Source: a virus (taxonomy: Duplodnaviria > Caudoviricetes). From it: 64,000 bases of DNA. The number at the start of each line of letters is the position of its first letter. The stretch's first letter is position 1. Under the pieces are notes generated by a model, which worked only from the letters and a program-made list of their open reading frames with translations, searched no databases and was not told the DNA's origin. The translations under genes were made by a program, and so were the position numbers. This document shows positions 1 to 64,000 of this stretch, piece by piece. Location of the stretch: IMG/VR virus record IMGVR_UViG_3300010885_059224, positions 9,835 through 73,834 of that record; one strand, written 5' to 3'.

Positions 1-291
1 ATGGACGATGCTAGGAAGAAAGTGGGGTTATTTGATAAAGATAGTAAAGTCTCAAAAGAATATGGGGTAGACCTCACAAGCGATAGATTTGCGAGTGTTA
101 GGAACAGTATCGAACAAAAGGCGGAAGACTACGAATCAAGCAGAGCAAAACTAACTGGCGCTGGAGATGGTGATGCAGCAGCAAAAAGTAACCCCCAGGA
201 AGATATGAATAAGAACCTATCCGCATTAACCGCGGAGCTGCAGGGTGGTACACTAGCAAAAGCGGTTGAACTCTTGGCCGGTAAAGTATAA
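1..291 (+). CDS. 3' end of a virion protein, possibly the tape-measure C-terminus (probably truncated by the window edge)
   Basis: Open from base 1; helical, Ala/Lys/Asp-rich; lies directly upstream of the baseplate block. Function inferred from position only. Confidence 0.35.
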   Translation: MDDARKKVGLFDKDSKVSKEYGVDLTSDRFASVRNSIEQKAEDYESSRAKLTGAGDGDAAAKSNPQEDMNKNLSALTAELQGGTLAKAVELLAGKV

Positions 292-302
292 TATTAACCA
301 TT

Positions 303-749
303 ATGGCCGCAACATATTATTCAGCAGGTGGGGGTGACTTATTTAAACGCCAAACCGGTGGTGCTTCCTCTATTCTAAAAATACCTTTACTGGATGATAT
401 AATAGGCACTAGCGGACTTGCAATTTATTCTGATGTAACAATGCAGCTAGGCGAGACTATTCAATATTTTTTAACATTTGATGACGTAATTAAATATGTA
501 CATTTCGGTAAAGGTGTAGGAAATATAGCAGTAAGTGGTGTTTTATTTTCCGATTGCTCTGGCCAAATGCCCGGAGCGGCCAGATTTTTACAGGCCTTTT
601 CTTCACTAAGAGGAAAAAGCCAGCAGATTACTCTAGGTAATCAAACCTTTACAGTAATTGTGACTAACTGTAATTTATCACTTTTGGCTGAGCCTGACTT
701 TATGGCTAACTTTCAAATGATCTTTTCTGTGGTGGATCATCAATTATAA
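303..749 (+). CDS. putative tail/baseplate structural protein
   Basis: 148 aa, beta-rich pattern; first gene of a tightly packed structural block; TATAAT just upstream. Confidence 0.45.
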   Translation: MAATYYSAGGGDLFKRQTGGASSILKIPLLDDIIGTSGLAIYSDVTMQLGETIQYFLTFDDVIKYVHFGKGVGNIAVSGVLFSDCSGQMPGAARFLQAFSSLRGKSQQITLGNQTFTVIVTNCNLSLLAEPDFMANFQMIFSVVDHQL

Positions 750-754
750 CTCAT

Positions 755-1591
755 ATGGTCAACCATTATGCAACGCTATTGCTAAATCTATCAGGAGTCA
801 ATACTCCTGGAGGAGTTAAATCTTATTTTGTAAATAGAGATTATTCCAAATTAGTCTTACCGGTTAAACTAAAGTCTTTTTACGACATTTTATTTCCGCC
901 GAATACTTCAGATTATCAGAAGCAATTTCTATGCTATAACTACTTACGCCTATTAAACTCCACAAATCTATTATCTACAGCAGTGCAGCATGACTCTAGG
1001 ATTACATACGATCTGGATAGCTTAACCGAGTACTTCAGAACTAATAGAATATCCCAGCCAACGTCAAACAATCCAAATTATGCCATTCTCGTCTTTGGGA
1101 AGTATTCCGCAACAAATAAAAATAATTATTACTACAATTCATTTTCTATAAACCAGATAGGTTCTACAAATACTATTTCGGTGTTCTCTGATGTAGATTA
1201 TGTGTATTTAAAAGGCGGTAATAGGGGAAATTTATTAAATACCGAGCTTACGATAGCTGTAACACAGTCCCCAAGTTCAAACACAAGTTCCACTGTAATT
1301 GCTGTGGGAGACACGGGGCTTTCTTTTAGTATTACAGGACCTATAAGCACATTCAATCAATCTGCAAACAAAACTTGGAAGTTCGTCGCAGAATCTCCTT
1401 TGACATTTAATTTTCCCTTATTATTTAATTCACTATCTACTCAGAATAACGTAGTTGATAGCATGCTCTCGTACAGCTATCCTGACGCTACAAAAACAAA
1501 TGAAAATATTTGGGCAGGTCATTTTAACGATATCTATAAGTTTGCAGGATTAATTAACTGCTATGTAGAAAGAGTGCACGGCTTACTATAA
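755..1591 (+). CDS. putative virion structural protein
   Basis: 278 aa, Asn/Ser/Thr-rich; 5-nt gap after the previous gene. Confidence 0.45.
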   Translation: MVNHYATLLLNLSGVNTPGGVKSYFVNRDYSKLVLPVKLKSFYDILFPPNTSDYQKQFLCYNYLRLLNSTNLLSTAVQHDSRITYDLDSLTEYFRTNRISQPTSNNPNYAILVFGKYSATNKNNYYYNSFSINQIGSTNTISVFSDVDYVYLKGGNRGNLLNTELTIAVTQSPSSNTSSTVIAVGDTGLSFSITGPISTFNQSANKTWKFVAESPLTFNFPLLFNSLSTQNNVVDSMLSYSYPDATKTNENIWAGHFNDIYKFAGLINCYVERVHGLL

Positions 1592-1598
1592 TAGTTTT

Positions 1599-3281
1599 AT
1601 GCCTAAACAATCAGATGTAACATTATCGGTATCTCCTCTTCCTGGAGTAACACCTATAGGAGTTAGCCTTAACTTTAGTGTGGGAGCTATTCCGGTTTGT
1701 GCTGTTGACTTCGCCCCAGCGTATCCGGGACAACCCGCGAAAATAAGCGGAACCGCAGCGGGAATATTAACAAATCCAGATCAGTTTAAACGCCAAACAC
1801 CTATAGAAGTTTCAATTAGTGTTAAGACTACCTCTGGCGCGGGACAAACCACTACACACAGATTAAATTGGGAGGGATTATTAGACGGGGTGAGTTTAAG
1901 TAATAACGTAGGCAGTAATACTTATCAGGCCGTGCTAAAGGGCAAAGCCCAGACCCTACTAGAGTTAACTACCCTCACCCCAGGACTAACCCCAACATCT
2001 GTAAATATATATAAAAATCCATTCTTCTCTCTGCTTGTCTCCTCTGACGATAAAGACCCTAATGTAGAAAAAGCATGGGCGAGTCTTGGTTTTTCCGGTG
2101 CTTTAAAGTTTGAAGAAAGCCCATTAAAGTTTTACTTAAAATTAATGGAACACCTACTAAAACTTCAACAGGGAGGTTTTAGTAATTATTTAGGTGACCA
2201 GCAATCAGTAATGTCGACCAAGGCGCTGGAGAAGATATATAACGAACAAAGGTATTCTAAAGCCATACAAACAGGGATTGAATTACTAAAAAAAATAGAT
2301 ACCTCCGCAGTGGACGGCGGGTCTTTAGGTTCAATGACAACCTCATATCAAGGAGCGTCAGCAAAGATAAAAGAATACTTTTTCAGGGGGTCAAATGTAC
2401 TTCTAGAAAATCTAATGAACTTTTTAAGTTTTTTGGGGTGTACCCTAGTCTTTGGGAATAACAAAATTTTTGTAGTCCCGGAGAGATCATTTATTTTACA
2501 GACACACGAGGTGCCTGGTATAAAATCCCAGTCCGACAGACCTAATGTGGCTTACCCGGCAGATTACAACGGATACTCATACACTGACAATGGTTATAGA
2601 GATATTTACGCGGTGATACTCGCGAACAAACTACCATTGAATGGATCAGAGTATATTAATCTTCCCCATGACCCTGGGCTCGTTGGGTACTACAAAGATA
2701 AAAATGAATTAACAAAAGCCTCTGGTGTTTTAGTAGTTCAGGAGCATCCATTTTCATTATTCTACTCCACAACACATAACAACCCCCGTGATTCGCATGA
2801 GTTAAAACAAAAAGCTGATCAGGGAAAAGAAACCTCATATTATGACAAGCCGCACAAGTGGAGAGGTAACGAAGAACAAGAAAATCAACAAAAGAGAGCA
2901 GAAGAAAAACAAAAAAACTACACTCAGATAGTTTCGCCTGTGCTTGAAAATTATGCCCAGATTAAATTTTATCAAGCCAGATATGGAGATAGAAAGGGCA
3001 GCATAACACTATCTTTTAACCCGAACTGGGTTCCTGGAGCTAGCGGTACTTTATTCGTGAGAGAAACAAAGTTTAATTTAGACTTCTGGGTAGAGAGTGT
3101 TACCCATAGGGTAGACATGACACCTCCAGCGGGCGGCTCCGCAATGACAATAGTTAATTTTTGCTGCGGCAGGATGGGCACAAGTCCTGTGGGTGTTAGC
3201 GAAGACGGGTTTACAGGGTACAATAAAGGAAAAGAATCCTCCTTTAAAACATCTTTTATTCAAGATATAAGAGCTATTTAA
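1599..3281 (+). CDS. putative baseplate hub-like protein
   Basis: 560 aa; the C-terminal 'GSITLSFNPNWVPG...FWVESVTHRVD' resembles the beta-barrel end of hub (gp27/gpD-like) proteins; baseplate context. Confidence 0.45.
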   Translation: MPKQSDVTLSVSPLPGVTPIGVSLNFSVGAIPVCAVDFAPAYPGQPAKISGTAAGILTNPDQFKRQTPIEVSISVKTTSGAGQTTTHRLNWEGLLDGVSLSNNVGSNTYQAVLKGKAQTLLELTTLTPGLTPTSVNIYKNPFFSLLVSSDDKDPNVEKAWASLGFSGALKFEESPLKFYLKLMEHLLKLQQGGFSNYLGDQQSVMSTKALEKIYNEQRYSKAIQTGIELLKKIDTSAVDGGSLGSMTTSYQGASAKIKEYFFRGSNVLLENLMNFLSFLGCTLVFGNNKIFVVPERSFILQTHEVPGIKSQSDRPNVAYPADYNGYSYTDNGYRDIYAVILANKLPLNGSEYINLPHDPGLVGYYKDKNELTKASGVLVVQEHPFSLFYSTTHNNPRDSHELKQKADQGKETSYYDKPHKWRGNEEQENQQKRAEEKQKNYTQIVSPVLENYAQIKFYQARYGDRKGSITLSFNPNWVPGASGTLFVRETKFNLDFWVESVTHRVDMTPPAGGSAMTIVNFCCGRMGTSPVGVSEDGFTGYNKGKESSFKTSFIQDIRAI

Positions 3282-3284
3282 AAT

Positions 3285-3920
3285 ATGAATAACACAGACA
3301 TAAACAAATTATTAGTAGAACATAGAAAATTAATAGACTCTGAAGCTAAAAAGTATTCTACTAATATTCCTTTTATTACGGCTCAAATAGAAGCGCATAA
3401 ATTGGCAAGGCAGGCTGCAGAGTCGTATGCACCCACTACAGGCAAGTTCAGTACCCATCTAGTGAATAACCTTAAAAAGTTATCTAGGTTATCTACACAA
3501 TATGGTAGCTCTGTCAGACTCCCAGAAAATACTCAATTTGGAATAAATAAATTAAATAACCTGGAAAAACAGCTAGAGAGCGAATTTGGTCGTCCTCCTA
3601 CTGCAGAAGAATTAGCGGATAATTCAGGTATGGGTATAAAAACGGTTAATAGCTTACTTAAAAACAGAAAGTCTATAATTTCTTTTACAAATATGTTAAA
3701 CACCCCCACAATAATGGATAGCTCGAACGACGAATGGGCAACCTTCGTATATCACGACCTTGTACCAAAAGATAAACTGATATTCGAACATATGACTGGA
3801 TTTGGCGGTAAGCCAGTTCTAGACACACCAGGTATATCTAAAAAGCTAAAAATTTCAGAACCTCAAGTAAACCAGAGGATAAAAATAATAAGTGATATGC
3901 TTAATAAAGGATGGAAATAA
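3285..3920 (+). CDS. RNA polymerase sigma-70-family factor (group 3/4-like)
   Basis: Region-2-like 'GKFSTHL', region-3-like 'LESEFGRPPTAEELA', and region-4-like HTH 'LVPKDKLIF...ISKKLKISEPQVNQ'. Confidence 0.8.
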   Translation: MNNTDINKLLVEHRKLIDSEAKKYSTNIPFITAQIEAHKLARQAAESYAPTTGKFSTHLVNNLKKLSRLSTQYGSSVRLPENTQFGINKLNNLEKQLESEFGRPPTAEELADNSGMGIKTVNSLLKNRKSIISFTNMLNTPTIMDSSNDEWATFVYHDLVPKDKLIFEHMTGFGGKPVLDTPGISKKLKISEPQVNQRIKIISDMLNKGWK

Positions 3921-3921
3921 T

Positions 3922-4335
3922 ATGATCGCAGATACTTTAGAAAAACTAGTTGAAAAAATTAAAGACTGGCTGGAAACTGACGCCCCGACTTCTATGTATC
4001 AATCAGGGCAACCAAGAAAATGGTTTTTATCTTCTGTGAAATACAAAGATACTTTGAAGATGGAAGATATGCGAAAAGCCACAGATAGAGAAAAATTAAA
4101 CAGCGAATATAAAACTAGGTTTGAAGAAAACGATCCAAAGTCTAGAAAAGGTATATCCGCCCTAAAGTTAGAAATTAGCCAGTTATACTCATTTAATAGA
4201 TGTCTTATTCAAAGATACCAACCCAGGCTGCAATATTATCGTGCAGATTTATCTCAAAAAGGGGCAAGAAACATATATAACTCTTGGCAGTCTATCGCAG
4301 TATTCTTGAAGTTTAAACAAAAGTTAGACGTATAA
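3922..4335 (+). CDS. hypothetical protein
   Basis: ORF 3892-4335; ATG at 3922 preferred because it forms the TAA-T-ATG junction used repeatedly in this genome. Confidence 0.6.
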   Translation: MIADTLEKLVEKIKDWLETDAPTSMYQSGQPRKWFLSSVKYKDTLKMEDMRKATDREKLNSEYKTRFEENDPKSRKGISALKLEISQLYSFNRCLIQRYQPRLQYYRADLSQKGARNIYNSWQSIAVFLKFKQKLDV

Positions 4336-4336
4336 T

Positions 4337-4816
4337 ATGGCTATTTCTGGAATCTCCACAAGCTATTCAGGCAGAACTGTAGATGTTAGCATTTTGCGTA
4401 CACCTAACCCTAAAGCTATAACACCAACTGCGGTAGCCCCTGTTTTTGGTAACCCATCGCAGCTATGTGCCGGAACTCAAAAGTTGGTGCAGCGCTACAC
4501 TATAATACTGTTGAGTAATACTAATTCCCAGCCCGGCTACCCAGACTTTGGTACGGCCTTTTTAAAAACGCTAAACCAGGGCTTGTCTCCCGTTGATGCA
4601 ATTGGTGCTCGTCAGATATTCTCGTTGGCGGACTACAATGCAGTTAATGTTATACAAAGATATCAAATAACAAACCCAACTATCCCCCTGGACGAGCAAC
4701 TAGAGAGTACTGAGTTATTAGACCTTACACTATACGCAGGATCTATTAGTTTTTCTGTAAAGTTAACAACATTGGCTGGAGATGCAGCTAACTTTCTGTT
4801 ACCCTTACCTATATAA
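4337..4816 (+). CDS. baseplate wedge protein, gp25-like
   Basis: 159 aa; 'QKLVQRYTIILLS...PDFGT' and 'PLDEQL' match the gp25-like pattern; immediately precedes the baseplate-J-like gene. Confidence 0.65.
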   Translation: MAISGISTSYSGRTVDVSILRTPNPKAITPTAVAPVFGNPSQLCAGTQKLVQRYTIILLSNTNSQPGYPDFGTAFLKTLNQGLSPVDAIGARQIFSLADYNAVNVIQRYQITNPTIPLDEQLESTELLDLTLYAGSISFSVKLTTLAGDAANFLLPLPI

Positions 4817-4818
4817 TT

Positions 4819-6435
4819 ATGAGTGAATTAATACAAGATACCGCCAATAGGATTACTAAATTCATATCCGAAAACTATAGCAACGCAGACACCGCACCAG
4901 GCTCTGTCATTAGCGAGCTAGTTGTAAAGCTGGCTGCCTCTGTTCAAAATGAGCAATATAACACGATTGCCACCCTTTCTCAGTCCTCTGCGATTAGTCA
5001 GGCATTGGCGAGCACTACTGATACATATAGCCCCATCGTGGATCTGATTGCCTCTAACTATAATACAGAGCGTAACAAAGGAACATACTCTACAGGCAAT
5101 ATTCAGGTATATGTTTCTTACTTTGGGAATTACGCAGTTCCGAACACGCTTTCATTTATTCAACCCACACTAGGGCTCACATATAATGTTACTGAGTTAT
5201 TCAGAATTTCCCCCACACCTAACACAGCATTAGGAGAGCTTCAGTTATATACTGAGGGAGAAAAATACTATTTTATTTTACCAGTGGTCGCAACGGAAGT
5301 TGGGTATAATTCGCAAGTCTCTTCCGGCACCACATTCTCGTTAACTGAAACAGGGGCAACAATAACCAACTTTGTGTCTGCTCAAGCTTATGGTAATTTT
5401 ACATCTGCGTTACCAGAGCAAACAGATAAACAGTTGATTTCTAGGTTTAAAAACACACTAGGAAGTACTAGGTTTGAATCTCCTGCAGGTATTCAAAATA
5501 GACTCTCTAATATTTATCCTACGTTTCAAACGCTGTCTGTTTGTGGGGCTAACAATATAGAAATGACCAGGTCTAAAAATAACGCTATGGGTATTTCTAC
5601 ATTTGGCATGGCTGATGTGTACGTCAGAAATTGTGTAGGTGCGGAAACGTATAGCGCCACAGTAGTGGGAAAGAAAACAGCAGACAAAACATGGGTTTTA
5701 AACCTCGATAATAGCTATTGCGCCGGATTCTACAGAGTATTTTCTATAATTCCAGACTCGGCCCAGTTAACAGGAGGTACATTCCCAATTACTGATGTTA
5801 CATATGGTTATAGGACATTTGAATCAGGAATAAACAACGTAATCAATAGCTATAGGGATGCCCGCTTTACAAAGTACCAAACTGCCAAAGTTACGTTTAC
5901 ATACGACGAATCCCCTACGCTACCTATAGGAACAACCGCAAATTTTGTGGTTTCCACATACTATCAACCACATATAGGAGATATCCAAGATCTGGTAACC
6001 TCTAGTGCTGAAAGGTTGGCCTGCGCAGATTATCTCGTTAAAGCTGCCCTTCCATGTTTTGTGGTGTTAGATCTAACCTTAGCAAAAGCCAACCCCAACG
6101 ATAATTATACATCGCTTAATATAAATCAGCTTAAACAAGATTTGTTTACATATATAAACACAATACCGTTCGGAGAAACAGTTCATGCATCTAAAATAGT
6201 AACGATCTGCCATAACTATAATATCTCAAGAGTAGAGCTACCGATCAATATGACGGGTAATATTCTTTGTAATGATGGCACTTCTTTAACAATTAAAGGA
6301 AACGACTATCTAGAGATCCCAACAAATATACCGCTTGGAGTTTCCCCTAAAACAACACAGTTTTTTATAAATTACTACGATACTTCGGTTGGTGGTACGA
6401 ACGTTGTTGATAACATAGGTGTAACGTTAATCTAA
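4819..6435 (+). CDS. baseplate J-like wedge protein
   Basis: 'PGSVISEL', 'NYNTERNKGTYSTG', 'VVATEVGYNSQV', 'EQTDKQLISR' and 'GMADVYV' are typical baseplate-J segments. Confidence 0.75.
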   Translation: MSELIQDTANRITKFISENYSNADTAPGSVISELVVKLAASVQNEQYNTIATLSQSSAISQALASTTDTYSPIVDLIASNYNTERNKGTYSTGNIQVYVSYFGNYAVPNTLSFIQPTLGLTYNVTELFRISPTPNTALGELQLYTEGEKYYFILPVVATEVGYNSQVSSGTTFSLTETGATITNFVSAQAYGNFTSALPEQTDKQLISRFKNTLGSTRFESPAGIQNRLSNIYPTFQTLSVCGANNIEMTRSKNNAMGISTFGMADVYVRNCVGAETYSATVVGKKTADKTWVLNLDNSYCAGFYRVFSIIPDSAQLTGGTFPITDVTYGYRTFESGINNVINSYRDARFTKYQTAKVTFTYDESPTLPIGTTANFVVSTYYQPHIGDIQDLVTSSAERLACADYLVKAALPCFVVLDLTLAKANPNDNYTSLNINQLKQDLFTYINTIPFGETVHASKIVTICHNYNISRVELPINMTGNILCNDGTSLTIKGNDYLEIPTNIPLGVSPKTTQFFINYYDTSVGGTNVVDNIGVTLI

Positions 6436-8945
6436 TGGACTTAGGGTTTTTATCTTCTTCATATCCTGCCGGAGATTATACAAATAGAGATAATTTGTTT
6501 ATGTCTCTTGGGTCGTTTTGGACTCAGGTATTTCAAGAGCAGGGAACACTCAGGGGATATACCCTAGCCATGGCTGAAGAACTTATTCAGAGTTATTATA
6601 ACTTAATAGATATCTTAAACTCATATTCAGTTAAAGATGTACCTGTACTAGCGAGAACCAAGTGGCAACCACTTGTTATAAAAAAATCAGAGTTTAACCA
6701 TGTACCTATTCAGTTTGCCCCTGCCTCTGTGGTTTTTGGTGCTCAGCCGGCTAGTGACTCTTATTACGCTGGGCAAACATTCCTTTTTGGAAAAGCTAAA
6801 ACACCATTTTCTTGGGTTTACAGTCTAGCACCCAATACTCCCCTGAGAAAGTTTTCCGTGGTTGCTGATCGTGTGATTGGTCCCAAAGCTATATATGTTA
6901 ACGGAGTGGATGTAATAATAGATCCATCTAATGTATTATATTTTAATTCAGACCCATTCCAAAACTCAAGTATACCTAGAGCGGCGATAATAAATGATAA
7001 TGGTACCCCTGCAACATTTGTTGATAATAATGGCGATAAACATAACGATGAATTAATTATTCTTTGGTGCTACAACGCGGAGAATGACAAAAATTATCTA
7101 TACGATAACTTCGGTATACTATTTGATTTTAAATTACCTTCATCAGAAAAATACAAAGCCATGCTCCAGGGCGTGTTTAACTTGTTTGTCTCGGGTCCTA
7201 CCGTCAATGCGATTAAATCCGTTATGGCTGCGTTTACTGGGGTTACCCCTGTTGTAAATACACAAGAAACCATACAGGACGTTTATTCTGATAACATTTA
7301 TAAATACGTAATTACGGATAAAGAAGTTTATCGGTTCGACAAAGACCAAAATTTAATGCCTGGAGTTAAGGCTGGTAAAGTCGTATACGGTGGTGAAATT
7401 CTTGTGGACGTCGTGCAATATTATGACGCATTAATAAAACCTAATTGGTGGAGCTCTGTTTCAAGTGCTCCGCAAGTTGGACTATCTACTCATATATTCC
7501 TAGGGGATTATAAACATCAACTGTTTTTCTCCACCTCAACAAGTCTAGTAACTTTAGATGCGAAAGGAAAAATAGTTTTTCCTGTACTGGGTACCCCTGG
7601 GGATGTTTTGGAGTTTAATAAGTTTATTAACCGTCCAGAAAACATAAACGCTAATAAAAAAGCGCTAGGTTTAAAAAATCCAGGAAACACAGCAGTTATT
7701 GTACCCGCGGATTTTATATTTAATAATTTTATTAAAAATAACACAGCACTGCTTAAATTTAATTTTTACAGTCCTGCGGATGTTTCTACATTTTTTAGCT
7801 ATTATCCATTACTTCAAAAATACCTACCAGCCCATATATACACATTGTTGTATGTAAATTTAAATTTGTCTGCTGACGTTTATGGCAATATGAATTCAAG
7901 ATACTCGATCCCGGCTCTTCCTGGAGTTTCTCTAAGTGTAGATGGATCTAACTCAGACGGAACCAGACCCACAACTGGGGTCGGAGATTCTAACTATTAC
8001 AAGGACTATAAGAGCAGGCTTTTTTCACTAAGTAAAACACCTAGCACATCAAATGCGGGTATAGTGCAAACTTCAACACTGAATGGCACTAACCAGTTTT
8101 TTAGCATACCTAATAATTCTACTATTGTACCTAGCGGAAGCTTTACATTCGCGGGATGGTTCAACGCGACCTCAACCGGAACCGGTATTGTTAGTATTAT
8201 AGGTGGGGGAGGAAGTAATAATTATTTCATTAGAACTAGGTCTAATAATCTACGTATTGATCTTTATGATAGTGCAAGTACGTATCAACAGGCATCTACT
8301 CCTGTAGGCTCGGTCGTTACAGGCAACTGGTACTTTTTCGCTGCAGGTTTTAATTCTTCTACTAGAGTAGGATTTATATCTCTTAATAATGGGGCTGTTG
8401 TTAGTACACCTCAGCTATCAACATCTTCGGTTTACTATAACCTCTCCGCACCTGGCACATTTACAATAGGTTCAGCTTTTGGTGGAGCTGCCCAGGCATG
8501 GCCAGGAACAATATCCTCTATAGGTTATTGGAATACTGTGCTTACAGCTAATCAAATCACCGCATTATATAATAATGGTACAGGATTAACTTTATCCCCC
8601 GCATTAGCTGCGGGGTTGGGTCAAAACCTAGTCTCATGGTGGGAGTTGGACGATGCAGCAGGGTCTACAAGTTATATTGATTCTGCTCCGTATGTTTCAG
8701 GGGTATCAGGAAATAATCATTTAACTGCAAATAATGGGCCTTTTGTAACCTCCTCAAGAAGTACAAAGATAGCTATTCCACTACACTCAGCGAGTAGCTT
8801 AGATCAGTTTACACTAACAAATACCCAAAGAACTGCTGGTATTCCTAGGGCATTTGATGGTAAAGTTTTTACAAGTATTCCAGCCACTAATCCGCCTCCA
8901 ACAAATGCCACAGTTCCTACTGTGTTATTGATAGACTTTTCATAG
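6435..8945 (+). CDS. baseplate wedge protein with an inserted LamG/concanavalin-like domain
   Basis: 836 aa; TAATG overlap with the previous gene; LamG hallmarks 'SFTFAGWF', 'GNWYFFAAGF', 'TISSIGYWNTVLTANQITALYNNG', 'LVSWWELDD'. Confidence 0.7.
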   Translation: MDLGFLSSSYPAGDYTNRDNLFMSLGSFWTQVFQEQGTLRGYTLAMAEELIQSYYNLIDILNSYSVKDVPVLARTKWQPLVIKKSEFNHVPIQFAPASVVFGAQPASDSYYAGQTFLFGKAKTPFSWVYSLAPNTPLRKFSVVADRVIGPKAIYVNGVDVIIDPSNVLYFNSDPFQNSSIPRAAIINDNGTPATFVDNNGDKHNDELIILWCYNAENDKNYLYDNFGILFDFKLPSSEKYKAMLQGVFNLFVSGPTVNAIKSVMAAFTGVTPVVNTQETIQDVYSDNIYKYVITDKEVYRFDKDQNLMPGVKAGKVVYGGEILVDVVQYYDALIKPNWWSSVSSAPQVGLSTHIFLGDYKHQLFFSTSTSLVTLDAKGKIVFPVLGTPGDVLEFNKFINRPENINANKKALGLKNPGNTAVIVPADFIFNNFIKNNTALLKFNFYSPADVSTFFSYYPLLQKYLPAHIYTLLYVNLNLSADVYGNMNSRYSIPALPGVSLSVDGSNSDGTRPTTGVGDSNYYKDYKSRLFSLSKTPSTSNAGIVQTSTLNGTNQFFSIPNNSTIVPSGSFTFAGWFNATSTGTGIVSIIGGGGSNNYFIRTRSNNLRIDLYDSASTYQQASTPVGSVVTGNWYFFAAGFNSSTRVGFISLNNGAVVSTPQLSTSSVYYNLSAPGTFTIGSAFGGAAQAWPGTISSIGYWNTVLTANQITALYNNGTGLTLSPALAAGLGQNLVSWWELDDAAGSTSYIDSAPYVSGVSGNNHLTANNGPFVTSSRSTKIAIPLHSASSLDQFTLTNTQRTAGIPRAFDGKVFTSIPATNPPPTNATVPTVLLIDFS

Positions 8946-8967
8946 CCTTAAAGTATAATAAGAAAAT

Positions 8968-9531
8968 ATGGGATCCCTAGAAAAAAATAATTTAAACAAG
9001 TCAATATCTGGCTTTGTGAAGATTTGGAAATCCTGTCCAGTCACAGGGGAATCTGAATTAGTAGTAGACCAACCTAATCTAGTTTTATACGGTGGAGCCA
9101 CAGTTATGGCTAATGCATTAGCGGGTGTGCCCAATGCTGGTATCTGGGGTATGTACATAGGCTACAATAACAGCTCGTCGTTCACCCCGCCAACCATAGA
9201 TGTAGCTTATTCTCAGCCATTTGCGGGGTTTACAGCACCATTCGGGTATCTTAGAGAGCCTTTAACGTTCACCCCAACCTATCTTTCAGACCCTAATTAT
9301 AAGAATAATACGGTTTTATTCAGCACAATGATCACATCTTCGTCTGCTGCCGCTGGTGCTCAATTTTTAGGTGGTTCTAGTAATATTTATGAGGTGGCCT
9401 TGGTTAGTGCCCCTAATCCTACAAATTTAGCTACTGATATAGTTTTTTCTAGAACATCTTTTAATAAAGTAAATTACGATTCTACATTTAACTTTACAGT
9501 GACCTGGGGAATTAAATTCCTCGTAAACTAA
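8968..9531 (+). CDS. putative baseplate/tail-collar protein
   Basis: 'NLVLYGG', 'IYEVAL', 'VFSR...FTVTWGIKF' resemble tail-collar/fibre-attachment N-terminal domains. Confidence 0.55.
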   Translation: MGSLEKNNLNKSISGFVKIWKSCPVTGESELVVDQPNLVLYGGATVMANALAGVPNAGIWGMYIGYNNSSSFTPPTIDVAYSQPFAGFTAPFGYLREPLTFTPTYLSDPNYKNNTVLFSTMITSSSAAAGAQFLGGSSNIYEVALVSAPNPTNLATDIVFSRTSFNKVNYDSTFNFTVTWGIKFLVN

Positions 9532-9538
9532 AATAGCC

Positions 9539-11887
9539 ATGTCTGTAACTCCCTGGGTACCAACAGTAAAATTAATTCAAGACGGGCAAGAAGTATCTCA
9601 GTCTGTGGTGAATGTTCCTATGGAGCAGCTGATCCAGCGAGATCAGCACCTTTTTGATGAATTTGCAGAACTGCAGAATAAATCTGCATTGATGAGTTTT
9701 AATCAGCCTATTCATCCCAGTGATTTAGCGGGGGCAGAGCCCATTTCTGCTGGAAAGCTCGAAGTTGTTTATTATCGCAAAGATAATTTGGGTGAGGGAT
9801 TATCAAGAGCGTCCACAGGTTTCTCCACTTCCCCAACCTCAAGTGTTTATCAGCCAAACAATTCTAACTACGTGTTTGGTATCCTGAGAGATGTGAAAGC
9901 AGGGAATATGGCGGATTGCTACATTCAGGGTATGTGTGAATTCCCTGTTGGAATTGATGATCCATACAGCGGTTTAATGGAGTATTCCACAGACCAAAAT
10001 GGAAACAGGATAAAGCCTGAATTTGTTGTGGGCCCATATTATGTTTCCAGAAAAATGCCTGGTAAGATCACTCAGAATCCTGCGGGAATTCCTGTGTATG
10101 TCGGATACGCTTTATCCAGAACGGAATTCATACTCCAACCGTCAGTAGATGAGTTTACCCAGTTCTTTATTAACTATAGGGATAATTTATTAGACCGTCC
10201 GGTCTACAAGCCGGCACTCACCAACGGCGGAACTAAATGGACTATTCCAACCCCCAGCGGCAGTCCCAATAACCCAAATAAGCTGGGTTGGATTGCTGCT
10301 ACCACTACAAACCTCCCAGGATATGCCATCCCCACGTCTCCAAGCGGGCAGGTAGCTAAATTTTTATACTATATCCCAGGTAATCTAACCACAGGACCAG
10401 ATTCCACAGTACTTAATAGTAATGAGATTTCAGAAGCTGTTGAGTTAGGAAGAAACCTGCCACCAGTACCAGCAAATTTTGTTGAGCTTGTGGTTAACGG
10501 AATCATACAGCGCTATGCAGATGTTTATTCACCAGACGGCATATATTCTATAGATAACTATGGCATATGGTGGTATTCAGACACCCCAGGAACACAACCA
10601 TGGGCGGAGGATATACTTGCCTTTTCAGCTGATAATGATTGGGATCCTGATGAATGGGAGGCGTATAAAGGTAGCTTGTTCCGCAGACCCAGGTTGTTTT
10701 TATCTTTTGCAAAGTTTAATCCAGCTCTACGAACGCAGCTAGTTAGTTCTATTGCCCCTTACGATATAACTACAAATCCACCAACAGGAACAATCCCTAA
10801 CAAGAGCAGTAATTTTATTTCGTTCAAACTAAAAAATAATCCAGCAGTATCTTCAGCTACCGGCGAGCTGCTGGTTAACGTTACTCCACAGTTTGTAAAA
10901 ACTGGCTACGCGGATTTACCTAGTGTGACTTCTGCAGTATATGTGCCAGGAAGCACAGGGCTAATAACTTTTTCCCAGGCCCACGGGTTAGTTGCAGGTA
11001 AAAGTTTAATCCTTACAGGATTCTATGATCCAAATTCAAGCTGGAACGGCACTTTTGCGGCTACTATAGTCTCATCAACTACCGTAAGTATTTCTGGTCC
11101 CACAGCCGATCCCACAACTGTGGGCAATATAGTTATTTCTGGAGGAGCAACACTTGTACCATCCGCTAGTGGTACAACCACAGCTTATACAGCCGGCAGT
11201 GCAGTTGCTGACTTAATATGGGACAATATTCAAGGTAAGTTTATAAAAATCTCAGCACCGTCAGTTTCAAAGCTGATCGGTACAGGTGGAATAGATGTCT
11301 CCCCTGTTACAAGTCAACCTGGAACATACACAGTTTCATATCTATCTAACGGTGTTTACGGGCTTGTAGATTCTATAGAGCCAGTTAATTCGAGGTTAGA
11401 ATTCAGAGGGCTTAATTCTTATATTAAGCTACCTTATAATAATCCTGTTACTGTTCCTTATGGCTTGATAGGTAAGGTAGTCCTTGTGAAAGACGCAATA
11501 GATAATGCTCCTCTTAATTTGGTACTGCAGGTTTTTGGTACATCAACGTATAGCTCAGGTTCACCAAACGTAGCTATATCTGTTAGTTTTGAATATGCTG
11601 CGACTTCAGCAAAAAATGGTAGTGCCCCTACGGCAGTAGCAAACCTTAATAATACTGTTAGCCTTTCCTCTGCATCAACGTCCAGAGTTACATTGAACAT
11701 GCCAGCTACTGGGTACACGGCGTATTCACCAATAAATCTCACCGGTCCACTCACAATCCCCGCCCAGTATATCGGAAAAGATACTGTGGTGAATTTCAAA
11801 ATAACCAGAAATCTCACAGGTTCGGGAAATGACTATACTGGGGATGTTGGGATTTTAGGAATTTACTGGGGAATAACTAACTCTTAG
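9539..11887 (+). CDS. putative tail fibre/baseplate protein
   Basis: 782 aa; N-terminal 'VVNVPMEQLIQRDQHL' resembles fibre N-termini; contains a small 'HGLVAG...NGTF' beta-barrel segment common in phage tail proteins. Confidence 0.55.
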   Translation: MSVTPWVPTVKLIQDGQEVSQSVVNVPMEQLIQRDQHLFDEFAELQNKSALMSFNQPIHPSDLAGAEPISAGKLEVVYYRKDNLGEGLSRASTGFSTSPTSSVYQPNNSNYVFGILRDVKAGNMADCYIQGMCEFPVGIDDPYSGLMEYSTDQNGNRIKPEFVVGPYYVSRKMPGKITQNPAGIPVYVGYALSRTEFILQPSVDEFTQFFINYRDNLLDRPVYKPALTNGGTKWTIPTPSGSPNNPNKLGWIAATTTNLPGYAIPTSPSGQVAKFLYYIPGNLTTGPDSTVLNSNEISEAVELGRNLPPVPANFVELVVNGIIQRYADVYSPDGIYSIDNYGIWWYSDTPGTQPWAEDILAFSADNDWDPDEWEAYKGSLFRRPRLFLSFAKFNPALRTQLVSSIAPYDITTNPPTGTIPNKSSNFISFKLKNNPAVSSATGELLVNVTPQFVKTGYADLPSVTSAVYVPGSTGLITFSQAHGLVAGKSLILTGFYDPNSSWNGTFAATIVSSTTVSISGPTADPTTVGNIVISGGATLVPSASGTTTAYTAGSAVADLIWDNIQGKFIKISAPSVSKLIGTGGIDVSPVTSQPGTYTVSYLSNGVYGLVDSIEPVNSRLEFRGLNSYIKLPYNNPVTVPYGLIGKVVLVKDAIDNAPLNLVLQVFGTSTYSSGSPNVAISVSFEYAATSAKNGSAPTAVANLNNTVSLSSASTSRVTLNMPATGYTAYSPINLTGPLTIPAQYIGKDTVVNFKITRNLTGSGNDYTGDVGILGIYWGITNS

Positions 11888-11889
11888 CC

Positions 11890-12786
11890 ATGCCCTGGGT
11901 TGACTCTCTAGACTATCTAAATTTAAACTCACTACGCAGATACCCAATAAGAGAAGGTACTAGCGCAGTGAGTGTGGACGGGCTTTTTCAAATCCCAGAT
12001 ACACTGATATTAGACCTTTCATTATCTGCTAGTGGTAATGCTGATGAAAGGTTCTATATATCAGCATTCACTAATAACTTGTTTTCCTGCACTATACAGA
12101 TGGCAGAATACTTAACAGGAGAAGTGGCTGGGAGTTTCTTTGTAGACTTTAATACCCACAAATTAAACGATACATACTATTTAAACGGTATCGGTGTCTA
12201 CTCCGGTGCAACTGGTAAGGTCACAATAGGCTCCCCAGACGATTTACAATTACAGCCTGCTGGGCAATTTTTATTTTTAAACACTAGTACAGAGGTGGAG
12301 CCGAAAGTAGTTGTTCCGGGGCTTATGGGGGTTAGCTCAATCACTTATATAGATGCAGAAGGAACTAGTGCTACTCTTACTGGCGACGTAACAATGAACG
12401 CCAGGACAAATACAATATTTACATATAACCAAACTTTAAACAGCATAGCAATTGATGTTGGTGACAACCTGGGGCTTAACCAAATCTGCACAAAAACTAA
12501 TTGTATACAAAAGATTAATGGTGTCACCCCAGACCCATCTACCGGTAATATCTCCCTAATAGGTGTAGATTGCATACAGATTGCCAGCAGTAGCGCATAC
12601 ACATTACAATTTAACGACTCTTGCTGTACCCCGTGCTCAGGCTGCTCAGATTTATCCACACTAACAACTCGTTTAACCAGCTTAGAAAATAGTTTCATTG
12701 ATCTTAAGAACTATTATAATACATTAAATGGGCAGCTGGTCAGTTACTTAACAACCGTTAATTCTAGCTGCTCATGCGGAAGTTAA
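11890..12786 (+). CDS. tail-associated protein, LNxNxxRxYP paralog 1
   Basis: N-terminal 'YLNLNSLRRYP', 'INGVTPD' motif, Cys cluster CCTPCSGC, terminal coiled coil. Confidence 0.55.
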   Translation: MPWVDSLDYLNLNSLRRYPIREGTSAVSVDGLFQIPDTLILDLSLSASGNADERFYISAFTNNLFSCTIQMAEYLTGEVAGSFFVDFNTHKLNDTYYLNGIGVYSGATGKVTIGSPDDLQLQPAGQFLFLNTSTEVEPKVVVPGLMGVSSITYIDAEGTSATLTGDVTMNARTNTIFTYNQTLNSIAIDVGDNLGLNQICTKTNCIQKINGVTPDPSTGNISLIGVDCIQIASSSAYTLQFNDSCCTPCSGCSDLSTLTTRLTSLENSFIDLKNYYNTLNGQLVSYLTTVNSSCSCGS

Positions 12787-12798
12787 AATTACCGGCAT

Positions 12799-15700
12799 AT
12801 GTCAGCTCTAGAATACTTAAGTAATAATGCTTTAAACAGCTACCCATTTAAAGATGGTAGGGAGGCTAATCCTGATCTTCCTATCCCAAACGACGCATTT
12901 CTTGATGCACTGTTTATAACCAGCAACCACAGCATAAAGAGGGTATACATATCTAGAATAACGCAAGTTCAAGGAAATATAAGTATAGAATTATCTGAAG
13001 TAACATCTGGCGTCATTGGTACATTAGACTTTAAATTATCGGATGCAGTAAGTCATCTTAACAACCAAGATAAAAGTTTTATAGCTGGTTCTGGTACAGC
13101 TTGGGTTATAAAGCTGGTATTCGGTCCAGGGATATCATTTTTAAAAGGGAACAGAGCACCTGTAACATACACACCCCAGCAAACAGAGCTACTATCTTCT
13201 ATATTACAAAACTATCCAAGAACAGTAACATCGCTTAAATTTCAATCTTACACACCGCAAGGAGCTATATCAACTCAGGAGTTAACCGAAGTTCACAAGT
13301 ACATAGCTGGAGACATTGTGCATATCGCAAATGGGGCGAATAATGAATTTAGTACAGGCACCGGATCCGTGATGTACATAGACATTGACAGGGGTAAAGG
13401 AAAAGGGTTATGGGATCCTTGCAGCACAGGCCAGATAAAAAATATTTATTCAGTTAACGAGATAATACCAAGTAGCGTTGGAGAATTTTTTATTAACGCT
13501 GACGATTGTTATTCCGTAAAATTACTGTCGGCCAGTGAGCTTTCAGACCTAGGCAGCTCCACAAGCTCACCGACACATATAAAAACAGCAACAAACTATG
13601 CAAACTTTTCAACGCCCATAACACCAAAAGCAATACTTTCCGGTCTTATGGACTACGTTGGTCATTCTGCGGTCGCACAAAACTCAGTTAATGTAAGTTT
13701 CACAAGCCCAGAAATTGGGGATTTGATATCTGAAAACCCAGAAAACTACAGAATTATATTTAATGGTGGGTACATAGCAGAAAAAATAACAGGAGCTACA
13801 GGGGCGTATACACCAGGAGCAGTGTGGGCTATAACTGGTGTTTGGCCAGCCAACACCACTGGGGCTCCATTTTCAATCCAGCAAAAAAAAGTTTCCTTTA
13901 ACGCCATAAGCGCGGCAGCCGGCGGCCATGGCTTTATGATGAGTAATAGCTGCTCTGCAAAATGCCCCCCAGAGAATATAAATGCCTTTGCAAAATATAT
14001 GAACAGGGTAACAGATGGCGCCGCTGAACTTTATAAGATAGTTAATAACAATAGTCAAACATACGGTACCGGCAATATTGACGGAGCCCCTTTCTCTTCT
14101 GATAGCTTTAATGGAGTTATAAATAGCGCCTATTTTAAAGCGTATAATTTTTGTCAGGAGCCTGGGAGCTCAAGACCAATATCTTGCAACGCCAGCTTTA
14201 AAAAATATTTTCACGAGGGTAGAGATATAAAAATCACAAAAGGAAGGGATAATTATATATTTCAAATAAAAAAAGTTTTATCGTCTACACGCATTATAAT
14301 ATCCCCCGCGATTCAAACTCCCGATATTTTTTCAGCGTTATGTGATATATTAAACACGCCTGGCACATATTATTCTTTTTCTGTGCTAGACTATGGTATA
14401 AAAAACTCATTAAACGACGCTATTATTAATAAGAATAATAAAGTTGCTACACAAAACACACCTTATATAGATTTGAATTACGGTACTGTGGAGGCGTACA
14501 ACACAGCACGAGATTACGGAACTTTCATTACCTCCGTAATTGTTATCTATAACCCATCTGCAACTTCAATAACTTACAGTATCAGCGCAACGGTATTAGG
14601 CTTAGCTTCATTGGTTGGAACATCTGTAAAAATAAAAACAAGCAAGGGAGATATAAGTTATGGTGCCACCACAGGTACAATAGATTGCCAAGATTATAAT
14701 ATTTATGAATCAATATATTTTATACCTTGCTCTCCTTCTGAGCATAATTTAAGCGCTGGTGGGGTACAATTCGAGGTGAATAATACAACACATACACCTC
14801 ACGTACCAATACCCTATTACATTAACGGAGCCATAACAGCCCCATCAATTCCTCACTCCGAAAGCAGTACTGAATTAATTGCTGCCTTATGTGTATCTAC
14901 CACGGTAGTCGAAGATTCTATTACCGCGACTCAAGGTAAAGCATTTGAATATAATATAACGCTTCTCGGCAACGCAACTGATGTTAAAGTTGCCGGTGAT
15001 TTACCCAGCTGGATAACCCTCAGTCACACCACTACCCCTGGAGATCCTGTGATAAATAACTGGAAATTATCTGCAACAAATCCTGACGGGATATCCAACA
15101 AAACGTATAATATTACTATATCTGGCTCCGGAGATACTCCAGTAGCTGCGATTAGTTTACATTTACAATATATAGCAAAACCAGTGCTAAGTTACCCAGT
15201 GGACGATACCGCCGCTGGAAGGGCTCCATTTTCTTACGTTTTACATATATACCCCCCCGACGGTGGACCCAAAATAAAAACTACCAGGCAATTCACTCAG
15301 GGTGCGCCATTAATGGCAATTCTTGCATCTAACAGCCCAACCAGTTACTCGATAACAGGATCTATCCCCAATGGACTAACTGTTTCAGGTCGCGGGCTGA
15401 TAGGTAAAATTAGTCTTCCGGAGTCCACAACTTATCCTGCGGTTTATAATCTTACACTTTCCGCCACCAATTCTGCAGGTACTTCCAAGACGGCTACAGT
15501 TGCATTAACTATACATGACGTAGGTATAACTACTCCTTGGGCGATAACAAATACATTATTTAATTATTCTATTATAACCGCGGGTGACGTTATATCCCAG
15601 ACGCTGATTTCAATAATTCCCGACTGGTTAACTTTTGATGGTGCAATCAATCTTTCTAGTACTTCTAAGCCAAAAGCTAATTTTTCTGGAACATATACTG

Positions 15701-18537
15701 GAGCGGACACAACAACTATTTCCGCGGTTGTCAGGCAAAATTTAATAAACGGAGGTTATAGACTTATTGAATATAATATACCTGCCAAAGCATTGCCGTA
15801 TATTACTTACCCAGTTACAGGCAGCACAATCGATGTATATTCTCCAGATTTCCAAGATTATTACGGTAATACCACTACGTTTACAACAACCAACCCATTT
15901 TTAATCGTTTTAGCTAAAAATAATCCAACAAATTTTAATGCTGTGGGACTGCCTACAGGACTCACAATCAACCGCGATGGAAAAATAATAGGAAAGATTA
16001 CATCTGCACCAGCAGGCATATACGTTGTCACAATCTATGCTATCAACGCACTAGGCAACTCTCAAAGTATAACAATAAACATAAAACTCTCTACCGCGGT
16101 AGAAGAAATACCTGCATTCCAGGGTGACTCGTTTTGTTATAAATTTCCAGCTTTGAATAGCTTAATTAATGTTGAAGGCTGCTCATTCACAGTAACCGGC
16201 CGAGATGCAGCTAACCCAGCTCCAACTTGGCTTGGAGTAAGCAAAAGTATAAATTCTTCTTGTCACCTTTATTACTCTGGGGGAGATCCTGGCTTATCTA
16301 CTGGTACAACAAGTTTAATCTTATTAACGATAAACAATAACGATGTAATATCTCGGCGTTATTTTAATGTAACCTACTCTCCTATACCTAACATCTTCGG
16401 CCCTCAAAGATCTAATATTTGGCAGGTGGCGTATACGAACTACAAAAATAATGTTTATACCACCGAATTACCGTTAGCTAAAATAGAAGCCAGTCATTCT
16501 CCTACAAGTTATTCTGCTACGGGTTTGCCGTCTAGTTTGAGTATAGACTCAGCCGGTAATATTGTGGGCAGTTTAACCGTGCCGCCTGGTAACTACTATT
16601 TTACCATTTATGCAACCAATGAAGCTGGAAGAAGTGAAGGTGTTCAGTTCCAACTAAATGTTAGTTCTTCTCCCATTGAATATACAATATACAATAAAAT
16701 AGAATTCAGTCTTTATGCGTTTGGACCAGCTAATTCTTCATATTCATATTCAGGAACGCTTCCACCAGGGCTAACTTTTTACCCAACAACTCGTCCAATA
16801 TACGGAGATTTGATAGTGGGTTATGTAAATTTAACTAGCGATGCTTCATACCCAATAGACATAACTGTTCACAATGGAACCAGCAGCCTAAAATATTCAT
16901 TTCTTTTAATTTATGATTCTAATGCATTAACTATTACTAATAGCGGAACGGTATATCCAATAGTAATACCTGACTACGGTTTACGGAAATATACCAATAG
17001 CTCGCCATTACTCACCATAACCACAAATGTTCCAGCTACGTACTTTTACGGTAGTGGATTACCGCCAAGCCTAACTATTGATGCATCTACTGGGTGCATC
17101 ATTGGTGGGCCTGTTACTACTGAGGGGTATTATACCGCCACGATCACGGCAAAAAATTCGAAATATACAGCCACTGCAGAATATTTTTTCAATGTGGAGA
17201 ATAACGTAACCCGTTACCAGGCTGTGCACGGTGAGCCTGTATGTATACCGATAACAGCAGGTGTATACAACTATATTCTAAGTGCTGGTATTACCTCCGG
17301 ATATTTACCTGGGGGACTCTCACTAAACGGACAGTCAGGTGTAGATTGTGGAATTTATGGTTATGTTTCACAGGGCGCCCCCTCAGGAACATCTGTAGTG
17401 ACTATACGTAATAATTATATTGGTGGCTCCTTTAACCAAAATATTGCTATAAGTTACGTAGGAATACCTACAATAACAAGTATTGAAGTTGGCTCTACCC
17501 CAACCACAAGCACTAGTAGAGTTAACAGTTTTAAATTTAAGCCGTCTAGATATAATTCATACGGACCATACACTAAAGAAAACCCACTACTCACCGTAGT
17601 GGCCACAAATTCTCCAACGTCATTCATATATTCAGGATTACCAAGCAATTTAAGCATAGACAACTACGGAAACGTTGTAGGCATCCCATCCATTGTTGAG
17701 ACAGACGCGTTGTATTACGTATATGTTGTTGCGGTAAACTCCGTTGGTCGTTCGGGAGAGTATTTATTTACGATCGATTTAACAAAAACAAGCCCAAGTA
17801 TAAACTGGCAATCTCCAGGAGTATTGCTCTTTAGAGATACCGCGGAAAATGGAGATATATTCACCGCAACAGAAGGACATACCCCGCCGTATAGTGGAAC
17901 TTTTGTATACTCAATTGCTCCTACAGATAGGTTTGATATAGGCTCGCAAAATTTAAGTATCACTTTTAATCCAACCAACAGAGCAGACTATTCCTCTCTA
18001 AGCAAAACGTTCTTCTATAACGTATCACCCGCCGGGTTTAGAATAGTGTGGAATCCTGTCATATCTACGCTAACAAACACGGAATCTATAGACAGCAGGA
18101 TTCTGAATGCTTATGTTGTTTTAAATACGGACCCATCGTATCACCCGCAGGGTAGCTTTGAGTATACTATCTATGCATCTAGTGGAGCTACTGGCGTTTC
18201 GGCAAGTAATTATTCTCTCGATATGGGTAGCCCGGACATTCCAATTGATACAGTGGAGGGAGTGGTTATACGTCTTAAATTCACTCCAAACATATCCACA
18301 CGGTGGGAGCAGCTCCCGCAGTATGACTACAGAAATGTATTTTTCAAGAAGGTGAACCAGCCATCAGACTGGACTCCAACACCTACACCTGAGCCTACAC
18401 CTGAGCCTACACCTGAGCCTACACCTGAGCCTACCCCTGAACCTACACCTGAACCTACACCTGAACCTGAACCTACACCTGAACCTACACCTGAACCTGA
18501 ACCTACACCAGATCCTGATCCTGGTATGGGCGAATAG
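12799..18537 (+). CDS. giant tail fibre/adhesin with tandem Ig-like (putative-Ig type) repeats, paralog 2
   Basis: 1912 aa; repeated 'A.N.PTS(Y/F)...GLP.GL.I...G.I.G......G.Y..TI.A.N..G' units; Cys-rich N-terminal third; Pro/Thr/Glu tail. Confidence 0.75.
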   Translation: MSALEYLSNNALNSYPFKDGREANPDLPIPNDAFLDALFITSNHSIKRVYISRITQVQGNISIELSEVTSGVIGTLDFKLSDAVSHLNNQDKSFIAGSGTAWVIKLVFGPGISFLKGNRAPVTYTPQQTELLSSILQNYPRTVTSLKFQSYTPQGAISTQELTEVHKYIAGDIVHIANGANNEFSTGTGSVMYIDIDRGKGKGLWDPCSTGQIKNIYSVNEIIPSSVGEFFINADDCYSVKLLSASELSDLGSSTSSPTHIKTATNYANFSTPITPKAILSGLMDYVGHSAVAQNSVNVSFTSPEIGDLISENPENYRIIFNGGYIAEKITGATGAYTPGAVWAITGVWPANTTGAPFSIQQKKVSFNAISAAAGGHGFMMSNSCSAKCPPENINAFAKYMNRVTDGAAELYKIVNNNSQTYGTGNIDGAPFSSDSFNGVINSAYFKAYNFCQEPGSSRPISCNASFKKYFHEGRDIKITKGRDNYIFQIKKVLSSTRIIISPAIQTPDIFSALCDILNTPGTYYSFSVLDYGIKNSLNDAIINKNNKVATQNTPYIDLNYGTVEAYNTARDYGTFITSVIVIYNPSATSITYSISATVLGLASLVGTSVKIKTSKGDISYGATTGTIDCQDYNIYESIYFIPCSPSEHNLSAGGVQFEVNNTTHTPHVPIPYYINGAITAPSIPHSESSTELIAALCVSTTVVEDSITATQGKAFEYNITLLGNATDVKVAGDLPSWITLSHTTTPGDPVINNWKLSATNPDGISNKTYNITISGSGDTPVAAISLHLQYIAKPVLSYPVDDTAAGRAPFSYVLHIYPPDGGPKIKTTRQFTQGAPLMAILASNSPTSYSITGSIPNGLTVSGRGLIGKISLPESTTYPAVYNLTLSATNSAGTSKTATVALTIHDVGITTPWAITNTLFNYSIITAGDVISQTLISIIPDWLTFDGAINLSSTSKPKANFSGTYTGADTTTISAVVRQNLINGGYRLIEYNIPAKALPYITYPVTGSTIDVYSPDFQDYYGNTTTFTTTNPFLIVLAKNNPTNFNAVGLPTGLTINRDGKIIGKITSAPAGIYVVTIYAINALGNSQSITINIKLSTAVEEIPAFQGDSFCYKFPALNSLINVEGCSFTVTGRDAANPAPTWLGVSKSINSSCHLYYSGGDPGLSTGTTSLILLTINNNDVISRRYFNVTYSPIPNIFGPQRSNIWQVAYTNYKNNVYTTELPLAKIEASHSPTSYSATGLPSSLSIDSAGNIVGSLTVPPGNYYFTIYATNEAGRSEGVQFQLNVSSSPIEYTIYNKIEFSLYAFGPANSSYSYSGTLPPGLTFYPTTRPIYGDLIVGYVNLTSDASYPIDITVHNGTSSLKYSFLLIYDSNALTITNSGTVYPIVIPDYGLRKYTNSSPLLTITTNVPATYFYGSGLPPSLTIDASTGCIIGGPVTTEGYYTATITAKNSKYTATAEYFFNVENNVTRYQAVHGEPVCIPITAGVYNYILSAGITSGYLPGGLSLNGQSGVDCGIYGYVSQGAPSGTSVVTIRNNYIGGSFNQNIAISYVGIPTITSIEVGSTPTTSTSRVNSFKFKPSRYNSYGPYTKENPLLTVVATNSPTSFIYSGLPSNLSIDNYGNVVGIPSIVETDALYYVYVVAVNSVGRSGEYLFTIDLTKTSPSINWQSPGVLLFRDTAENGDIFTATEGHTPPYSGTFVYSIAPTDRFDIGSQNLSITFNPTNRADYSSLSKTFFYNVSPAGFRIVWNPVISTLTNTESIDSRILNAYVVLNTDPSYHPQGSFEYTIYASSGATGVSASNYSLDMGSPDIPIDTVEGVVIRLKFTPNISTRWEQLPQYDYRNVFFKKVNQPSDWTPTPTPEPTPEPTPEPTPEPTPEPTPEPTPEPEPTPEPTPEPEPTPDPDPGMGE
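18382..18510 (+). repeat. coding tandem repeat, 12-bp unit CCTACACCTGA(G/A), encoding (PTPE)n
   Basis: Roughly ten directly visible units with two 6-bp CCTGAA insertions; in frame in the 1912-aa ORF. Confidence 0.95.
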
Positions 18538-18595
18538 TTAATATTAACGAGTTAATTATGGTATATTTTAATTAAATGTGTAAATATCAAATACT

Positions 18596-20035
18596 ATGGC
18601 CATCAGTACACTAAATTTTTTAAATAAGAACCAGTTTAGGAGTTACCCACTCAAGGCCGGCAGCTCTTTAACTTCTATAGATGGCAAAATTATAAGCGAC
18701 GAATTATTTGTGGGAGCAAGCATCACGACCACGATCAATAGAAAAAACCTGTTCATTAAGCAGGTATACATAAATGGTGCGGAAATAAGAGTTACCATAG
18801 CGGCAGTCCTACAAAATTCAAATTTTGAAACACTTGGAATATGCTATGGAACCATAGAGTCAGACTTTACGGTTTTAAAACTAACTGAAACTGCTATGTT
18901 CACGAGCGGTACGCTTATAGTAGGCACATTAGACTCTGTTATTTCTCACTCTGGAGTTTATACATTCGATAACACTAGCGCCAACTTCGAAGAGTCTGTC
19001 GTTTTTTATTATACGCCGCCCCCAGTAAAAAGTTTACACTGTAAAGGAATTTCCCTGCGAGGAAATGTTAAGTTTGGGGTTTTGTCTAATCTTATAAAAT
19101 CAAGAATAGAAGGCTCCAATAAAATTAATTTTGGTGTTATATCCTCCGCTAGTGTTAATAGTTTGGCGGATAAATCTTCGGTATTTAATAATTGCCCAAC
19201 ACCAATAATAAGATATATAGATGGAGCAATACCGTTCTATCAGGCAGCTGATTCTGTGGATGCTCATAACTCCCCCAATTATCTTCCAGCTCTACAAGGT
19301 AATTTGTTTATGGTGGGCGTTTCCCCGCTATCATTTAAAAATCAACAAAATCTCAGTTCGTCACTGGGGCTAGTCGATATCGGTGGTATAAGCACAGAGG
19401 CAAAATCCATTACTAACGGCTCACCTATCACGCTTAATACTTTATGTAGTGCTAGAAACGCTGTACTTCCGCCAGTGGCGCCTATGTATATAAATAATGG
19501 CTTACTGGACGGATCATCCCCAGCAGCAGATGGAATTTCAAGTTATTATACTAAATCTAGTTACTACCCTAGTAATTTTTACTCTGTTGTAGACCCCGAG
19601 TTTACCTGGTGGCCTCAATTTTTTACTTATAGTAGTATTGCACCAGCCACCCCGATTACCGCGAATATTGGAGCTACTGGATTAATAGGCGTGGTGACAC
19701 TCCCAGCAGAAACCGTGGTTAAAAAATACTCAATAGCTGTGGTTTTTGTGAATACTGGAGTAGCCACGTTAGACTTAACTTTGGTACTTACTAGAAAAGC
19801 TCAAGATGGCACCACGACCACATCCAAGCCGGAGGGTTTTCATAACATCATAGTTAATCCAAACAGCTCCATAATCGTGAGAACAGTTAACGACAGCAAC
19901 TATCCAAGACATGAAATAACTGGATCTGGCTATCCAATACCGATGGAGATTGCCACAGGTGATACATTTTATGTATATTTTAATAATGTATCAGGAGGGG
20001 TCTCAACCCTACAACCATACCTATACTATAGATAA
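18596..20035 (+). CDS. tail-associated protein, paralog 3
   Basis: N-terminal 'FLNKNQFRSYP'; 'IDGAIP' motif with flanking Cys. Confidence 0.55.
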   Translation: MAISTLNFLNKNQFRSYPLKAGSSLTSIDGKIISDELFVGASITTTINRKNLFIKQVYINGAEIRVTIAAVLQNSNFETLGICYGTIESDFTVLKLTETAMFTSGTLIVGTLDSVISHSGVYTFDNTSANFEESVVFYYTPPPVKSLHCKGISLRGNVKFGVLSNLIKSRIEGSNKINFGVISSASVNSLADKSSVFNNCPTPIIRYIDGAIPFYQAADSVDAHNSPNYLPALQGNLFMVGVSPLSFKNQQNLSSSLGLVDIGGISTEAKSITNGSPITLNTLCSARNAVLPPVAPMYINNGLLDGSSPAADGISSYYTKSSYYPSNFYSVVDPEFTWWPQFFTYSSIAPATPITANIGATGLIGVVTLPAETVVKKYSIAVVFVNTGVATLDLTLVLTRKAQDGTTTTSKPEGFHNIIVNPNSSIIVRTVNDSNYPRHEITGSGYPIPMEIATGDTFYVYFNNVSGGVSTLQPYLYYR

Positions 20036-20037
20036 CA

Positions 20038-20805
20038 ATGTCATCATATACCGTACTATCTTGGCAGAATGAAAATGGGCTAACCAATTACCCATTTTCT
20101 AGCCCTATGCAAATAAATGATTTGGTTGTAGATGCTTCATTTATTCAGTTCGATAATTATACACCAATATTGAACAGCATTCTTGTAGGTAGAGACTACA
20201 TGGAGTTTAGAATAACTTTTGATAACGGTGTAGTTTTGGCTAAGTATCTTAAAACATCGTACGACTCCGGGCTTAGGAATCTTAGATTTTATGACTATGG
20301 TGGAAATAGGTATCTTGGTTGTTTGACAATTGGTGAAGGTGCTGTAACTGCATGGACTAGCTATGTTGGAGAAAACTTGATTATTTCACTTCCATTTGTT
20401 GCGACAACAGTGCGAAGCATACCATTGAACGACGCGGTGTATAAGCTAGATAATTCCTATGGTACCTTGGTTTTAGGTGCAAACCAAGATATAGCGGATA
20501 GCTTTATACAGGTAGGTAATCTTGTGTACCAAAAATCTGCCGGAGGTAATACTGTTTTTTATAACACTTCGGTATCCCCGGCAGCGATTACATTTAACGC
20601 TGTAGGTAATAGCTCTATATCCGCCAGTAATAAAACCCACCCTTTAAAACAGATCAATCTTACTAAACCTATAGATAACAATATTACGTTAAACGGAAAT
20701 GACATTGTTAAATTTAAGTCTATAAACAATCAAAATTTATCTATATATGTTACCGGCAGCGGAATATCAAATTCTAGCCCATTATTAACAACATTAGCCT
20801 TATAA
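20038..20805 (+). CDS. tail-associated protein, paralog 4
   Basis: N-terminal 'WQNENGLTNYP'; C-terminal 'INLTKPIDNNI'. Confidence 0.5.
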   Translation: MSSYTVLSWQNENGLTNYPFSSPMQINDLVVDASFIQFDNYTPILNSILVGRDYMEFRITFDNGVVLAKYLKTSYDSGLRNLRFYDYGGNRYLGCLTIGEGAVTAWTSYVGENLIISLPFVATTVRSIPLNDAVYKLDNSYGTLVLGANQDIADSFIQVGNLVYQKSAGGNTVFYNTSVSPAAITFNAVGNSSISASNKTHPLKQINLTKPIDNNITLNGNDIVKFKSINNQNLSIYVTGSGISNSSPLLTTLAL

Positions 20806-20806
20806 T

Positions 20807-21964
20807 ATGGAAATAGTACAATGGCTTAACGAAAACGCCCTGAGGGCTTACCCATTAATAGAGGGTAAGACTGTAGAGCAAATACCTGATGGAGTCATAC
20901 TAGACTTATTACTTAATATTTCCGAAGGCACAGATCCCGCAACAGCTAAATTAACCGCACTAGTTGTTAATTCTACAGATATAACTGTTATTTTTACAGA
21001 TAACTTTTTTGATTATAATTATGCTGAGCATGGAGTCTCTGGCATTGATAATATTACATTTCCAATATACATAAGAAATGCTTCAGGCAGCCTAGTAGTA
21101 CTTGGAGAGGACTTGAAAAAAATAACAAGAGGCACTGTATTTAATGTAGATGTCCCTGTTGAACCCGCCACAGTATACCAATTTAGTGGTGCATGGAATG
21201 GTGTTACTAGCATATCGGGAAATCCCAATTACCTTAGCGGTGGGTTCCAAATAGCCAACATTATGAACTATTCAGGACAACCATCAGTAGGGTACAATAC
21301 CGTAAGTGTTGGCCTTGGTAATCCTGGGTGGGGTCCCCAAATACAAGCAAACCCACATAGTTATGAAATTGTATTTAATGGTGGATTAACCGCAGATATC
21401 GCTACAGCTTCAGGTAGTCCGTATCCAGGAGGCCGCTGGACTTTTACCGGTGAATGGCCAGCTAACTCAAATGGCGCCCCACTAACCATAAGATCAAAAA
21501 ATACAGATTCATTTGCACCATTTCTCCCGCTACAGTCGGTTGACGGTGTTGGCTTGACTGGAGATATCGAATTTGTTCCTGGTTATAACTACGCGATAAA
21601 TTTTAATAACAATGCGATAAATATGACAGTTGGCTACCGATTAGGCCTAAAAATGGATTGCACAACCAAATTTCTACAGGATAAATACCTGGATTGTGGG
21701 GATATCGTATCTTATATTAACGGAGTACCTCCGGATGACTCTGGAGTGTTTAAATTCACTGCAGGTAGCAATATTTATTTATTCGATGGTGATTCGGTAC
21801 AAGAGCCCATACAGGATACAAACCTAGCCCCACCGTTGAGTGTTTATACAGATATATCAGGGGACAAACAAACAGGATTAAATAATAACACTATATTTGT
21901 AGGGTTGACATTCCTAGAGTCTGATTTATGCTCTCCTATACAACTACTACCCACAAATAACTAA
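20807..21964 (+). CDS. tail-associated protein, paralog 5
   Basis: N-terminal 'WLNENALRAYP'; 'CGDIVSYINGVPPDDSGVF' motif. Confidence 0.55.
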   Translation: MEIVQWLNENALRAYPLIEGKTVEQIPDGVILDLLLNISEGTDPATAKLTALVVNSTDITVIFTDNFFDYNYAEHGVSGIDNITFPIYIRNASGSLVVLGEDLKKITRGTVFNVDVPVEPATVYQFSGAWNGVTSISGNPNYLSGGFQIANIMNYSGQPSVGYNTVSVGLGNPGWGPQIQANPHSYEIVFNGGLTADIATASGSPYPGGRWTFTGEWPANSNGAPLTIRSKNTDSFAPFLPLQSVDGVGLTGDIEFVPGYNYAINFNNNAINMTVGYRLGLKMDCTTKFLQDKYLDCGDIVSYINGVPPDDSGVFKFTAGSNIYLFDGDSVQEPIQDTNLAPPLSVYTDISGDKQTGLNNNTIFVGLTFLESDLCSPIQLLPTNN

Positions 21965-21968
21965 AAAT

Positions 21969-22286
21969 ATGAGCGAAGCAAAAAAAAGAATGGTGTTCAC
22001 TAGCGTAAACCAAATATTAACACTTATAAAAACCACACCCGCGCTACAACAAATGCCGAGATTCAGCGGGTTGAAAGATAACGAACTAAGTAAGACCCCT
22101 ACAAACAGCTGCAATTGTGCAAGAAACATAGTAACTCCAGATGTAAACAAGCAGATATTGGAGAGCACGTTATCCTCTCTAAATGATACTGACTTCTTTA
22201 CCATAAAGAACGCACTAGGGCTAGATGAACTGTGCTACTACAAGAGGAATAGTGCCACCAGTAAATTAGAGATGATTTGCATCTAG
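21969..22286 (+). CDS. hypothetical protein
   Basis: 105 aa, CNC motif; end of the structural operon. Confidence 0.6.
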   Translation: MSEAKKRMVFTSVNQILTLIKTTPALQQMPRFSGLKDNELSKTPTNSCNCARNIVTPDVNKQILESTLSSLNDTDFFTIKNALGLDELCYYKRNSATSKLEMICI

Positions 22287-22307
22287 TTTGCTGATATACT
22301 CGGTTAT

Positions 22308-22967
22308 ATGAGTAATCCATCCCAGCATCCAGTATACTACATAAATTCTGCCGACGGTACGAGCTTACCCGTACCATTAGACTCTATTGACGGCACTGTA
22401 GAGCCCAGACATAGCATAATCAGGGGCAGGAAGAACTCACCACTTAGAGAGTATACTTCTCCTATTGGGTTTATGGGGTTTCCTGGCGTACCATACGAGC
22501 AGGGAGTACCAAATCCCTCAACGTATTCTCAAGGAGAGGACGTTGTTTTAGACGCCATGCTTTACTATAAGGGAGAACCTGTTAGCGAAGAAAAGTATAA
22601 TATTACTGCCGTTGTTAAGTCTGACCCTCATGCCCTAAATGCTATCTGGACAGGTATTGTTGATAATGGCATATACAAGGGAGGTAAGTCTGGTATTTAT
22701 GAGATATGGATACCTAGCGCGAATACCTCCAAGATGTTTGCCGGTTCATACTACCTAGACATTGTTTTAAAGGAACCTGTGGGTACTGGGATGGGACCTA
22801 AAGATAGAACAATTTTCGTTGCTAGCTATATTTTCAACATAGTGTATAGCTCAGCCAGTCCTAATCCGGAGAGTGCGGATGTTGGCGATAATCAATTAAA
22901 TAGAAGCACCTTAAAGCCATCTTGGCCCCCAGTGGCGGACACCATCGGAACATCATCTGTACGTTGA
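22308..22967 (+). CDS. putative virion/baseplate-associated protein
   Basis: 'SQGEDVVL...IPSANTSKMFAGSYYLDIVL' fits an Ig-like (BppU-N-like) pattern; weak similarity only. Confidence 0.4.
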   Translation: MSNPSQHPVYYINSADGTSLPVPLDSIDGTVEPRHSIIRGRKNSPLREYTSPIGFMGFPGVPYEQGVPNPSTYSQGEDVVLDAMLYYKGEPVSEEKYNITAVVKSDPHALNAIWTGIVDNGIYKGGKSGIYEIWIPSANTSKMFAGSYYLDIVLKEPVGTGMGPKDRTIFVASYIFNIVYSSASPNPESADVGDNQLNRSTLKPSWPPVADTIGTSSVR

Positions 22968-23020
22968 AATTTAGGTAATATCTTCAACCTGTACCCCCCA
23001 GGCTAAATATACATTCTGGC

Positions 23021-23029
23021 TGGTATAAT
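23021..23029 (+). promoter_or_regulatory. extended -10 promoter (TGGTATAAT)
   Basis: TG-n-TATAAT located 7 nt before the ATG at 23037, implying a leaderless transcript. Confidence 0.5.
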
Positions 23030-23036
23030 TAATTAG

Positions 23037-23330
23037 ATGGCAAGTTATATCGCTGTCTATTTTTTAACTATGAAGATAGCCAAATATTTACGAAGGATAG
23101 ATTGGACGGCAGATAGTAGGTTATATAGCTTATCCACCAAGTTAGATGGACATAGCTATATAATCGTTACTGCAACAAAGTCAGATTTCTCAGAACCGGA
23201 AACTTTGATTTTCGGTGCAGATGAGAGAGGGAACCCAATAGATTTTGAGGAATTACCAGGAACAGGAGTCGGAAGCATTAATCATGACGCAGCAATAATA
23301 AAGGCGGGATATACTCCGTTTTACAACTAA
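23037..23330 (+). CDS. hypothetical phage protein
   Basis: 97 aa; 'YIIVTA...ETLIFGADERG...HDAAI..AGY'. Confidence 0.65.
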   Translation: MASYIAVYFLTMKIAKYLRRIDWTADSRLYSLSTKLDGHSYIIVTATKSDFSEPETLIFGADERGNPIDFEELPGTGVGSINHDAAIIKAGYTPFYN

Positions 23331-23344
23331 CCCACACAAAATAC

Positions 23345-23632
23345 ATGAGCCACGAAATAGTAGACAAGTTGATACAGGAAAACACAGATCTCAAAAATAA
23401 CTTAGAGGTACATGCTAACATGGCGGTACAGCTTACAGTAACAAGAAATGAGCTAATGACTCAACTTGAGAAGCTTAATGAAAAGATTAAGGTACTGGAG
23501 AGTCATCCCAAGATTGTAAAAATTAATAAGAATGATGATAGAACATTCGTAAGCATCGACGACTTGTTTGAGATCCGTAGATCAGATAAAGCAGAAATAA
23601 AGAGACTCAGCCAACTTTTAAATGGGTGTTAA
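23345..23632 (+). CDS. hypothetical coiled-coil protein
   Basis: 95 aa with a heptad pattern; AC-rich leader. Confidence 0.6.
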   Translation: MSHEIVDKLIQENTDLKNNLEVHANMAVQLTVTRNELMTQLEKLNEKIKVLESHPKIVKINKNDDRTFVSIDDLFEIRRSDKAEIKRLSQLLNGC

Positions 23633-23674
23633 CCCCCCCATTTATAATTATGGTTTTTTGCGGTATAATAAAAT

Positions 23675-24255
23675 GTAACCACGATTTGCTGGGCTCTATT
23701 AATTTAGGGTATAGCGGCAAATCAATTGGTTGACAACCCCACACACCCAACAACGTGCATCTTCTTCACAGAAGATAGCATGTTACATTTAGCTTTTTGG
23801 GGTGCACAGATCCTCATATTTTGAAACACTGCCTGAATAGGGCGCAGGGAGAACCTGCGACTACACATACCCGGTTATCTGTTTTCATAGGGACTATGTG
23901 GGTTGCAACACAGGCAGTGTTTCTAACTCGTCTATGCGAGTATAAATAGCCAACTAGGCATAGAGCGTCCCGGCTAAAATAGCTGGGGGATTGGGCGCAA
24001 GAATGGAACGTATCGTAATTAAGTTACGCTCCCCTAATAGGTCAATATGGTATAACCCATATTTGGTGACAACCTCATAGGTCTCTGCAAAGACAATGAA
24101 CAAATCACCCGCCTCGCTAATGACAATTGCAGAAGTCTTGGCAGGAACGCGCCCCGAATTTAAATAAGCTTGTGAGTAGAGCGCCCGGAGATCTGGCGAC
24201 ACGGTTAGTAGATTGATTTTTAACCACACGCTGGTGGTATTTAATCTGCTAAATG
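23675..24255 (+). ncRNA. candidate large structured ncRNA A (about 580 nt)
   Basis: Lies in a ~700-bp gap with no plausible + ORF; TATAAT at 23664; perfect 13-bp helix 23823-23835/23911-23923 closing a multibranch loop; many further hairpins with G-U pairs. Confidence 0.65.
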
Positions 24256-24330
24256 GTGATGATCACACAAACTTATTTTTAACTGTCCCCTCCCCTAAAC
24301 CAAAACACCAACCATAACCATAAAACAAAC

Positions 24331-25113
24331 ATGGCTAAAAACGTAGAAGTAATAGATTGGGCTTCACCTGCCCGTAAGGCAAAAAGAGACAATGATCTTT
24401 ATATCAATAGGGATCTCAAGAAGCTCATGACATATCGTGAGTATAGAAATCAACCAGTTAATGTTTTATCATTACCTGCAGAGAAGTGGCTGTGGGAGAG
24501 CCAGTTGATTCAGAACTTCCCTAATAATAAGATTAACTTTCTAGGCACAGAGTCAAATCCTGTAGTTTATAAGAAAGCGCTAGAAGTAGCTACCACGATT
24601 AATGGTAAAAACGTAAAAACAGAACTACTACCCAACAAATGGGAAGAAGTGGTGGTTAGAGATTTTAACTCTAGGATGTTTAATCCCACAGATGCTGGTT
24701 TTGACATCATTTACGGGGACTTCATGGGTACATTTAATAGAGGCATTATAGGCTATATAGAAGAACTATTGAGTGATACCGAAATGTTAAAACCTCTTGG
24801 TAATATTATTTTTACATTCATGCTTGCTCGTGGATGTAAATATACCAGAGAGGAAACAATAAAGATCGGGGAGAAATCCGCTTATAGACATCAGCTCTAT
24901 GTTGATGACGATAAGATGTGGCTACGGAACACCAAAAACAACACCTCAAATCTGGTACATACATATGCTCTGGGCATTATGGAAACAGTTGTGTTAATCG
25001 CCAAGAAGTTTGGTAAGGTATTAATACCCGCTAAACCTCACGTTTATTATAGCCCAGGAGCTAACGGAGCAGAACTTCCAGAAGGCAGCTTTTGCTTTAC
25101 TAGGCTTAAATAA
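24331..25113 (+). CDS. class I SAM-dependent methyltransferase-like protein
   Basis: Rossmann-like order: 'VNVLSLPA' (motif I-like, without GxG), 'FLGTE' (motif II), 'FDIIYGDFMG' (motif IV), 'LKPLGNIIFTF'. Confidence 0.55.
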   Translation: MAKNVEVIDWASPARKAKRDNDLYINRDLKKLMTYREYRNQPVNVLSLPAEKWLWESQLIQNFPNNKINFLGTESNPVVYKKALEVATTINGKNVKTELLPNKWEEVVVRDFNSRMFNPTDAGFDIIYGDFMGTFNRGIIGYIEELLSDTEMLKPLGNIIFTFMLARGCKYTREETIKIGEKSAYRHQLYVDDDKMWLRNTKNNTSNLVHTYALGIMETVVLIAKKFGKVLIPAKPHVYYSPGANGAELPEGSFCFTRLK

Positions 25114-25135
25114 TTTAATACACTTATAAAAATTT

Positions 25136-25569
25136 GGGGGCGTTACTGGCACTCGACTCCAGAAATAGATAACACACCTACATGCGGAGGATCTCAGTTG
25201 GCCTCCTTAATCATCTGGGAAAAAACTAAAAGCAGCCTCTAACGAGACGCTTGCTCCTAGCCTCGCCGAGGCAGACGCCATTCTTGCAAAGTTTGGCTAT
25301 GCTGACGCTGAGCTCCTCGCTGCCTAACCGCAGCGGAGAAATCCGCTAGTTGCAATAACGGTACAAGGACGCCCGATGCCATGTACTTCAAACGGGTACC
25401 TCGATTATATTGTGAGGGTATAATTCATATATGCACCAATTGCATTAAGTTGGGAATCTGAACTACGCATTTACACATTATTGTAGTTCTTATATTAAAT
25501 GTGAAAAGCATGTACACGGTTGTTTGAAATATCTGGAACACAGGGGTTCGAATCCCCTCGCCTCCACCA
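25136..25569 (+). ncRNA. ssrA: tmRNA
   Basis: 5' GGGGGCG...CTCGAC and 3' GGGGTTCGAATCCCC-T-CGCCTCC-ACCA; G3-U70 Ala identity pair; pk1 GGAGG/CCTCC; tag ORF 25232-25327 ending LAA-stop. Confidence 0.95.
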
Positions 25570-25574
25570 ATTTG

Positions 25575-26325
25575 AATGTCGAACCCCGCTCCCCTCTTGT
25601 CCAATACCATGGACTGAGGGGAGCAACATTTTATCCGAGAAATCCCATTGCGATAAGCTGGCAGCACATTAGAGCTGATCCAGTGTGTCAGAAGAACTCG
25701 TAGACCGAAGACGTTTTGGGCGAATAGGTCAATTAATTTTCCTCCTAGGGTGAGGTCGCTCCCCTTGCTCATAGCTTGACGAATACTGCACGACTACAGT
25801 TATCGTTAAAGCGAAAGAGACCGCAGTTCCCTGCACGTGTAATCCCTCTATTATATCAGGCATGAGTAATAAGAAACATGACTAGTCATCATGGGGGAGA
25901 GAAGCTAGCTGCGGGTGGAGGAACACTTTTTATCCCAGTAGTTGTATATAAAACCCACACTGAGAAGCACGTCAGCCGCCGTGTGTATACGTGGAAATCC
26001 TGAAGATAAACGATACATCCTCTCATAGGCATACAGGTGATGAATGTGAGAACAAAGGAAATCAACCATCTAGGAGCTACAACTACTGGGAAAATTTGGT
26101 AATGTATTTTATCGGTTAAATCATTAATGTTACAGCCGTCTGTGGCCGCGAGATATCATATCTTTCCCGCCCAAAAAAATAACAGATAGAATAATTCAAA
26201 GGGGTCCAAACCTGTAGATTTATTCTAGCACTATAAAGTAACAGCCATTAACCATTTTCTAAATCTGACACACTCAGGCTTGGGAGCACTGGTCCGGCAG
26301 TGACTAACACAATCCGGAAAATTTT
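25575..26325 (+). ncRNA. candidate large structured ncRNA B (or nested RNA array)
   Basis: Lies in a ~900-bp gap with no + ORF; long-range 11-bp helix 25682-25692/26264-26274 encloses three domains, one closed by a perfect 14-bp helix 25933-25946/26078-26091. Confidence 0.7.
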
Positions 26326-26362
26326 ATTTGCCACATAACCTATATAGGTCTATTGTGATTCT

Positions 26363-26443
26363 AGCTCAGGACAACCAAAAACCCTCTGGTATTAGGCGTA
26401 TGCTCCAATGGCACGTGGAGTATTTTAAGTCCTGTCCTGAGCT
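26363..26443 (+). ncRNA. candidate small structured RNA C (81 nt)
   Basis: Perfect 11-bp closing helix AGCTCAGGACA/TGTCCTGAGCT with internal hairpins. Confidence 0.5.
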
Positions 26444-26471
26444 CTAATTTTTAGCTATCAACATAAAGCAC

Positions 26472-26693
26472 ATGACACACAAAAAAACCACAGTAGAAAT
26501 TCCACAATGGTGGGAAGCAACAGCAGACAACTATAATGATTTCTGGAATATGCAAAGGGCGTACAGCCTGGCAGGATTAAACACAAGCTATAAAGAGATA
26601 GCCCAATACAACACTCCCCCATATTTGGCTATATTTTGGGTAGGTAAACGACCTGACCAGGTTATTGAAAAATATTCCGAGAAATCCGTTTGA
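26472..26693 (+). CDS. hypothetical protein
   Basis: 73 aa; AC-rich leader like other genes in this window. Confidence 0.55.
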   Translation: MTHKKTTVEIPQWWEATADNYNDFWNMQRAYSLAGLNTSYKEIAQYNTPPYLAIFWVGKRPDQVIEKYSEKSV

Positions 26694-26718
26694 CAGGGCT
26701 GCAATACTAGCTTAGGGT
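26690..26718 (+). promoter_or_regulatory. possible sigma-70 promoter
   Basis: TTGACA-N17-TAGGGT, 8 nt before the ATG at 26727. Confidence 0.35.
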
Positions 26719-26726
26719 CAAAAACC

Positions 26727-27029
26727 ATGAGTAAAACTACCACACAAAAAGAAAGCATCCTAGAGGAAGCCCTTCGTTTGACGTCTGGTGATCGTCGTAG
26801 AGACTATGACCACCCAGCACCAAATCACGAAAGAATATCCACACTATGGAATGCTTATCTATCAGTTAGAAAAGATCCAGAGGCGGAGATTTCTGCCTAC
26901 GACGCAGCAATGATGATGATGCTACTAAAGGTGGCCAGGGATGTATATACATCCAAGCGCGATAACTTCGTTGATGCTATCGGTTATATCCGTTGCGCAG
27001 CTATTATCGCAGGATACGAAGAACAATAA
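26727..27029 (+). CDS. DUF6378-like phage protein
   Basis: 'ILEEA...GDRRRDY...NHERI..LWNAYL...MM.LLKVAR...DNFVDAIGY'. Confidence 0.75.
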   Translation: MSKTTTQKESILEEALRLTSGDRRRDYDHPAPNHERISTLWNAYLSVRKDPEAEISAYDAAMMMMLLKVARDVYTSKRDNFVDAIGYIRCAAIIAGYEEQ

Positions 27030-27054
27030 TTAACCAACAATATAAATAAAAATT

Positions 27055-27195
27055 TGATCTGACGGTATGGAAAAGAACATACATTTGCTACGCGGTAAGT
27101 TGTCCGCAGCAACCCTGTGCTTCTGGAAATTCCGGGGGCGAGCTTGCAAGCCGAGGGAAACCAAAACAGTGATGGAGTAGTGACCATCCAGATCA
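27055..27195 (+). ncRNA. candidate structured RNA D (141 nt)
   Basis: Closing helix TGATCTG/CAGATCA with internal hairpins (GTATG/CATAC, GCGG/CCGC, GATGG/CCATC and others); GC-rich island between AT-rich spacers. Confidence 0.6.
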
Positions 27196-27216
27196 TTAAA
27201 ATTAACACATAAAATT

Positions 27217-27423
27217 ATGCACATTTGGCAAACCAAACAAATTACTAAATCCCTTCCAACATGGGACGTTAAAAAAATGATGGCCAACAGACCCAAGGGT
27301 TTGAAGGATGACGAATGGAAAGAAATGGTGTCTAACGCAAAGATGGAAAAACTTATTGTTTTAAACCAAGTCCCAAAACACCTACTCAAGAAAGATCCTA
27401 GGTTCACCCAGGATAAAGAATAA
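27217..27423 (+). CDS. hypothetical protein
   Basis: 68 aa; TAA-T-ATG junction to the next gene. Confidence 0.55.
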   Translation: MHIWQTKQITKSLPTWDVKKMMANRPKGLKDDEWKEMVSNAKMEKLIVLNQVPKHLLKKDPRFTQDKE

Positions 27424-27424
27424 T

Positions 27425-28057
27425 ATGGGATTATTTGATACCATTATAGTAGAAAAAGCCCTTCCCCTACCCAAGAAAGCCAAAGAAGCTTTCAAGGGTA
27501 AAGATTGGGGTAAAGTAGATTTCCAGACGAAAGATCTAGAGGAATGTATGCAAACATATTACCTCAAAAAGAATGGTGATCTTATATTAGAAAAAATTGA
27601 AGGAGACTATGAAGAATTATCAGAAGAAGAGCTTAAAGAAGCTAAACAGAAGTATAGTCCAGGGTATTATCCTGCAATTAAGTTCACAGAGACCGGCAGA
27701 TCTTTAGTTAAGCAGAAAATTACCCAGAGCGTTAATTTCTACACAGGCAGAGATGATAATGAAGGAAATCAATGGTGGCTAGAGTTCGTGGCCGTATTCG
27801 ACGGCGGTAAGTTAGCATCACTTAAAGCCCATAAAGTAGAGTTAACCAGAACAGCTGCCGAGGTTAAAAGAGCAAATGATGAATTCAGAGCTAGACTAGA
27901 AGCAGACCGAAATCATCCATGGAACAAAACCAGAATGGCGCTAAACAAGGCATCTTTTGGATACTGGGGAGCTACTTGGAGGTTCATAGCAAAAACCTCA
28001 AGAAAAGCAGGTCAAGGCCTAGACAAGCTAGGATTTTGGATCTTTAGAAATATGTAA
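27425..28057 (+). CDS. conserved hypothetical phage protein (MGLFD...QTKD type)
   Basis: 'MGLFDTI', 'FQTKDLE', 'WLEFVAVF..GKL'. Confidence 0.7.
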   Translation: MGLFDTIIVEKALPLPKKAKEAFKGKDWGKVDFQTKDLEECMQTYYLKKNGDLILEKIEGDYEELSEEELKEAKQKYSPGYYPAIKFTETGRSLVKQKITQSVNFYTGRDDNEGNQWWLEFVAVFDGGKLASLKAHKVELTRTAAEVKRANDEFRARLEADRNHPWNKTRMALNKASFGYWGATWRFIAKTSRKAGQGLDKLGFWIFRNM

Positions 28058-28063
28058 TATGAT

Positions 28064-28261
28064 TTTTGACGGCAGCATCATAAATACGGCCGGACCCTTC
28101 CTTCCTTTAGCACCCCTCACAAAGGGTATTGTTAAACAGGTAGACTGGCGTGGTCGGGTAGAAGAGCTCTCCTGTTTGGCACACTATAATAGTGCTGAGT
28201 AACTTCTTTAACCATGGTAACCCGGATGCTGAAAAGGTTCTGCAGAGCCGTACCGTCAAAA
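28064..28261 (+). ncRNA. candidate pseudoknotted RNA E (198 nt)
   Basis: Closing 9-bp helix 28064-72/28253-61; crossing helices 28073-79/28225-31 and 28085-90/28247-52; ends 4 nt before tRNA-Asn. Confidence 0.65.
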
Positions 28262-28265
28262 CTAC

Positions 28266-28340
28266 TCCTGATTAGCTCAATGGTAGAGCAGTGAGCTGTT
28301 AACTCGCATGTTGTTGGTTCGAGTCCAGCATCAGGAGCCA
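28266..28340 (+). tRNA. tRNA-Asn(GTT)
   Basis: Acceptor TCCTGAT/ATCAGGA, anticodon loop CTGTTAA, T-loop TTCGAGT, encoded CCA. Confidence 0.95.
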
Positions 28341-28428
28341 GATTTGAGATGTTTGGGTCGCTCCCAACTGAAGGGCAAACGCAGGATCAGGCCAACGAGA
28401 TACAAATAAACCCTGCACAATTTTAAAT

Positions 28429-28499
28429 TACCCTGTGGTGTAACGGTAACACTTTAGTTTTTGGCACTAACATTCATGGTTCAAATCCATGCGGGGTAG
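28429..28499 (+). tRNA. tRNA-Gln(TTG)
   Basis: Acceptor TACCCTG/CGGGGTA, stem TTAGT/ACTAA with loop TTTTGGC, T-loop TTCAAAT; CCA not encoded. Confidence 0.9.
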
Positions 28500-28516
28500 T
28501 ATATAATAATTTATCT

Positions 28517-28590
28517 GGAGTTGTAGCTCAATTGGTCAGAGCACCGCCCTGTCACGGCGGGGGTTGCGAGTTCGAGCCTCGTCAACTCCG
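28517..28590 (+). tRNA. tRNA-Asp(GTC)
   Basis: Acceptor GGAGTTG/CAACTCC, loop CTGTCAC, discriminator G; CCA not encoded. Confidence 0.95.
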
Positions 28591-28604
28591 GATTACATTT
28601 TAAT

Positions 28605-28679
28605 GCACGATTAGCTTAGCGGTAGAGCAGGTCCTTTACACGGACAAGGTCGGGGGTTCGATTCCCTCATCGTGCACCA
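28605..28679 (+). tRNA. tRNA-Val(TAC)
   Basis: Acceptor GCACGAT/ATCGTGC, loop TTTACAC, encoded CCA. Confidence 0.95.
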
Positions 28680-28680
28680 C

Positions 28681-28753
<73 letters not shown>

Positions 28754-28763
28754 CAAATTTAAT

Positions 28764-28849
28764 GGGTAGATACCGAAGCGGTCAAACGGGGTAGACTGTA
28801 AATCTACTGGCATTAGCCTTCGAAGGTTCGAGTCCTTCTCTGCCCACCA
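28764..28849 (+). tRNA. tRNA-Tyr(GTA)
   Basis: Acceptor GGGTAGA/TCTGCCC, loop CTGTAAA, long variable arm, encoded CCA. Confidence 0.95.
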
Positions 28850-28851
28850 AT

Positions 28852-28935
28852 TTTGCTAGATCAGGGGACAAGGGGCTACATGCCCCGTTCTGTAAGCTGT
28901 ATACAAGCGACAAGGACTTACCCTGATCTGGCAAA
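28852..28935 (+). ncRNA. candidate small structured RNA F (84 nt)
   Basis: 15-bp closing helix TTTGCTAGATCAGGG/CCCTGATCTGGCAAA (one U-G pair) enclosing two small hairpins; starts 2 nt after tRNA-Tyr. Confidence 0.55.
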
Positions 28936-28953
28936 TACTATAAAACACAAACC

Positions 28954-29130
28954 ATGCACATATACTCATCTAAAACAATTCTAGCATTCTCATTATTAAT
29001 GTACTTTGCCATCTCATTCTTTGTAATGATGAGCTGGTTTGGGATAATGAAAATAAGTTCTTCTATATCATATGATACAGCTATGAAAGAAAATAAAGCT
29101 AGATTAACACACCAGCCCATTAAGTTCTAA
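28954..29130 (+). CDS. small putative membrane protein (58 aa, not in the ORF track)
   Basis: MHIYSSKTILAFSLLMYFAISFFVMMSWFGIM...; one hydrophobic segment; AC-rich leader; next gene starts 4 nt later. Confidence 0.5.
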   Translation: MHIYSSKTILAFSLLMYFAISFFVMMSWFGIMKISSSISYDTAMKENKARLTHQPIKF

Positions 29131-29134
29131 AACT

Positions 29135-29347
29135 ATGACTACCAAAGAAAAGAAAGTAGACCATTACAAGGCTACAGAAAAAATGACAGAAGCGGAATGC
29201 TTGAAGTATTGTAAAAAGAAAGCCGCAGAGGACCTGGAGTTATTTCCTGACCTCACATTTGACAAAGAAAAGTTAATATCTGGATATATGGGTATGTACT
29301 ACAAGCCCAAAAAAGCCGTAAAAGATGAGAGTAAAGTACCTCAATAG
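29135..29347 (+). CDS. hypothetical protein
   Basis: 70 aa ORF. Confidence 0.55.
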   Translation: MTTKEKKVDHYKATEKMTEAECLKYCKKKAAEDLELFPDLTFDKEKLISGYMGMYYKPKKAVKDESKVPQ

Positions 29348-29501
29348 ACTAGAGCAATTGATGGTTGGGAATACATTATTGTCCAAAAGCTATTCATATA
29401 ACCTCATTAAAGATGCCAAGGCAGCGGTTAGATTCGGAGCTAAGGCGTCAGAAAAAACATTACTAGGGGCAGTATATATTGCCGCAGTAAAACAAAACTA
29501 A
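29325..29501 (+). CDS. small hypothetical protein (58 aa, not in the ORF track)
   Basis: MRVKYLNRLEQLMVG...AAVKQN*; fills the gap before 29523. Confidence 0.4.
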   Translation: MRVKYLNRLEQLMVGNTLLSKSYSYNLIKDAKAAVRFGAKASEKTLLGAVYIAAVKQN

Positions 29502-29522
29502 ACACCAAAACATAACACACAT

Positions 29523-29897
29523 ATGGGATTAGATATGTACGCAAGAAGCTACAAGGTCGTGGATACCCTTGGTGGTATAAGAGTTAAACCAAACAGTGAT
29601 ATTAGTGAAATACACTATTGGGAAAAACATCATGACCTACATGGTTGGATGCACAAGCTATATCTGGAGAAAGGGGGAACCAAAGAATTCAACTGTGAAT
29701 ATGTAAATCTAGACATGGAAGATCTGGACAGGTTAGAAAAGGATCTCAAGATGGAAGGATTACCTCCTACCACAGGATTCTTCTTTGGAAACAATCCTCC
29801 TGATGAAGATTCATTAGAGGATGACATGGAGTTTATCCGTAAAGCCAGAGATGAAATCCGTCAAGGAAGGCTAGTATATTACTCTAGCTGGTGGTAA
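29523..29897 (+). CDS. conserved hypothetical phage protein (MGLDMY type)
   Basis: 'MGLDMY', 'YWEKHHDLHGWM', 'FNCE', 'LPPTTGFFFG', 'VYYSSWW'. Confidence 0.8.
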   Translation: MGLDMYARSYKVVDTLGGIRVKPNSDISEIHYWEKHHDLHGWMHKLYLEKGGTKEFNCEYVNLDMEDLDRLEKDLKMEGLPPTTGFFFGNNPPDEDSLEDDMEFIRKARDEIRQGRLVYYSSWW

Positions 29898-29982
29898 CAT
29901 GCAGCTGTTGACTCTGTCCCTGCATCCATAGTGTGAAAGTTTAAAAAACGTTAGCACTAATGCTGGATGGTGTGGATCAGGT

Positions 29983-30020
29983 GGCCTCCCCTTAAAAATC
30001 CTCACAATTAGGGGGAGGCT
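29983..30020. terminator. hairpin between convergent genes (possible bidirectional terminator)
   Basis: GCCTCCCCTTAA/TTAGGGGGAGGC stem between a + gene and a - gene. Confidence 0.55.
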
Positions 30021-30024
30021 AACC

Positions 30025-31308
30025 TTATTCCGCTATGATAGGAACCTTGTACGAGGTAAGCTGTATCATATTCAATACCTGTCGGACATATCTTTCGTTA
30101 ATGAACGGTATTCCCATACCCAAGGTCATAAACTGCTTTCTAATTCCTTTAGAGAACAGATGTGAGCTATTGAAAAACTTATCGCTCATTTGGAAGGGCA
30201 CAACGCTATTTCCATGATGAATCATACCACTCCAGTAGAACGCTTCTTCATTATCTTCTGTCTTTTTACGGATTTCGTTAATTTCTAGTGCAAAATTTGT
30301 AAGTTGTTCTTCCTCACGTTCTTTAACAAGAAAGTATGAGGTTCCTCTTCTTACGAATGTTTTACCCTGCACAGTGAATTGCTGCTCTCTGGATTCTCTC
30401 CAGGAGCGCATCAAATCCTCTCCAGAGCGCTCTCCAAGCTCTTTTACCTGCTCATAGGATAGGTTTGCCACATAGTGATGAAGATTAGTGGTTCCCTCTT
30501 TGCCTATGAGTAAATCCATGGGGTTTGTTTTAAACTCCGACCTTTTTGCCTCACTCCATATTTTGATTAGGCTGGACGTATCAATACTATCAGATAATTT
30601 GATAGGTTGGTTCGTCCACCAATCAGCCTTGTAGTTCCAGGTAAAACCGGATCTGATTTTTAGCTCATTGAAATCTCCTAGAACCTCAGAGCCAATTTTA
30701 CCATACCAACCCATTTCGGCATTCATATATAGTTTTTCCCTTTCGGCTGGTGTTTGAAACTTAGCCAGCTCTAGAGAACAAATATGTTTAGGAGATACAA
30801 ATGAAGGTATGAGCAAAACCTTCTTATACTTCTGCTTAGGGCCCAGATTCAATTTAGGAAAGGCCTTAACCACATTTTCTGTGAGGTATCCTACTTCGTT
30901 CTCTAAGAACCCCGGCATACCTCCTACAGTTAATATATCTTTAAAATACATTACTTTATCCCCGTGTCTTGCTCTATGGTTCTTGGCTTCCTCTTTAGAG
31001 AGTTGCCATGCCCCTTGATACTGGGCGTGTAGATAATAGTTATTCCATAGCTTCCTTTCTGCATATTCAGACCTAGGAAGTTTAAAATCCAAGCAGTCAT
31101 CAAAGTTATCTAATACTGTGGTATATAGGGTAGGCCAGTCCTTACCCTCAAAAAAGTCAAACACAGTACCTACAAAGTTAGAGGTTTTAGACCTTGCAAA
31201 CCAGCCAAAGACTGGTATTCTTACAAAATCGAAATCATCCACTTTCAACCCCAGTTTGGACACTAAACGAGGCAGATTAATTTTGCTATTAAAATCGTTG
31301 ATATTCAT
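30025..31308 (-). CDS. hypothetical protein (427 aa)
   Basis: Long minus-strand ORF; start at 31308 (MNINDF) avoids overlap with the divergent gene at 31334. Confidence 0.75.
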   Translation of the reverse strand: MNINDFNSKINLPRLVSKLGLKVDDFDFVRIPVFGWFARSKTSNFVGTVFDFFEGKDWPTLYTTVLDNFDDCLDFKLPRSEYAERKLWNNYYLHAQYQGAWQLSKEEAKNHRARHGDKVMYFKDILTVGGMPGFLENEVGYLTENVVKAFPKLNLGPKQKYKKVLLIPSFVSPKHICSLELAKFQTPAEREKLYMNAEMGWYGKIGSEVLGDFNELKIRSGFTWNYKADWWTNQPIKLSDSIDTSSLIKIWSEAKRSEFKTNPMDLLIGKEGTTNLHHYVANLSYEQVKELGERSGEDLMRSWRESREQQFTVQGKTFVRRGTSYFLVKEREEEQLTNFALEINEIRKKTEDNEEAFYWSGMIHHGNSVVPFQMSDKFFNSSHLFSKGIRKQFMTLGMGIPFINERYVRQVLNMIQLTSYKVPIIAE

Positions 31309-31333
31309 GCTAAAATAAGGTAAATATAAAATT

Positions 31334-32386
31334 ATGAGTTCATTAAATTTTGACCAATCCACCGACTACTCCAATAAGGAGCTTTATCAATTACTCCGCG
31401 TTGCAGAACTTCCTGAATATGTGAAGACCGCTTCTGTGGATGACTATGATACCCTCCAAGGCCTCCCCAAAGAGGCGTTTGCGGATGAAGATCGTAGGAT
31501 TTATCCCCTGAATAGTGCTGCCCGTACATATGTGAGTAATGCTTATTTCATCAGCAAGAAAGCTGATATAGAAAAGCTATACGGTGATGGGTATGTTCGT
31601 CAACTAGAAAACAAGATTAAAGAGGCCGCTGAGATATTCCAAATTGAGGAAGATATCAATAGTTACTCTAATGAGTTCACAAAACAGGCTAGCTCAGATT
31701 ATCCAGAAACACACTTAGGTAACTTTGAACTTGCCGGTTTGGGTGCTATGGATCTTTATCCTGTTAAAACCGCAGCTGACCTCAGGGAGAATATGGACCA
31801 CATTGTAAACAACATCCATAACTATCCATTTGAGTGGAGAACCAAGCTAGCAGAGAATTCCGTTAAGGTTGCCGGTGAGCTAGGTGTGGACGAGGTTCCT
31901 GATCTGCTCCTTAAGTATGCCGGTTATTTCTATCCTGACTTTGCTGGTTTAAAAACAGAAGTCTGGAGAAGAAGCACAAAGCTCAAGCAAGCAGAGCATA
32001 AAGAGATGTATGAGAAAATCTCTGCAGATATCGAAAACATAAGCTCATCAGAAGAGGTTATGAAACTCGCAGAGACCCTAGCCCATATTGAGAATATGGA
32101 AGGTCTATATGATAATGTTAAAGTCGCACAGGTTCTTCGTGACCCTGTTGACATGATCTTCACGAAGAGCATAGAGAAAGTTGCAAGTGATCTTAACTTT
32201 GTTGAGGCTCACGGCGACAAGTATCTCATTGATGACCTTCAAAAGGTAGGTAAGGACAAGTATGAGGAAGCTTTTGGATTCGACCTGGATCCAGCAGATT
32301 CCACAAAGCTTGCAGAAGTATTCCCTACAATGCCACGTTCAGACATCAAGCTGTTCGAAGAGATCTCGGGTATCCGCCCAGTATAA
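31334..32386 (+). CDS. putative internal virion protein with repeated KxA motifs
   Basis: 350 aa, acidic, 14 K-x-A occurrences (KTAS, KQAS, KTAA, KVAS and others); followed by a terminator. Confidence 0.5.
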   Translation: MSSLNFDQSTDYSNKELYQLLRVAELPEYVKTASVDDYDTLQGLPKEAFADEDRRIYPLNSAARTYVSNAYFISKKADIEKLYGDGYVRQLENKIKEAAEIFQIEEDINSYSNEFTKQASSDYPETHLGNFELAGLGAMDLYPVKTAADLRENMDHIVNNIHNYPFEWRTKLAENSVKVAGELGVDEVPDLLLKYAGYFYPDFAGLKTEVWRRSTKLKQAEHKEMYEKISADIENISSSEEVMKLAETLAHIENMEGLYDNVKVAQVLRDPVDMIFTKSIEKVASDLNFVEAHGDKYLIDDLQKVGKDKYEEAFGFDLDPADSTKLAEVFPTMPRSDIKLFEEISGIRPV

Positions 32387-32408
32387 AAAAGTAAAAAAAT
32401 AAAATAAT

Positions 32409-32450
32409 ACCTCCCACGCCTCTCACTGAAGCGCACCAGGGAGGTTTTTT
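32409..32450 (+). terminator. intrinsic terminator-like hairpin
   Basis: ACCTCCC...GGGAGGT followed by a T tract. Confidence 0.55.
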
Positions 32451-32464
32451 ATTGTACACACAAT

Positions 32465-32656
32465 ATGAAGTATGAGGTAAAGGTTAAGAGAATATATACT
32501 ACTATTATATCCGTGGAGGCTGATGCCCCCTGGGATGCAAAAGACAAAGCCGCCGAAATACTACGGGTAGGTAAGTACTCGGACGGATCACAAATACCTA
32601 CATTCAAACCAGAAAACACACTCCCACAAGTAGAGTGGGGTTTCTGGGAAATATAA
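32465..32656 (+). CDS. small hypothetical protein
   Basis: 63 aa; 'YEVKV.....ISVEADAP.DAKDKA' is a common small-phage-protein pattern. Confidence 0.6.
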   Translation: MKYEVKVKRIYTTIISVEADAPWDAKDKAAEILRVGKYSDGSQIPTFKPENTLPQVEWGFWEI

Positions 32657-32667
32657 ACACACAACAA

Positions 32668-33120
32668 ATGGAAGCTAGAATTAAAGTACTTTGGAATGAC
32701 TGCGGACATGTTCGTAGATGGGGAGCAGACGTATACAAATGGAGCTGGAAAAACGGACCAGGTCTTGCAGATGTTCTACATCAATGCAGAATGGAGGGTT
32801 ACAACACTATGGTGCACGCTGATCCTCAGTTATGGCACAAAACCTTCTTTAAGGCTTATTGCGAGGTTCATACTCTATTAGATAAGCCATATGTGAATAA
32901 CCAAGAAAATTACGAACCCTCTGAGTTTGATCTGTGGGCTAGAACTTCTGCACGTATTTATTTCTCAACCAGAGATGCTGCGGAAACACCATGGACAACC
33001 AACAGGGTACAGTTCTACGACTATGTGCACACCCCTGTAGAGCACGTGGTATGGGCGGCAGCAGCAATTAAAGCAGTATACGATCAGGGTAAAGATTACT
33101 TTATCTTGAACCAGGCCTAA
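32668..33120 (+). CDS. hypothetical protein
   Basis: ORF 32635-33120; ATG at 32668 preferred because it follows an ACACACAACAA leader. Confidence 0.6.
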   Translation: MEARIKVLWNDCGHVRRWGADVYKWSWKNGPGLADVLHQCRMEGYNTMVHADPQLWHKTFFKAYCEVHTLLDKPYVNNQENYEPSEFDLWARTSARIYFSTRDAAETPWTTNRVQFYDYVHTPVEHVVWAAAAIKAVYDQGKDYFILNQA

Positions 33121-33128
33121 TCTACAAC

Positions 33129-33157
33129 TTGCAAAAGATATGAAACATTGATATCTT
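33129..33157 (+). promoter_or_regulatory. sigma-70-type promoter for the lone tRNA
   Basis: TTGCAA-N17-TATCTT with an extended TG; overlaps the inverted repeat AAGATAT/ATATCTT. Confidence 0.4.
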
Positions 33158-33176
33158 AACAAGAATTAAGATTTAA

Positions 33177-33248
33177 CGCAGAGTAGAGAAACGGTATCTC
33201 GCAACGCTCATAACGTTGAGACAGCAGGTTCAACTCCTGCCTCTGCCA
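33177..33248 (+). tRNA. tRNA with CAT anticodon, initiator-like tRNA-Met
   Basis: Acceptor CGCAGAG/CTCTGCC (C1-C72 mismatch), A73, loop CTCATAA, T-loop TTCAACT; CCA not encoded. Confidence 0.85.
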
Positions 33249-33265
33249 AATCTAATAAAACCTAA

Positions 33266-33820
33266 ATGAAATCCTCTAAGGAAATATTAAAAGATCAAAC
33301 TGCTCCGCTAATGGCTTTGGCCTACGTTATACAGGAGGAATTTGGCGTGGACTCTTTCACCTGGGAACCTCAACTTCTCAGAAACGAGCTAGAGACTAAG
33401 TATGACATAAAGATAACTGATCTGCAGTCTGATAAGATTCAGGCTGTGATTGTTATGTTAACCACAGATATGTATGAGACGGATGTACGAACATTCGAAG
33501 TACTCAACAGTTTAACAAATCATAATCATCAAGATTTTGAAGATTTTGAGCCCTCAGAAGCAGAAGAGATCGTTATTGGAATTACAGAAGCACTATTGCT
33601 TAAAATGGAACAGCTAGAATATAGTGACTCTGTTAAAGCTTATGCTGGCTGGGTATTTCATGAATACGGTTTTTGCAAAGCTCCTGATATCTTTCCTAAT
33701 GCTATCATGCCAGAAGGTTTCCCAACCGACGGAGATGACAAAGAAAAAAATCTGGCGCTAGAAGAAATATTTAATATGAAAATTGATAATGTGACGAAAT
33801 ATATGACAGACATTAAATAA
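33266..33820 (+). CDS. hypothetical acidic protein
   Basis: 184 aa ORF. Confidence 0.7.
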   Translation: MKSSKEILKDQTAPLMALAYVIQEEFGVDSFTWEPQLLRNELETKYDIKITDLQSDKIQAVIVMLTTDMYETDVRTFEVLNSLTNHNHQDFEDFEPSEAEEIVIGITEALLLKMEQLEYSDSVKAYAGWVFHEYGFCKAPDIFPNAIMPEGFPTDGDDKEKNLALEEIFNMKIDNVTKYMTDIK

Positions 33821-33822
33821 AG

Positions 33823-34944
33823 ATGAAAAAAGCACACACAGACCTATTCGACCGTCCGTCTGGATTAGGTGACACTAGAGTAGAATACTTATATAATAAA
33901 GAAAACGGAACATTACCATCTAAGGTATACGTTGGAGATCCGCTTGATTTAGAAAAGACTAGCCAGTTTATATCTGATAATTTTGATCCATTAAATTCAG
34001 AATTTGCGTTTAAAGGGGGGAAACTATCAGAATCAGGATTCTGGCTAGGTAAAGGAGAATATCTGGATATTATTCTTGAGGTTAGCGATTACGGAAGATC
34101 AAGAGAATATCTGCCGTACATTAGCGAAGAAAGTTATAATCTTAATAAACCTAAACAAGTAAAAACCTGCTCTGTTCAGGCTTGTGGTGGCTCCCCTGAA
34201 AAACTAAAAAAGTTAGGTGAGGAGTTGTCTAAGTTCAAACATGAAGCAGAAGCAAAGATATACCTATTAGTAAGCGAACATGGGGATACAGATTTACGGC
34301 CACTAGATGTGCCTGTAATAGACACTAACCTTGATTTGAATTACGGTACTGAGTTTAAAGAAGTACATGATAGTGTTATAGACTCATTAAAGAATAAATC
34401 CTCTGGTTTATACCTGTTTTATGGGGATCCAGGCACAGGTAAATCCTCGTATATCAAACATCTGCTATCAACAGTAAAAAATAGAAAGATTGTTTATATC
34501 CCTATTAGCCTTATTGATAGCCTGACATCGCCAAACTTCCTGCCGCTGCTCATGAGTAATAGGAACATGATTCTTGTTATAGAAGACGCAGAAAAGGCAC
34601 TATTATCCCGGGAAGAAGATAGAGGAAACTCATCACTGGTATCAACCATACTTAATCTTACGGATAGCTTTATAAGCAGTACCTTGAATGTAAGTATTAT
34701 TGCTACATTCAATACCAAAAAGGAAAATCTTGATAAGGCCTTGTTAAGAAAAGGCAGGTTGAAAGTCAGTCATGAGTTCAAGAAATTATCGGTAGAAGAT
34801 AGTCAGAAATTAATAGACTCTCTAGGTATACAACATACTGCAACAGAGAGTATGTCTATTGCTGACATCTATTATTTAGACGAAGATAATCGTCACAAAG
34901 AAGATAAAGAAGAAGATAGAGTTATTGGCTTTGGTAAGGCTTAA
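33823..34944 (+). CDS. AAA+ ATPase
   Basis: Walker A GDPGTGKS, Walker B LVIEDAE, second region of homology 'ATFN...LDKALLRKGRL'. Confidence 0.9.
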   Translation: MKKAHTDLFDRPSGLGDTRVEYLYNKENGTLPSKVYVGDPLDLEKTSQFISDNFDPLNSEFAFKGGKLSESGFWLGKGEYLDIILEVSDYGRSREYLPYISEESYNLNKPKQVKTCSVQACGGSPEKLKKLGEELSKFKHEAEAKIYLLVSEHGDTDLRPLDVPVIDTNLDLNYGTEFKEVHDSVIDSLKNKSSGLYLFYGDPGTGKSSYIKHLLSTVKNRKIVYIPISLIDSLTSPNFLPLLMSNRNMILVIEDAEKALLSREEDRGNSSLVSTILNLTDSFISSTLNVSIIATFNTKKENLDKALLRKGRLKVSHEFKKLSVEDSQKLIDSLGIQHTATESMSIADIYYLDEDNRHKEDKEEDRVIGFGKA

Positions 34945-36644
34945 ATAACATCTCTTGCACTACTACTTGCGCCCTGGAGACTAATATCTCCAGCGGCCAT
35001 GTAGGCGGCGCAAACAGCAAACACAAGACTGTGCATTGCATCATCAGGCTGGTTAGGGTTGTGGTTATAGAACATTTCCTGACCGTACATACCATCCTTT
35101 ACTTCTACATAAACATTTAATAAGTCCTGCATATAGTCGGACACATCCTCCCAATTAGGGAACAATATTTTACCTGCCTTTATTTGGCGTATAACTAATG
35201 AAATAACATCAGATCTATGTAGCACCCAGCGGTTTTGCCTCCAATCGTAATCTCCCATATCAAAATACTGAATAACTTTACTTCTCCTATATGTTGCTAA
35301 TTGCGAACGTGTAGGGCTTGTTAATTCACACAGTTTAATTCCTCTGATAGGGTCAGGACCGGAGTCAGCCACACAAAAGGCATTATAATCATTAGCTAAC
35401 TCTGAGATGTTTCTAATATGCCCTTCATGATCAAATCCATTGAATATCTTTACATAGAAAACCTCAAACACTCCATCGTTTCTCATGGCTCCTGCGGTGC
35501 ATATAGTTCTGCTTTGAACCATAGAAACACCCCAATCCACTCCAACCGTGTATATCTTATACATCGGCCGGTTCTTTTCATGAATAAGCTTTTGACCATT
35601 ACTATCCAACATCTTACCTAACACACAAACACGACGAAGTTCTTCTTCTGTGATGGGTTTTGTACCCATATCAAAAGTAAGCCCAAACACCTCGTTCATT
35701 ATCTTTTTATGATCGTACTTACCACTAGTACATTTTTCATAAATTTCTTTCCACTCTTTTTCAGTTTCATTAAAGAATGGCAGTATAGGCTGGGCTAGAT
35801 GATAACCAGTCATCAGGAAGTTAGTAGGATTTCCTGCCGCCCATTCACCATCTCTTGCATTAATAAGTTTAGAACACTTAGAACAACTCAAACCGTGCTC
35901 CAAAATCATTTTCATTGGGTCATTACCCTCTGTGAGACTATTCCAATGACCACATCCACAGCGCATCATCCACTCAAGCTGATTCGTTGTTTTCCATAAA
36001 CTATGAATAGTATTCGTACTATCCAAAGGAGTACCTGCAAAGATCTCTCTTTTGTAAGGGCTCAATGCCATAGTTTCCTGGATAATAGGAATCTGGTCAT
36101 ACATCATGTCTTGCACCTCATCATAAACAATACAATCAACCGCAGGTCCACGGACTCGCGTAGCATCATCTTTAACATAACGAAACAAGATACTGCTTCT
36201 GGTATCGCCCATAATTTTTTCAAACACATCATTCTTATCCCAACCTTTCACCAACATATTCTTAACCTTAGGGCTATCAAACCTGGGTGGAAGGTAATTA
36301 CTAGAGAAATACTTAACAGTTAATTCCTGAGGGCCAATATAGAGCATCTTGTAGTAGTTCCATCTCAACATATTCAAGCACACAAAATTACTCAAAAGTG
36401 TACTCTTTAAAGTTTTACGACTACACTTAAGGAGCAGTTTCTGTGGCATGTGGTCATACACATGTTTAAGCATCGGGAAATCAGTTAAATCTTGAAGCCT
36501 CCCCTCATTATCGAACAAATAGTTCTCGACAAAATGAGAGGGCGGAAGTACCGAAAACATCAGCTGTCGAGCGCGAAAAACAGCATCCTTGGTACCAACC
36601 TGGAAAAGTTTTTCTATAGTATCTTTGACATCAGAATGGGACAT
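34941..36644 (-). CDS. terL: terminase large subunit (GpA-like)
   Basis: Q-motif region, Walker A-like 'KCSRKTLKST', Walker B 'IVYDEVQD', 'AGTP', Zn finger CGCGH...CSKC, nuclease motifs 'GVDWG' and 'PDDAMHS'. Confidence 0.85.
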   Translation of the reverse strand: MSHSDVKDTIEKLFQVGTKDAVFRARQLMFSVLPPSHFVENYLFDNEGRLQDLTDFPMLKHVYDHMPQKLLLKCSRKTLKSTLLSNFVCLNMLRWNYYKMLYIGPQELTVKYFSSNYLPPRFDSPKVKNMLVKGWDKNDVFEKIMGDTRSSILFRYVKDDATRVRGPAVDCIVYDEVQDMMYDQIPIIQETMALSPYKREIFAGTPLDSTNTIHSLWKTTNQLEWMMRCGCGHWNSLTEGNDPMKMILEHGLSCSKCSKLINARDGEWAAGNPTNFLMTGYHLAQPILPFFNETEKEWKEIYEKCTSGKYDHKKIMNEVFGLTFDMGTKPITEEELRRVCVLGKMLDSNGQKLIHEKNRPMYKIYTVGVDWGVSMVQSRTICTAGAMRNDGVFEVFYVKIFNGFDHEGHIRNISELANDYNAFCVADSGPDPIRGIKLCELTSPTRSQLATYRRSKVIQYFDMGDYDWRQNRWVLHRSDVISLVIRQIKAGKILFPNWEDVSDYMQDLLNVYVEVKDGMYGQEMFYNHNPNQPDDAMHSLVFAVCAAYMAAGDISLQGASSSARDVI

Positions 36645-36814
36645 AGAACAAGAAAGAAGTTAAGTAAAAAACCGCAACAAGGCAATAACTTTGTTGCACT
36701 ATATGATTTTACATACAGATCATTAGATTCGCTAATATCCACCCTAACACCTAAAGTGAAGGGAAATAAAAAATATTATCCAATCTATGGAAAGAAGTAG
36801 TGTATAATTAATTA

Positions 36815-37006
36815 ATGAGCAAAACAGCAATATATTATAAAGTTAGAGACAGACTTTGCGGCTATGTAGAACCGATACTAAATCCGTTACTTAGTAAGTA
36901 TTATACAGATAGCAGCAAGTCTCAGCAACGCAAAGAGTTAACGCATATTCCTGAACCTCCAGTTCAGAAACCTATGCAACAACCACCACGACCTAAAAAG
37001 GTATAA
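36815..37006 (+). CDS. hypothetical protein
   Basis: 63 aa; TATAAT 6 nt upstream of the ATG. Confidence 0.5.
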   Translation: MSKTAIYYKVRDRLCGYVEPILNPLLSKYYTDSSKSQQRKELTHIPEPPVQKPMQQPPRPKKV

Positions 37007-37027
37007 CCCTTCAAAACAACACACACA

Positions 37028-37507
37028 TTGAAAAGAAGAAAAAAGAAAAAGGTTAACAAAAAAATAATTAAGAATGAGACTCCTCCCGTTAAAAGAGGTA
37101 GGGGTAGACCTAGAAAAGAGGTTAAAGCTGTAGAGGCAACTCCGGCTAAAAGACGTGGAAGGCCACCAAAGGTTAAAACACCATTGCCGGCTCCACTTAA
37201 GAAGGAAGACAAGCTAGCAGGGTTTAGAAGGCCCGTGAAGCTTGCTATAAGAAGCAAACCTGCAATGGGGTACAATGACACCCCGCAATCTCCTCAGGAG
37301 CTACAGATAGCCTCACACCCATTATATAATGGCTCTGTGTGGTTACTCTCCAAGCTGCCACCACATGAGGAGGAGTATATTAAGAAAATGGCTAGAAAGA
37401 GAGGCACCACTCCATTAAACACTATTATGGAGCATATCCTTGATTTCTTTGCCATAAGAGGCACAGAACTTGGTCAAGCATTAAAAGAAACACACAAACC
37501 CGTATAA
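37028..37507 (+). CDS. basic DNA-binding protein with two AT-hooks
   Basis: KRGRGRPRK and KRRGRPPK motifs; TTG start after an AC-rich leader; C-terminal ribbon-helix-helix-like segment. Confidence 0.65.
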   Translation: MKRRKKKKVNKKIIKNETPPVKRGRGRPRKEVKAVEATPAKRRGRPPKVKTPLPAPLKKEDKLAGFRRPVKLAIRSKPAMGYNDTPQSPQELQIASHPLYNGSVWLLSKLPPHEEEYIKKMARKRGTTPLNTIMEHILDFFAIRGTELGQALKETHKPV

Positions 37508-37508
37508 A

Positions 37509-39077
37509 ATGGAATTCACACAAAAATTCAAAAACTATTACAAAGCACACTATCCTAGCCTGTTCATCCTAACCCATGAGGAGGAGAGGGTAGTAAAAGA
37601 TATCCTGGAGCTATTCTCCACGGATGAGGTAACAAAGATACACACCTGGGATGCCCAACGTGGATTGGTTAATCTTAAAGATACAAATCAAATTCACCCA
37701 GAAGGGCTAAATAACAGCACAGAGCTTCTCAAGTATCTACAGAGCTACAGAGAAGAGGATAATATCTTTATCCTAAAAGACTTCCACCTTCACTTCGACA
37801 AGGTGATTAACATCCGCCTGCTCAGGAACCTTTGGAATATTCTAAAGACCAAGGGTAACATGTTGGTTCTTGTTGGCCATAAATTCGCAATACCCGCGGA
37901 AATGGAAAAAGAGATTCAGTTGATAGACTACGATCTCCCTGGTGCAAAGAGCATAGAGGAGCGTCTAGCGTTTATTATTGATTCTGTTAACAAGGCCCGG
38001 GAGGACAATAAAATGGACGCCCTAGTGGTTCCTGAAGAAATCAAAGAAGCGGCAGTAGAAGCAGCCAAGGGTATGACCTTTGGTGAAATTGAGAATGCTT
38101 TTGCTATGGCATACACCACCACGAAGAGCTTTGAACAGCCATTTGTGGGTACGGTATTCGATGAGAAGATTCAGCAGCTGAAGAAAAACGGACTGCTAAC
38201 CTATATCCCATCTGATATATCGTTTGATAATGTGGGTGGGCTTAACGGCTTAAAGCGTTGGATCCGCTCTAGGAAAAAGGCATATTCACAGGATGCAAGA
38301 GACTACAAGCTACCCCTACCAAAGGGTATATTGCTGGCCTCTGTGCCTGGTGTGGGCAAAACTCTTGTAAGCAAGTCTATTGCTAAGGAGTTTGATTGCC
38401 CATTGTTCCAGTTCGATATGGGATCTATATTTGATTCTCATGTTGGTAACAGTGAGCGTAATATGCGTGAAGCCATCAAGGTCATAGAGAGCATTGGAAA
38501 GTGCGTTATACTTATTGATGAGATAGAAAAGAGTCTCAGTAAGGATGCAGTTTCTGGTAAGGGTGACACAGGTGTAAGTTCACGTATCTTTGGTACGTTT
38601 CTTGGTTGGCTCAATGACAGGACTAATCCTGCGTTCATTGTGGCAACCTCAAACGATCACACCATACTCCCAACGCCACTTATTCGTAAGGGTAGGTTTG
38701 ACCAGTTATTCTGGGTTGACCTTCCTAGCGATCAGGAACGTCGTGAGATATTCAATGTGGTATTAACCAAATATGGCCGTAACCCCTCAGATTTCGACCT
38801 AAAGAAATTTGTTGTTGAATCAGATGAATTCACAGGTGCTGAAATTGAGGATGTGGTTAAATCTGCATTGTTCAGGGCATTTGATGTTGGTAAAGAAATA
38901 TCCGATAAGGATGTATTAGCAGAGTTGGATGAGTTTATTCCTTTTGCCCATTCGCACGAGGAAGATCTTCAGACCATGCGTAAACAAGCCCGCGGCAAGC
39001 TAGTCATGCTTAACGATCAGGGCGAAACCCAAACAATAGAAACCGCTATGCGAAAGCTTAGCATCTCAATGGAATAA
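37509..39077 (+). CDS. Ycf46-like AAA ATPase
   Basis: 'THEEERV', 'ILKDFH', 'NVGGLNGLKRW', 'PKGILL..VPGVGKT', 'IDEIEK', 'RKGRFD'. Confidence 0.9.
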   Translation: MEFTQKFKNYYKAHYPSLFILTHEEERVVKDILELFSTDEVTKIHTWDAQRGLVNLKDTNQIHPEGLNNSTELLKYLQSYREEDNIFILKDFHLHFDKVINIRLLRNLWNILKTKGNMLVLVGHKFAIPAEMEKEIQLIDYDLPGAKSIEERLAFIIDSVNKAREDNKMDALVVPEEIKEAAVEAAKGMTFGEIENAFAMAYTTTKSFEQPFVGTVFDEKIQQLKKNGLLTYIPSDISFDNVGGLNGLKRWIRSRKKAYSQDARDYKLPLPKGILLASVPGVGKTLVSKSIAKEFDCPLFQFDMGSIFDSHVGNSERNMREAIKVIESIGKCVILIDEIEKSLSKDAVSGKGDTGVSSRIFGTFLGWLNDRTNPAFIVATSNDHTILPTPLIRKGRFDQLFWVDLPSDQERREIFNVVLTKYGRNPSDFDLKKFVVESDEFTGAEIEDVVKSALFRAFDVGKEISDKDVLAELDEFIPFAHSHEEDLQTMRKQARGKLVMLNDQGETQTIETAMRKLSISME

Positions 39078-39078
39078 T

Positions 39079-40083
39079 ATGGAAAGAGAACACAAAATAT
39101 CAGACACACTACAGCAGTACTACGACAAGGTATTCCAAGATGGAAAGCTTGTGAACGTACACATAGCAATGTGGGGAATGAGCTACAGCCTAACGGAAGA
39201 AGATATCAAATTAGATAACAAACTTCCTGAGGTTATTCAGCTCGGCAAGAAAATGCTTATCAAGCCTGCGGTACATAACCTGTTCCGCAGTCTACAGGCC
39301 AAGGCCCGTAACTACTTGTACGCCAACTCATTCCAGTTTCCACTGGTTCCTCAAGCACACTTTGTCCCTAAGGCAAGATATGTAGAGGTCTATCAGAAGC
39401 TGAATGAGTATAAAGAAGCGTTCATCCAGATGCGTGATGAGTTCATCGAGAAGTATCCAACCTATAAGGAGGAGGCTATAGAGTACTACAAGCAGTTTGC
39501 AGACCAGATCAACGTTGATGATATGGAATATCTATATCCCAGCGTTGAAAACGTGAAGAGCAAGTTCTCATTCGAGATTGTATCCTTCGAGGTTAAACTG
39601 CCTACTGAGTTTGCTGACATTGATATTCATACTGAAATCAATCGTGAGCAGGCTGCTGGTGAAGCTAAACTTGCGGCCGCACGTCAGTACAAGCAGGAGT
39701 ATAAGAACCAGTTGGATACCCACATGGGTAAAATCAACGAGTTCGTTGGTGATGTTATCAACACCCTGCGCAGCAAGGTGGTAGAGCATTGCTCTGTTGT
39801 ACTTGGTAAAATCTCAAAGAAAGAGGTTGTTTCCGAGACCAGCATCAAAACACTCATGAAGCACATCAATGAGTTTCGTGATCTTAACTTCATAGAAGAT
39901 AAGACCATAGAGGCAGAGCTTAGTAAGGTCGAAAAGCTCCTTAAAGGGGAAACAGACTTTGCCAAGGATAAGGATGCAGTCAAAGAGCTGCAGGGCGTGT
40001 TAACCAATGTTATCACGGAAGCCAAGAGTATGACCGACGTGGCCAATATCTCTGGTGAATACTTCCGTAAGCTAGAGGTATAA
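39079..40083 (+). CDS. DUF3150-like helical protein
   Basis: 'LGKKMLI...ARNYL...FVP...F...Y...YP....VKSKFSF' pattern, in the position typical of this operon. Confidence 0.55.
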   Translation: MEREHKISDTLQQYYDKVFQDGKLVNVHIAMWGMSYSLTEEDIKLDNKLPEVIQLGKKMLIKPAVHNLFRSLQAKARNYLYANSFQFPLVPQAHFVPKARYVEVYQKLNEYKEAFIQMRDEFIEKYPTYKEEAIEYYKQFADQINVDDMEYLYPSVENVKSKFSFEIVSFEVKLPTEFADIDIHTEINREQAAGEAKLAAARQYKQEYKNQLDTHMGKINEFVGDVINTLRSKVVEHCSVVLGKISKKEVVSETSIKTLMKHINEFRDLNFIEDKTIEAELSKVEKLLKGETDFAKDKDAVKELQGVLTNVITEAKSMTDVANISGEYFRKLEV

Positions 40084-40084
40084 T

Positions 40085-40414
40085 ATGTACGAGGGAGAAG
40101 AAACAGTAATGAATATTCCCTCTTTTGATATGCTCTGGATCTCCTTTAGGGGGGATCCAGAGGGTACCTTTAGCTTGATAGTTCCGTGTTGCGAGGTAAT
40201 CAACGGAGTAATAATAGGAATTACTCAAACTGATATCATTGTATCGCATAAAAAAGAAAACATAGAACTCTCGCACGGAGAATTCAAGGAAGCCATAGAA
40301 TATGAACTCAATGACGCATTGGAACACCAGGGGTTCAAAAAGAAGAAAATAACGCGACTTAGCGTTCAGCCGGCAAAAACAAATGACGTTATACAAATAC
40401 TAATAACACAATGA
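40085..40414 (+). CDS. hypothetical protein
   Basis: 109 aa; TAA-T-ATG and overlapping junctions. Confidence 0.6.
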   Translation: MYEGEETVMNIPSFDMLWISFRGDPEGTFSLIVPCCEVINGVIIGITQTDIIVSHKKENIELSHGEFKEAIEYELNDALEHQGFKKKKITRLSVQPAKTNDVIQILITQ

Positions 40415-40800
40415 GCCACTCAGTAAAAATCAAAACAAAGTTTAAAAACAAGAGATTACTTTTGAGTACTTTTGAAAATCTCGGATGGAAAATTGTCGAG
40501 AACCAGAAGTGCACAACATATCCCTCCGACCCTAGTAGAAACGATGTTCATCAATATGTAGCATTAAATCCTTCTCCTCGAGGATATGATGTGGGAATTG
40601 ACATCAATAGTGACGGTGAAGCAGTATTCACCTGCGACTTCTTTGATAGCTCTATAGCTAGGCAGTTAGGGCAGAATCTAAAGAATGTTAAACAGAATTA
40701 TTCATTAACTGAATTAAAGCAGTTCATGAATGAGGAGGATCTCAACTATCAGATAGAGACCCTAAAGACAGGAGAACTCAAAATAATCGCAACCAAATAA
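40411..40800 (+). CDS. DUF1257 (Ycf35-like) protein
   Basis: 'MSHSVKIKT...LL.TFENLGW', 'YDVG', 'DFF', 'LKQNY-like', 'GELKI'. Confidence 0.75.
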   Translation: MSHSVKIKTKFKNKRLLLSTFENLGWKIVENQKCTTYPSDPSRNDVHQYVALNPSPRGYDVGIDINSDGEAVFTCDFFDSSIARQLGQNLKNVKQNYSLTELKQFMNEEDLNYQIETLKTGELKIIATK

Positions 40801-40812
40801 CCAAAAACACAT

Positions 40813-41076
40813 ATGACAACACAGGGATTTGACTCCATCAAGCAGCAGCTAGAAAGATCAATCGTGGAAACACTCTATCACGATTGTCAGCCGTATCCTC
40901 CAGCAAAGGTGTATGTTCACAACTACAGCCTGCAGGCAGAGAAGTCACACGGTTGGGCAAGGGCAAAGGTTACGTATGTGGTTTACTGCCCAGGAGAAAA
41001 ACTCCACACGGTAAACATCCGGTTCCAGCATGACAAGATGGGCCGGTTCCTCATGAACACAATGCAGTATGTCTAA
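40813..41076 (+). CDS. hypothetical protein
   Basis: 87 aa with an AC-rich leader. Confidence 0.6.
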   Translation: MTTQGFDSIKQQLERSIVETLYHDCQPYPPAKVYVHNYSLQAEKSHGWARAKVTYVVYCPGEKLHTVNIRFQHDKMGRFLMNTMQYV

Positions 41077-41266
41077 AAACATCACATTCATTATTGATAA
41101 CAATGGTAATGTGAAAGTCGACAAGGTTGAGGGATATGGATCAGGATGCCTTGAGGCTACAAAACTCATTGAGGATCGTCTTGGTGGAGCCGAGGAGGGC
41201 TCCAGAGAGATGACAGAGGAATATAATAAACCCATTGAAAACGGCGGGAATACTATAGAGTTATGA
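41069..41266 (+). CDS. DUF2997-like protein
   Basis: 'ITFIIDNNGNVKV..VEG.GSGCLEATKLIEDRLG....EMTEEY'. Confidence 0.8.
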   Translation: MSKNITFIIDNNGNVKVDKVEGYGSGCLEATKLIEDRLGGAEEGSREMTEEYNKPIENGGNTIEL

Positions 41267-41535
41267 GAAGCGTTATCTATATAGACAAGGAAGGTAATCT
41301 TTCAGGTCTTTCTGATAATCTATTCGACAAGCTGGCTGCCCTCGGTAGGAGGGCAGTCATGCGGGTCTCTAACATTGAATTCAATTCAAGAATTCAAAAA
41401 TGGCAAGCAGTAGACCTTGATGGAAACATCATAGGCACACACGAGTTTAGAGATAAACTTATAGAGATAGAACGAGATTATCTAAACACAAAAATAGAGG
41501 AAGACTATGGAAAGAATCAAAACCTGCTTTCTTAA
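41263..41535 (+). CDS. small conserved protein of the Ycf46/DUF1257/DUF2997 operon
   Basis: 'IYIDKEG...L.ALG...MRVSNIEF...WQA', resembling the 'RRASHVEP' type protein I recall in such operons. Confidence 0.55.
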   Translation: MRSVIYIDKEGNLSGLSDNLFDKLAALGRRAVMRVSNIEFNSRIQKWQAVDLDGNIIGTHEFRDKLIEIERDYLNTKIEEDYGKNQNLLS

Positions 41536-41908
41536 AAAAGCGGAAATATACGTGGGTAATGTAACTGAGGTGATGGCCATAGAATTGGTAAAGAATAGCA
41601 ATAACATGTACTATGTATTTGAAAATCTATTCCATACCAAAACTGGAAAGTACAGTAAGGCAGAAATAGCTGCGGTCTGGATGGCTGATTCATTAGCCTT
41701 AGACATTTACGAACTTGCTGTAGAAAACAGGACAAGTGGTGAAAATTCCGACGGAGGATACGCATTTGTACAGGATGGAGATAATCTCACGGGATTATCA
41801 CATCTACTTGACTACACGAAAGAATACGTGGATGGTTATAACGCAGGCACAATCAGTGAAACCCCTAAAGTGGTATTCACAGAACAACACAGAAAACTAG
41901 AAGTATGA
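41507..41908 (+). CDS. hypothetical protein
   Basis: 133 aa; overlapping junctions on both sides. Confidence 0.6.
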   Translation: MERIKTCFLKKAEIYVGNVTEVMAIELVKNSNNMYYVFENLFHTKTGKYSKAEIAAVWMADSLALDIYELAVENRTSGENSDGGYAFVQDGDNLTGLSHLLDYTKEYVDGYNAGTISETPKVVFTEQHRKLEV

Positions 41909-43008
41909 AATTCTTAGCAATATCCGATGAACATCTGGGTAGCAAATTATACAACTTCCCAGAGCTAGAAAATGATTGTAGGGTAGTGTTCACAAAGGCC
42001 ATAGACACAGCCATAGAGCTGGGTGTGGACTACCTTGTTAGCATTGGTGACTTGTTCGACAACAACAAGCCGTCTTCAGAGACAATAGACTTCGTGTCTG
42101 GTGAGCTTAGAAGGCTTCGCAGGGCAAATATAATTCCATTGGGTATTGCTGGAGATCACAGCAAACCTGTGGATGGTGTTACTTGGGAAAAAATCGCAGG
42201 ATTTGATCCTATCAACACAGAGAGTGAGTTCGTTGGAATAGATTATAATGATAACCCTCAACATGTTATAGACCTGTTGAATATGGAATTAAACAGCAGA
42301 CCAGCAAACTCTGTTAAGTTTATTTTCCTGCACCAGCAGGTCCCTGAGTTGTTTCACTTTATATCAGAGAAGAAGAAAGTATCTATAAAGGATATAGACT
42401 TCTCTAATCAATGCGGATCAATACAGGCTATATTCCTTGGAGATATTCATAAACGTCTAGAGATGTGGTATCACGACCCTGTGTGTGACCGTAAAATCTT
42501 TGTAGGTTATTGCGGAAGTCTAGGAGTCACAGCAGCTGATGAAACAGAGAAGGACGGCATGTACTATTGGAATGGTGATAAGTTAGAAATAGTTGAGTAC
42601 CAGCTACCTAGGAAGTTTGTTACCTTGAATATTACAAAAGACAACATAGATAACTTCTCTCCGTCCCTATATGCAGAATATGTGATGAGTGAGAATAAAC
42701 CTGTGTTTCTTTGTAAATATACCCATGAGGTATCAGACCAACTAGACAAGCTCCAGTTCTTGTACAAGATTGGCATGGTTAAATTCACTAGAGTAAAACT
42801 AGATAAAAATAATCAGGAAGAACATATCAATATAAGGTCTGAGCTTAAAACCGCAGATCGTATATTTAATGTTCTTCACGAACTCACAAACGGTAAAGAT
42901 GATAGCGATATCATATATAACACAGCAGTAAAATTACTAACAGAGGATGACACGGCGAAAGTTCTGGATAGTCTGAAGAACGAAATTTTACTACAACAAC
43001 CAAAATAA
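41905..43008 (+). CDS. sbcD: SbcD/Mre11-like metallophosphoesterase nuclease (gp47-like)
   Basis: 'SDEHLG', 'GDLFD', 'GDH', 'LHQ', 'LGDIH', 'YCGS'. Confidence 0.9.
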   Translation: MKFLAISDEHLGSKLYNFPELENDCRVVFTKAIDTAIELGVDYLVSIGDLFDNNKPSSETIDFVSGELRRLRRANIIPLGIAGDHSKPVDGVTWEKIAGFDPINTESEFVGIDYNDNPQHVIDLLNMELNSRPANSVKFIFLHQQVPELFHFISEKKKVSIKDIDFSNQCGSIQAIFLGDIHKRLEMWYHDPVCDRKIFVGYCGSLGVTAADETEKDGMYYWNGDKLEIVEYQLPRKFVTLNITKDNIDNFSPSLYAEYVMSENKPVFLCKYTHEVSDQLDKLQFLYKIGMVKFTRVKLDKNNQEEHINIRSELKTADRIFNVLHELTNGKDDSDIIYNTAVKLLTEDDTAKVLDSLKNEILLQQPK

Positions 43009-43009
43009 T

Positions 43010-43339
43010 ATGGACGAATCAACAACATTAACTAAAAAGATCCTGCCCAGCAAAGATGTATATATCCAATTCACAGAAGAGGAGGTTGATCAACTTGGCT
43101 TAGAGGCTGGGCAGAATTTCAGTGTTGAGTTAACTCCTGATGGACATGTGCTTATGAAGCCATACGTTAAACTAGAGGTGGACTTCTCTGAACTCCCTCG
43201 TGAGATCCTAGAAAATATTATAGCTGAATCCTGTGACAGGGATATTAGTGCTAATAATGTAATTGTGGATATGCTCAAGGCCGGATTAGACCGCCTTGAA
43301 AATGAGAAAACCACAAAAGACGGTGAAGAAAATAAATGA
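43010..43339 (+). CDS. AbrB/MazE-like DNA-binding protein
   Basis: 'YIQFTEEEVDQLGLEAGQNFSVELTPDGHVLMKP' swapped-hairpin pattern. Confidence 0.6.
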   Translation: MDESTTLTKKILPSKDVYIQFTEEEVDQLGLEAGQNFSVELTPDGHVLMKPYVKLEVDFSELPREILENIIAESCDRDISANNVIVDMLKAGLDRLENEKTTKDGEENK

Positions 43340-43866
43340 GTCCTGAACTAGAACAAGTTTTGGTAGATACTTATCCTAATTTCTTCAGAGGTAAAAACGA
43401 ACCACTCACCCAAAATCTCATGGCCTTTGGCTGTGAGTGCGGGGATGGGTGGTATGAGCTTATAGACACATTCTGCAAGCTGGCTAGTAATAAATTGAAG
43501 CACGCCAGGTATATAAGATTAAAGCCCCAGTTTAAAACTCCGGATGTGGAATTTGAAAAATACATAGCTCCTGACTTCAAGTTTATTCAAGTAAAGGAAA
43601 AGTATGCCACAATAAGGCTATACTTTGATATTACTCAACCTGAGGGAGATAACAAACACAGGCTTAATGAGGCAGACATATTAGATCGGTTTGGTGAAAT
43701 TCTAACAACAATACATGCGTTCGAATATTACACAGACTATCTATCAGGCAGAACATGCGAGGAGTGTGGCAAGCCTGGAAAAATATACCAGGGCGGCTGG
43801 TGGAGAACCCTATGCCCTGAGCATGCCAAAGATAGCAACAGATTAGAAGACGAAGAACTACCATAA
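43336..43866 (+). CDS. conserved hypothetical phage protein with a C-terminal Zn finger
   Basis: 'CGDGWYEL', 'QVKEKY..IRLY', 'CEECGKPG...WRTLC.EH'. Confidence 0.75.
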   Translation: MSPELEQVLVDTYPNFFRGKNEPLTQNLMAFGCECGDGWYELIDTFCKLASNKLKHARYIRLKPQFKTPDVEFEKYIAPDFKFIQVKEKYATIRLYFDITQPEGDNKHRLNEADILDRFGEILTTIHAFEYYTDYLSGRTCEECGKPGKIYQGGWWRTLCPEHAKDSNRLEDEELP

Positions 43867-45923
43867 TGGAACTTAAAAAATTAAACCTAAAGAACTTTAG
43901 AACACACCGTAAGCTGGAAATTAATTTCCAGCAGGGTATTACTGGAATTGTTGGCACTAATGGTGCAGGCAAGTCTAGTATTGTGGAGGCTATAATATTC
44001 CTCTTCACTGGTGAGGGCTATGGGTTTAAAGCCGATATGCTTTCAGTTGGTGAAGAATCTGGGTATGTTATAGGTCACATAGACATAAATGGCAAAGAGG
44101 CAGTATTAGAGCGTCACCTAGATACATCTAAGGTGGCGTTCAAATATGATGGAATAACCTACAAGAAATCAGGAGAAGTAGCGGAGATTTGGGATAAGCT
44201 GTTTCAGATAGACAAGAATATCTTTAAAAATATTGTTGTGGCTAAACAAGGAGACATAGCTCTTCTTTTCTCTGGCGATAACAGTACAAAGGAAAAGATA
44301 TTCCAAAAGATCTTTCTCGTTCCTAACACCACAAAGGTAAGGGATGCGATATGGAACAAGTATATCAAAACAGCTCCTCCTGAATATCCACTGTTAGATG
44401 AAAATCAATATACTGCAGAAATATCTGAAATAACACAAACCAGGGATAGTGTGCAGGCAGAGCTAGTTAAATTCCCTGCCGGGTTATCTGATACTTATGC
44501 AAACCTGATATCTAGGTCAAACTATCTAGTTTCTTGCCGTGCCGCTGTGGCTAAGAAAATAGAGATAGCGGACAAGATAGCGGCCCTAGAAGCTAGAAAA
44601 GAAGAAGTTAACAGCGAGATATCTAAGATAGATGCAAAGTTAGCCACTGTGGATATAGCGGCGATAACCTCCTCCCTAGAGAAGCTAAAGCTGAGTAGGC
44701 CACTGTACGAGAAGAAAGTAGCATTGGAAAAACAACTATCTGAGCTGAATACCAAGAAACCAGTAGAGCTCACTGAGGCCGACCTCACAGAGTTAGACAA
44801 TTTGACTAGTCAGAGAGGGCTACTACAAGCTAGTTATGATGCGCTCTCAAAAGAGTACAATGAGGCAACTCAAACAATTCAAACATACAGAGAGAAGGGT
44901 TTAGTGGATGTTGATAACTGTCCACATTGTGGGTCAACACTCAAAGATATGGGAGAGTATATATCTCACTTGTCTAAAAAGGTAGAAGACCTGCAGGATA
45001 AGATAAAAACAACGCAAACCGAATTCTCAAAAGTTACCACAGATATATCAGACATTGAGTATAGGAAAACTACGTTTAACGACTGGAATAATGATAACAA
45101 TAAAGTCCTGGCCGGATTAGACCCTATAAGGGATATCTCTTTCGACCAGAACGACTATGAGATTTATTCTGCTGTGGTTAGTCAGTATAGTAGTTTCGTA
45201 GAGGCTAAGAAAAAGCTAGACTCTGATTTAACCGAGATAGAGCGTAGTCTGAGGACACAGAACATGAGTAATATAACTCTAACAACTTACGACTATGCCA
45301 AGATCACTATAGAGGTAGAAGAGGAAGATATTGCCAATAAGATAAAAAATATAAAGGCAGATCAGGAAGCACAGCAGACAAAACAAAATGCATTATCTGG
45401 GTATAATAATCTACTAACCCTCAAGCAGGAGGAGCTAGACAGGAACAGCAGAACCAAAGAGCAGAACAAGATTAGAAATAAGTACGTTAATATACTTAAC
45501 GAAATCTATGAAATGCTAGCAACTTCTCAGTTTCCTAGAAAGTTAATACAAACATACAGCTCCACGGTATCAGAGTACTTATCAGAAAATCTAAGGCAAT
45601 TTAACTTCCCCTATAGGGCAGAGGTTAATGATAGCTTTGGTATAGATGTATTTGATTACCAGGGTAGAAAACTACCGTCTGTGTCTGGAGGTCAGGAGAT
45701 AATGGTTGGCGTGGCGTTGAGGCTCGCCCTACACAGTATGTTCGGTGAAGCATTTCCTATGATGATATTCGATGAGGGTTCTGTGCACCTCTCCCAAGAG
45801 AGCAAGAAAAACTATTTCGAAGTCATCAAGAATATGAAGAACATGAGCAAACTGAAACAAATAATAATTATCGATCACGACGAGGATCTCTCTGATGTGG
45901 TCGACAACACAATTAAATTATGA
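43866..45923 (+). CDS. sbcC: SbcC/Rad50-like SMC ATPase (gp46-like)
   Basis: Walker A GTNGAGKSS, Q-loop, coiled coil with CPHC zinc hook, signature VSGGQ, Walker B IFDEG, H-loop. Confidence 0.92.
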   Translation: MELKKLNLKNFRTHRKLEINFQQGITGIVGTNGAGKSSIVEAIIFLFTGEGYGFKADMLSVGEESGYVIGHIDINGKEAVLERHLDTSKVAFKYDGITYKKSGEVAEIWDKLFQIDKNIFKNIVVAKQGDIALLFSGDNSTKEKIFQKIFLVPNTTKVRDAIWNKYIKTAPPEYPLLDENQYTAEISEITQTRDSVQAELVKFPAGLSDTYANLISRSNYLVSCRAAVAKKIEIADKIAALEARKEEVNSEISKIDAKLATVDIAAITSSLEKLKLSRPLYEKKVALEKQLSELNTKKPVELTEADLTELDNLTSQRGLLQASYDALSKEYNEATQTIQTYREKGLVDVDNCPHCGSTLKDMGEYISHLSKKVEDLQDKIKTTQTEFSKVTTDISDIEYRKTTFNDWNNDNNKVLAGLDPIRDISFDQNDYEIYSAVVSQYSSFVEAKKKLDSDLTEIERSLRTQNMSNITLTTYDYAKITIEVEEEDIANKIKNIKADQEAQQTKQNALSGYNNLLTLKQEELDRNSRTKEQNKIRNKYVNILNEIYEMLATSQFPRKLIQTYSSTVSEYLSENLRQFNFPYRAEVNDSFGIDVFDYQGRKLPSVSGGQEIMVGVALRLALHSMFGEAFPMMIFDEGSVHLSQESKKNYFEVIKNMKNMSKLKQIIIIDHDEDLSDVVDNTIKL

Positions 45924-46129
45924 GCGAAGATAAAAATGAGCTTAAACAAAACTTAATATCTATTGGTATTTCATTACTATCCATAGCTAGTGCTGCATTA
46001 GGTAAGGATAAAAGCGAGACACTAACAGATATTGCCTCTTCTACCTCTGAACGGGTACTGAAAAAGCAAAAGACTAATAACAGACCACCTAAAAATAATA
46101 ATGGACGATCAAGAAATCCAAAAGCTTAA
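45920..46129 (+). CDS. hypothetical protein
   Basis: 69 aa; overlaps the upstream stop codon. Confidence 0.45.
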   Translation: MSEDKNELKQNLISIGISLLSIASAALGKDKSETLTDIASSTSERVLKKQKTNNRPPKNNNGRSRNPKA

Positions 46130-46292
46130 ATCTTATAGTTTAAGCCCTGTTTGGAGAACTTGTATGTTCTTGGCTATCATTATTAGTTTTATATTGGACA
46201 AGCCTTGGATTAACTTCATTATAGGTGGTTTAGGAGGGGTTCTACTCTATCCTATAGTGGAGAACTTTCTCAAAGACCTAATAGAAGACTAG
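46101..46292 (+). CDS. small membrane protein (two TM segments)
   Basis: Two hydrophobic stretches. Confidence 0.55.
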   Translation: MDDQEIQKLKSYSLSPVWRTCMFLAIIISFILDKPWINFIIGGLGGVLLYPIVENFLKDLIED

Positions 46293-46293
46293 A

Positions 46294-47769
46294 ATGCATA
46301 TAGAAATCACCAGATTCGATGGAGGTCTTAGGTTTAAACCTATTCCGCCATACCTAATGAAGTATCTCAGGTACCACCATAGGGAAATGCAGTCATTTAA
46401 CTACAAGAGAGAATGCGTTTTCGTTGAGAAGATGCTCTACTCTGTGGATAGTGACGGATACGCATTTACCCTCCCTGGGTTCTTCTATCAGATTACCGTG
46501 ATGATACACAAGAATCACGATACCTATCAGGTGACGGATTTGCGCACACCGCTACCTCCTATAGATTGGAATAGAATAAAAGAGTTCAAGTTAAGAGACT
46601 ATCAGATACCGCTCGTAGCAGACCTTGTATTAAAGGGAGCGGAAGATAGTGGCGTTATTAATGCTGCAGGTGGTATTGGCAAGACACATCTTGCTGCTAT
46701 CACTTATGCTGCATGGAATGGCTTGAACACGATATTGGCAATTCCTCTAAAGGAGGTAGTCAGGCAAACATATCAGAAGTTTAAAATATTCTTCCCGGAG
46801 AAACATGTGGGCTTGGTAGGCGATGGAAGTCATGATATTAGCAATGATATCACGATAACCACGTTCAAGAGTCTGAAGAGTTGTTCCCTGGAAAAATGTG
46901 AATTACTTCTGGTAGACGAAATGCAATCCACAGGAAGTCCTACTTTCAAGAATTGCATGGAGATATTGCGACCTAAAAGGATGTTTGGTTTTAGTGCTAC
47001 CACAGACGGCTTGTTTAACAATAGTGACAAGCTATTGGTAGGGCTGTTTGGTGAAGATCTCATATATTTTCCATATATGGATGCAGAGGAATCCGGTGCC
47101 GTTGTTCCTGGTGTTGTTTATATGCTAAACATGCCCAGGGACTACGAGTTCAACCTGTACAGCTCTATAGAGGCGAAAATAAAGCATGGTATAAAATCCT
47201 GCGTTGTTCGTCACGAAATGATAGGAGAAGTCTGCAACAACATCCCAGAAGGATGGCAGACAATCATATTTGTAGACCATGTAAAGGATCACCTGATTCC
47301 ATTGTATAAATATCTCCCACCAGGAACAAAATATCTACACAGGGAAAGCAGCAAAAAATCCGTTGGTACATTCGCACTCACAAACAAGCAACAGAGGGAC
47401 ACAGCCACAGAATTCGCTAATAATGAATTCCAAAGGTTAATTGCTACTGATGCCTTTCGTGCTGGTGTGGATATTCCAAACTGCCGCGTTGTTATACAGG
47501 GTGCAGGAGGTTCATCAAAAGTAGAGGTTCTTCAGGAGGCTCTTCGAGGAAGCAGAATATTAACACAAGAACAAAAGGAAAAATTCGGATTAACCGATAA
47601 AACTCACTTTGTTCTGGTTGATTTCATGGATAACCATGATCCTGTATTAAACGGAATGGCTAAAAAAAGAATCCAATACTATAAAGAACAGGGTTGGACA
47701 ATTCATGAAGTTGACAGGGTTGAACAGATCGACTGGCATAATACCGGCGAAAAAAAGCAACTCAAGTAA
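46294..47769 (+). CDS. superfamily 2 helicase (UvsW-like)
   Basis: Q motif 'LRDYQ', Walker A GGIGKT, 'LVDEMQ', 'FSAT', 'GVDIP', 'QEALRGSR'. Confidence 0.9.
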   Translation: MHIEITRFDGGLRFKPIPPYLMKYLRYHHREMQSFNYKRECVFVEKMLYSVDSDGYAFTLPGFFYQITVMIHKNHDTYQVTDLRTPLPPIDWNRIKEFKLRDYQIPLVADLVLKGAEDSGVINAAGGIGKTHLAAITYAAWNGLNTILAIPLKEVVRQTYQKFKIFFPEKHVGLVGDGSHDISNDITITTFKSLKSCSLEKCELLLVDEMQSTGSPTFKNCMEILRPKRMFGFSATTDGLFNNSDKLLVGLFGEDLIYFPYMDAEESGAVVPGVVYMLNMPRDYEFNLYSSIEAKIKHGIKSCVVRHEMIGEVCNNIPEGWQTIIFVDHVKDHLIPLYKYLPPGTKYLHRESSKKSVGTFALTNKQQRDTATEFANNEFQRLIATDAFRAGVDIPNCRVVIQGAGGSSKVEVLQEALRGSRILTQEQKEKFGLTDKTHFVLVDFMDNHDPVLNGMAKKRIQYYKEQGWTIHEVDRVEQIDWHNTGEKKQLK

Positions 47770-47787
47770 ACTTCATTTGACAATACG

Positions 47788-47821
47788 GGGTGTGGTGGAG
47801 TAATTTCCATCACACCCTTTT
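47788..47821 (+). terminator. 12-bp hairpin with GTAATT loop and a short T tract
   Basis: GGGTGTGGTGGA/TCCATCACACCC followed by TTTT. Confidence 0.65.
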
Positions 47822-47833
47822 CAAACACACAAC

Positions 47834-48757
47834 ATGGTAAATACCTACGTACTCAAATTATTAAAAGAAAGATTTGGAAAAGCCAAAGGAGTAAGTGGTG
47901 GTAGTTACAGAGTTAATTGCCCCACCTGTGAGGCAAAGAACGCTAAAAAGATGAAGCGTTATATCTCTCCTGGATGGGCGGTTAGTAACTGCTTTATCTG
48001 TGGTGAGCTATTGAAAGTAAGCGAGCTACTCAAGGGAGACAACTTCAGTTTTGAGTCAGCAGCTCCTGAGACAGGGGTTAATGATGAACAAAATTATCCA
48101 TATGCTAAAACTCCTCCATATACAAAGCTGCAGGACTTTAGTTCGTTAGCAGAAGATCATCCGGCTATACAATTTCTAAAGAAAGATCATCTTACAAATT
48201 TTAATTACTATGCCTCTATAGGTGTAGGATATATACCTGCAGACGGGGGCACAAACCTAACGTTCGACTCAGGAACAAAGATCAACACAGCAGAGAGCAT
48301 ACACTTTCCTATATTTCACAGGGGAGAATATGTTGGCTGGCAGATTAGATTTATCCCAGGAACTTTCAACGGAGACCGTTTTCAGTTCATGAGATACCTT
48401 CATCTTTTCCCCAAAGGCAATTATTTATTCAACTACGATAATGCCAAGCTGCATCATCCACATGTTATTGTGGTTGAAGGAGCTAAGAAGGCATTAAAGG
48501 CAATGAACGCTGTTGCTACTTTAGGAAAAGGTATATCACACACACAAAAACAGTTGATTCAAGAATGGAAGAAGATTACATTGATCCTCGATGGCGAAGA
48601 CAATACCCAAGAAAAGGCCAGGGAGTTGGCAGAAGAGTTTAGGATCAACGGCCGTCAGTGTATTAATGTTGATCCTAGAGATTATGGCTTTGATTCTCCC
48701 GATGAAGCTACAACAGAGGAATTAAACAATATCGTCACATCATTATGGAACAAATAG
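47834..48757 (+). CDS. DNA primase (Zn finger plus Toprim)
   Basis: CPTC...CFIC; 'IHFPI...VGWQIR', 'LFNYD', 'VIVVEG', 'ATLGK', 'LILDGED'; lies upstream of DnaB. Confidence 0.8.
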   Translation: MVNTYVLKLLKERFGKAKGVSGGSYRVNCPTCEAKNAKKMKRYISPGWAVSNCFICGELLKVSELLKGDNFSFESAAPETGVNDEQNYPYAKTPPYTKLQDFSSLAEDHPAIQFLKKDHLTNFNYYASIGVGYIPADGGTNLTFDSGTKINTAESIHFPIFHRGEYVGWQIRFIPGTFNGDRFQFMRYLHLFPKGNYLFNYDNAKLHHPHVIVVEGAKKALKAMNAVATLGKGISHTQKQLIQEWKKITLILDGEDNTQEKARELAEEFRINGRQCINVDPRDYGFDSPDEATTEELNNIVTSLWNK

Positions 48758-49287
48758 GTAATCCACAAATTCAAGAATTAAAAACTCGGATAGAGAATGA
48801 GTATGTTCGTTTACGTGGCTTGGTGCAATCCCACTACTTATACAACAGTACTCCTGCCCACGATAAGGCATTCAAGAAAGCTGCAGAATTCTGCAAACTT
48901 CAAAGAATAACACCAGAGCAATATGCAATGGGGTTGTTTCAAAGCCTGAGTGGTCACCAGGAAAATTTCTATCCTAGTTATTTTGGGTCGGCTTCTGGAA
49001 ATCAGGCGGCACTCACATATAGCAAGGAATATTGCGTACACCCATCAGATCTATACGAGCATCAGAAAGAAATGCTTAGGAGACATGTTGTTGACTTAGG
49101 AAAAGATCCTATAGAGACATTATTGAACCCCAGGCTGAGCTTCTATGCTTGGTTTAGGATACTCGCCACCAAAGAACCGGTCCCTGAAATTATCAGGTTA
49201 TATAGTGAAACAGCGAAGAAAGAAGCTTCACCTGAGCTGGTTGCCTTTCTTCGTGAACAAAACTTGTCGGTTAATAGAATAATATGA
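48745..49287 (+). CDS. hypothetical protein between primase and helicase
   Basis: 180 aa; overlaps both neighbours. Confidence 0.65.
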   Translation: MEQIGNPQIQELKTRIENEYVRLRGLVQSHYLYNSTPAHDKAFKKAAEFCKLQRITPEQYAMGLFQSLSGHQENFYPSYFGSASGNQAALTYSKEYCVHPSDLYEHQKEMLRRHVVDLGKDPIETLLNPRLSFYAWFRILATKEPVPEIIRLYSETAKKEASPELVAFLREQNLSVNRII

Positions 49288-50711
49288 TTAATGATATATA
49301 TCAAGACGGTGACTTCATGGAGTTGGTTATAAAGCATATCGTAAGAGATGCAAAAGTATTCAACCTAGCCAAAAGCTTAAAAATAGTCCCAGAAGATCTA
49401 GGAGGTGTGGATGTATACAGAGCATTCATACAAATAGCCCTGGATGTTAATGAGGCGCCTATCAATCCTAAGCTCATGCTTATCAAGTTGAAAGAGGCAA
49501 TTACTAATGGCAAGATAAGCCAAGGACAGCAAGAGCAGATAGGGGATTTTCATGGGTATATCTATAATGATGATCCATTGAATTCTGATTATATAATAGA
49601 GCACTTGCCGAAAATGTTAAAAGCCAGAAGATTTGGGGCTATCCTCAGGGGTGATACCAAAGATGCTGACTCAGTAGCTGCCAGTTTGAACTCATTAGTA
49701 TTTGATTTCAAAAATGCATCTAGTAATGGAGAAGAGATGACATTCAATCCTTTTGAGCGTCCTATATTCGCCGAGCATAAGAAAACGTTCCCAACAGGAT
49801 TCAAGGATATCGACGCTATAATCAAGGGATTAGGTGTACAGGAATACGGAATAATCCTTGGTTATTCTGGTGGGGGTAAAACCGCAATGGCAATACACTC
49901 AGCAATAGAAGCAGCAAAGCTAGGTTACAAGGTTATGTTCCTAAGCATGGAAGAACCAAAAGAGCCTATATTCGCCAGAATATATGCAAACTACTTTCAT
50001 GTGAGCTATTCTGATCTACACCATGGAAAAGCTATTGCTCAGTCTGAGGTAATGAGTAAATGGCATGATATGACTAACGACGAGAAAGAAGTGATGGCGA
50101 ATATCAGAGTTATTAACATGAAAGATAGTGATGTTGAAACCGCCAAAGATATAGCAAACTTCTTGGACAGAGAAGCGGAAAAGTCAGGGTTTATTCCTGA
50201 GGTTGTGTATATAGACCAGATGGACTATATGGAACCGTCCAAAACCTACGATGCTCAATGGCAGAAATACGAGACTATCTCTTTTGAGGTAGAGGAGCTT
50301 TCTAACCATCTAATCCTAGGAGAACATAAATTCTCTGTGTGGTTACTTCACCAGGCCACAGGAAAAATGAAAGGACACTTCAGTAACGCTGAAATATCCG
50401 GATTCAAGGGTGTTATCAAACCTGCAGATATAGTTGTTGGTATAGGTAAAGACAGCCCAGATGCAAAGATAGCAAATATCTTTTCTCTGAAGTCTAGACA
50501 TACCAAGAACTTCTTCGTACCTCACAGAGCCAATATGGAATTCATGAGGTTTGATACCGCAGATGTTGGAGGAGAAGCAAGAGAACAAATCGAACTCGAA
50601 CTTGTGCCTAAACTCACAGGTAAGAAAAACAAAAAATCAAAACAAACAAGTTTCAAGAACATACCTGAAAAGGAGGAGTTACTTCCTTCCCCTAACGGTA
50701 AATTCATGTAA
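49284..50711 (+). CDS. dnaB: DnaB-like replicative helicase
   Basis: 'PTGFKDID', Walker A GYSGGGKT, 'FLSMEE', 'YIDQMD', 'LHQ', 'LKSRH'. Confidence 0.88.
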   Translation: MINDIYQDGDFMELVIKHIVRDAKVFNLAKSLKIVPEDLGGVDVYRAFIQIALDVNEAPINPKLMLIKLKEAITNGKISQGQQEQIGDFHGYIYNDDPLNSDYIIEHLPKMLKARRFGAILRGDTKDADSVAASLNSLVFDFKNASSNGEEMTFNPFERPIFAEHKKTFPTGFKDIDAIIKGLGVQEYGIILGYSGGGKTAMAIHSAIEAAKLGYKVMFLSMEEPKEPIFARIYANYFHVSYSDLHHGKAIAQSEVMSKWHDMTNDEKEVMANIRVINMKDSDVETAKDIANFLDREAEKSGFIPEVVYIDQMDYMEPSKTYDAQWQKYETISFEVEELSNHLILGEHKFSVWLLHQATGKMKGHFSNAEISGFKGVIKPADIVVGIGKDSPDAKIANIFSLKSRHTKNFFVPHRANMEFMRFDTADVGGEAREQIELELVPKLTGKKNKKSKQTSFKNIPEKEELLPSPNGKFM

Positions 50712-51256
50712 TGCAAATACACTCCCAAGATAGTATATTCTTTGCTCTTGGAAAAGCTAACCATACAAAGGACTATATTGTCTTGGGAGTCTTTGACTTC
50801 TTGGATAATGAAGTCGTAGGGAAACATCCCTTCGACATGAAATATACGTTCGGAAAGTATACATGCTTATCCAGGAGTTTTGACGCGGTTTATCTAGTAT
50901 CAGCATCTTATTCAGACGCACACGGAAAAGATCTAATAAGATTCTCATGCCAGTTGGGTAGGGATGATTATGAAATCATTTCAGAAAGAAAGATAGGTGG
51001 GTTATTCATGGACAGCTCTGATGAGAGCATGAATGTAAACTATCCTAGAGTATTCGATAGCTCTATAGAGCCCCACTTATGCCTAAAGGTAGAAAAAGGC
51101 GTGGTGTACGAGAAAACAGAAAATAAATTCACAGGAGTGAGCTGGAGAGAAGCAGGGCTAGATATTACTAATGACGTAGGAATATTTGGAAATATCATGC
51201 TTAATCTTTTCGGGGAACTACCAAAACAAGAAGATTACGACGAATATGACGAATAG
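50711..51256 (+). CDS. hypothetical protein
   Basis: 181 aa; TAATG overlap. Confidence 0.6.
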   Translation: MQIHSQDSIFFALGKANHTKDYIVLGVFDFLDNEVVGKHPFDMKYTFGKYTCLSRSFDAVYLVSASYSDAHGKDLIRFSCQLGRDDYEIISERKIGGLFMDSSDESMNVNYPRVFDSSIEPHLCLKVEKGVVYEKTENKFTGVSWREAGLDITNDVGIFGNIMLNLFGELPKQEDYDEYDE

Positions 51257-51473
51257 TGAGAAAAGACAACACACGTTCACAGTAACAACACCATCTTGGA
51301 TGACTGCTCCACATACCACAGTACACTTCAATATGTTTACTGACGCTACCCTACCCGAGGCCATAGAATCATTTGAAAGATTCTTGTTGGCTCTTGGGTA
51401 TAGCTTGCCGGATGGAGCACATCTTGGATATGAATACCACGAACCATCCACAGGTATAGATTTAGAAAAATAA
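51246..51473 (+). CDS. hypothetical phage protein
   Basis: 'TLPEAIESFERFLLALGY' is a common small-phage-protein pattern; ATG at 51246 preferred. Confidence 0.6.
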   Translation: MTNSEKRQHTFTVTTPSWMTAPHTTVHFNMFTDATLPEAIESFERFLLALGYSLPDGAHLGYEYHEPSTGIDLEK

Positions 51474-51481
51474 TAAAACAC

Positions 51482-54169
51482 ATGAGCGACACAAAAGTAG
51501 AAGTAAAACCCAGAGGAGGACCCGGGGCGAAATATATGATTGTATTCTCCCATCCCACCAAGGACGACCTTCAGGTTGCTCATTTTGGTAGGTCTGGGGG
51601 ATCAGCCAATGAAGTATTAGATGCCCTGGAAGAGGCAGAGATACCAGTAGAAGAATGCTACTTCACTGCTATGGTAAGAAATGGCATAGGTAGCAAGCCA
51701 AAGCCACCAGCAGAAGATATAGAATTCTGGAGTGAAAAGCTGGATAAGGAGATAGAAGAAATCAAACCACAGCTAATCATTAGTCTAGGCGCTGAAGTAT
51801 TCAAGAGAATCATGAAAACCAATATGAAGGTAGGAGACTACCTCGGTGAAATCATAGATTCCCCATACGGTAAGCTACTAGCTAATTATTCACCAGGAAT
51901 GGTCACGGTTCAGGATCCTACAAAACGTCCTGAGTTTAGAGATATATTCATGCTAGCCAAAAAAGCAGTGGATAATAATCTCCAGTACCAAGAGTATACA
52001 TACAAGATAGTGGATAGTCCTGAAGAGAATATAGCCATACTAAAAGACTATATATCCAGGGAAATGTTCTCTATTGGTTATGATGCTGAGTGGTATGGGA
52101 GTAAATTCACTGATGATGAGGTGATGTATGAGTTTCAATACTCTTGCGAAAAGCATGTGGCCGTGGTTCTTAACATATCCAAGGATGGTGTGACAGAGAA
52201 CCGTGAGCTACTAGATACCATGAAGCTTATTCTAGAGCATCCTAAAGCAGATAGGCTAGGCTGGAATATACGCGCTGACGATATCAGGTTGACCTATAGA
52301 GGGTTTAAACTAGCGGATGAGACTCTAGGGTTTGATGGTATGAAGGCAGTGGCTTTCTTTGACTCTAGAATGGCCAAGGGCCTAGAAACAGGCATTAAGA
52401 AGTTTACTAACTATGAGCCATACTATGTTCCTTTCTATCGTAAGATGAAAGAGCATAAGTTGCCAAAGGCAGCATTAGCAAAGATGAAGTTCTTTGAACC
52501 TGACACATATTATCATTATTGTGCTGGTGATGCTGTGGCTCATCGTGAAGCGTGTTTAAGAATGCGTGAGGGTTTCCCAAAAGAGCTAAAGGGTTATTAT
52601 GACGGTGTTTATCTACCTCTCACAAATTACTTCCTGGATATGGAGCTTACCGGCATACCCATAGACCTTGATGTATTAAATGAGATCACTGATAAATATT
52701 TGAATAAATATAACAGCTTGAGAGAGGAGATGGATACCTTTATGGATAACCACTTTGGTATCAAGGGGTTCAATCCTAACTCTTCACTGCAAAAGAAAGA
52801 ATTCTTATTCAGTACTTTGGCGTTACCTCCTGCATACTATACAAAAGCAGGAAAGTCACCAAAGCCTAGAGTATGGTACGAGAAGCAGAGCCCCCAAACA
52901 CAAAGGCTATTCTCACCTAGCACAAATGGTAAATCCCTATCCACCATCAAGTTCGAACTAGAGGAGGATATGGAGGAGAACGACTCTGAAGATCTAAAAG
53001 TCAAGCACAAGGCGGTAGAACTATTGTTGAATATTTCCAGAATAGGAGTATTCGCTACTAAGTTCTTATCCAAGAAAGGTGTGGTCATGGATGAATCAGA
53101 GTTAGAGGATGGCGATGATGATGAACCACTAAAGCAGAGTTATTGGGCGGCGATTGCTAATGACGGAAGAGTACATGCAAGCTTCTTTGAGCTTCTTAAA
53201 AACTTCCGAGCATCTAGCTCTCCAAACGTCCAAAATCCTGCATCAAAGGTGTTGGCTCACATCCCTAATATCTTCGTGCCTGGTTATTCATTAATGACCA
53301 AGGACGAACAAGCTAATCACAACAGTAAGCTACCAGACAACATCAGGAATATATTCTACTCCGGTAGTCAGGATTATCATTGGGTAGAGCTAGACATTGC
53401 AGGTGCAGACCTTGCAATTATGGCATTCCTTAGCAGGGATGAAGCGTTTATCAAGGATATCAGAGCAGGAAATTTCCATCAAACCAAGATGCGAGAATAC
53501 TTCCAAGACCCTGGGTTATCCAAGAAAGATGTTTCTAAATATGTTATCGCAAAGAGTATCACATTTCGTGTTTCTTATACTGCAGGACTGGACTATGCCG
53601 CAATTCCTATTCAGGCTGAGATTTACGCTGAAAACGGACTACATGTTCCGCTAGAGCTGATTCAATATGCTTTGGAAACCTGGAAGAGATATAGTACATA
53701 CATGGGGTATAGAGAAGAATGTAATGCTGAGGTTAACGCTTACGAAAGAATATCTAATGCCAGAGGTATGCAGTTATCATATGAAAAAACAGACAATTTC
53801 GGAATCAAGGCAGGTTGGCTGAATGAGAGTTTAGCTTTTCCTGTGGCTTCTGAATTGGCGTTGTTCATGTGGCATGCTTCTGTGAACATCAGAAAATTCC
53901 TAAAGAGTGAGGGCCTCTGGATGAAATATATTTATCCTGTTAATGTGGTACATGATGCTAACTACTGGATTGCTCACAAAGATCTTATGAAAGATAACTA
54001 TCTTCCTGAGATACTAAGACATGTCTTCTGTGATTACACAAGAATCGCCACAGGAGATAAACTAGGTTGTGAGTTAGTTGTTAGTGACAGATGGAAAGGT
54101 AAGAAGAAATTCTTCGAGAAAGAAACAGTTTGGAACAATCAGACCCAATCATGGGACTGGAGCCATTAA
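51482..54169 (+). CDS. polA: family A DNA polymerase with an N-terminal uracil-DNA-glycosylase-like domain and 3'-5' exonuclease
   Basis: UDG-4-like N-terminus ('CYFTAMVR...EIEEIKPQLIISLG...YSP'); Exo I 'YDAE', Exo II 'WNIRAD', Exo III 'YCAGD'; 'MELTGIPID', 'FNPNS..Q', 'PNVQN'; motif A 'LDIAGAD', motif B 'AKSITF..SY', motif C 'VVHD'. Confidence 0.88.
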   Translation: MSDTKVEVKPRGGPGAKYMIVFSHPTKDDLQVAHFGRSGGSANEVLDALEEAEIPVEECYFTAMVRNGIGSKPKPPAEDIEFWSEKLDKEIEEIKPQLIISLGAEVFKRIMKTNMKVGDYLGEIIDSPYGKLLANYSPGMVTVQDPTKRPEFRDIFMLAKKAVDNNLQYQEYTYKIVDSPEENIAILKDYISREMFSIGYDAEWYGSKFTDDEVMYEFQYSCEKHVAVVLNISKDGVTENRELLDTMKLILEHPKADRLGWNIRADDIRLTYRGFKLADETLGFDGMKAVAFFDSRMAKGLETGIKKFTNYEPYYVPFYRKMKEHKLPKAALAKMKFFEPDTYYHYCAGDAVAHREACLRMREGFPKELKGYYDGVYLPLTNYFLDMELTGIPIDLDVLNEITDKYLNKYNSLREEMDTFMDNHFGIKGFNPNSSLQKKEFLFSTLALPPAYYTKAGKSPKPRVWYEKQSPQTQRLFSPSTNGKSLSTIKFELEEDMEENDSEDLKVKHKAVELLLNISRIGVFATKFLSKKGVVMDESELEDGDDDEPLKQSYWAAIANDGRVHASFFELLKNFRASSSPNVQNPASKVLAHIPNIFVPGYSLMTKDEQANHNSKLPDNIRNIFYSGSQDYHWVELDIAGADLAIMAFLSRDEAFIKDIRAGNFHQTKMREYFQDPGLSKKDVSKYVIAKSITFRVSYTAGLDYAAIPIQAEIYAENGLHVPLELIQYALETWKRYSTYMGYREECNAEVNAYERISNARGMQLSYEKTDNFGIKAGWLNESLAFPVASELALFMWHASVNIRKFLKSEGLWMKYIYPVNVVHDANYWIAHKDLMKDNYLPEILRHVFCDYTRIATGDKLGCELVVSDRWKGKKKFFEKETVWNNQTQSWDWSH

Positions 54170-54170
54170 T

Positions 54171-54374
54171 ATGCCAATCAAAAGAAAAACAATATACACA
54201 AGCGAAGCCGATGGAGATTGTCCTTGCTGCGGGAGCAGAAATGTTTCTACGTGGGAGGGTACAAATGACAAAGGCAAAGAATACCAAGTTACTATGTGCA
54301 ACACCTGCCAATTCGAAAGTTTTGGCGGGTATGTAAATAGTAGGGAGGACATAAAAGAACACACATACTTCTAA
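54171..54374 (+). CDS. small Zn-ribbon protein
   Basis: CPCC...CNTC; TAA-T-ATG junction supports a start at 54171. Confidence 0.6.
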   Translation: MPIKRKTIYTSEADGDCPCCGSRNVSTWEGTNDKGKEYQVTMCNTCQFESFGGYVNSREDIKEHTYF

Positions 54375-55108
54375 TGCTAAACAGCCTATTAAGCTTTAAG
54401 TTATCAGAGAACAGGAAAACAAGGTTTCACAAAAACCATAAAAACACATTCGGACTCAAAACCGGTAAACCAGAACGAGGAGGTACTTGTCCAGGAGCCA
54501 CAGGTGGAGATGAGGGTTGTGAGGATGTTTGTTATGCTTGTACCACAAGCAGGATATACAAGAACTATCAAAAGGTGGAGGATCACAATACCAACATCAT
54601 ATTGAAAGCTGATTATCCTCTTATGGTGGAGATAATAAGAAACACAGTACTGAAGTTTTTATTGGGCGGTGGAAACACCAAGCAGTTCTTCAGGCTGCAT
54701 ATGGGAGGAGATTTCTTTAACGAAGTCTACGCAAGAGCTTGGGCCCATGTTATGAAGGAATGGCCGAATACTAGATTCTGGGGGTATACCAGGTCTCTAT
54801 TCGCCATACCTATCCTAGCAGAGGTTAAGAACTTATCCATATATCTGAGTTGTGACCCTGTTAATATAAAACAAGTTCTAAAAGCATACGAGCCATACAG
54901 GGATTATCCTAATGTGGCTATTGCTTGGATGGGTGATACCTTTCCAGAAGAACTTTTAAACGATAGAGAGTATCTATCTTGTCCTGCTGTTAACAAGCAG
55001 ACCAAGAGTACAAAGGATTACGGTGCCTGCAGTAGATGCAGGGCATGCATTGACAGACCCCTTAAAACGGGTAAGTTGAGGCATATACAATTTCCTATAC
55101 ACAAATAG
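54374..55108 (+). CDS. GP88-like Cys-rich (radical-SAM-like) protein
   Basis: 'TCPGA...C...CYA', 'FRLHMGGDF', 'FWGYTRS', 'NLSIYLS.D', 'CPA...CSRCRAC'. Confidence 0.75.
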   Translation: MLNSLLSFKLSENRKTRFHKNHKNTFGLKTGKPERGGTCPGATGGDEGCEDVCYACTTSRIYKNYQKVEDHNTNIILKADYPLMVEIIRNTVLKFLLGGGNTKQFFRLHMGGDFFNEVYARAWAHVMKEWPNTRFWGYTRSLFAIPILAEVKNLSIYLSCDPVNIKQVLKAYEPYRDYPNVAIAWMGDTFPEELLNDREYLSCPAVNKQTKSTKDYGACSRCRACIDRPLKTGKLRHIQFPIHK

Positions 55109-55163
55109 GAATAGCAGAAAACAAAGTCCACCCATATGGGCCGGACGCAACAAAACAGCACAC

Positions 55164-55895
55164 ATGAAAGTACCTATAAACACAGCAAACCTGAGAACAG
55201 CCACAGTCAACGGACACCCCGCATATTGCGTGAGTGATCTTGTTGAACACGCCGGAATGACCCCTGTTAATGCCTTCAAAAAGGAAAACGCAATCTTCAC
55301 AGAACGCGTTACCATTGATGGTGTTACACGTAATCGCCAGTTTGTGTTGGCCAATAACGTGCATCTATACAATGCATCTTGCGGTCCAACACCAATCAAG
55401 AAATCCGCAACCACGGCGGGTTACACCTTCAAGGGTGTTAACTCTACCCAGGGCGCGAGTCTAGAAGCACAAAAAGAAATCCCTCAAATCGCAGCGGATA
55501 TTCCAAAAGCTCAACCAGTGATGCCAAAGCTCACTGTTGATGCCGTGCGTAGTCACATCACATCACCTGAGGAAACGTTAAAGCGTAATCTCAAGGATGA
55601 GATCAACAAGTTGGTCCACAAGGAAGCCATGCGCCAGATCGAGATGAAGGGTTTAACCCCTGAACAGGTTCAGGCAAGTGACCGTGAGGATCATCGTAAT
55701 ACCTACAAGGCACTCTATGCACAGTTTGATCGCATTATGCGCATCGAGCTAGGCAAACAGGGTTATACTTTGGAGGAGATCGGATTGGGTAAAGCTAAGA
55801 ACTACTCTGGAAAGAGCTATATCGATAGGATTATCGATGCAGGCTATCTAGAGAACCTACACGTCGTTGCTCAGGCGCTTTTTGGGCAGAAGTAA
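55164..55895 (+). CDS. hypothetical protein, possibly a DNA-binding regulator
   Basis: N-terminal 'LRTATVNGHPAYCVSDL' resembles Bro-N/antirepressor starts. Confidence 0.45.
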   Translation: MKVPINTANLRTATVNGHPAYCVSDLVEHAGMTPVNAFKKENAIFTERVTIDGVTRNRQFVLANNVHLYNASCGPTPIKKSATTAGYTFKGVNSTQGASLEAQKEIPQIAADIPKAQPVMPKLTVDAVRSHITSPEETLKRNLKDEINKLVHKEAMRQIEMKGLTPEQVQASDREDHRNTYKALYAQFDRIMRIELGKQGYTLEEIGLGKAKNYSGKSYIDRIIDAGYLENLHVVAQALFGQK

Positions 55896-55942
55896 GTTAG
55901 TAATTCGGTAAACAACACAAACAACAAACAACATATACACAT

Positions 55943-56206
55943 ATGGACAAGAAATACATCGTTAAAATCTCCGATAACACCGGACACACTGAACTCGCTG
56001 ACCAGACCCTGGATCAGGCTGTAACCGCAATCACCGAAAAGGTGGCCTCACACGCCCACTGGGTATGGATCGACGGTCAGCTCTTCGAGTTTGATGGTGG
56101 AGAAGTCACCTCAGACAAGAACAAGGAGAAGCTCGCTCTTCGTCTTGGTAAAGCTGAGGATACCAACATTGTTCTTTCTGGAACTCTTGTTGGCGGCAGC
56201 AAGTAA
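55943..56206 (+). CDS. ubiquitin-like (beta-grasp) protein precursor ending -LVGG-SK
   Basis: 87 aa; strand-strand-helix-'VWIDG'-strand pattern; terminal 'IVLSGTLVGG' plus 2 residues; JAB and E1 genes nearby. Confidence 0.65.
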   Translation: MDKKYIVKISDNTGHTELADQTLDQAVTAITEKVASHAHWVWIDGQLFEFDGGEVTSDKNKEKLALRLGKAEDTNIVLSGTLVGGSK

Positions 56207-56227
56207 TCGCCGTTAGGCAATAATGTT

Positions 56228-56259
56228 GTGGGAGAGGGGATTAATTTCCCTTCTCCCAC
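56228..56259 (+). terminator. 13-bp hairpin with TTAATT loop
   Basis: GTGGGAGAGGGGA/TCCCTTCTCCCAC followed by TTCTATTTT. Confidence 0.6.
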
Positions 56260-56290
56260 TTCTATTTTAAACAACTAACCATATACATAC

Positions 56291-58363
56291 ATGGAACTAT
56301 CTATTAAAAAATTTAAATCATACATTAATTTATTCAATAAGTTAAAAGCATTCCCTGCGGAGGGTGCTGTGGAATTCGAGAGCGACTGGCAAAAAGTGAA
56401 TCATGGTAAGCCATTCCCATATGATAATGCCTACACCATGAAGATTCACAAGCTGAAGTTCAAAACACTTCAAGCTGCATGGAATTACGCCAAGGTAGCA
56501 CAAATAAACACAAACGGACTAGAGCTTGGAAATTTGTTCGCAAATAAGAATAACTCCGGAACACCAGGTCATAAATTCTATGATTCCCTAAAGTATGGAG
56601 AAGCTGAAAAGAAGGGAACTGCTAAAAAGATAAACAAAGCTAATGGCCCTGAACTTGCCAAGCGGTTCAAAACCATGAGATTTATTCCAAAGGACATGCC
56701 GGATACAATCCGTACTCCTTATGTTATTCAGAATAGCCCACTAGAGGTGATGGAGGGTAATCACACCTATAGGATTGTTACTACTGCCCATACAAATAAT
56801 AAAATACTTGTTATAGGGCGTGATGATGACGCTATATATGATTACCTAGATAAAGGATTCTTTATTCTGGGATTCTCAAATACTTCCCTATCAGGTAAAG
56901 AGGAAAGATATATTGTTATAACCAATGAGCTAGATATACACACAATGCATATCTATCTGCTGGCATCACTACATCCTAAGCTATGCACAATGCTAAAAAA
57001 TAACAGCTTTGTACACTCCACAGAAGCGCAGATGATGCGATTGAAAATGGAGAAGAAGCTACCACCTAAGCTACGTGGTAAGTATGATGAGCTCAGAGGG
57101 TTCATAGAGAAGGATTATCAAAATAACACTTCTCTGCTGGTAATCAATAAGTTAAAGGCCGGCGAAATTGAAAAGGCCAGCATCAACAATATCATGCTTA
57201 CCAAGAAGTCAGCTGTGTATGAGAATATCAGCATAGAGGGCGATAACCTACTTGATGTGCTATACGAAAAACTCAACTTTGGTGGTGAGTTTGACATCTA
57301 TACCATCATAGAGACTTATACAAATGCCTTTGAGGATATAGTTGACGCCCAAGAAGTTAACGATGCAACATACACATTCCCATTGGTTAAAATCAATGGA
57401 TTTGATGTGCAGGTTACCAAGAACAAACATGGAGCCAGAAAGATCAACGGCAAAAGAATCAATGCTGTTGAGGTTCAGCAGGTTATGTATCGTGCAAGCT
57501 GTCATCACAACCTAGATGAATATAATCTGTTTGTGCGAAGAATCAGCAAAATGAGCATACGCTGGCATGATGCTATAGCAAATGGCTTGCCTGTTAAAAT
57601 GCATAGCCTTATAACCCGTGAGGAATATGACAGCCCTGAAGCAAGCTCTGCTGCTCCACCTGTTAAGTTCTGGATTGATCCTGCTGCAAAATGCATCAAG
57701 ATCAGGGTAGAGGGAGATGATGGTGGTAAGGTTAGTCTTGGTAAATTGATTACTAGAATTGATACAATTAACAAGAAAACCAATGACCGTTGGAGTAACA
57801 AGGCTAGCAAAACCCGTAATTGGCGCTGGGCCAGAGAAGAGTTAGCAAGAGCCATCAGGGATTGCTGCACGTTCACCACAGTTACAAAAAATGAAGATGG
57901 TACAGAAAATTCCATCACAACCACCACGGTAACGTCAGATGACATCAAGAAGATCATTGATGTTGCTGACCAGGCTAAGAAGCAAGCTGTTGAGAGGAGC
58001 AAAAACTTCCTTGATAGTGCTGTGAAGGTAACAGGAGCAGAAATGATAGAGTTCCTGGGCAAGAAAGCCTACAAGGTCAAGGGTAGTCTTAGAACATATG
58101 CGATAGTTGTTGAGAACGCAAAGGTATACGACTTTGAATCAAAGCAATATCGCTGTATTGTTAACGATAATCACTTCCGTGGTGCTGGCTATGATGATAT
58201 CGCAGCCAGGCTATATGTGTTGAAAAATGACTCTGTTATGCAGGGCAAAATAGGCACACTAAAGGGAGAAGCTCAGCCGCAGTATGAGAATACCCATAAT
58301 GACTATCAGCCTGATCGCGATGATGTGGCGGATATAATTGACCAGTTAGACCTCACTGCCTAA
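56291..58363 (+). CDS. large hypothetical protein with a C-terminal 'VKG..RTY.I...YRCIV' Cys domain
   Basis: 690 aa; directly downstream of the Ubl gene. Confidence 0.75.
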   Translation: MELSIKKFKSYINLFNKLKAFPAEGAVEFESDWQKVNHGKPFPYDNAYTMKIHKLKFKTLQAAWNYAKVAQINTNGLELGNLFANKNNSGTPGHKFYDSLKYGEAEKKGTAKKINKANGPELAKRFKTMRFIPKDMPDTIRTPYVIQNSPLEVMEGNHTYRIVTTAHTNNKILVIGRDDDAIYDYLDKGFFILGFSNTSLSGKEERYIVITNELDIHTMHIYLLASLHPKLCTMLKNNSFVHSTEAQMMRLKMEKKLPPKLRGKYDELRGFIEKDYQNNTSLLVINKLKAGEIEKASINNIMLTKKSAVYENISIEGDNLLDVLYEKLNFGGEFDIYTIIETYTNAFEDIVDAQEVNDATYTFPLVKINGFDVQVTKNKHGARKINGKRINAVEVQQVMYRASCHHNLDEYNLFVRRISKMSIRWHDAIANGLPVKMHSLITREEYDSPEASSAAPPVKFWIDPAAKCIKIRVEGDDGGKVSLGKLITRIDTINKKTNDRWSNKASKTRNWRWAREELARAIRDCCTFTTVTKNEDGTENSITTTTVTSDDIKKIIDVADQAKKQAVERSKNFLDSAVKVTGAEMIEFLGKKAYKVKGSLRTYAIVVENAKVYDFESKQYRCIVNDNHFRGAGYDDIAARLYVLKNDSVMQGKIGTLKGEAQPQYENTHNDYQPDRDDVADIIDQLDLTA

Positions 58364-58386
58364 TAAACTATTAAATATATAAACCT

Positions 58387-58605
58387 ATGCAAAGCACCCC
58401 AAAAAATAAAAAAACAGTGCAGTTAGAGTTTAAGTTTAATCATAGGCAGAAGGTAACAGGACTTGGCAAATCTTCTGTTAAAACAGATAAGGGATACATA
58501 AGAATATTAAATATATTCCACAGACTAACAGAAGGCAGATCAGACGCAGTAAGAGTAAAAACCAATATGGCTAATAATGATTACTACGGAGGATACTCTG
58601 AGTAA
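58387..58605 (+). CDS. hypothetical basic protein
   Basis: 72 aa ORF. Confidence 0.5.
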   Translation: MQSTPKNKKTVQLEFKFNHRQKVTGLGKSSVKTDKGYIRILNIFHRLTEGRSDAVRVKTNMANNDYYGGYSE

Positions 58606-58614
58606 TAATCAAGA

Positions 58615-58643
58615 TGGTGGGTAGGGCAAATCCTTACCCACCA
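58615..58643 (+). terminator. 12-bp intergenic hairpin
   Basis: TGGTGGGTAGGG/CCTTACCCACCA; no T tract. Confidence 0.4.
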
Positions 58644-58665
58644 AGCCATAGCAACAAATTAAATT

Positions 58666-59334
58666 ATGAACACATACATTATAGATATAGAAACGGCTCC
58701 TCTTTCCAAAGAGGAGATAGCACCATTCATACCAGAGTTCAAGGCTGATAGCAGGCTAAAAGACCCTGTTAAGGTAGCAGAAGACTTGAGGAGTAAAGAA
58801 GCTAGCTTCTACGATAAGTGCACACTATCTGCATTAACTTCTAAGGTCTGTGCTATTGGTATTTGGGAGATAGGCAAAGAAGAACCTGAGTTATACTGTG
58901 GTATGAGTGAGGAAAAACTCATAAATATCTTCAGTGACCTATTGGTCTACTTTGACGGAGCTGACGGCATGCCTGGAGGTAGGGCGTATAACATTATTAC
59001 TTTTAACGGTAATAACTTTGATATTCCATTCCTTTGCCGCAGGGGATTGAAGTATGGTAAAAACCTATTTACTAAGTTCTTCCGTACAGATGGCGGTTTT
59101 GCATATGACGCTGGATCTATTGATCTTGCTGCTATGTGGGATTGCCGTAGAAAGGACTACACCAGCCTCAAGGAGCTAGCATTGCACCTTGGAGTAGGTG
59201 ACAAGGATAAGTCTGAAGAGTTATTCTATCAGACCTACGAGCGGGATCCTGAGGCAGCCAAAGCCTATCTCAGGAACGACCTATTACTAACAAAGAAGAT
59301 CGCCGAGAAATGGCAATTAATCCCATGCGCGTAA
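58666..59334 (+). CDS. DEDD 3'-5' exonuclease (PolB-exo-like)
   Basis: 'IIDIET', 'TFNGNNFDIPFL', 'SLKELA..LG', 'YLRND'. Confidence 0.88.
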   Translation: MNTYIIDIETAPLSKEEIAPFIPEFKADSRLKDPVKVAEDLRSKEASFYDKCTLSALTSKVCAIGIWEIGKEEPELYCGMSEEKLINIFSDLLVYFDGADGMPGGRAYNIITFNGNNFDIPFLCRRGLKYGKNLFTKFFRTDGGFAYDAGSIDLAAMWDCRRKDYTSLKELALHLGVGDKDKSEELFYQTYERDPEAAKAYLRNDLLLTKKIAEKWQLIPCA

Positions 59335-59774
59335 TAAAAGAAATAAATACACGTATCTCCAGAGTTATCACCGGTGCCGCTATAGAGTGTCGCCGGGATA
59401 ACGAGGAGGAGGGTGGTATCATATTAACCAGAGACAACAAGGACTTTATCTTCGTAAAAGTTAAAAACGTTCATGAGGGAGAGCCTGTTGCTTACGGTTT
59501 ATATGAAACAGACCATAAAGAGTTCGGGGAAAAGATTATCCCTATGATGAATAAAGGCTGGAACATGTATGGTAGTTTTCATACTCACCCACAGTTCTCT
59601 CCTATGCCAAGCCAATTGGATTACGACAAGTTATTCCAGGGGTTCAAATATAACTATATATATTCAAACAAGCACAGAGAATTCTCATGCTCTGAATGGT
59701 CAGCGCAGAAAGATCTGCACACATTCACAATGGGACTAGAAACACTGCAATATCTAACTAACTATAATGACTAA
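59310..59774 (+). CDS. JAB/MPN+ (JAMM) metalloprotease
   Basis: Upstream Glu in 'EEEGGII' and an exact H-x-H-x7-S-x2-D motif (HTHPQFSPMPSQLD). Confidence 0.88.
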   Translation: MAINPMRVIKEINTRISRVITGAAIECRRDNEEEGGIILTRDNKDFIFVKVKNVHEGEPVAYGLYETDHKEFGEKIIPMMNKGWNMYGSFHTHPQFSPMPSQLDYDKLFQGFKYNYIYSNKHREFSCSEWSAQKDLHTFTMGLETLQYLTNYND

Positions 59775-60363
59775 ACTAAAAAAAATTGGTATAGCTGGTG
59801 CCGGAGGCATTGGTTCAAACTTATTGGGTATCCTATTTGACTACGGCTTTAACCGTAAGCAGTTTGATTACTCTAGTGTGGATGTTGATATCTATGATAA
59901 TGACATCATTGATACCTCTAACCTACTACATCAAAACTATAAGATTGATGATGTGGGCAAGCCAAAGGTAAAAGTGCTAGAAGAGCGTTATGTGGTGAAC
60001 GGAATTAATAAGTTCATGGAGGAGAAGGACTTCAAGAAATATGATGTTATCTTCAGCTGCGTGGACAGTATGGAATTCCGTCGTACCCTATATAACTGGA
60101 GCTTTCAGAACAAAGACAAGAACTTCTGGATTGATGGTCGTTGCACCAGTCGCCAGGGTGCCTTGTTTAATTCAAAGCTACCAGAAGAAGAGCTCAAAAA
60201 ATATATCACCAACGATGACATTCGTGGTGGTTGCTTGTTGAAGCATGAGAAAGAATCAAACATCAGTCACACTCTGCCCACGGTGGTTGCAGGTATGATG
60301 GTTCAGGTTTTCCTGAATTTTATTCGCGGAGAGCGAACTGATAAGAAGTTGTTCATGATCTGA
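59767..60363 (+). CDS. ThiF/E1-like adenylating enzyme
   Basis: GAGGIGS, 'DNDIIDTSNLLHQ', 'DVGKPKV', 'CVDS..FR', 'WIDGR', candidate catalytic Cys156 in 'GGCL'. Confidence 0.9.
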   Translation: MTKLKKIGIAGAGGIGSNLLGILFDYGFNRKQFDYSSVDVDIYDNDIIDTSNLLHQNYKIDDVGKPKVKVLEERYVVNGINKFMEEKDFKKYDVIFSCVDSMEFRRTLYNWSFQNKDKNFWIDGRCTSRQGALFNSKLPEEELKKYITNDDIRGGCLLKHEKESNISHTLPTVVAGMMVQVFLNFIRGERTDKKLFMI

Positions 60364-60370
60364 TAGTTCT

Positions 60371-60673
60371 ATGGATTATCAGGAGACGAATAAGCGGATT
60401 ATAGAAAGTAAATTGCGTGAGTGCCTTGACAAGGTTTGCAAGGCCTGCAATATTCAGTTTGATGAATGGAACGTTGATCACCAGCTCGCAGGAGCCATTA
60501 TTAGAGAGTGGAACAAAATACCACTTGAATATTCTGGTTACCTGCGATATTGGTTTCGACAGTACAACAACATCTATGAAGTTGCGAAAGCAATGAGTAC
60601 AGAACTTGGAAATGAGTATTTCCTTTTCACAAACCTAGAAGAAGAACAACATACAACACAAAATAACAACTAA
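60371..60673 (+). CDS. hypothetical protein
   Basis: 100 aa ORF. Confidence 0.6.
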   Translation: MDYQETNKRIIESKLRECLDKVCKACNIQFDEWNVDHQLAGAIIREWNKIPLEYSGYLRYWFRQYNNIYEVAKAMSTELGNEYFLFTNLEEEQHTTQNNN

Positions 60674-60675
60674 AT

Positions 60676-61707
60676 ATGGCATTTATTAAACCTAGCTTAA
60701 AATTCGACGGAGCCGAAACAGGACAAGTCCAAAACAGCACACCCTATATTCGTGAAAACGTGAGGAAAGTACTCTTCAACAAGAATACTAATCAAAACGG
60801 TGTTTATCTGTACTTCATGCCAGGCTACAAGGCAGATGCATTCGGTAATGGTGTCTGGTACAAGGCGTTTGAAATCCGCGATAATTTTGGTGATAAGTAC
60901 AAAGAGAAATACTATGTTCCTAATCGCAATAATGATCCTGCGGAATATTTCGCCAACAACTACAAGAACCTAGGCTATACCCAGGATGAGGCAGGAGCTA
61001 CCGTTAACGTGAATGGCAAGACCTTCAAGAAGTATCCAAACTTCGGCAGGGTCACCAAGCGCCAGATCTTCAATGTTGTTTATGCAAGCAATATTGCGGC
61101 TGGTGTACACGTTCTTGATATTCCTAGCTATAACGGCGCTAGTCAAATCCATGATTGGTTGAGTAAGACAGACATCGCTGGAAATCCACGCCCCTTGATC
61201 AACGATCCAGAGCGAGCCCTTCCTGTGTTTGTTCAGCTCAAGGACAACAGTTCTAACCCATGGTACTTGAATGTAGAGGCATCACAGCCAGCAGTTCTAC
61301 CTCTTGAACTGGCGGACAACATGTATAATCTAGACGAAGCTCTTGTAATCAAGAGTAACGATGAGATTATTTCAAAGCTCAGGGATATGTATTCAGGCGA
61401 TGTATTTGATCATTGCATGGATGGATTCCCAGGTCTTCGTGCAGCTGCCAGGGCTCCTGGTATAGAGCGTGTTTCAAGTGGATTCGTTCCACCTGTTCAG
61501 CAGCAGGTTCCTGTTGCTATACCTGTTAGTCAGCCTGTAGCACCGGCAGGTGTTCCTATCAACACTGCAATTCCTGCGGCTCGTCCAGCGCAGCAAGAAC
61601 CTGCATTTGTTGACCCGGGTGACATCGACCCAAGTAAGCTTCCACCAAATCCAATGATGAAGTTTAGCACGAAGGAAGCCGCAGCTAGCTTCTTATCAAG
61701 TAATTAA
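60676..61707 (+). CDS. putative single-stranded DNA-binding protein (gp32-like)
   Basis: Aromatic-rich core, Pro/Ala low-complexity tail, directly upstream of recA; mostly positional inference. Confidence 0.5.
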   Translation: MAFIKPSLKFDGAETGQVQNSTPYIRENVRKVLFNKNTNQNGVYLYFMPGYKADAFGNGVWYKAFEIRDNFGDKYKEKYYVPNRNNDPAEYFANNYKNLGYTQDEAGATVNVNGKTFKKYPNFGRVTKRQIFNVVYASNIAAGVHVLDIPSYNGASQIHDWLSKTDIAGNPRPLINDPERALPVFVQLKDNSSNPWYLNVEASQPAVLPLELADNMYNLDEALVIKSNDEIISKLRDMYSGDVFDHCMDGFPGLRAAARAPGIERVSSGFVPPVQQQVPVAIPVSQPVAPAGVPINTAIPAARPAQQEPAFVDPGDIDPSKLPPNPMMKFSTKEAAASFLSSN

Positions 61708-61714
61708 ATAAAAT

Positions 61715-62908
61715 ATGGATATCGACAAGCTCCTGAATGGCGTTAAAAAAGACTTCAAAAAAGTGTTCAAAGATGAAGCTGATAATCTAGAGTTAAACAC
61801 TGTAGATAAAGAACTTCCGCCCACAGGAATTGTCCTCGATAATCCTTTGATGGAATATGTATTCGATCGTAGGTTTGTAGCCTACGGTCGATGCTATCTA
61901 GTATACGGAAAGAAAGGTTGCGCAAAAACTTCCTTTCTTTTCGAACTAGCCAAAACATTCATCAGGGCAGGAGGACATTTCATATGGGTAGAAACTGAGA
62001 ATGCTCCTGACTTCAGGTTTATGGAGCTGCAAGGTTGCGACCCTAAGAAAGTTATATATCACAATCCTAAGTCCCTTGAAGAGGCATTGACTCTCATCAA
62101 GGTTATTATTGAGAATATACCAAAGGCAGATCCTGATCAAATAACACCTATTATGATTGCGTTAGACTCTGTTGCAGGTGCTGCTTCAGAGTATGAGCGT
62201 GACCAAGATGTGATTGGTCAAACCAAGGTAGGTGAGCATGCAAAGCTCATGGCAGGGTTCTACCGCAATATTGTTCCACTCCTAGAGAGCGAAAAGGCTG
62301 TGCTAGTGGTGACCAATCAGTTGAGAGAACAAATTGGAGGAATGGTTACATTTGGTGCTGAAAAACCAGAAGCATTGATAGGTGGTGAGGCTCAGCGCTT
62401 TAACTCTACCTATCAGCTCAAGGTTGCCAGAACCAAAGACCTACTACTAGAAGATCACATGGGTGTAAAAAGAAAAGCCGGTTCGACTCATAGCTTAACA
62501 GTTAAGCGTAACAAGCTTGGCCGTGAGGGTAATAGTCAGAAGGTTGAATTTGACCTATATATCAATGGTGGTATTGATTGGTATAGTCCATTGGTAAGGC
62601 TACTAGGCGAAACATATCCTGAGTTAGTAAATAAATCAGGAGGATGGTATAGCTGGAAAGTGCCTAACGTGGAATATACCGACAGCTCATCAGGAGAACC
62701 CATAACAGCAATCATAGACACAGATAAAAAATATCGTGAAATGGAGCTAGGTATGGTTCTCATGAACAGCCCTCAAGCTAAAGAACTAATACGTCAAGCC
62801 TTTGGTATTCCTGATATGCCGGCACCTGAAGTTGCATCGGTGATAGAAGAGAAGAACAAGGCCCGCCGTAAAAAGAAGTCGCAGCTAGAAATGGACACTG
62901 AAAGTTAA
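61715..62908 (+). CDS. recA: RecA/UvsX-like recombinase
   Basis: Walker A GKKGCAKT, 'VETENA.D', 'LDSVAG', 'VG.HAKLM', 'TNQLREQIG', 'GGEA..F', 'KSGGWY'. Confidence 0.93.
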   Translation: MDIDKLLNGVKKDFKKVFKDEADNLELNTVDKELPPTGIVLDNPLMEYVFDRRFVAYGRCYLVYGKKGCAKTSFLFELAKTFIRAGGHFIWVETENAPDFRFMELQGCDPKKVIYHNPKSLEEALTLIKVIIENIPKADPDQITPIMIALDSVAGAASEYERDQDVIGQTKVGEHAKLMAGFYRNIVPLLESEKAVLVVTNQLREQIGGMVTFGAEKPEALIGGEAQRFNSTYQLKVARTKDLLLEDHMGVKRKAGSTHSLTVKRNKLGREGNSQKVEFDLYINGGIDWYSPLVRLLGETYPELVNKSGGWYSWKVPNVEYTDSSSGEPITAIIDTDKKYREMELGMVLMNSPQAKELIRQAFGIPDMPAPEVASVIEEKNKARRKKKSQLEMDTES

Positions 62909-62909
62909 A

Positions 62910-63095
62910 ATGACTGAATATTTGGATAAACTGACCAAGATAGCGGCGCTCATTAAAAAAATGAATTTGCCTGATTATCGAAAGTCAGTTAAACATAATG
63001 ATGATCTCCGCTGGTTAAAGAACAACCTCTACGTAAAAAATGCTAGCCATAAAAACTACGAAGAGGTTATGAAGATAATCAACGAGACCATCTGA
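62910..63095 (+). CDS. hypothetical protein
   Basis: 61 aa; 'MNLPDYRK...WLKNNL..KN..HKNY'. Confidence 0.6.
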   Translation: MTEYLDKLTKIAALIKKMNLPDYRKSVKHNDDLRWLKNNLYVKNASHKNYEEVMKIINETI

Positions 63096-63102
63096 TACTA
63101 AA

Positions 63103-63612
63103 ATGATATACATAGGCATAGACAACGGAACATCTTCTAACGGGGTAGGGGTAATCCTCAGTAATGGGGAAAGCTATCTCTATAAAACTCCCGTTAAGAA
63201 AGAATTGAGCTATACCAAAGTAGCCAAGAACATATCTAGAATAGACTATCCAAAACTATTAGAGATCTTCCTGGAAATAAAAGGTAAGGCATCAGGTTTA
63301 CCTGATGCGGGTATGATTGCCGGATTAGAACGGCCAATGATCAACCCCGGTAGATTCTTTGCATCTATGAGTGCTATGAGGGCTATCGAGGCCACTCTTA
63401 TCGCCCTAGAAGCAGCCGAAATCCCCTATGTATATCTTGATAGTAAAGAGTGGCAGACAGTTCTTCTTCCTAAAAATTTAAAGAAAGAAGAGCTAAAGAA
63501 AGGAAGTTTAGATGTAGGCAAGAGACTATTCCCGAAACTACCATTAAAAGTAGACGCTGACGGAATCCTCATAGCTGAATATCTAAGAATCAAAAACACA
63601 CGTACGTTATGA
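63103..63612 (+). CDS. RuvC-like Holliday junction resolvase
   Basis: 'YIGIDNG', 'LERP', 'KEWQ', 'LFP', 'ADGILIAEY'. Confidence 0.8.
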   Translation: MIYIGIDNGTSSNGVGVILSNGESYLYKTPVKKELSYTKVAKNISRIDYPKLLEIFLEIKGKASGLPDAGMIAGLERPMINPGRFFASMSAMRAIEATLIALEAAEIPYVYLDSKEWQTVLLPKNLKKEELKKGSLDVGKRLFPKLPLKVDADGILIAEYLRIKNTRTL

Positions 63613-63869
63613 GTAAGAAAAACAACACAAAAAAATTCACTGAACAGGAAGTAATTGCAGCCCTTCAGGAACTAGTTAACGAAGGTAAGATCCAGAAGTT
63701 AGAAGGCATGCGCCTGGGTATCTCCAGCAGCACGGCAATCTGGTCACTCCGCGGCCGTCTTGCATCAGCAACCAAAAAGTATAATCAGCTCATGGAGAAG
63801 TATGATTGCCTCATGAATAAGTTCACCTGCAAAAAAGCAGCAGCAGCCAAGAAGAAGAAAAAGAAGTAA
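63609..63869 (+). CDS. hypothetical basic protein
   Basis: 86 aa with a poly-Lys C-terminus. Confidence 0.55.
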   Translation: MSKKNNTKKFTEQEVIAALQELVNEGKIQKLEGMRLGISSSTAIWSLRGRLASATKKYNQLMEKYDCLMNKFTCKKAAAAKKKKKK

Positions 63870-63896
63870 ATAAAAATCCCTAAAAGGACTTGAATG

Positions 63897-63926
63897 GGCC
63901 TCTGGTGATTAATTTCATCAGAGGCC
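63897..63926 (+). terminator. 12-bp hairpin with TTAATT loop
   Basis: GGCCTCTGGTGA/TCATCAGAGGCC followed by TTAACTTTTT. Confidence 0.65.
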
Positions 63927-64000
63927 TTAACTTTTTAAAAATATGCGTTAATGACACAATTAAACTTTTTAGGTAATTATTTAGAGAATAAAGATAATGC

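Follow-up and report, generated by a model that had tools for sequence, protein, structure and literature searches.

The 698-nt gap between a 95-aa and a 260-aa open reading frame of a freshwater phage genome (23633–24330) is a structured non-coding RNA locus on the + strand, behind a promoter-like site. The feature is a composite, in which a variable leader is followed by a self-cleaving ribozyme of an already known class, Pistol, and then by a conserved RNA of about 290 nt that, judged from its sequence, appears to be previously undescribed. On balance we favour the reading that this is a promoter-driven phage non-coding RNA, the conserved 3' part of which would be cut from the leader by whichever ribozyme is present. 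A sequence-only reading of the same DNA had proposed one large structured RNA of about 580 nt. Its structured and conserved + strand non-coding RNA stands; its single continuous molecule is not borne out, since a Pistol ribozyme in the middle should split the transcript into the variable leader and the conserved RNA.

Setting, promoter and strand

The window, that is, the whole stretch of 64,000 nucleotides analysed here, comes from a 73.8-kb virus record of IMG/VR with an estimated completeness of 38%. It contains tail-fibre-like genes, one tmRNA and seven tRNA genes, six of them clustered. The genes lie nearly head to tail: in a crude tiling of 73 ORFs, 65 of them on the + strand, the median gap is 6 nt, and once a spurious 91-aa ORF is excluded the gap of 698 nt ranks in the top three by size, together with those that contain the tRNA cluster and the tmRNA. 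A gap of this size had been called unusual for this genome, and it is. The features of the locus are collected in Table 1.

Table 1. Features of the non-coding RNA locus and its downstream neighbours (window coordinates)
Feature	Position	Strand	Basis
Sigma-70-like promoter, TTTATA-17 nt-TATAAT	23641–23669	+	consensus scan, 10/12 matches
Variable leader	23674–23923	+	
Leader hairpin H1	23674–23735	+	MFE folds
Leader hairpin H2, then conserved GTTACATTTAG	23752–23784	+	MFE fold
Element X remnant, 3' arm only	23800–23813	+	alignment with relatives
Multibranch leader domain M, 13-bp closing helix	23823–23923	+	MFE fold
Pistol self-cleaving ribozyme	23926–23994	+	Rfam RF02679
91-aa ORF, judged spurious	23954–24229	−	no family, unconserved
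Conserved domain of about 290 nt	23990–24280	+	
Conserved domain 5' half, multi-helix junction with hairpins P2–P6	23993–24154	+	MFE folds of four lineages, covariation
Conserved domain 3' half, three-way junction of P7 (closing), P8 and P9	24166–24273	+	folds, invariant blocks, covariation
U-rich tract directly after P7	24274–24280	+	U-rich run there in 5/5 sequences
260-aa protein, class I SAM-methyltransferase fold	24331–25113	+	structure model, Foldseek
Phage tmRNA	25136–25569	+	downstream of the RNA in all relatives

The TATAAT at 23664–23669, from which an own promoter had been proposed, does belong to a promoter-like site, with TTTATA 17 nt upstream. The block GGTATAAT is found at the same relative place and is invariant in all five homologues, and the site may well be used as a promoter. 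From 23664 to 24330 the DNA folds better than its shuffles on both strands (z = −4.77 on + and −5.73 on −; 20 shuffles per strand), so energy alone does not give the strand. The + strand is assigned from the orientation of the Pistol ribozyme and from a comparison of stems in the window and its closest relative, L002: five one-sided substitutions keep their pairing, as G-U, only if the + strand is read, and one further change disrupts a pair. This agrees with the G-U-compatible mismatches from which a + strand RNA had been argued. Contigs of four lake metatranscriptome runs, compared with 21500–27500, leave 23510–24916 uncovered, which at the level of contigs is uninformative either way.

Relatives of the locus

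Relatives were reached via the 260-aa protein encoded next to the RNA (L002, L004 and L006, with 96%, 57% and 33% identity to the window protein), and L007 was added by a conserved DNA pattern; L005 and L011 are duplicates of L004. Common to all five sequences, the window included, are the GGTATAAT box, a leader, a ribozyme (in L004 the candidate described below), a domain of about 290–345 nt and, further downstream, a tmRNA on the same strand. The phage GenBank collection contains neither a DNA match to 23600–24330 nor a tblastn match to the 260-aa protein, and megablast of 15000–35000 against it returned only a 40-nt tRNA-Gly stretch of Pseudomonas phages. Three different conserved patterns searched in IMG/VR gave no contigs beyond the same ones. 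A scan of JGI metagenomes with the conserved pattern found only an L004 duplicate, and the species-representative prokaryote genomes gave 0 matches.

The Pistol ribozyme

In a scan of the window at the gathering threshold, Pistol is matched over its full length (model positions 1–68 of 68) at 61.5 bits, against a gathering score of 34.5. It is the only Rfam 15 family found at E ≤ 10 on either strand of 23500–24450, among families that include riboswitches, GOLLD, ROOL, RNase P, 6S and group I/II introns. The Rfam comparison suggested in the sequence-only reading therefore names one part of the RNA, and the rest matches no family. All stem positions of P1, P2 and P3 pair in the cmscan alignment, which has no non-canonical marks. 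P2 is CCAA/UUGG. P3 is the helix CCGGCTA/TAGCTGG, which had been listed among the stems of the large RNA; it is real, and what was missed is that it belongs to a ribozyme. In L006 and L007 P3 has another sequence and keeps its pairing.

Passages in Harris et al. (2015, PMC4604425) describe a required pseudoknot between the P1 loop and the P2–P3 junction. Here the P1 loop UCUAUGC is complementary at 7/7 positions to GCAUAGA in that junction, and both sides differ from the model consensus. As to highly conserved nucleotides, of which the class has ten, most upper-case consensus positions of the model match in the cmscan alignment. The unpaired exceptions are one U of the UUA junction, which is C, and the U of the GU site, which is A; an upper-case C-G pair of P2 is here A-U and still paired. 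The same passages give the cleavage junction as 2 nt, usually GU, its identity varying and its length strictly kept. The corresponding junction between the 3' strands of P3 and P2 is 2 nt long in the window and reads GA (G23989 A23990), not the commonest GU. From the 2-nt junction of the model and these passages, a cut is predicted between G23989 and A23990.

A Pistol is present at the homologous site, one each, in three of the five relatives' records (L002, L006 and L007), and nowhere else in those. On this sequence evidence the ribozyme itself looks like an ordinary new member of the Pistol family.

A conserved domain of about 290 nt

The domain that begins at the predicted cut is present in five distinct sequences from six phage contigs, the window included. 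Helix P1 (GGGCGC/GCGCCC) closes its 5' half, with hairpins P2, P3, P4–P5 and P6; in the 3' half, P9 is the long hairpin of the three-way junction. The junction strands of the 3' half, GUGAGUAGAG, ACAC and GGUGAUGAUCACAC, are invariant, and invariant junction nucleotides number about 23. Folded separately and without constraints, the window, L004, L006 and L007 all yield the same helices P1–P9 (MFE). There are eleven invariant blocks, and the segments between them are nearly constant in length, P8 for example being 17 nt in 5/5.

Several helices listed in the sequence-only reading fall in this domain. AATATGG/CCATATT (24044–24050 / 24057–24063) is real and forms a hairpin at 24044–24063, and TAGTAGATTGA/TTAATCTGCTA is likewise real, as another hairpin of the domain. 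CTGCAA (24085–24090) lies in the loop of P5 and TTGCAG (24127–24132) in that of P6. The two are complementary and invariant in 5/5 homologues, so covariation neither supports nor refutes their pairing; a loop-loop contact between CUGCAA of P5 and UUGCAG of P6 is plausible. The P8 loop contains a palindrome that was considered as a dimerisation signal and dropped, its register differing between lineages.

The proposed helices change in ways that preserve them. RNAalifold on a MAFFT alignment finds compensatory changes in 22 of 56 pairs. When a structure taken from the window's own fold is placed on MAFFT alignment A4, both partners have changed in 19 of its 51 pairs. Pairing holds in 88.8% of cells, compared with 34–40% once partners are slid by 1–3 columns. 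The observed covariation score was reached by 0 of 500 shuffles, a control that ignores relatedness. P2 and P9 are not counted in the covariation; they are hairpins in every fold, and MAFFT leaves them out of register. P7 and P8 alone show both-side changes in 9 of 15 pairs. The five sequences are effectively four lineages, as the domain of L002 is 99% identical to that of the window (L006 and L007 are 78% identical to each other). The conservation and covariation that had been named as a check are thus present, in five distinct sequences and in the 19/51 pairs changed on both sides.

Identity of the domain to the window is 99% in L002, 67% in L004, 72% in L006 and 75% in L007. The corresponding DNA identities of the methyltransferase gene are 97.6%, 69% and 58% in L002, L004 and L006, L007 not being compared. 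In the distant relatives the domain (67–75%) equals or exceeds the methyltransferase gene (58–69%) in identity. The homologous regions of L004 and L007 have no credible Rfam match beyond the L004 twister candidate, and we regard the domain as a candidate new RNA family. The U-rich tract after P7 is possibly its 3' end or a terminator; a terminator scan made no call there. Unrestricted duplex energies between the domain and the tmRNA in antisense are no better than those of shuffles, an uninformative test.

Is there a protein gene on the opposite strand? A conserved 91-aa minus-strand protein had been named as a finding that would speak against the RNA. Both the window and L002 keep the ORF open, with two indels between them that sum to zero, and it has two protein-database matches. 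Both matches stem from near-identical DNA (99% and 84% identity), and no Pfam or PHROG family was found. In L004, L006 and L007 the homologous stretch has at least three stops in every frame of both strands, and substitutions by codon position are flat (22/32/31, 22/32/28 and 28/28/32, respectively). The ORF also overlaps the ribozyme, starts with GTG without a visible ribosome-binding site and runs against the local gene direction. The chance that it is a real gene is negligible.

The variable leader

The leader is also structured. Its DNA (23672–23925) folds at z = −6.91, with none of 200 shuffles as good (MFE), and the MFE fold contains the long hairpin, the hairpin at 23752–23784 and the multibranch domain that had been read from the sequence, here H1, H2 and M. 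The 5' part of H1, GATTTG.TGGGC, is common to the window, L002, L004 and L007. At the site of H2, L006 and L007 have a hairpin with another sequence between conserved flanks. The closing helix of M is a perfect 13 bp, GAAACACTGCCTG/CAGGCAGTGTTTC, at 23823–23835 / 23911–23923, and contains CGCAGG/CCTGCG and CACATA/TATGTG. Among the five sequences M is confined to the window and L002, in which it is 77.6% identical, between flanks of 96–99%. The five G-U-preserving substitutions and the one disrupted pair noted above are those of M.

Element X is a three-way-junction module of about 120 nt with a 16-bp stem and a conserved 10-nt loop (alignment and consensus fold). It is whole in L002, L004 and L007 and was not found outside the same contigs. 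L002 carries 110 additional bases past window position 23799, and the window has kept one arm of the element. In L004 the leader consists of about 50 nt plus X. Across the five sequences, then, the leader is modular and variable.

A twister candidate in a related phage

The record of L004 is 93% complete and has no Pistol throughout. At Pistol's position a cmscan (761-nt search) finds twister-P1 (RF03160) at 29.6 bits and E 3.3e-4, below its gathering score of 67.2, and a search of the whole record at E ≤ 0.01 did not recover it. The unconstrained MFE fold of the element has P1 (6 bp), P2 (4 bp), P3, P4 (3 bp with an 8-nt loop) and P5, with UAA after P1; in the class P3 and P5 are optional. 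A review (PMC5408937), in the passages that concern its pseudoknots, has twister T1 join L4 with L1 and T2 join an L2 dinucleotide with L4. In L004, CUC of L4 is complementary to GAG of L1 and AC of L2 to GU of L4, and both pairs of partners are altered on both sides relative to the model consensus.

As compared with type P1 (RF03160; PMC5408937, the same passages), the element has the stem order P1-P2-P3-P4-P5 and a U-A site after P1, and departs in several 'conserved' nucleotides, in pairs that keep the pseudoknots; the window itself has no twister. The stem order in the fold and the paired changes at the T1 and T2 partners raise our confidence, and we consider it likely that the element is a type-P1 twister. 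A covariance model cannot credit pseudoknot compensation, which would explain the low score. It is probable that the ribozyme class has been exchanged naturally between related phages.

Pistol cuts at or near its 3' end, whereas type-P1 twister cuts at or near its 5' end, so that the conserved domain of L004 would carry about 100 extra nt. The conserved feature would then be a cut between leader and domain, and not an exact 5' terminus.

Neighbouring genes

The 260-aa protein has no sequence match in Pfam, PHROG or PDB. Its structure model has a pLDDT of 94.5. Of its Foldseek matches the best 500 were kept, each with E ≤ 0.001, and nearly all of the top-ranked chains listed are methyltransferases, with E of about 1e-8 and TM of 0.4–0.5. 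E56, E74 and D130 are invariant in 41 homologues. Class I SAM-methyltransferases have a Rossmann-like fold in which strands 2 and 4 end in acidic residues, and the model agrees with this, an assignment that concerns the fold only.

In the window, L002 and L004 the RNA is followed by the methyltransferase gene and then by the tmRNA. In L006 the tmRNA comes directly after the RNA, with the methyltransferase gene about 1.4 kb further on, and in L007 the tmRNA likewise directly follows the RNA and the locus ends before any methyltransferase gene. The spacer before the tmRNA in L006 and L007 contains, read by eye, a promoter-like site, TTGNAA-17-TATTAT. What stays constant across the family is the tmRNA, which lies less than 1.2 kb downstream of the RNA and shares its strand. 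Co-occurrence with the adjacent methyltransferase, raised in the sequence-only reading, is upheld as to the fold of the protein and the presence of its gene nearby, but the link is loose, the tmRNA intervening in L006.

A fourth, more distant homologue of the methyltransferase (L016, 30% identity) lies in a locus without tRNA or tmRNA. In its record, G001, a tmRNA lies 50 kb from that gene, behind a non-coding stretch of 623 nt in which Pistol, any credible Rfam match and the invariant motifs are all absent; a copy of the RNA was not found. RtcB and SmpB were not found in G000, G002 and G003. Circularisation or repair by a phage ligase was considered and is without support, there being no RtcB in these three.

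Proposed mechanism and alternatives

In the reading that we favour, transcription would start just past the GGTATAAT box, and the leader with H1, H2, the X remnant and M would be made first. The Pistol would then fold and cut the chain at the predicted site. Cleavage would leave a 3' product of some 290 nt (from 23990 to about 24280) that bears a 5'-hydroxyl, folds into the two conserved junction domains and ends at the P7 closing helix and the U-tract. This product would be the functional molecule, with the ribozyme serving to detach the triphosphate-bearing leader, a job that would be independent of ribozyme class, since in one relative a twister appears to take over at the corresponding site. 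P1 would form right at the end of the freed RNA. It shares one or two G residues with P2 of the Pistol, and release by the ribozyme and closure of P1 may be coupled. The likely benefit would be a stable, correctly folded RNA with a 5'-OH end that escapes 5'-end-dependent RNases. Such an end would escape RNases that sense a 5'-monophosphate.

What might the RNA do? It forms part of an 'RNA island' with the methyltransferase-fold gene, the tmRNA, more conserved non-coding DNA and tRNAs. This genetic company suggests that the RNA probably has a role in the way the phage deals with host translation or with RNA metabolism. More tentatively, the 3' product may be a new class of structured phage RNA, released at a step important enough for Pistol and twister, two unrelated classes, to have been recruited to the same site, and may work with the tmRNA and the methyltransferase-fold protein as a cofactor or regulator of trans-translation or RNA modification directed by the phage. 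It might instead be itself a new aptamer or a catalytic RNA, an alternative suggested by the 23 or so invariant junction nucleotides. We offer this wider proposal as a possibility, doubtful as it stands.

Rather unlikely, in our estimate, is that the domain is a cis-acting leader, riboswitch-like or an attenuator, in which P7 and the U-tract control read-through into the methyltransferase and tmRNA genes and the ribozyme only trims. A U-rich run does follow P7 directly in 5/5 sequences, and the three-way junction has about 23 invariant nucleotides, as is frequent in ligand pockets. Between the domain and the methyltransferase ORF of the window, L002 and L004 lie about 50 nt that hold a conserved CA-rich leader and no promoter-like site, and the domain may there be simply a 5' UTR; one RNA library has a contig that bridges the end of this ORF and the start of the tmRNA. 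However, it is the tmRNA that follows the domain in L006 and L007, behind a spacer with a promoter-like site of its own, and the methyltransferase gene of L006 lies about 1.4 kb further on. Nor was an Rfam riboswitch match found at E ≤ 10, and the terminator scan gave no call.

The functional products might instead lie in the leader, as H1, H2, X and M with a 2',3'-cyclic phosphate end, or both halves might be functional small RNAs. The Pistol cut would keep the ribozyme on the leader fragment, the leader folds far better than its shuffles, and X and M are closed by long perfect stems and have changed in ways that preserve their structure. But the leader is the variable part, with M in two and X in three of the five sequences and about 50 nt besides X in L004, and M is far less alike in the window and L002 than the 3' domain is (99%). 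We therefore consider this very improbable. Also very improbable, and disfavoured, is that the region has no present function, whether as a relic in decay or as a ribozyme cassette that moves about. Pistols are scattered near phage genes, according to passages in Harris et al. (2015, PMC4604425), the class of ribozyme differs between relatives, and the modules vary by indels, X being lost in the window but for one arm. Against it, the domain keeps its position in phages in which the neighbouring protein is only 33–57% identical, its helices covary and its invariant blocks are long. Release of a functional 3' RNA remains the preferred reading of the locus.

Comparison with known systems

The locus is a concrete, testable case, with a Pistol at a fixed position before a conserved structured RNA and a probable twister in a sister phage. 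If both ribozymes cleave, their common requirement would be the cut itself, and the role suggested is that of maturing an end of a phage non-coding RNA or freeing it of its leader; if the ribozyme swap is real, it would reveal the purpose of these orphan ribozymes. The covariation of the 290-nt domain is strong for so few sequences and its invariant junctions are large. The domain is also linked to the phage tmRNA, a type of gene with a poorly understood role in phages.

GOLLD and ROOL are large, multi-domain, conserved non-coding RNAs of phages and bacteria found near tRNA-type genes. The RNA of the window resembles them in being multi-domain, conserved, non-coding, phage-borne and close to tRNA-type genes. 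It differs in that it is smaller, would be processed by a ribozyme and is so far confined to six contigs, and its Rfam match is to Pistol only.

Within its own class (RF02679) the ribozyme is typical in its full-length, high-scoring match, its P1–P3 and pseudoknot, and its phage context, which is common for Pistols. The class has no established biological role, whereas this member is fixed in position, with a leader before it and a conserved structured RNA behind; its junction reads GA where GU is usual. A review (PMC6765202) describes, in the passages concerned, the roles of self-cleaving ribozymes of bacteria and phages other than glmS as "largely elusive", and among the titles retrieved on tmRNA, self-cleaving ribozymes and phages none addresses such a locus.

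In the same passages (PMC6765202), glmS cleaves itself in dependence on a metabolite and destabilises an mRNA. The likeness is self-cleavage in a 5' leader, with a 5'-OH downstream RNA the fate of which is set by the cut. The glmS system, however, serves metabolite-dependent mRNA decay, whereas for the RNA of the window a ligand or mRNA target is not evident and stabilisation is proposed.

The closest functional analogy appears to be the pairing of theta ribozymes with tRNAs. These HDV-like ribozymes lie beside phage tRNAs in gut phages, and have been proposed by Kienbeck et al. (2024, PMC10879173) to mature RNA ends in place of a protein nuclease. In both cases a small self-cleaving ribozyme abuts a structured RNA encoded by a phage. 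The theta ribozymes are of the HDV-like class and act at the 3' end of a tRNA, whereas the ribozyme here is a Pistol, its partner would be an undescribed RNA of about 290 nt and the predicted cut is on the 5' side.

Element X and the tmRNA region

Element X, a three-way junction shared by three related phage contigs (L002, L004 and L007), combines a stem of 16 bp with a hairpin whose loop, AAAGGUCCAC, is invariant, while its third arm varies. In L004 and L007 the ribozyme lies directly downstream of the element; in L002 the multibranch leader domain M lies downstream of it. Element X had no match in Rfam and, among the sequences searched, is confined to these three contigs.

The tmRNA of the window has a predicted tag of 31 residues, which is unusually long. 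Most of this tmRNA is spanned by exactly matching contigs in four RNA libraries made from lake water, each from a different study, and a single lake-water RNA contig joins the end of the 260-aa methyltransferase-fold ORF to the tmRNA start. With the insertion in its gene, the tmRNA of L002 scores only 38.7 bits (Rfam) and both acceptor-stem ends are absent. The inserted sequence may represent an intron, or else an element that has integrated there.

The stretch past the tmRNA contains no long ORF in either the window or L004. It may be a further conserved non-coding RNA, and is perhaps the 'first' large RNA of the sequence-only reading. For the ORF-free stretch in L020, a locus of the more distant phage record G001, similarity to the main RNA (the ribozyme-bearing RNA of the window) was not detectable and no Rfam ribozyme was found.

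Features of the window and of related phage sequences
Feature	Location	Strand	Remarks
Element X, three-way junction	L002 3368-3492; L004 3432-3552; L007 2014-2138		~120 nt
Stretch past tmRNA	window 25731-26553	+	~820 nt; 71% identity to L004 5246-6068
ORF-free stretch	L020 1774-2396 (G001)		623 nt; directly 5' of tmRNA; more distant phage
Phage tmRNA	window 25136-25569	+	76.8 bits
Insertion relative to window	L002 5226-5876		~650 nt; ~15 nt before 3' end of tmRNA gene
Conserved C/A-rich leader	window 24281-24330; L004 3950-4000		5' of 260-aa ORF
abiF RNA motif (RF03085)	window 32410-32445	+	borderline; 37.3 bits vs cut-off 37
Tail-fibre-like protein	window 12799-18537	+	1912 aa

Other features of the window

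The tail-fibre-like protein ends C-terminally in a long PTPEP/PEPT repeat, and the abiF match sits inside a 78-nt gap. No Shine-Dalgarno sequence is visible in the C/A-rich leader of the window or of L004, and neighbouring ORF starts are likewise without a visible one. Such starts may, as a sequence feature, hint at the host group.

Follow-up and report, generated by a model that had tools for sequence, protein, structure and literature searches.

What is encoded in the long stretch without open reading frames (ORFs) that follows the transfer-messenger RNA (tmRNA) gene of an uncultured lake phage? To answer this, we analyzed a window of 64,000 nucleotides, corresponding to positions 9835-73834 of the 73.8-kb IMG/VR record IMGVR_UViG_3300010885_059224 (estimated 38% complete; a 93%-complete relative is 182 kb). 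The DNA polymerase of the phage is at most 24% identical to that of any of 50,697 deposited phages, and four metatranscriptome runs of lake water yielded contigs that lie on the locus. Almost all genes are on the + strand, and the stretch sits in an RNA-rich island composed of a Pistol ribozyme (23926-23994), a gene coding for a 260-aa protein (24331-25113), the tmRNA (25136-25569; detected by ARAGORN and by Rfam RF00023 at 76.8 bits), the ORF-free stretch itself, small ORFs from 26472 onward, six tRNAs (28266-28849), and an abiF RNA motif (32410-32445). The last scored just at the Rfam gathering score (37.3 against 37), although the homologous site in a relative (L116, see below) scored more strongly, at 50 bits. 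The tmRNA encodes an unusually long 31-residue tag ending in LLAA that is conserved with few changes in relatives. Farther upstream (12799-21964), four consecutive large ORFs, perhaps tail-fibre-like judging from their size and position, share an N-terminal motif (NSYPFK / RSYPLK / TNYPF / RAYPL), and the segment 18609-23800, which includes three of them, is far more diverged from the relative L114 (74% nucleotide identity) than the rest of the locus (95-98%).

First, we examined whether the stretch is truly noncoding and structured, as had been proposed in a preliminary description. No + strand ORF of 60 aa or more lies between the tmRNA end (25569) and the ORF at 26472, and the longest stop-free + frame in 25570-26470 is 51 codons. 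Alternative genetic codes (TGA=W, TAG=Q, TAA=Q) opened no convincing frame, and substitutions against a 71%-identical homolog (L116) showed no 3-nt periodicity (66, 66, and 55 by codon position). Inverted repeats were found at 25588-96 / 25616-24 (9 nt, 100% complementary), 25682-92 / 26264-74 (11 nt, 100%), 25739-45 / 25917-23 (7 nt, 100%), and 25930-46 / 26078-94 (17 nt, 94%), the last containing a perfect 14-mer (25933-46 / 26078-91). By our own estimate, a perfect 14-mer inverted repeat within 900 nt is expected by chance about 0.0015 times and an 11-mer about 0.1 times. The minimum free energy (MFE) of the + strand of 25570-26330 was -221.3 kcal/mol, against -190.5 +/- 8.8 for 20 dinucleotide shuffles (z -3.51, 0 of 20 as good), and the MFE structure contained all these helices. 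The - strand gave a z of -2.05, with 1 of 20 shuffles as good.

In order to find homologs, we anchored on the flanking 260-aa protein, which has only 2 database relatives, scanned with DNA patterns, and searched whole records. A blastn search of 25100-26500 against 50,697 phage records found no match, and a 14-mer scan of IMG/VR returned 112 chance loci, among which only a 25-nt spurious hit was found. However, divergent relatives carry the same region at about 71-75% identity, and it is at least as conserved as the flanking genes (64-73%). The RNA region of L114 (record G004) is 98.6% identical to the window. L116 (identical to L117 and L128; record G001) carries the equivalent of 25731-26553 at 71-72% identity, starting about 20 nt after the CCA end of its tmRNA. 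The other relatives are L120/L135 (record G003), L118 (record G002), and L125, a distant metagenome contig. A D3 pattern (see below) gave six stretches in metagenome contigs, of which two were homologs (L125 and L128) and four were unrelated GC-rich coding sequence; in genome contigs it gave 1 unrelated hit, while patterns for B3', D2, and D3 always returned the same 4-5 contigs in IMG/VR. Nineteen more distant phage loci, found through the 210-aa downstream protein, carry none of D1, D2, D3, B3', or E by nhmmer, nor D3 by covariance model. Of the 12 of these loci scanned with Rfam, four have a tmRNA, and in all four it is followed soon by an ORF or a tRNA. The family is therefore narrow.

Comparison of these relatives showed that the region is a string of modules. 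Module A (25588-25624) is an extended GC-rich hairpin followed by AACAUUUU that looks like a terminator or processing hairpin. Module B5' (25633-25727), the 5' half of what we call scaffold B, contains a hairpin with a conserved loop (AYAUUAGA) and the invariant GUGUCAGA segment. Domain D1 (25739-25923) is closed by the 7-bp helix 25739-45 / 25917-23 and has 9 helices, and domain D2 (25933-26091) is closed by the 14-bp helix 25933-46 / 26078-91. Domain D3 (26097-26247), whose core (26136-26186) is almost invariant across the lineages that carry it, is the most widely kept module. Its conserved closure is the 4-bp helix 26097-26100 / 26244-26247, while the longer TGGTAATG / CATTAACCA pairing of the preliminary description is specific to the window. 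D1, D2, and D3 are not detectable repeats of one another. Module B3' (26287-26318) is a 5-bp hairpin (26287-91 / 26298-302) whose loop (26293-97) pairs with 26314-18, forming an H-type pseudoknot. Lastly, conserved structure continues beyond 26325, where the preliminary description had ended, to about 26456. This module E (26348-26456) is a three-way junction closed by the 11-bp helix 26363-73 / 26433-43, followed by UAAUUUUU with a U-run at 26448-52, and is the likely intrinsic terminator and 3' end. At the same place, L120 and L118 have a simple hairpin followed by UUUUAGCUA. A generic promoter and terminator scan, which was no better than shuffles, did not list either A or E.

We then evaluated whether the helices predicted with RNAalifold are maintained by compensatory substitutions. 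In D2, 16 of 48 pairs had changes on both sides (95.1% of cells paired), against 6 or fewer in six slid-partner controls. The values were 13 of 57 in D1 (93.9% paired; controls of 2 or fewer) and 11 of 34 in D3 (91.0% paired; controls of 4 or fewer), and in all three cases 0 of 500 shuffles reached the observed value. The D2 closing helix has three different sequences in three lineages, and 9 of its 14 pairs covary. Along similar lines, compensatory changes were found in 3 of 11 pairs of A (across the window, L114, L118, and L135), 6 of 28 of B5', and 5 of 36 of E. The pseudoknot stem of B3' reads UCCGG/CCGGA in the window, UCCAG/CUGGA in L118, and CCCAG/CUGGG in L120, with two of its five positions covarying; this was read by eye because MAFFT misplaces a 1-nt indel in L120. 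There are only 2 to 4 independent lineages per domain, and the structures were predicted from the same alignments on which they were tested, which inflates the paired-cell measures. Interestingly, unpaired positions were as conserved as paired ones (75.6%, 189 of 250, against 71.4%, 197 of 276, between the window and L116). The forward consensus energy was better than that of the reverse complement in 4 of 4 domains, although only modestly. Together, we are highly confident that this is a conserved structured RNA locus.

Could this be a member of a known family? No Rfam 15 family, including GOLLD, ROOL, and OLE, matched the region at the gathering score or at E<=10 with permissive filters, the only listings inside it being a CRISPR-repeat model at E = 3.8 and a partial permuted-tmRNA alignment over the tmRNA end and hairpin A at E = 0.14. 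GOLLD (RF01998) is a large (over 800 nt), multi-domain, phage-encoded RNA of unknown function near tRNA islands, first seen in lake and marine metagenomes, with a universally conserved part and a variable part (PMC12286853). Here, the structured span (about 25588-26456) is of about 0.8-0.9 kb, next to a tmRNA and 1.8 kb upstream of the six-tRNA cluster, with D3 as the constant part and the other modules varying. However, besides the lack of a match to the GOLLD model, its architecture is a string of closed domains, it follows a tmRNA directly, and it is known from only a handful of contigs. ROOL (RF03087) is a phage or prophage RNA near tRNA islands, with a complex fold including pseudoknots and no known protein partner (PMC12286853), but its model did not match either. 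We found no description in the literature of a structured RNA trailing a phage tmRNA, although a catalogue of 8,495 candidate structured RNAs from IMG/VR intergenic regions (PMC10690425) might include pieces of this one.

Modules are gained and lost as whole units between relatives. L116 lacks A and B5', and G003 has A, B5', D2, D3, and B3' but no D1. L118 has A, an unrelated 546-nt insert, and then B5' joined directly to B3' (7845/7847), without D1-D3, while only D3 is recognizable in L125. D3 is single-copy in four of the five related records searched (G000, G001, G003, and G004) and absent from the G002 fragment. The post-tmRNA region of L118 (7047-7900) carries other modules, namely an 85-nt unit shared with G003 and the 546-nt GC-richer insert, which occurs nowhere else in the five records searched. 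This region folds even more strongly than the window (z -5.6), and nothing credible was found with Rfam at E<=10 in 7040-7980. In L125, D3 lies at the 3' end of an ORF-free stretch of about 1 kb (3129-4196; fold z of -2.95 for 3440-4196), which is preceded by a T-arm-like sequence that neither ARAGORN nor Rfam calls as a tmRNA or tRNA; here too, Rfam at E<=10 (3080-4200) gave nothing credible. A second unnamed structured RNA may exist in the window, since about 300 nt after the Pistol ribozyme (within 23926-24290) are ORF-free on the + strand and conserved against L118 and L114, with long invariant blocks and compensatory changes in 15 of 92 predicted pairs. In L118, it runs straight into the tmRNA.

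Given that B5' and B3' abut in L118, the 556-nt block containing D1-D3 (25728-26283) is a clean insertion in the window, and we considered whether it could be an ORF-less self-splicing or otherwise mobile intron-like RNA inserted into a small host RNA gene (B), the neighboring insertions of relatives being of the same nature. The block can be drawn to end in G, and the lineage does carry introns. In L114 (7226-7876) and L135 (about 640-1296), the tmRNA gene is interrupted in the TpsiC loop by an insert of about 650 nt with a 136-aa minus-strand ORF bearing an LIDGEG motif, probably of the LAGLIDADG homing-endonuclease type, and ARAGORN and Rfam then miss the tmRNA. The intron form of tmRNA genes, with a group I intron in the TpsiC loop, is known (PMC11915505), but the tmRNA of the window is uninterrupted and the structured region lies after its CCA end. 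No group I (RF00028) or group II intron model matched, even at E<=10 (25400-26800 for group I), and no convincing P1 pairing was found by eye, with the boundary ambiguous by 1-2 nt. L116 keeps D1-D3 under compensatory evolution although the 5' "exon" (B5') is missing, G003 has lost D1 alone, and L125 has D3 alone. The architecture is of three tandem closed domains and not a P3-P9 / P4-P6 core. We consider this explanation unlikely.

We also regard as improbable that the region is a long structured 5' leader of the downstream genes, a DNA-level element such as an origin or packaging site, or decaying sequence. It does lie directly upstream of a 73-aa ORF (26472 onward), in L125 D3 abuts an ORF start, and in L118 B lies about 90 nt upstream of the methyltransferase-like gene. 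The latter codes for the 260-aa protein that in the window precedes the tmRNA; it has no Pfam or PHROG match, but its structural model, of moderate confidence (pLDDT 66.6), resembles class I SAM-dependent methyltransferases, with the tRNA methyltransferase Trm1 as the top hit (3axs; E 2e-7, TM 0.45). However, a hairpin plus U-run separates the region from the ORF, the downstream gene differs between relatives, and G-U pairs and asymmetric energies favor an RNA on the + strand. Conservation equals that of the flanking genes and compensatory changes are frequent, which excludes decay, and there is no GC-skew turn here.

Is this one RNA or several? The preliminary description had left open either a giant noncoding RNA, possibly of a new class, or a precursor cut into several RNAs, and this alternative is supported by the absence of Rfam matches, the covariation, and the folding energy. 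Its proposal that the 11-bp helix (25682-25692 / 26264-26274) brackets the three domains was not supported as a conserved feature. The helix is present in the window and L114 but reduced to 8 bp in G003, while its 5' arm is absent in L116 and its 3' arm in L118. Neither were the proposed outer pairings favored, since CCCA (25644-47) covaries with UGGG inside B5', and CCGGA (26314-18) with the loop of the neighboring hairpin, as a pseudoknot (both read by eye from the sequences). It is possible, although we hold it only tentatively, that the region is an array of independent small RNAs (A, B, D1, D2, D3, and E, each about 60-190 nt), co-transcribed with the tmRNA and tRNAs and cut apart in the linkers, as phage tRNA clusters are. 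The domains are present or absent independently, the enclosing helix is not conserved, and every module is followed by an A/U-rich linker with a U-run. In addition, B5', D2, and D3 each start with a similar AUUUUAUCC-like motif (25626-25644, 25925-25938, and 26106-26122), which could be a processing signal or a recombination joint. In contrast, the arrangement of B5' and B3', contiguous in L118 but separated by D1-D3 in the window, looks like insertion into one scaffold, and an 11-bp (window) or 8-bp (G003) pairing links B5' to the segment after D3.

Evidence of transcription is weak. Metatranscriptome contigs cover the tmRNA (25146-25567), and a single exact 205-nt contig (depth 2.7), from one of four lake metatranscriptomes, covers 25655-25859 and crosses the B5'/D1 border, but the RNA library may contain DNA. 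Contigs cannot rank expression, and we take the lack of further cover as uninformative. In L116, there is no room for a promoter between the tmRNA and D1, so co-transcription with the tmRNA is the simplest reading, although hairpin A could terminate the tmRNA transcript before the RNA begins. All in all, we consider it somewhat more likely than not that 25570 to about 26452 (+ strand) encodes one modular RNA of about 0.8-0.9 kb, or at least a single functional precursor, in which D1-D3 are optional branches set into scaffold B. We infer that it is transcribed together with the tmRNA as part of a stable-RNA island (Pistol ribozyme, tmRNA, this RNA, and tRNA cluster), freed by endonucleolytic maturation of the tmRNA 3' end, and terminated at the hairpin plus U-run of module E. 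It would act in trans, with the near-invariant D3 core as its binding or active center, perhaps on the translation or RNA-processing machinery of the host, and would resemble ROOL and GOLLD in kind without being a member of either family. A more speculative possibility, which we find doubtful, is that of a previously undescribed class of giant, ornate phage RNA, released as a 3' trailer by tmRNA maturation and with interchangeable domains plugged into a small pseudoknotted scaffold, that, like ROOL and GOLLD, would form a higher-order RNA assembly acting on the host's translation or ribosome-rescue machinery during infection.

Very few large, elaborately folded bacterial or phage RNAs are known (GOLLD, ROOL, OLE, and a few others), and none has an established function. 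The RNA described here would be a further, unrelated family that sits in the same kind of place, a phage stable-RNA island, with unusually clear domain modularity and a direct physical link to a phage tmRNA. This would give a second angle on what such RNAs do and a tractable target, of about 170 nt per domain, for structure work. It would also show that post-tmRNA regions in large uncultured phages are hot spots for structured-RNA innovation, since in this clade they carry different modules in different lineages.
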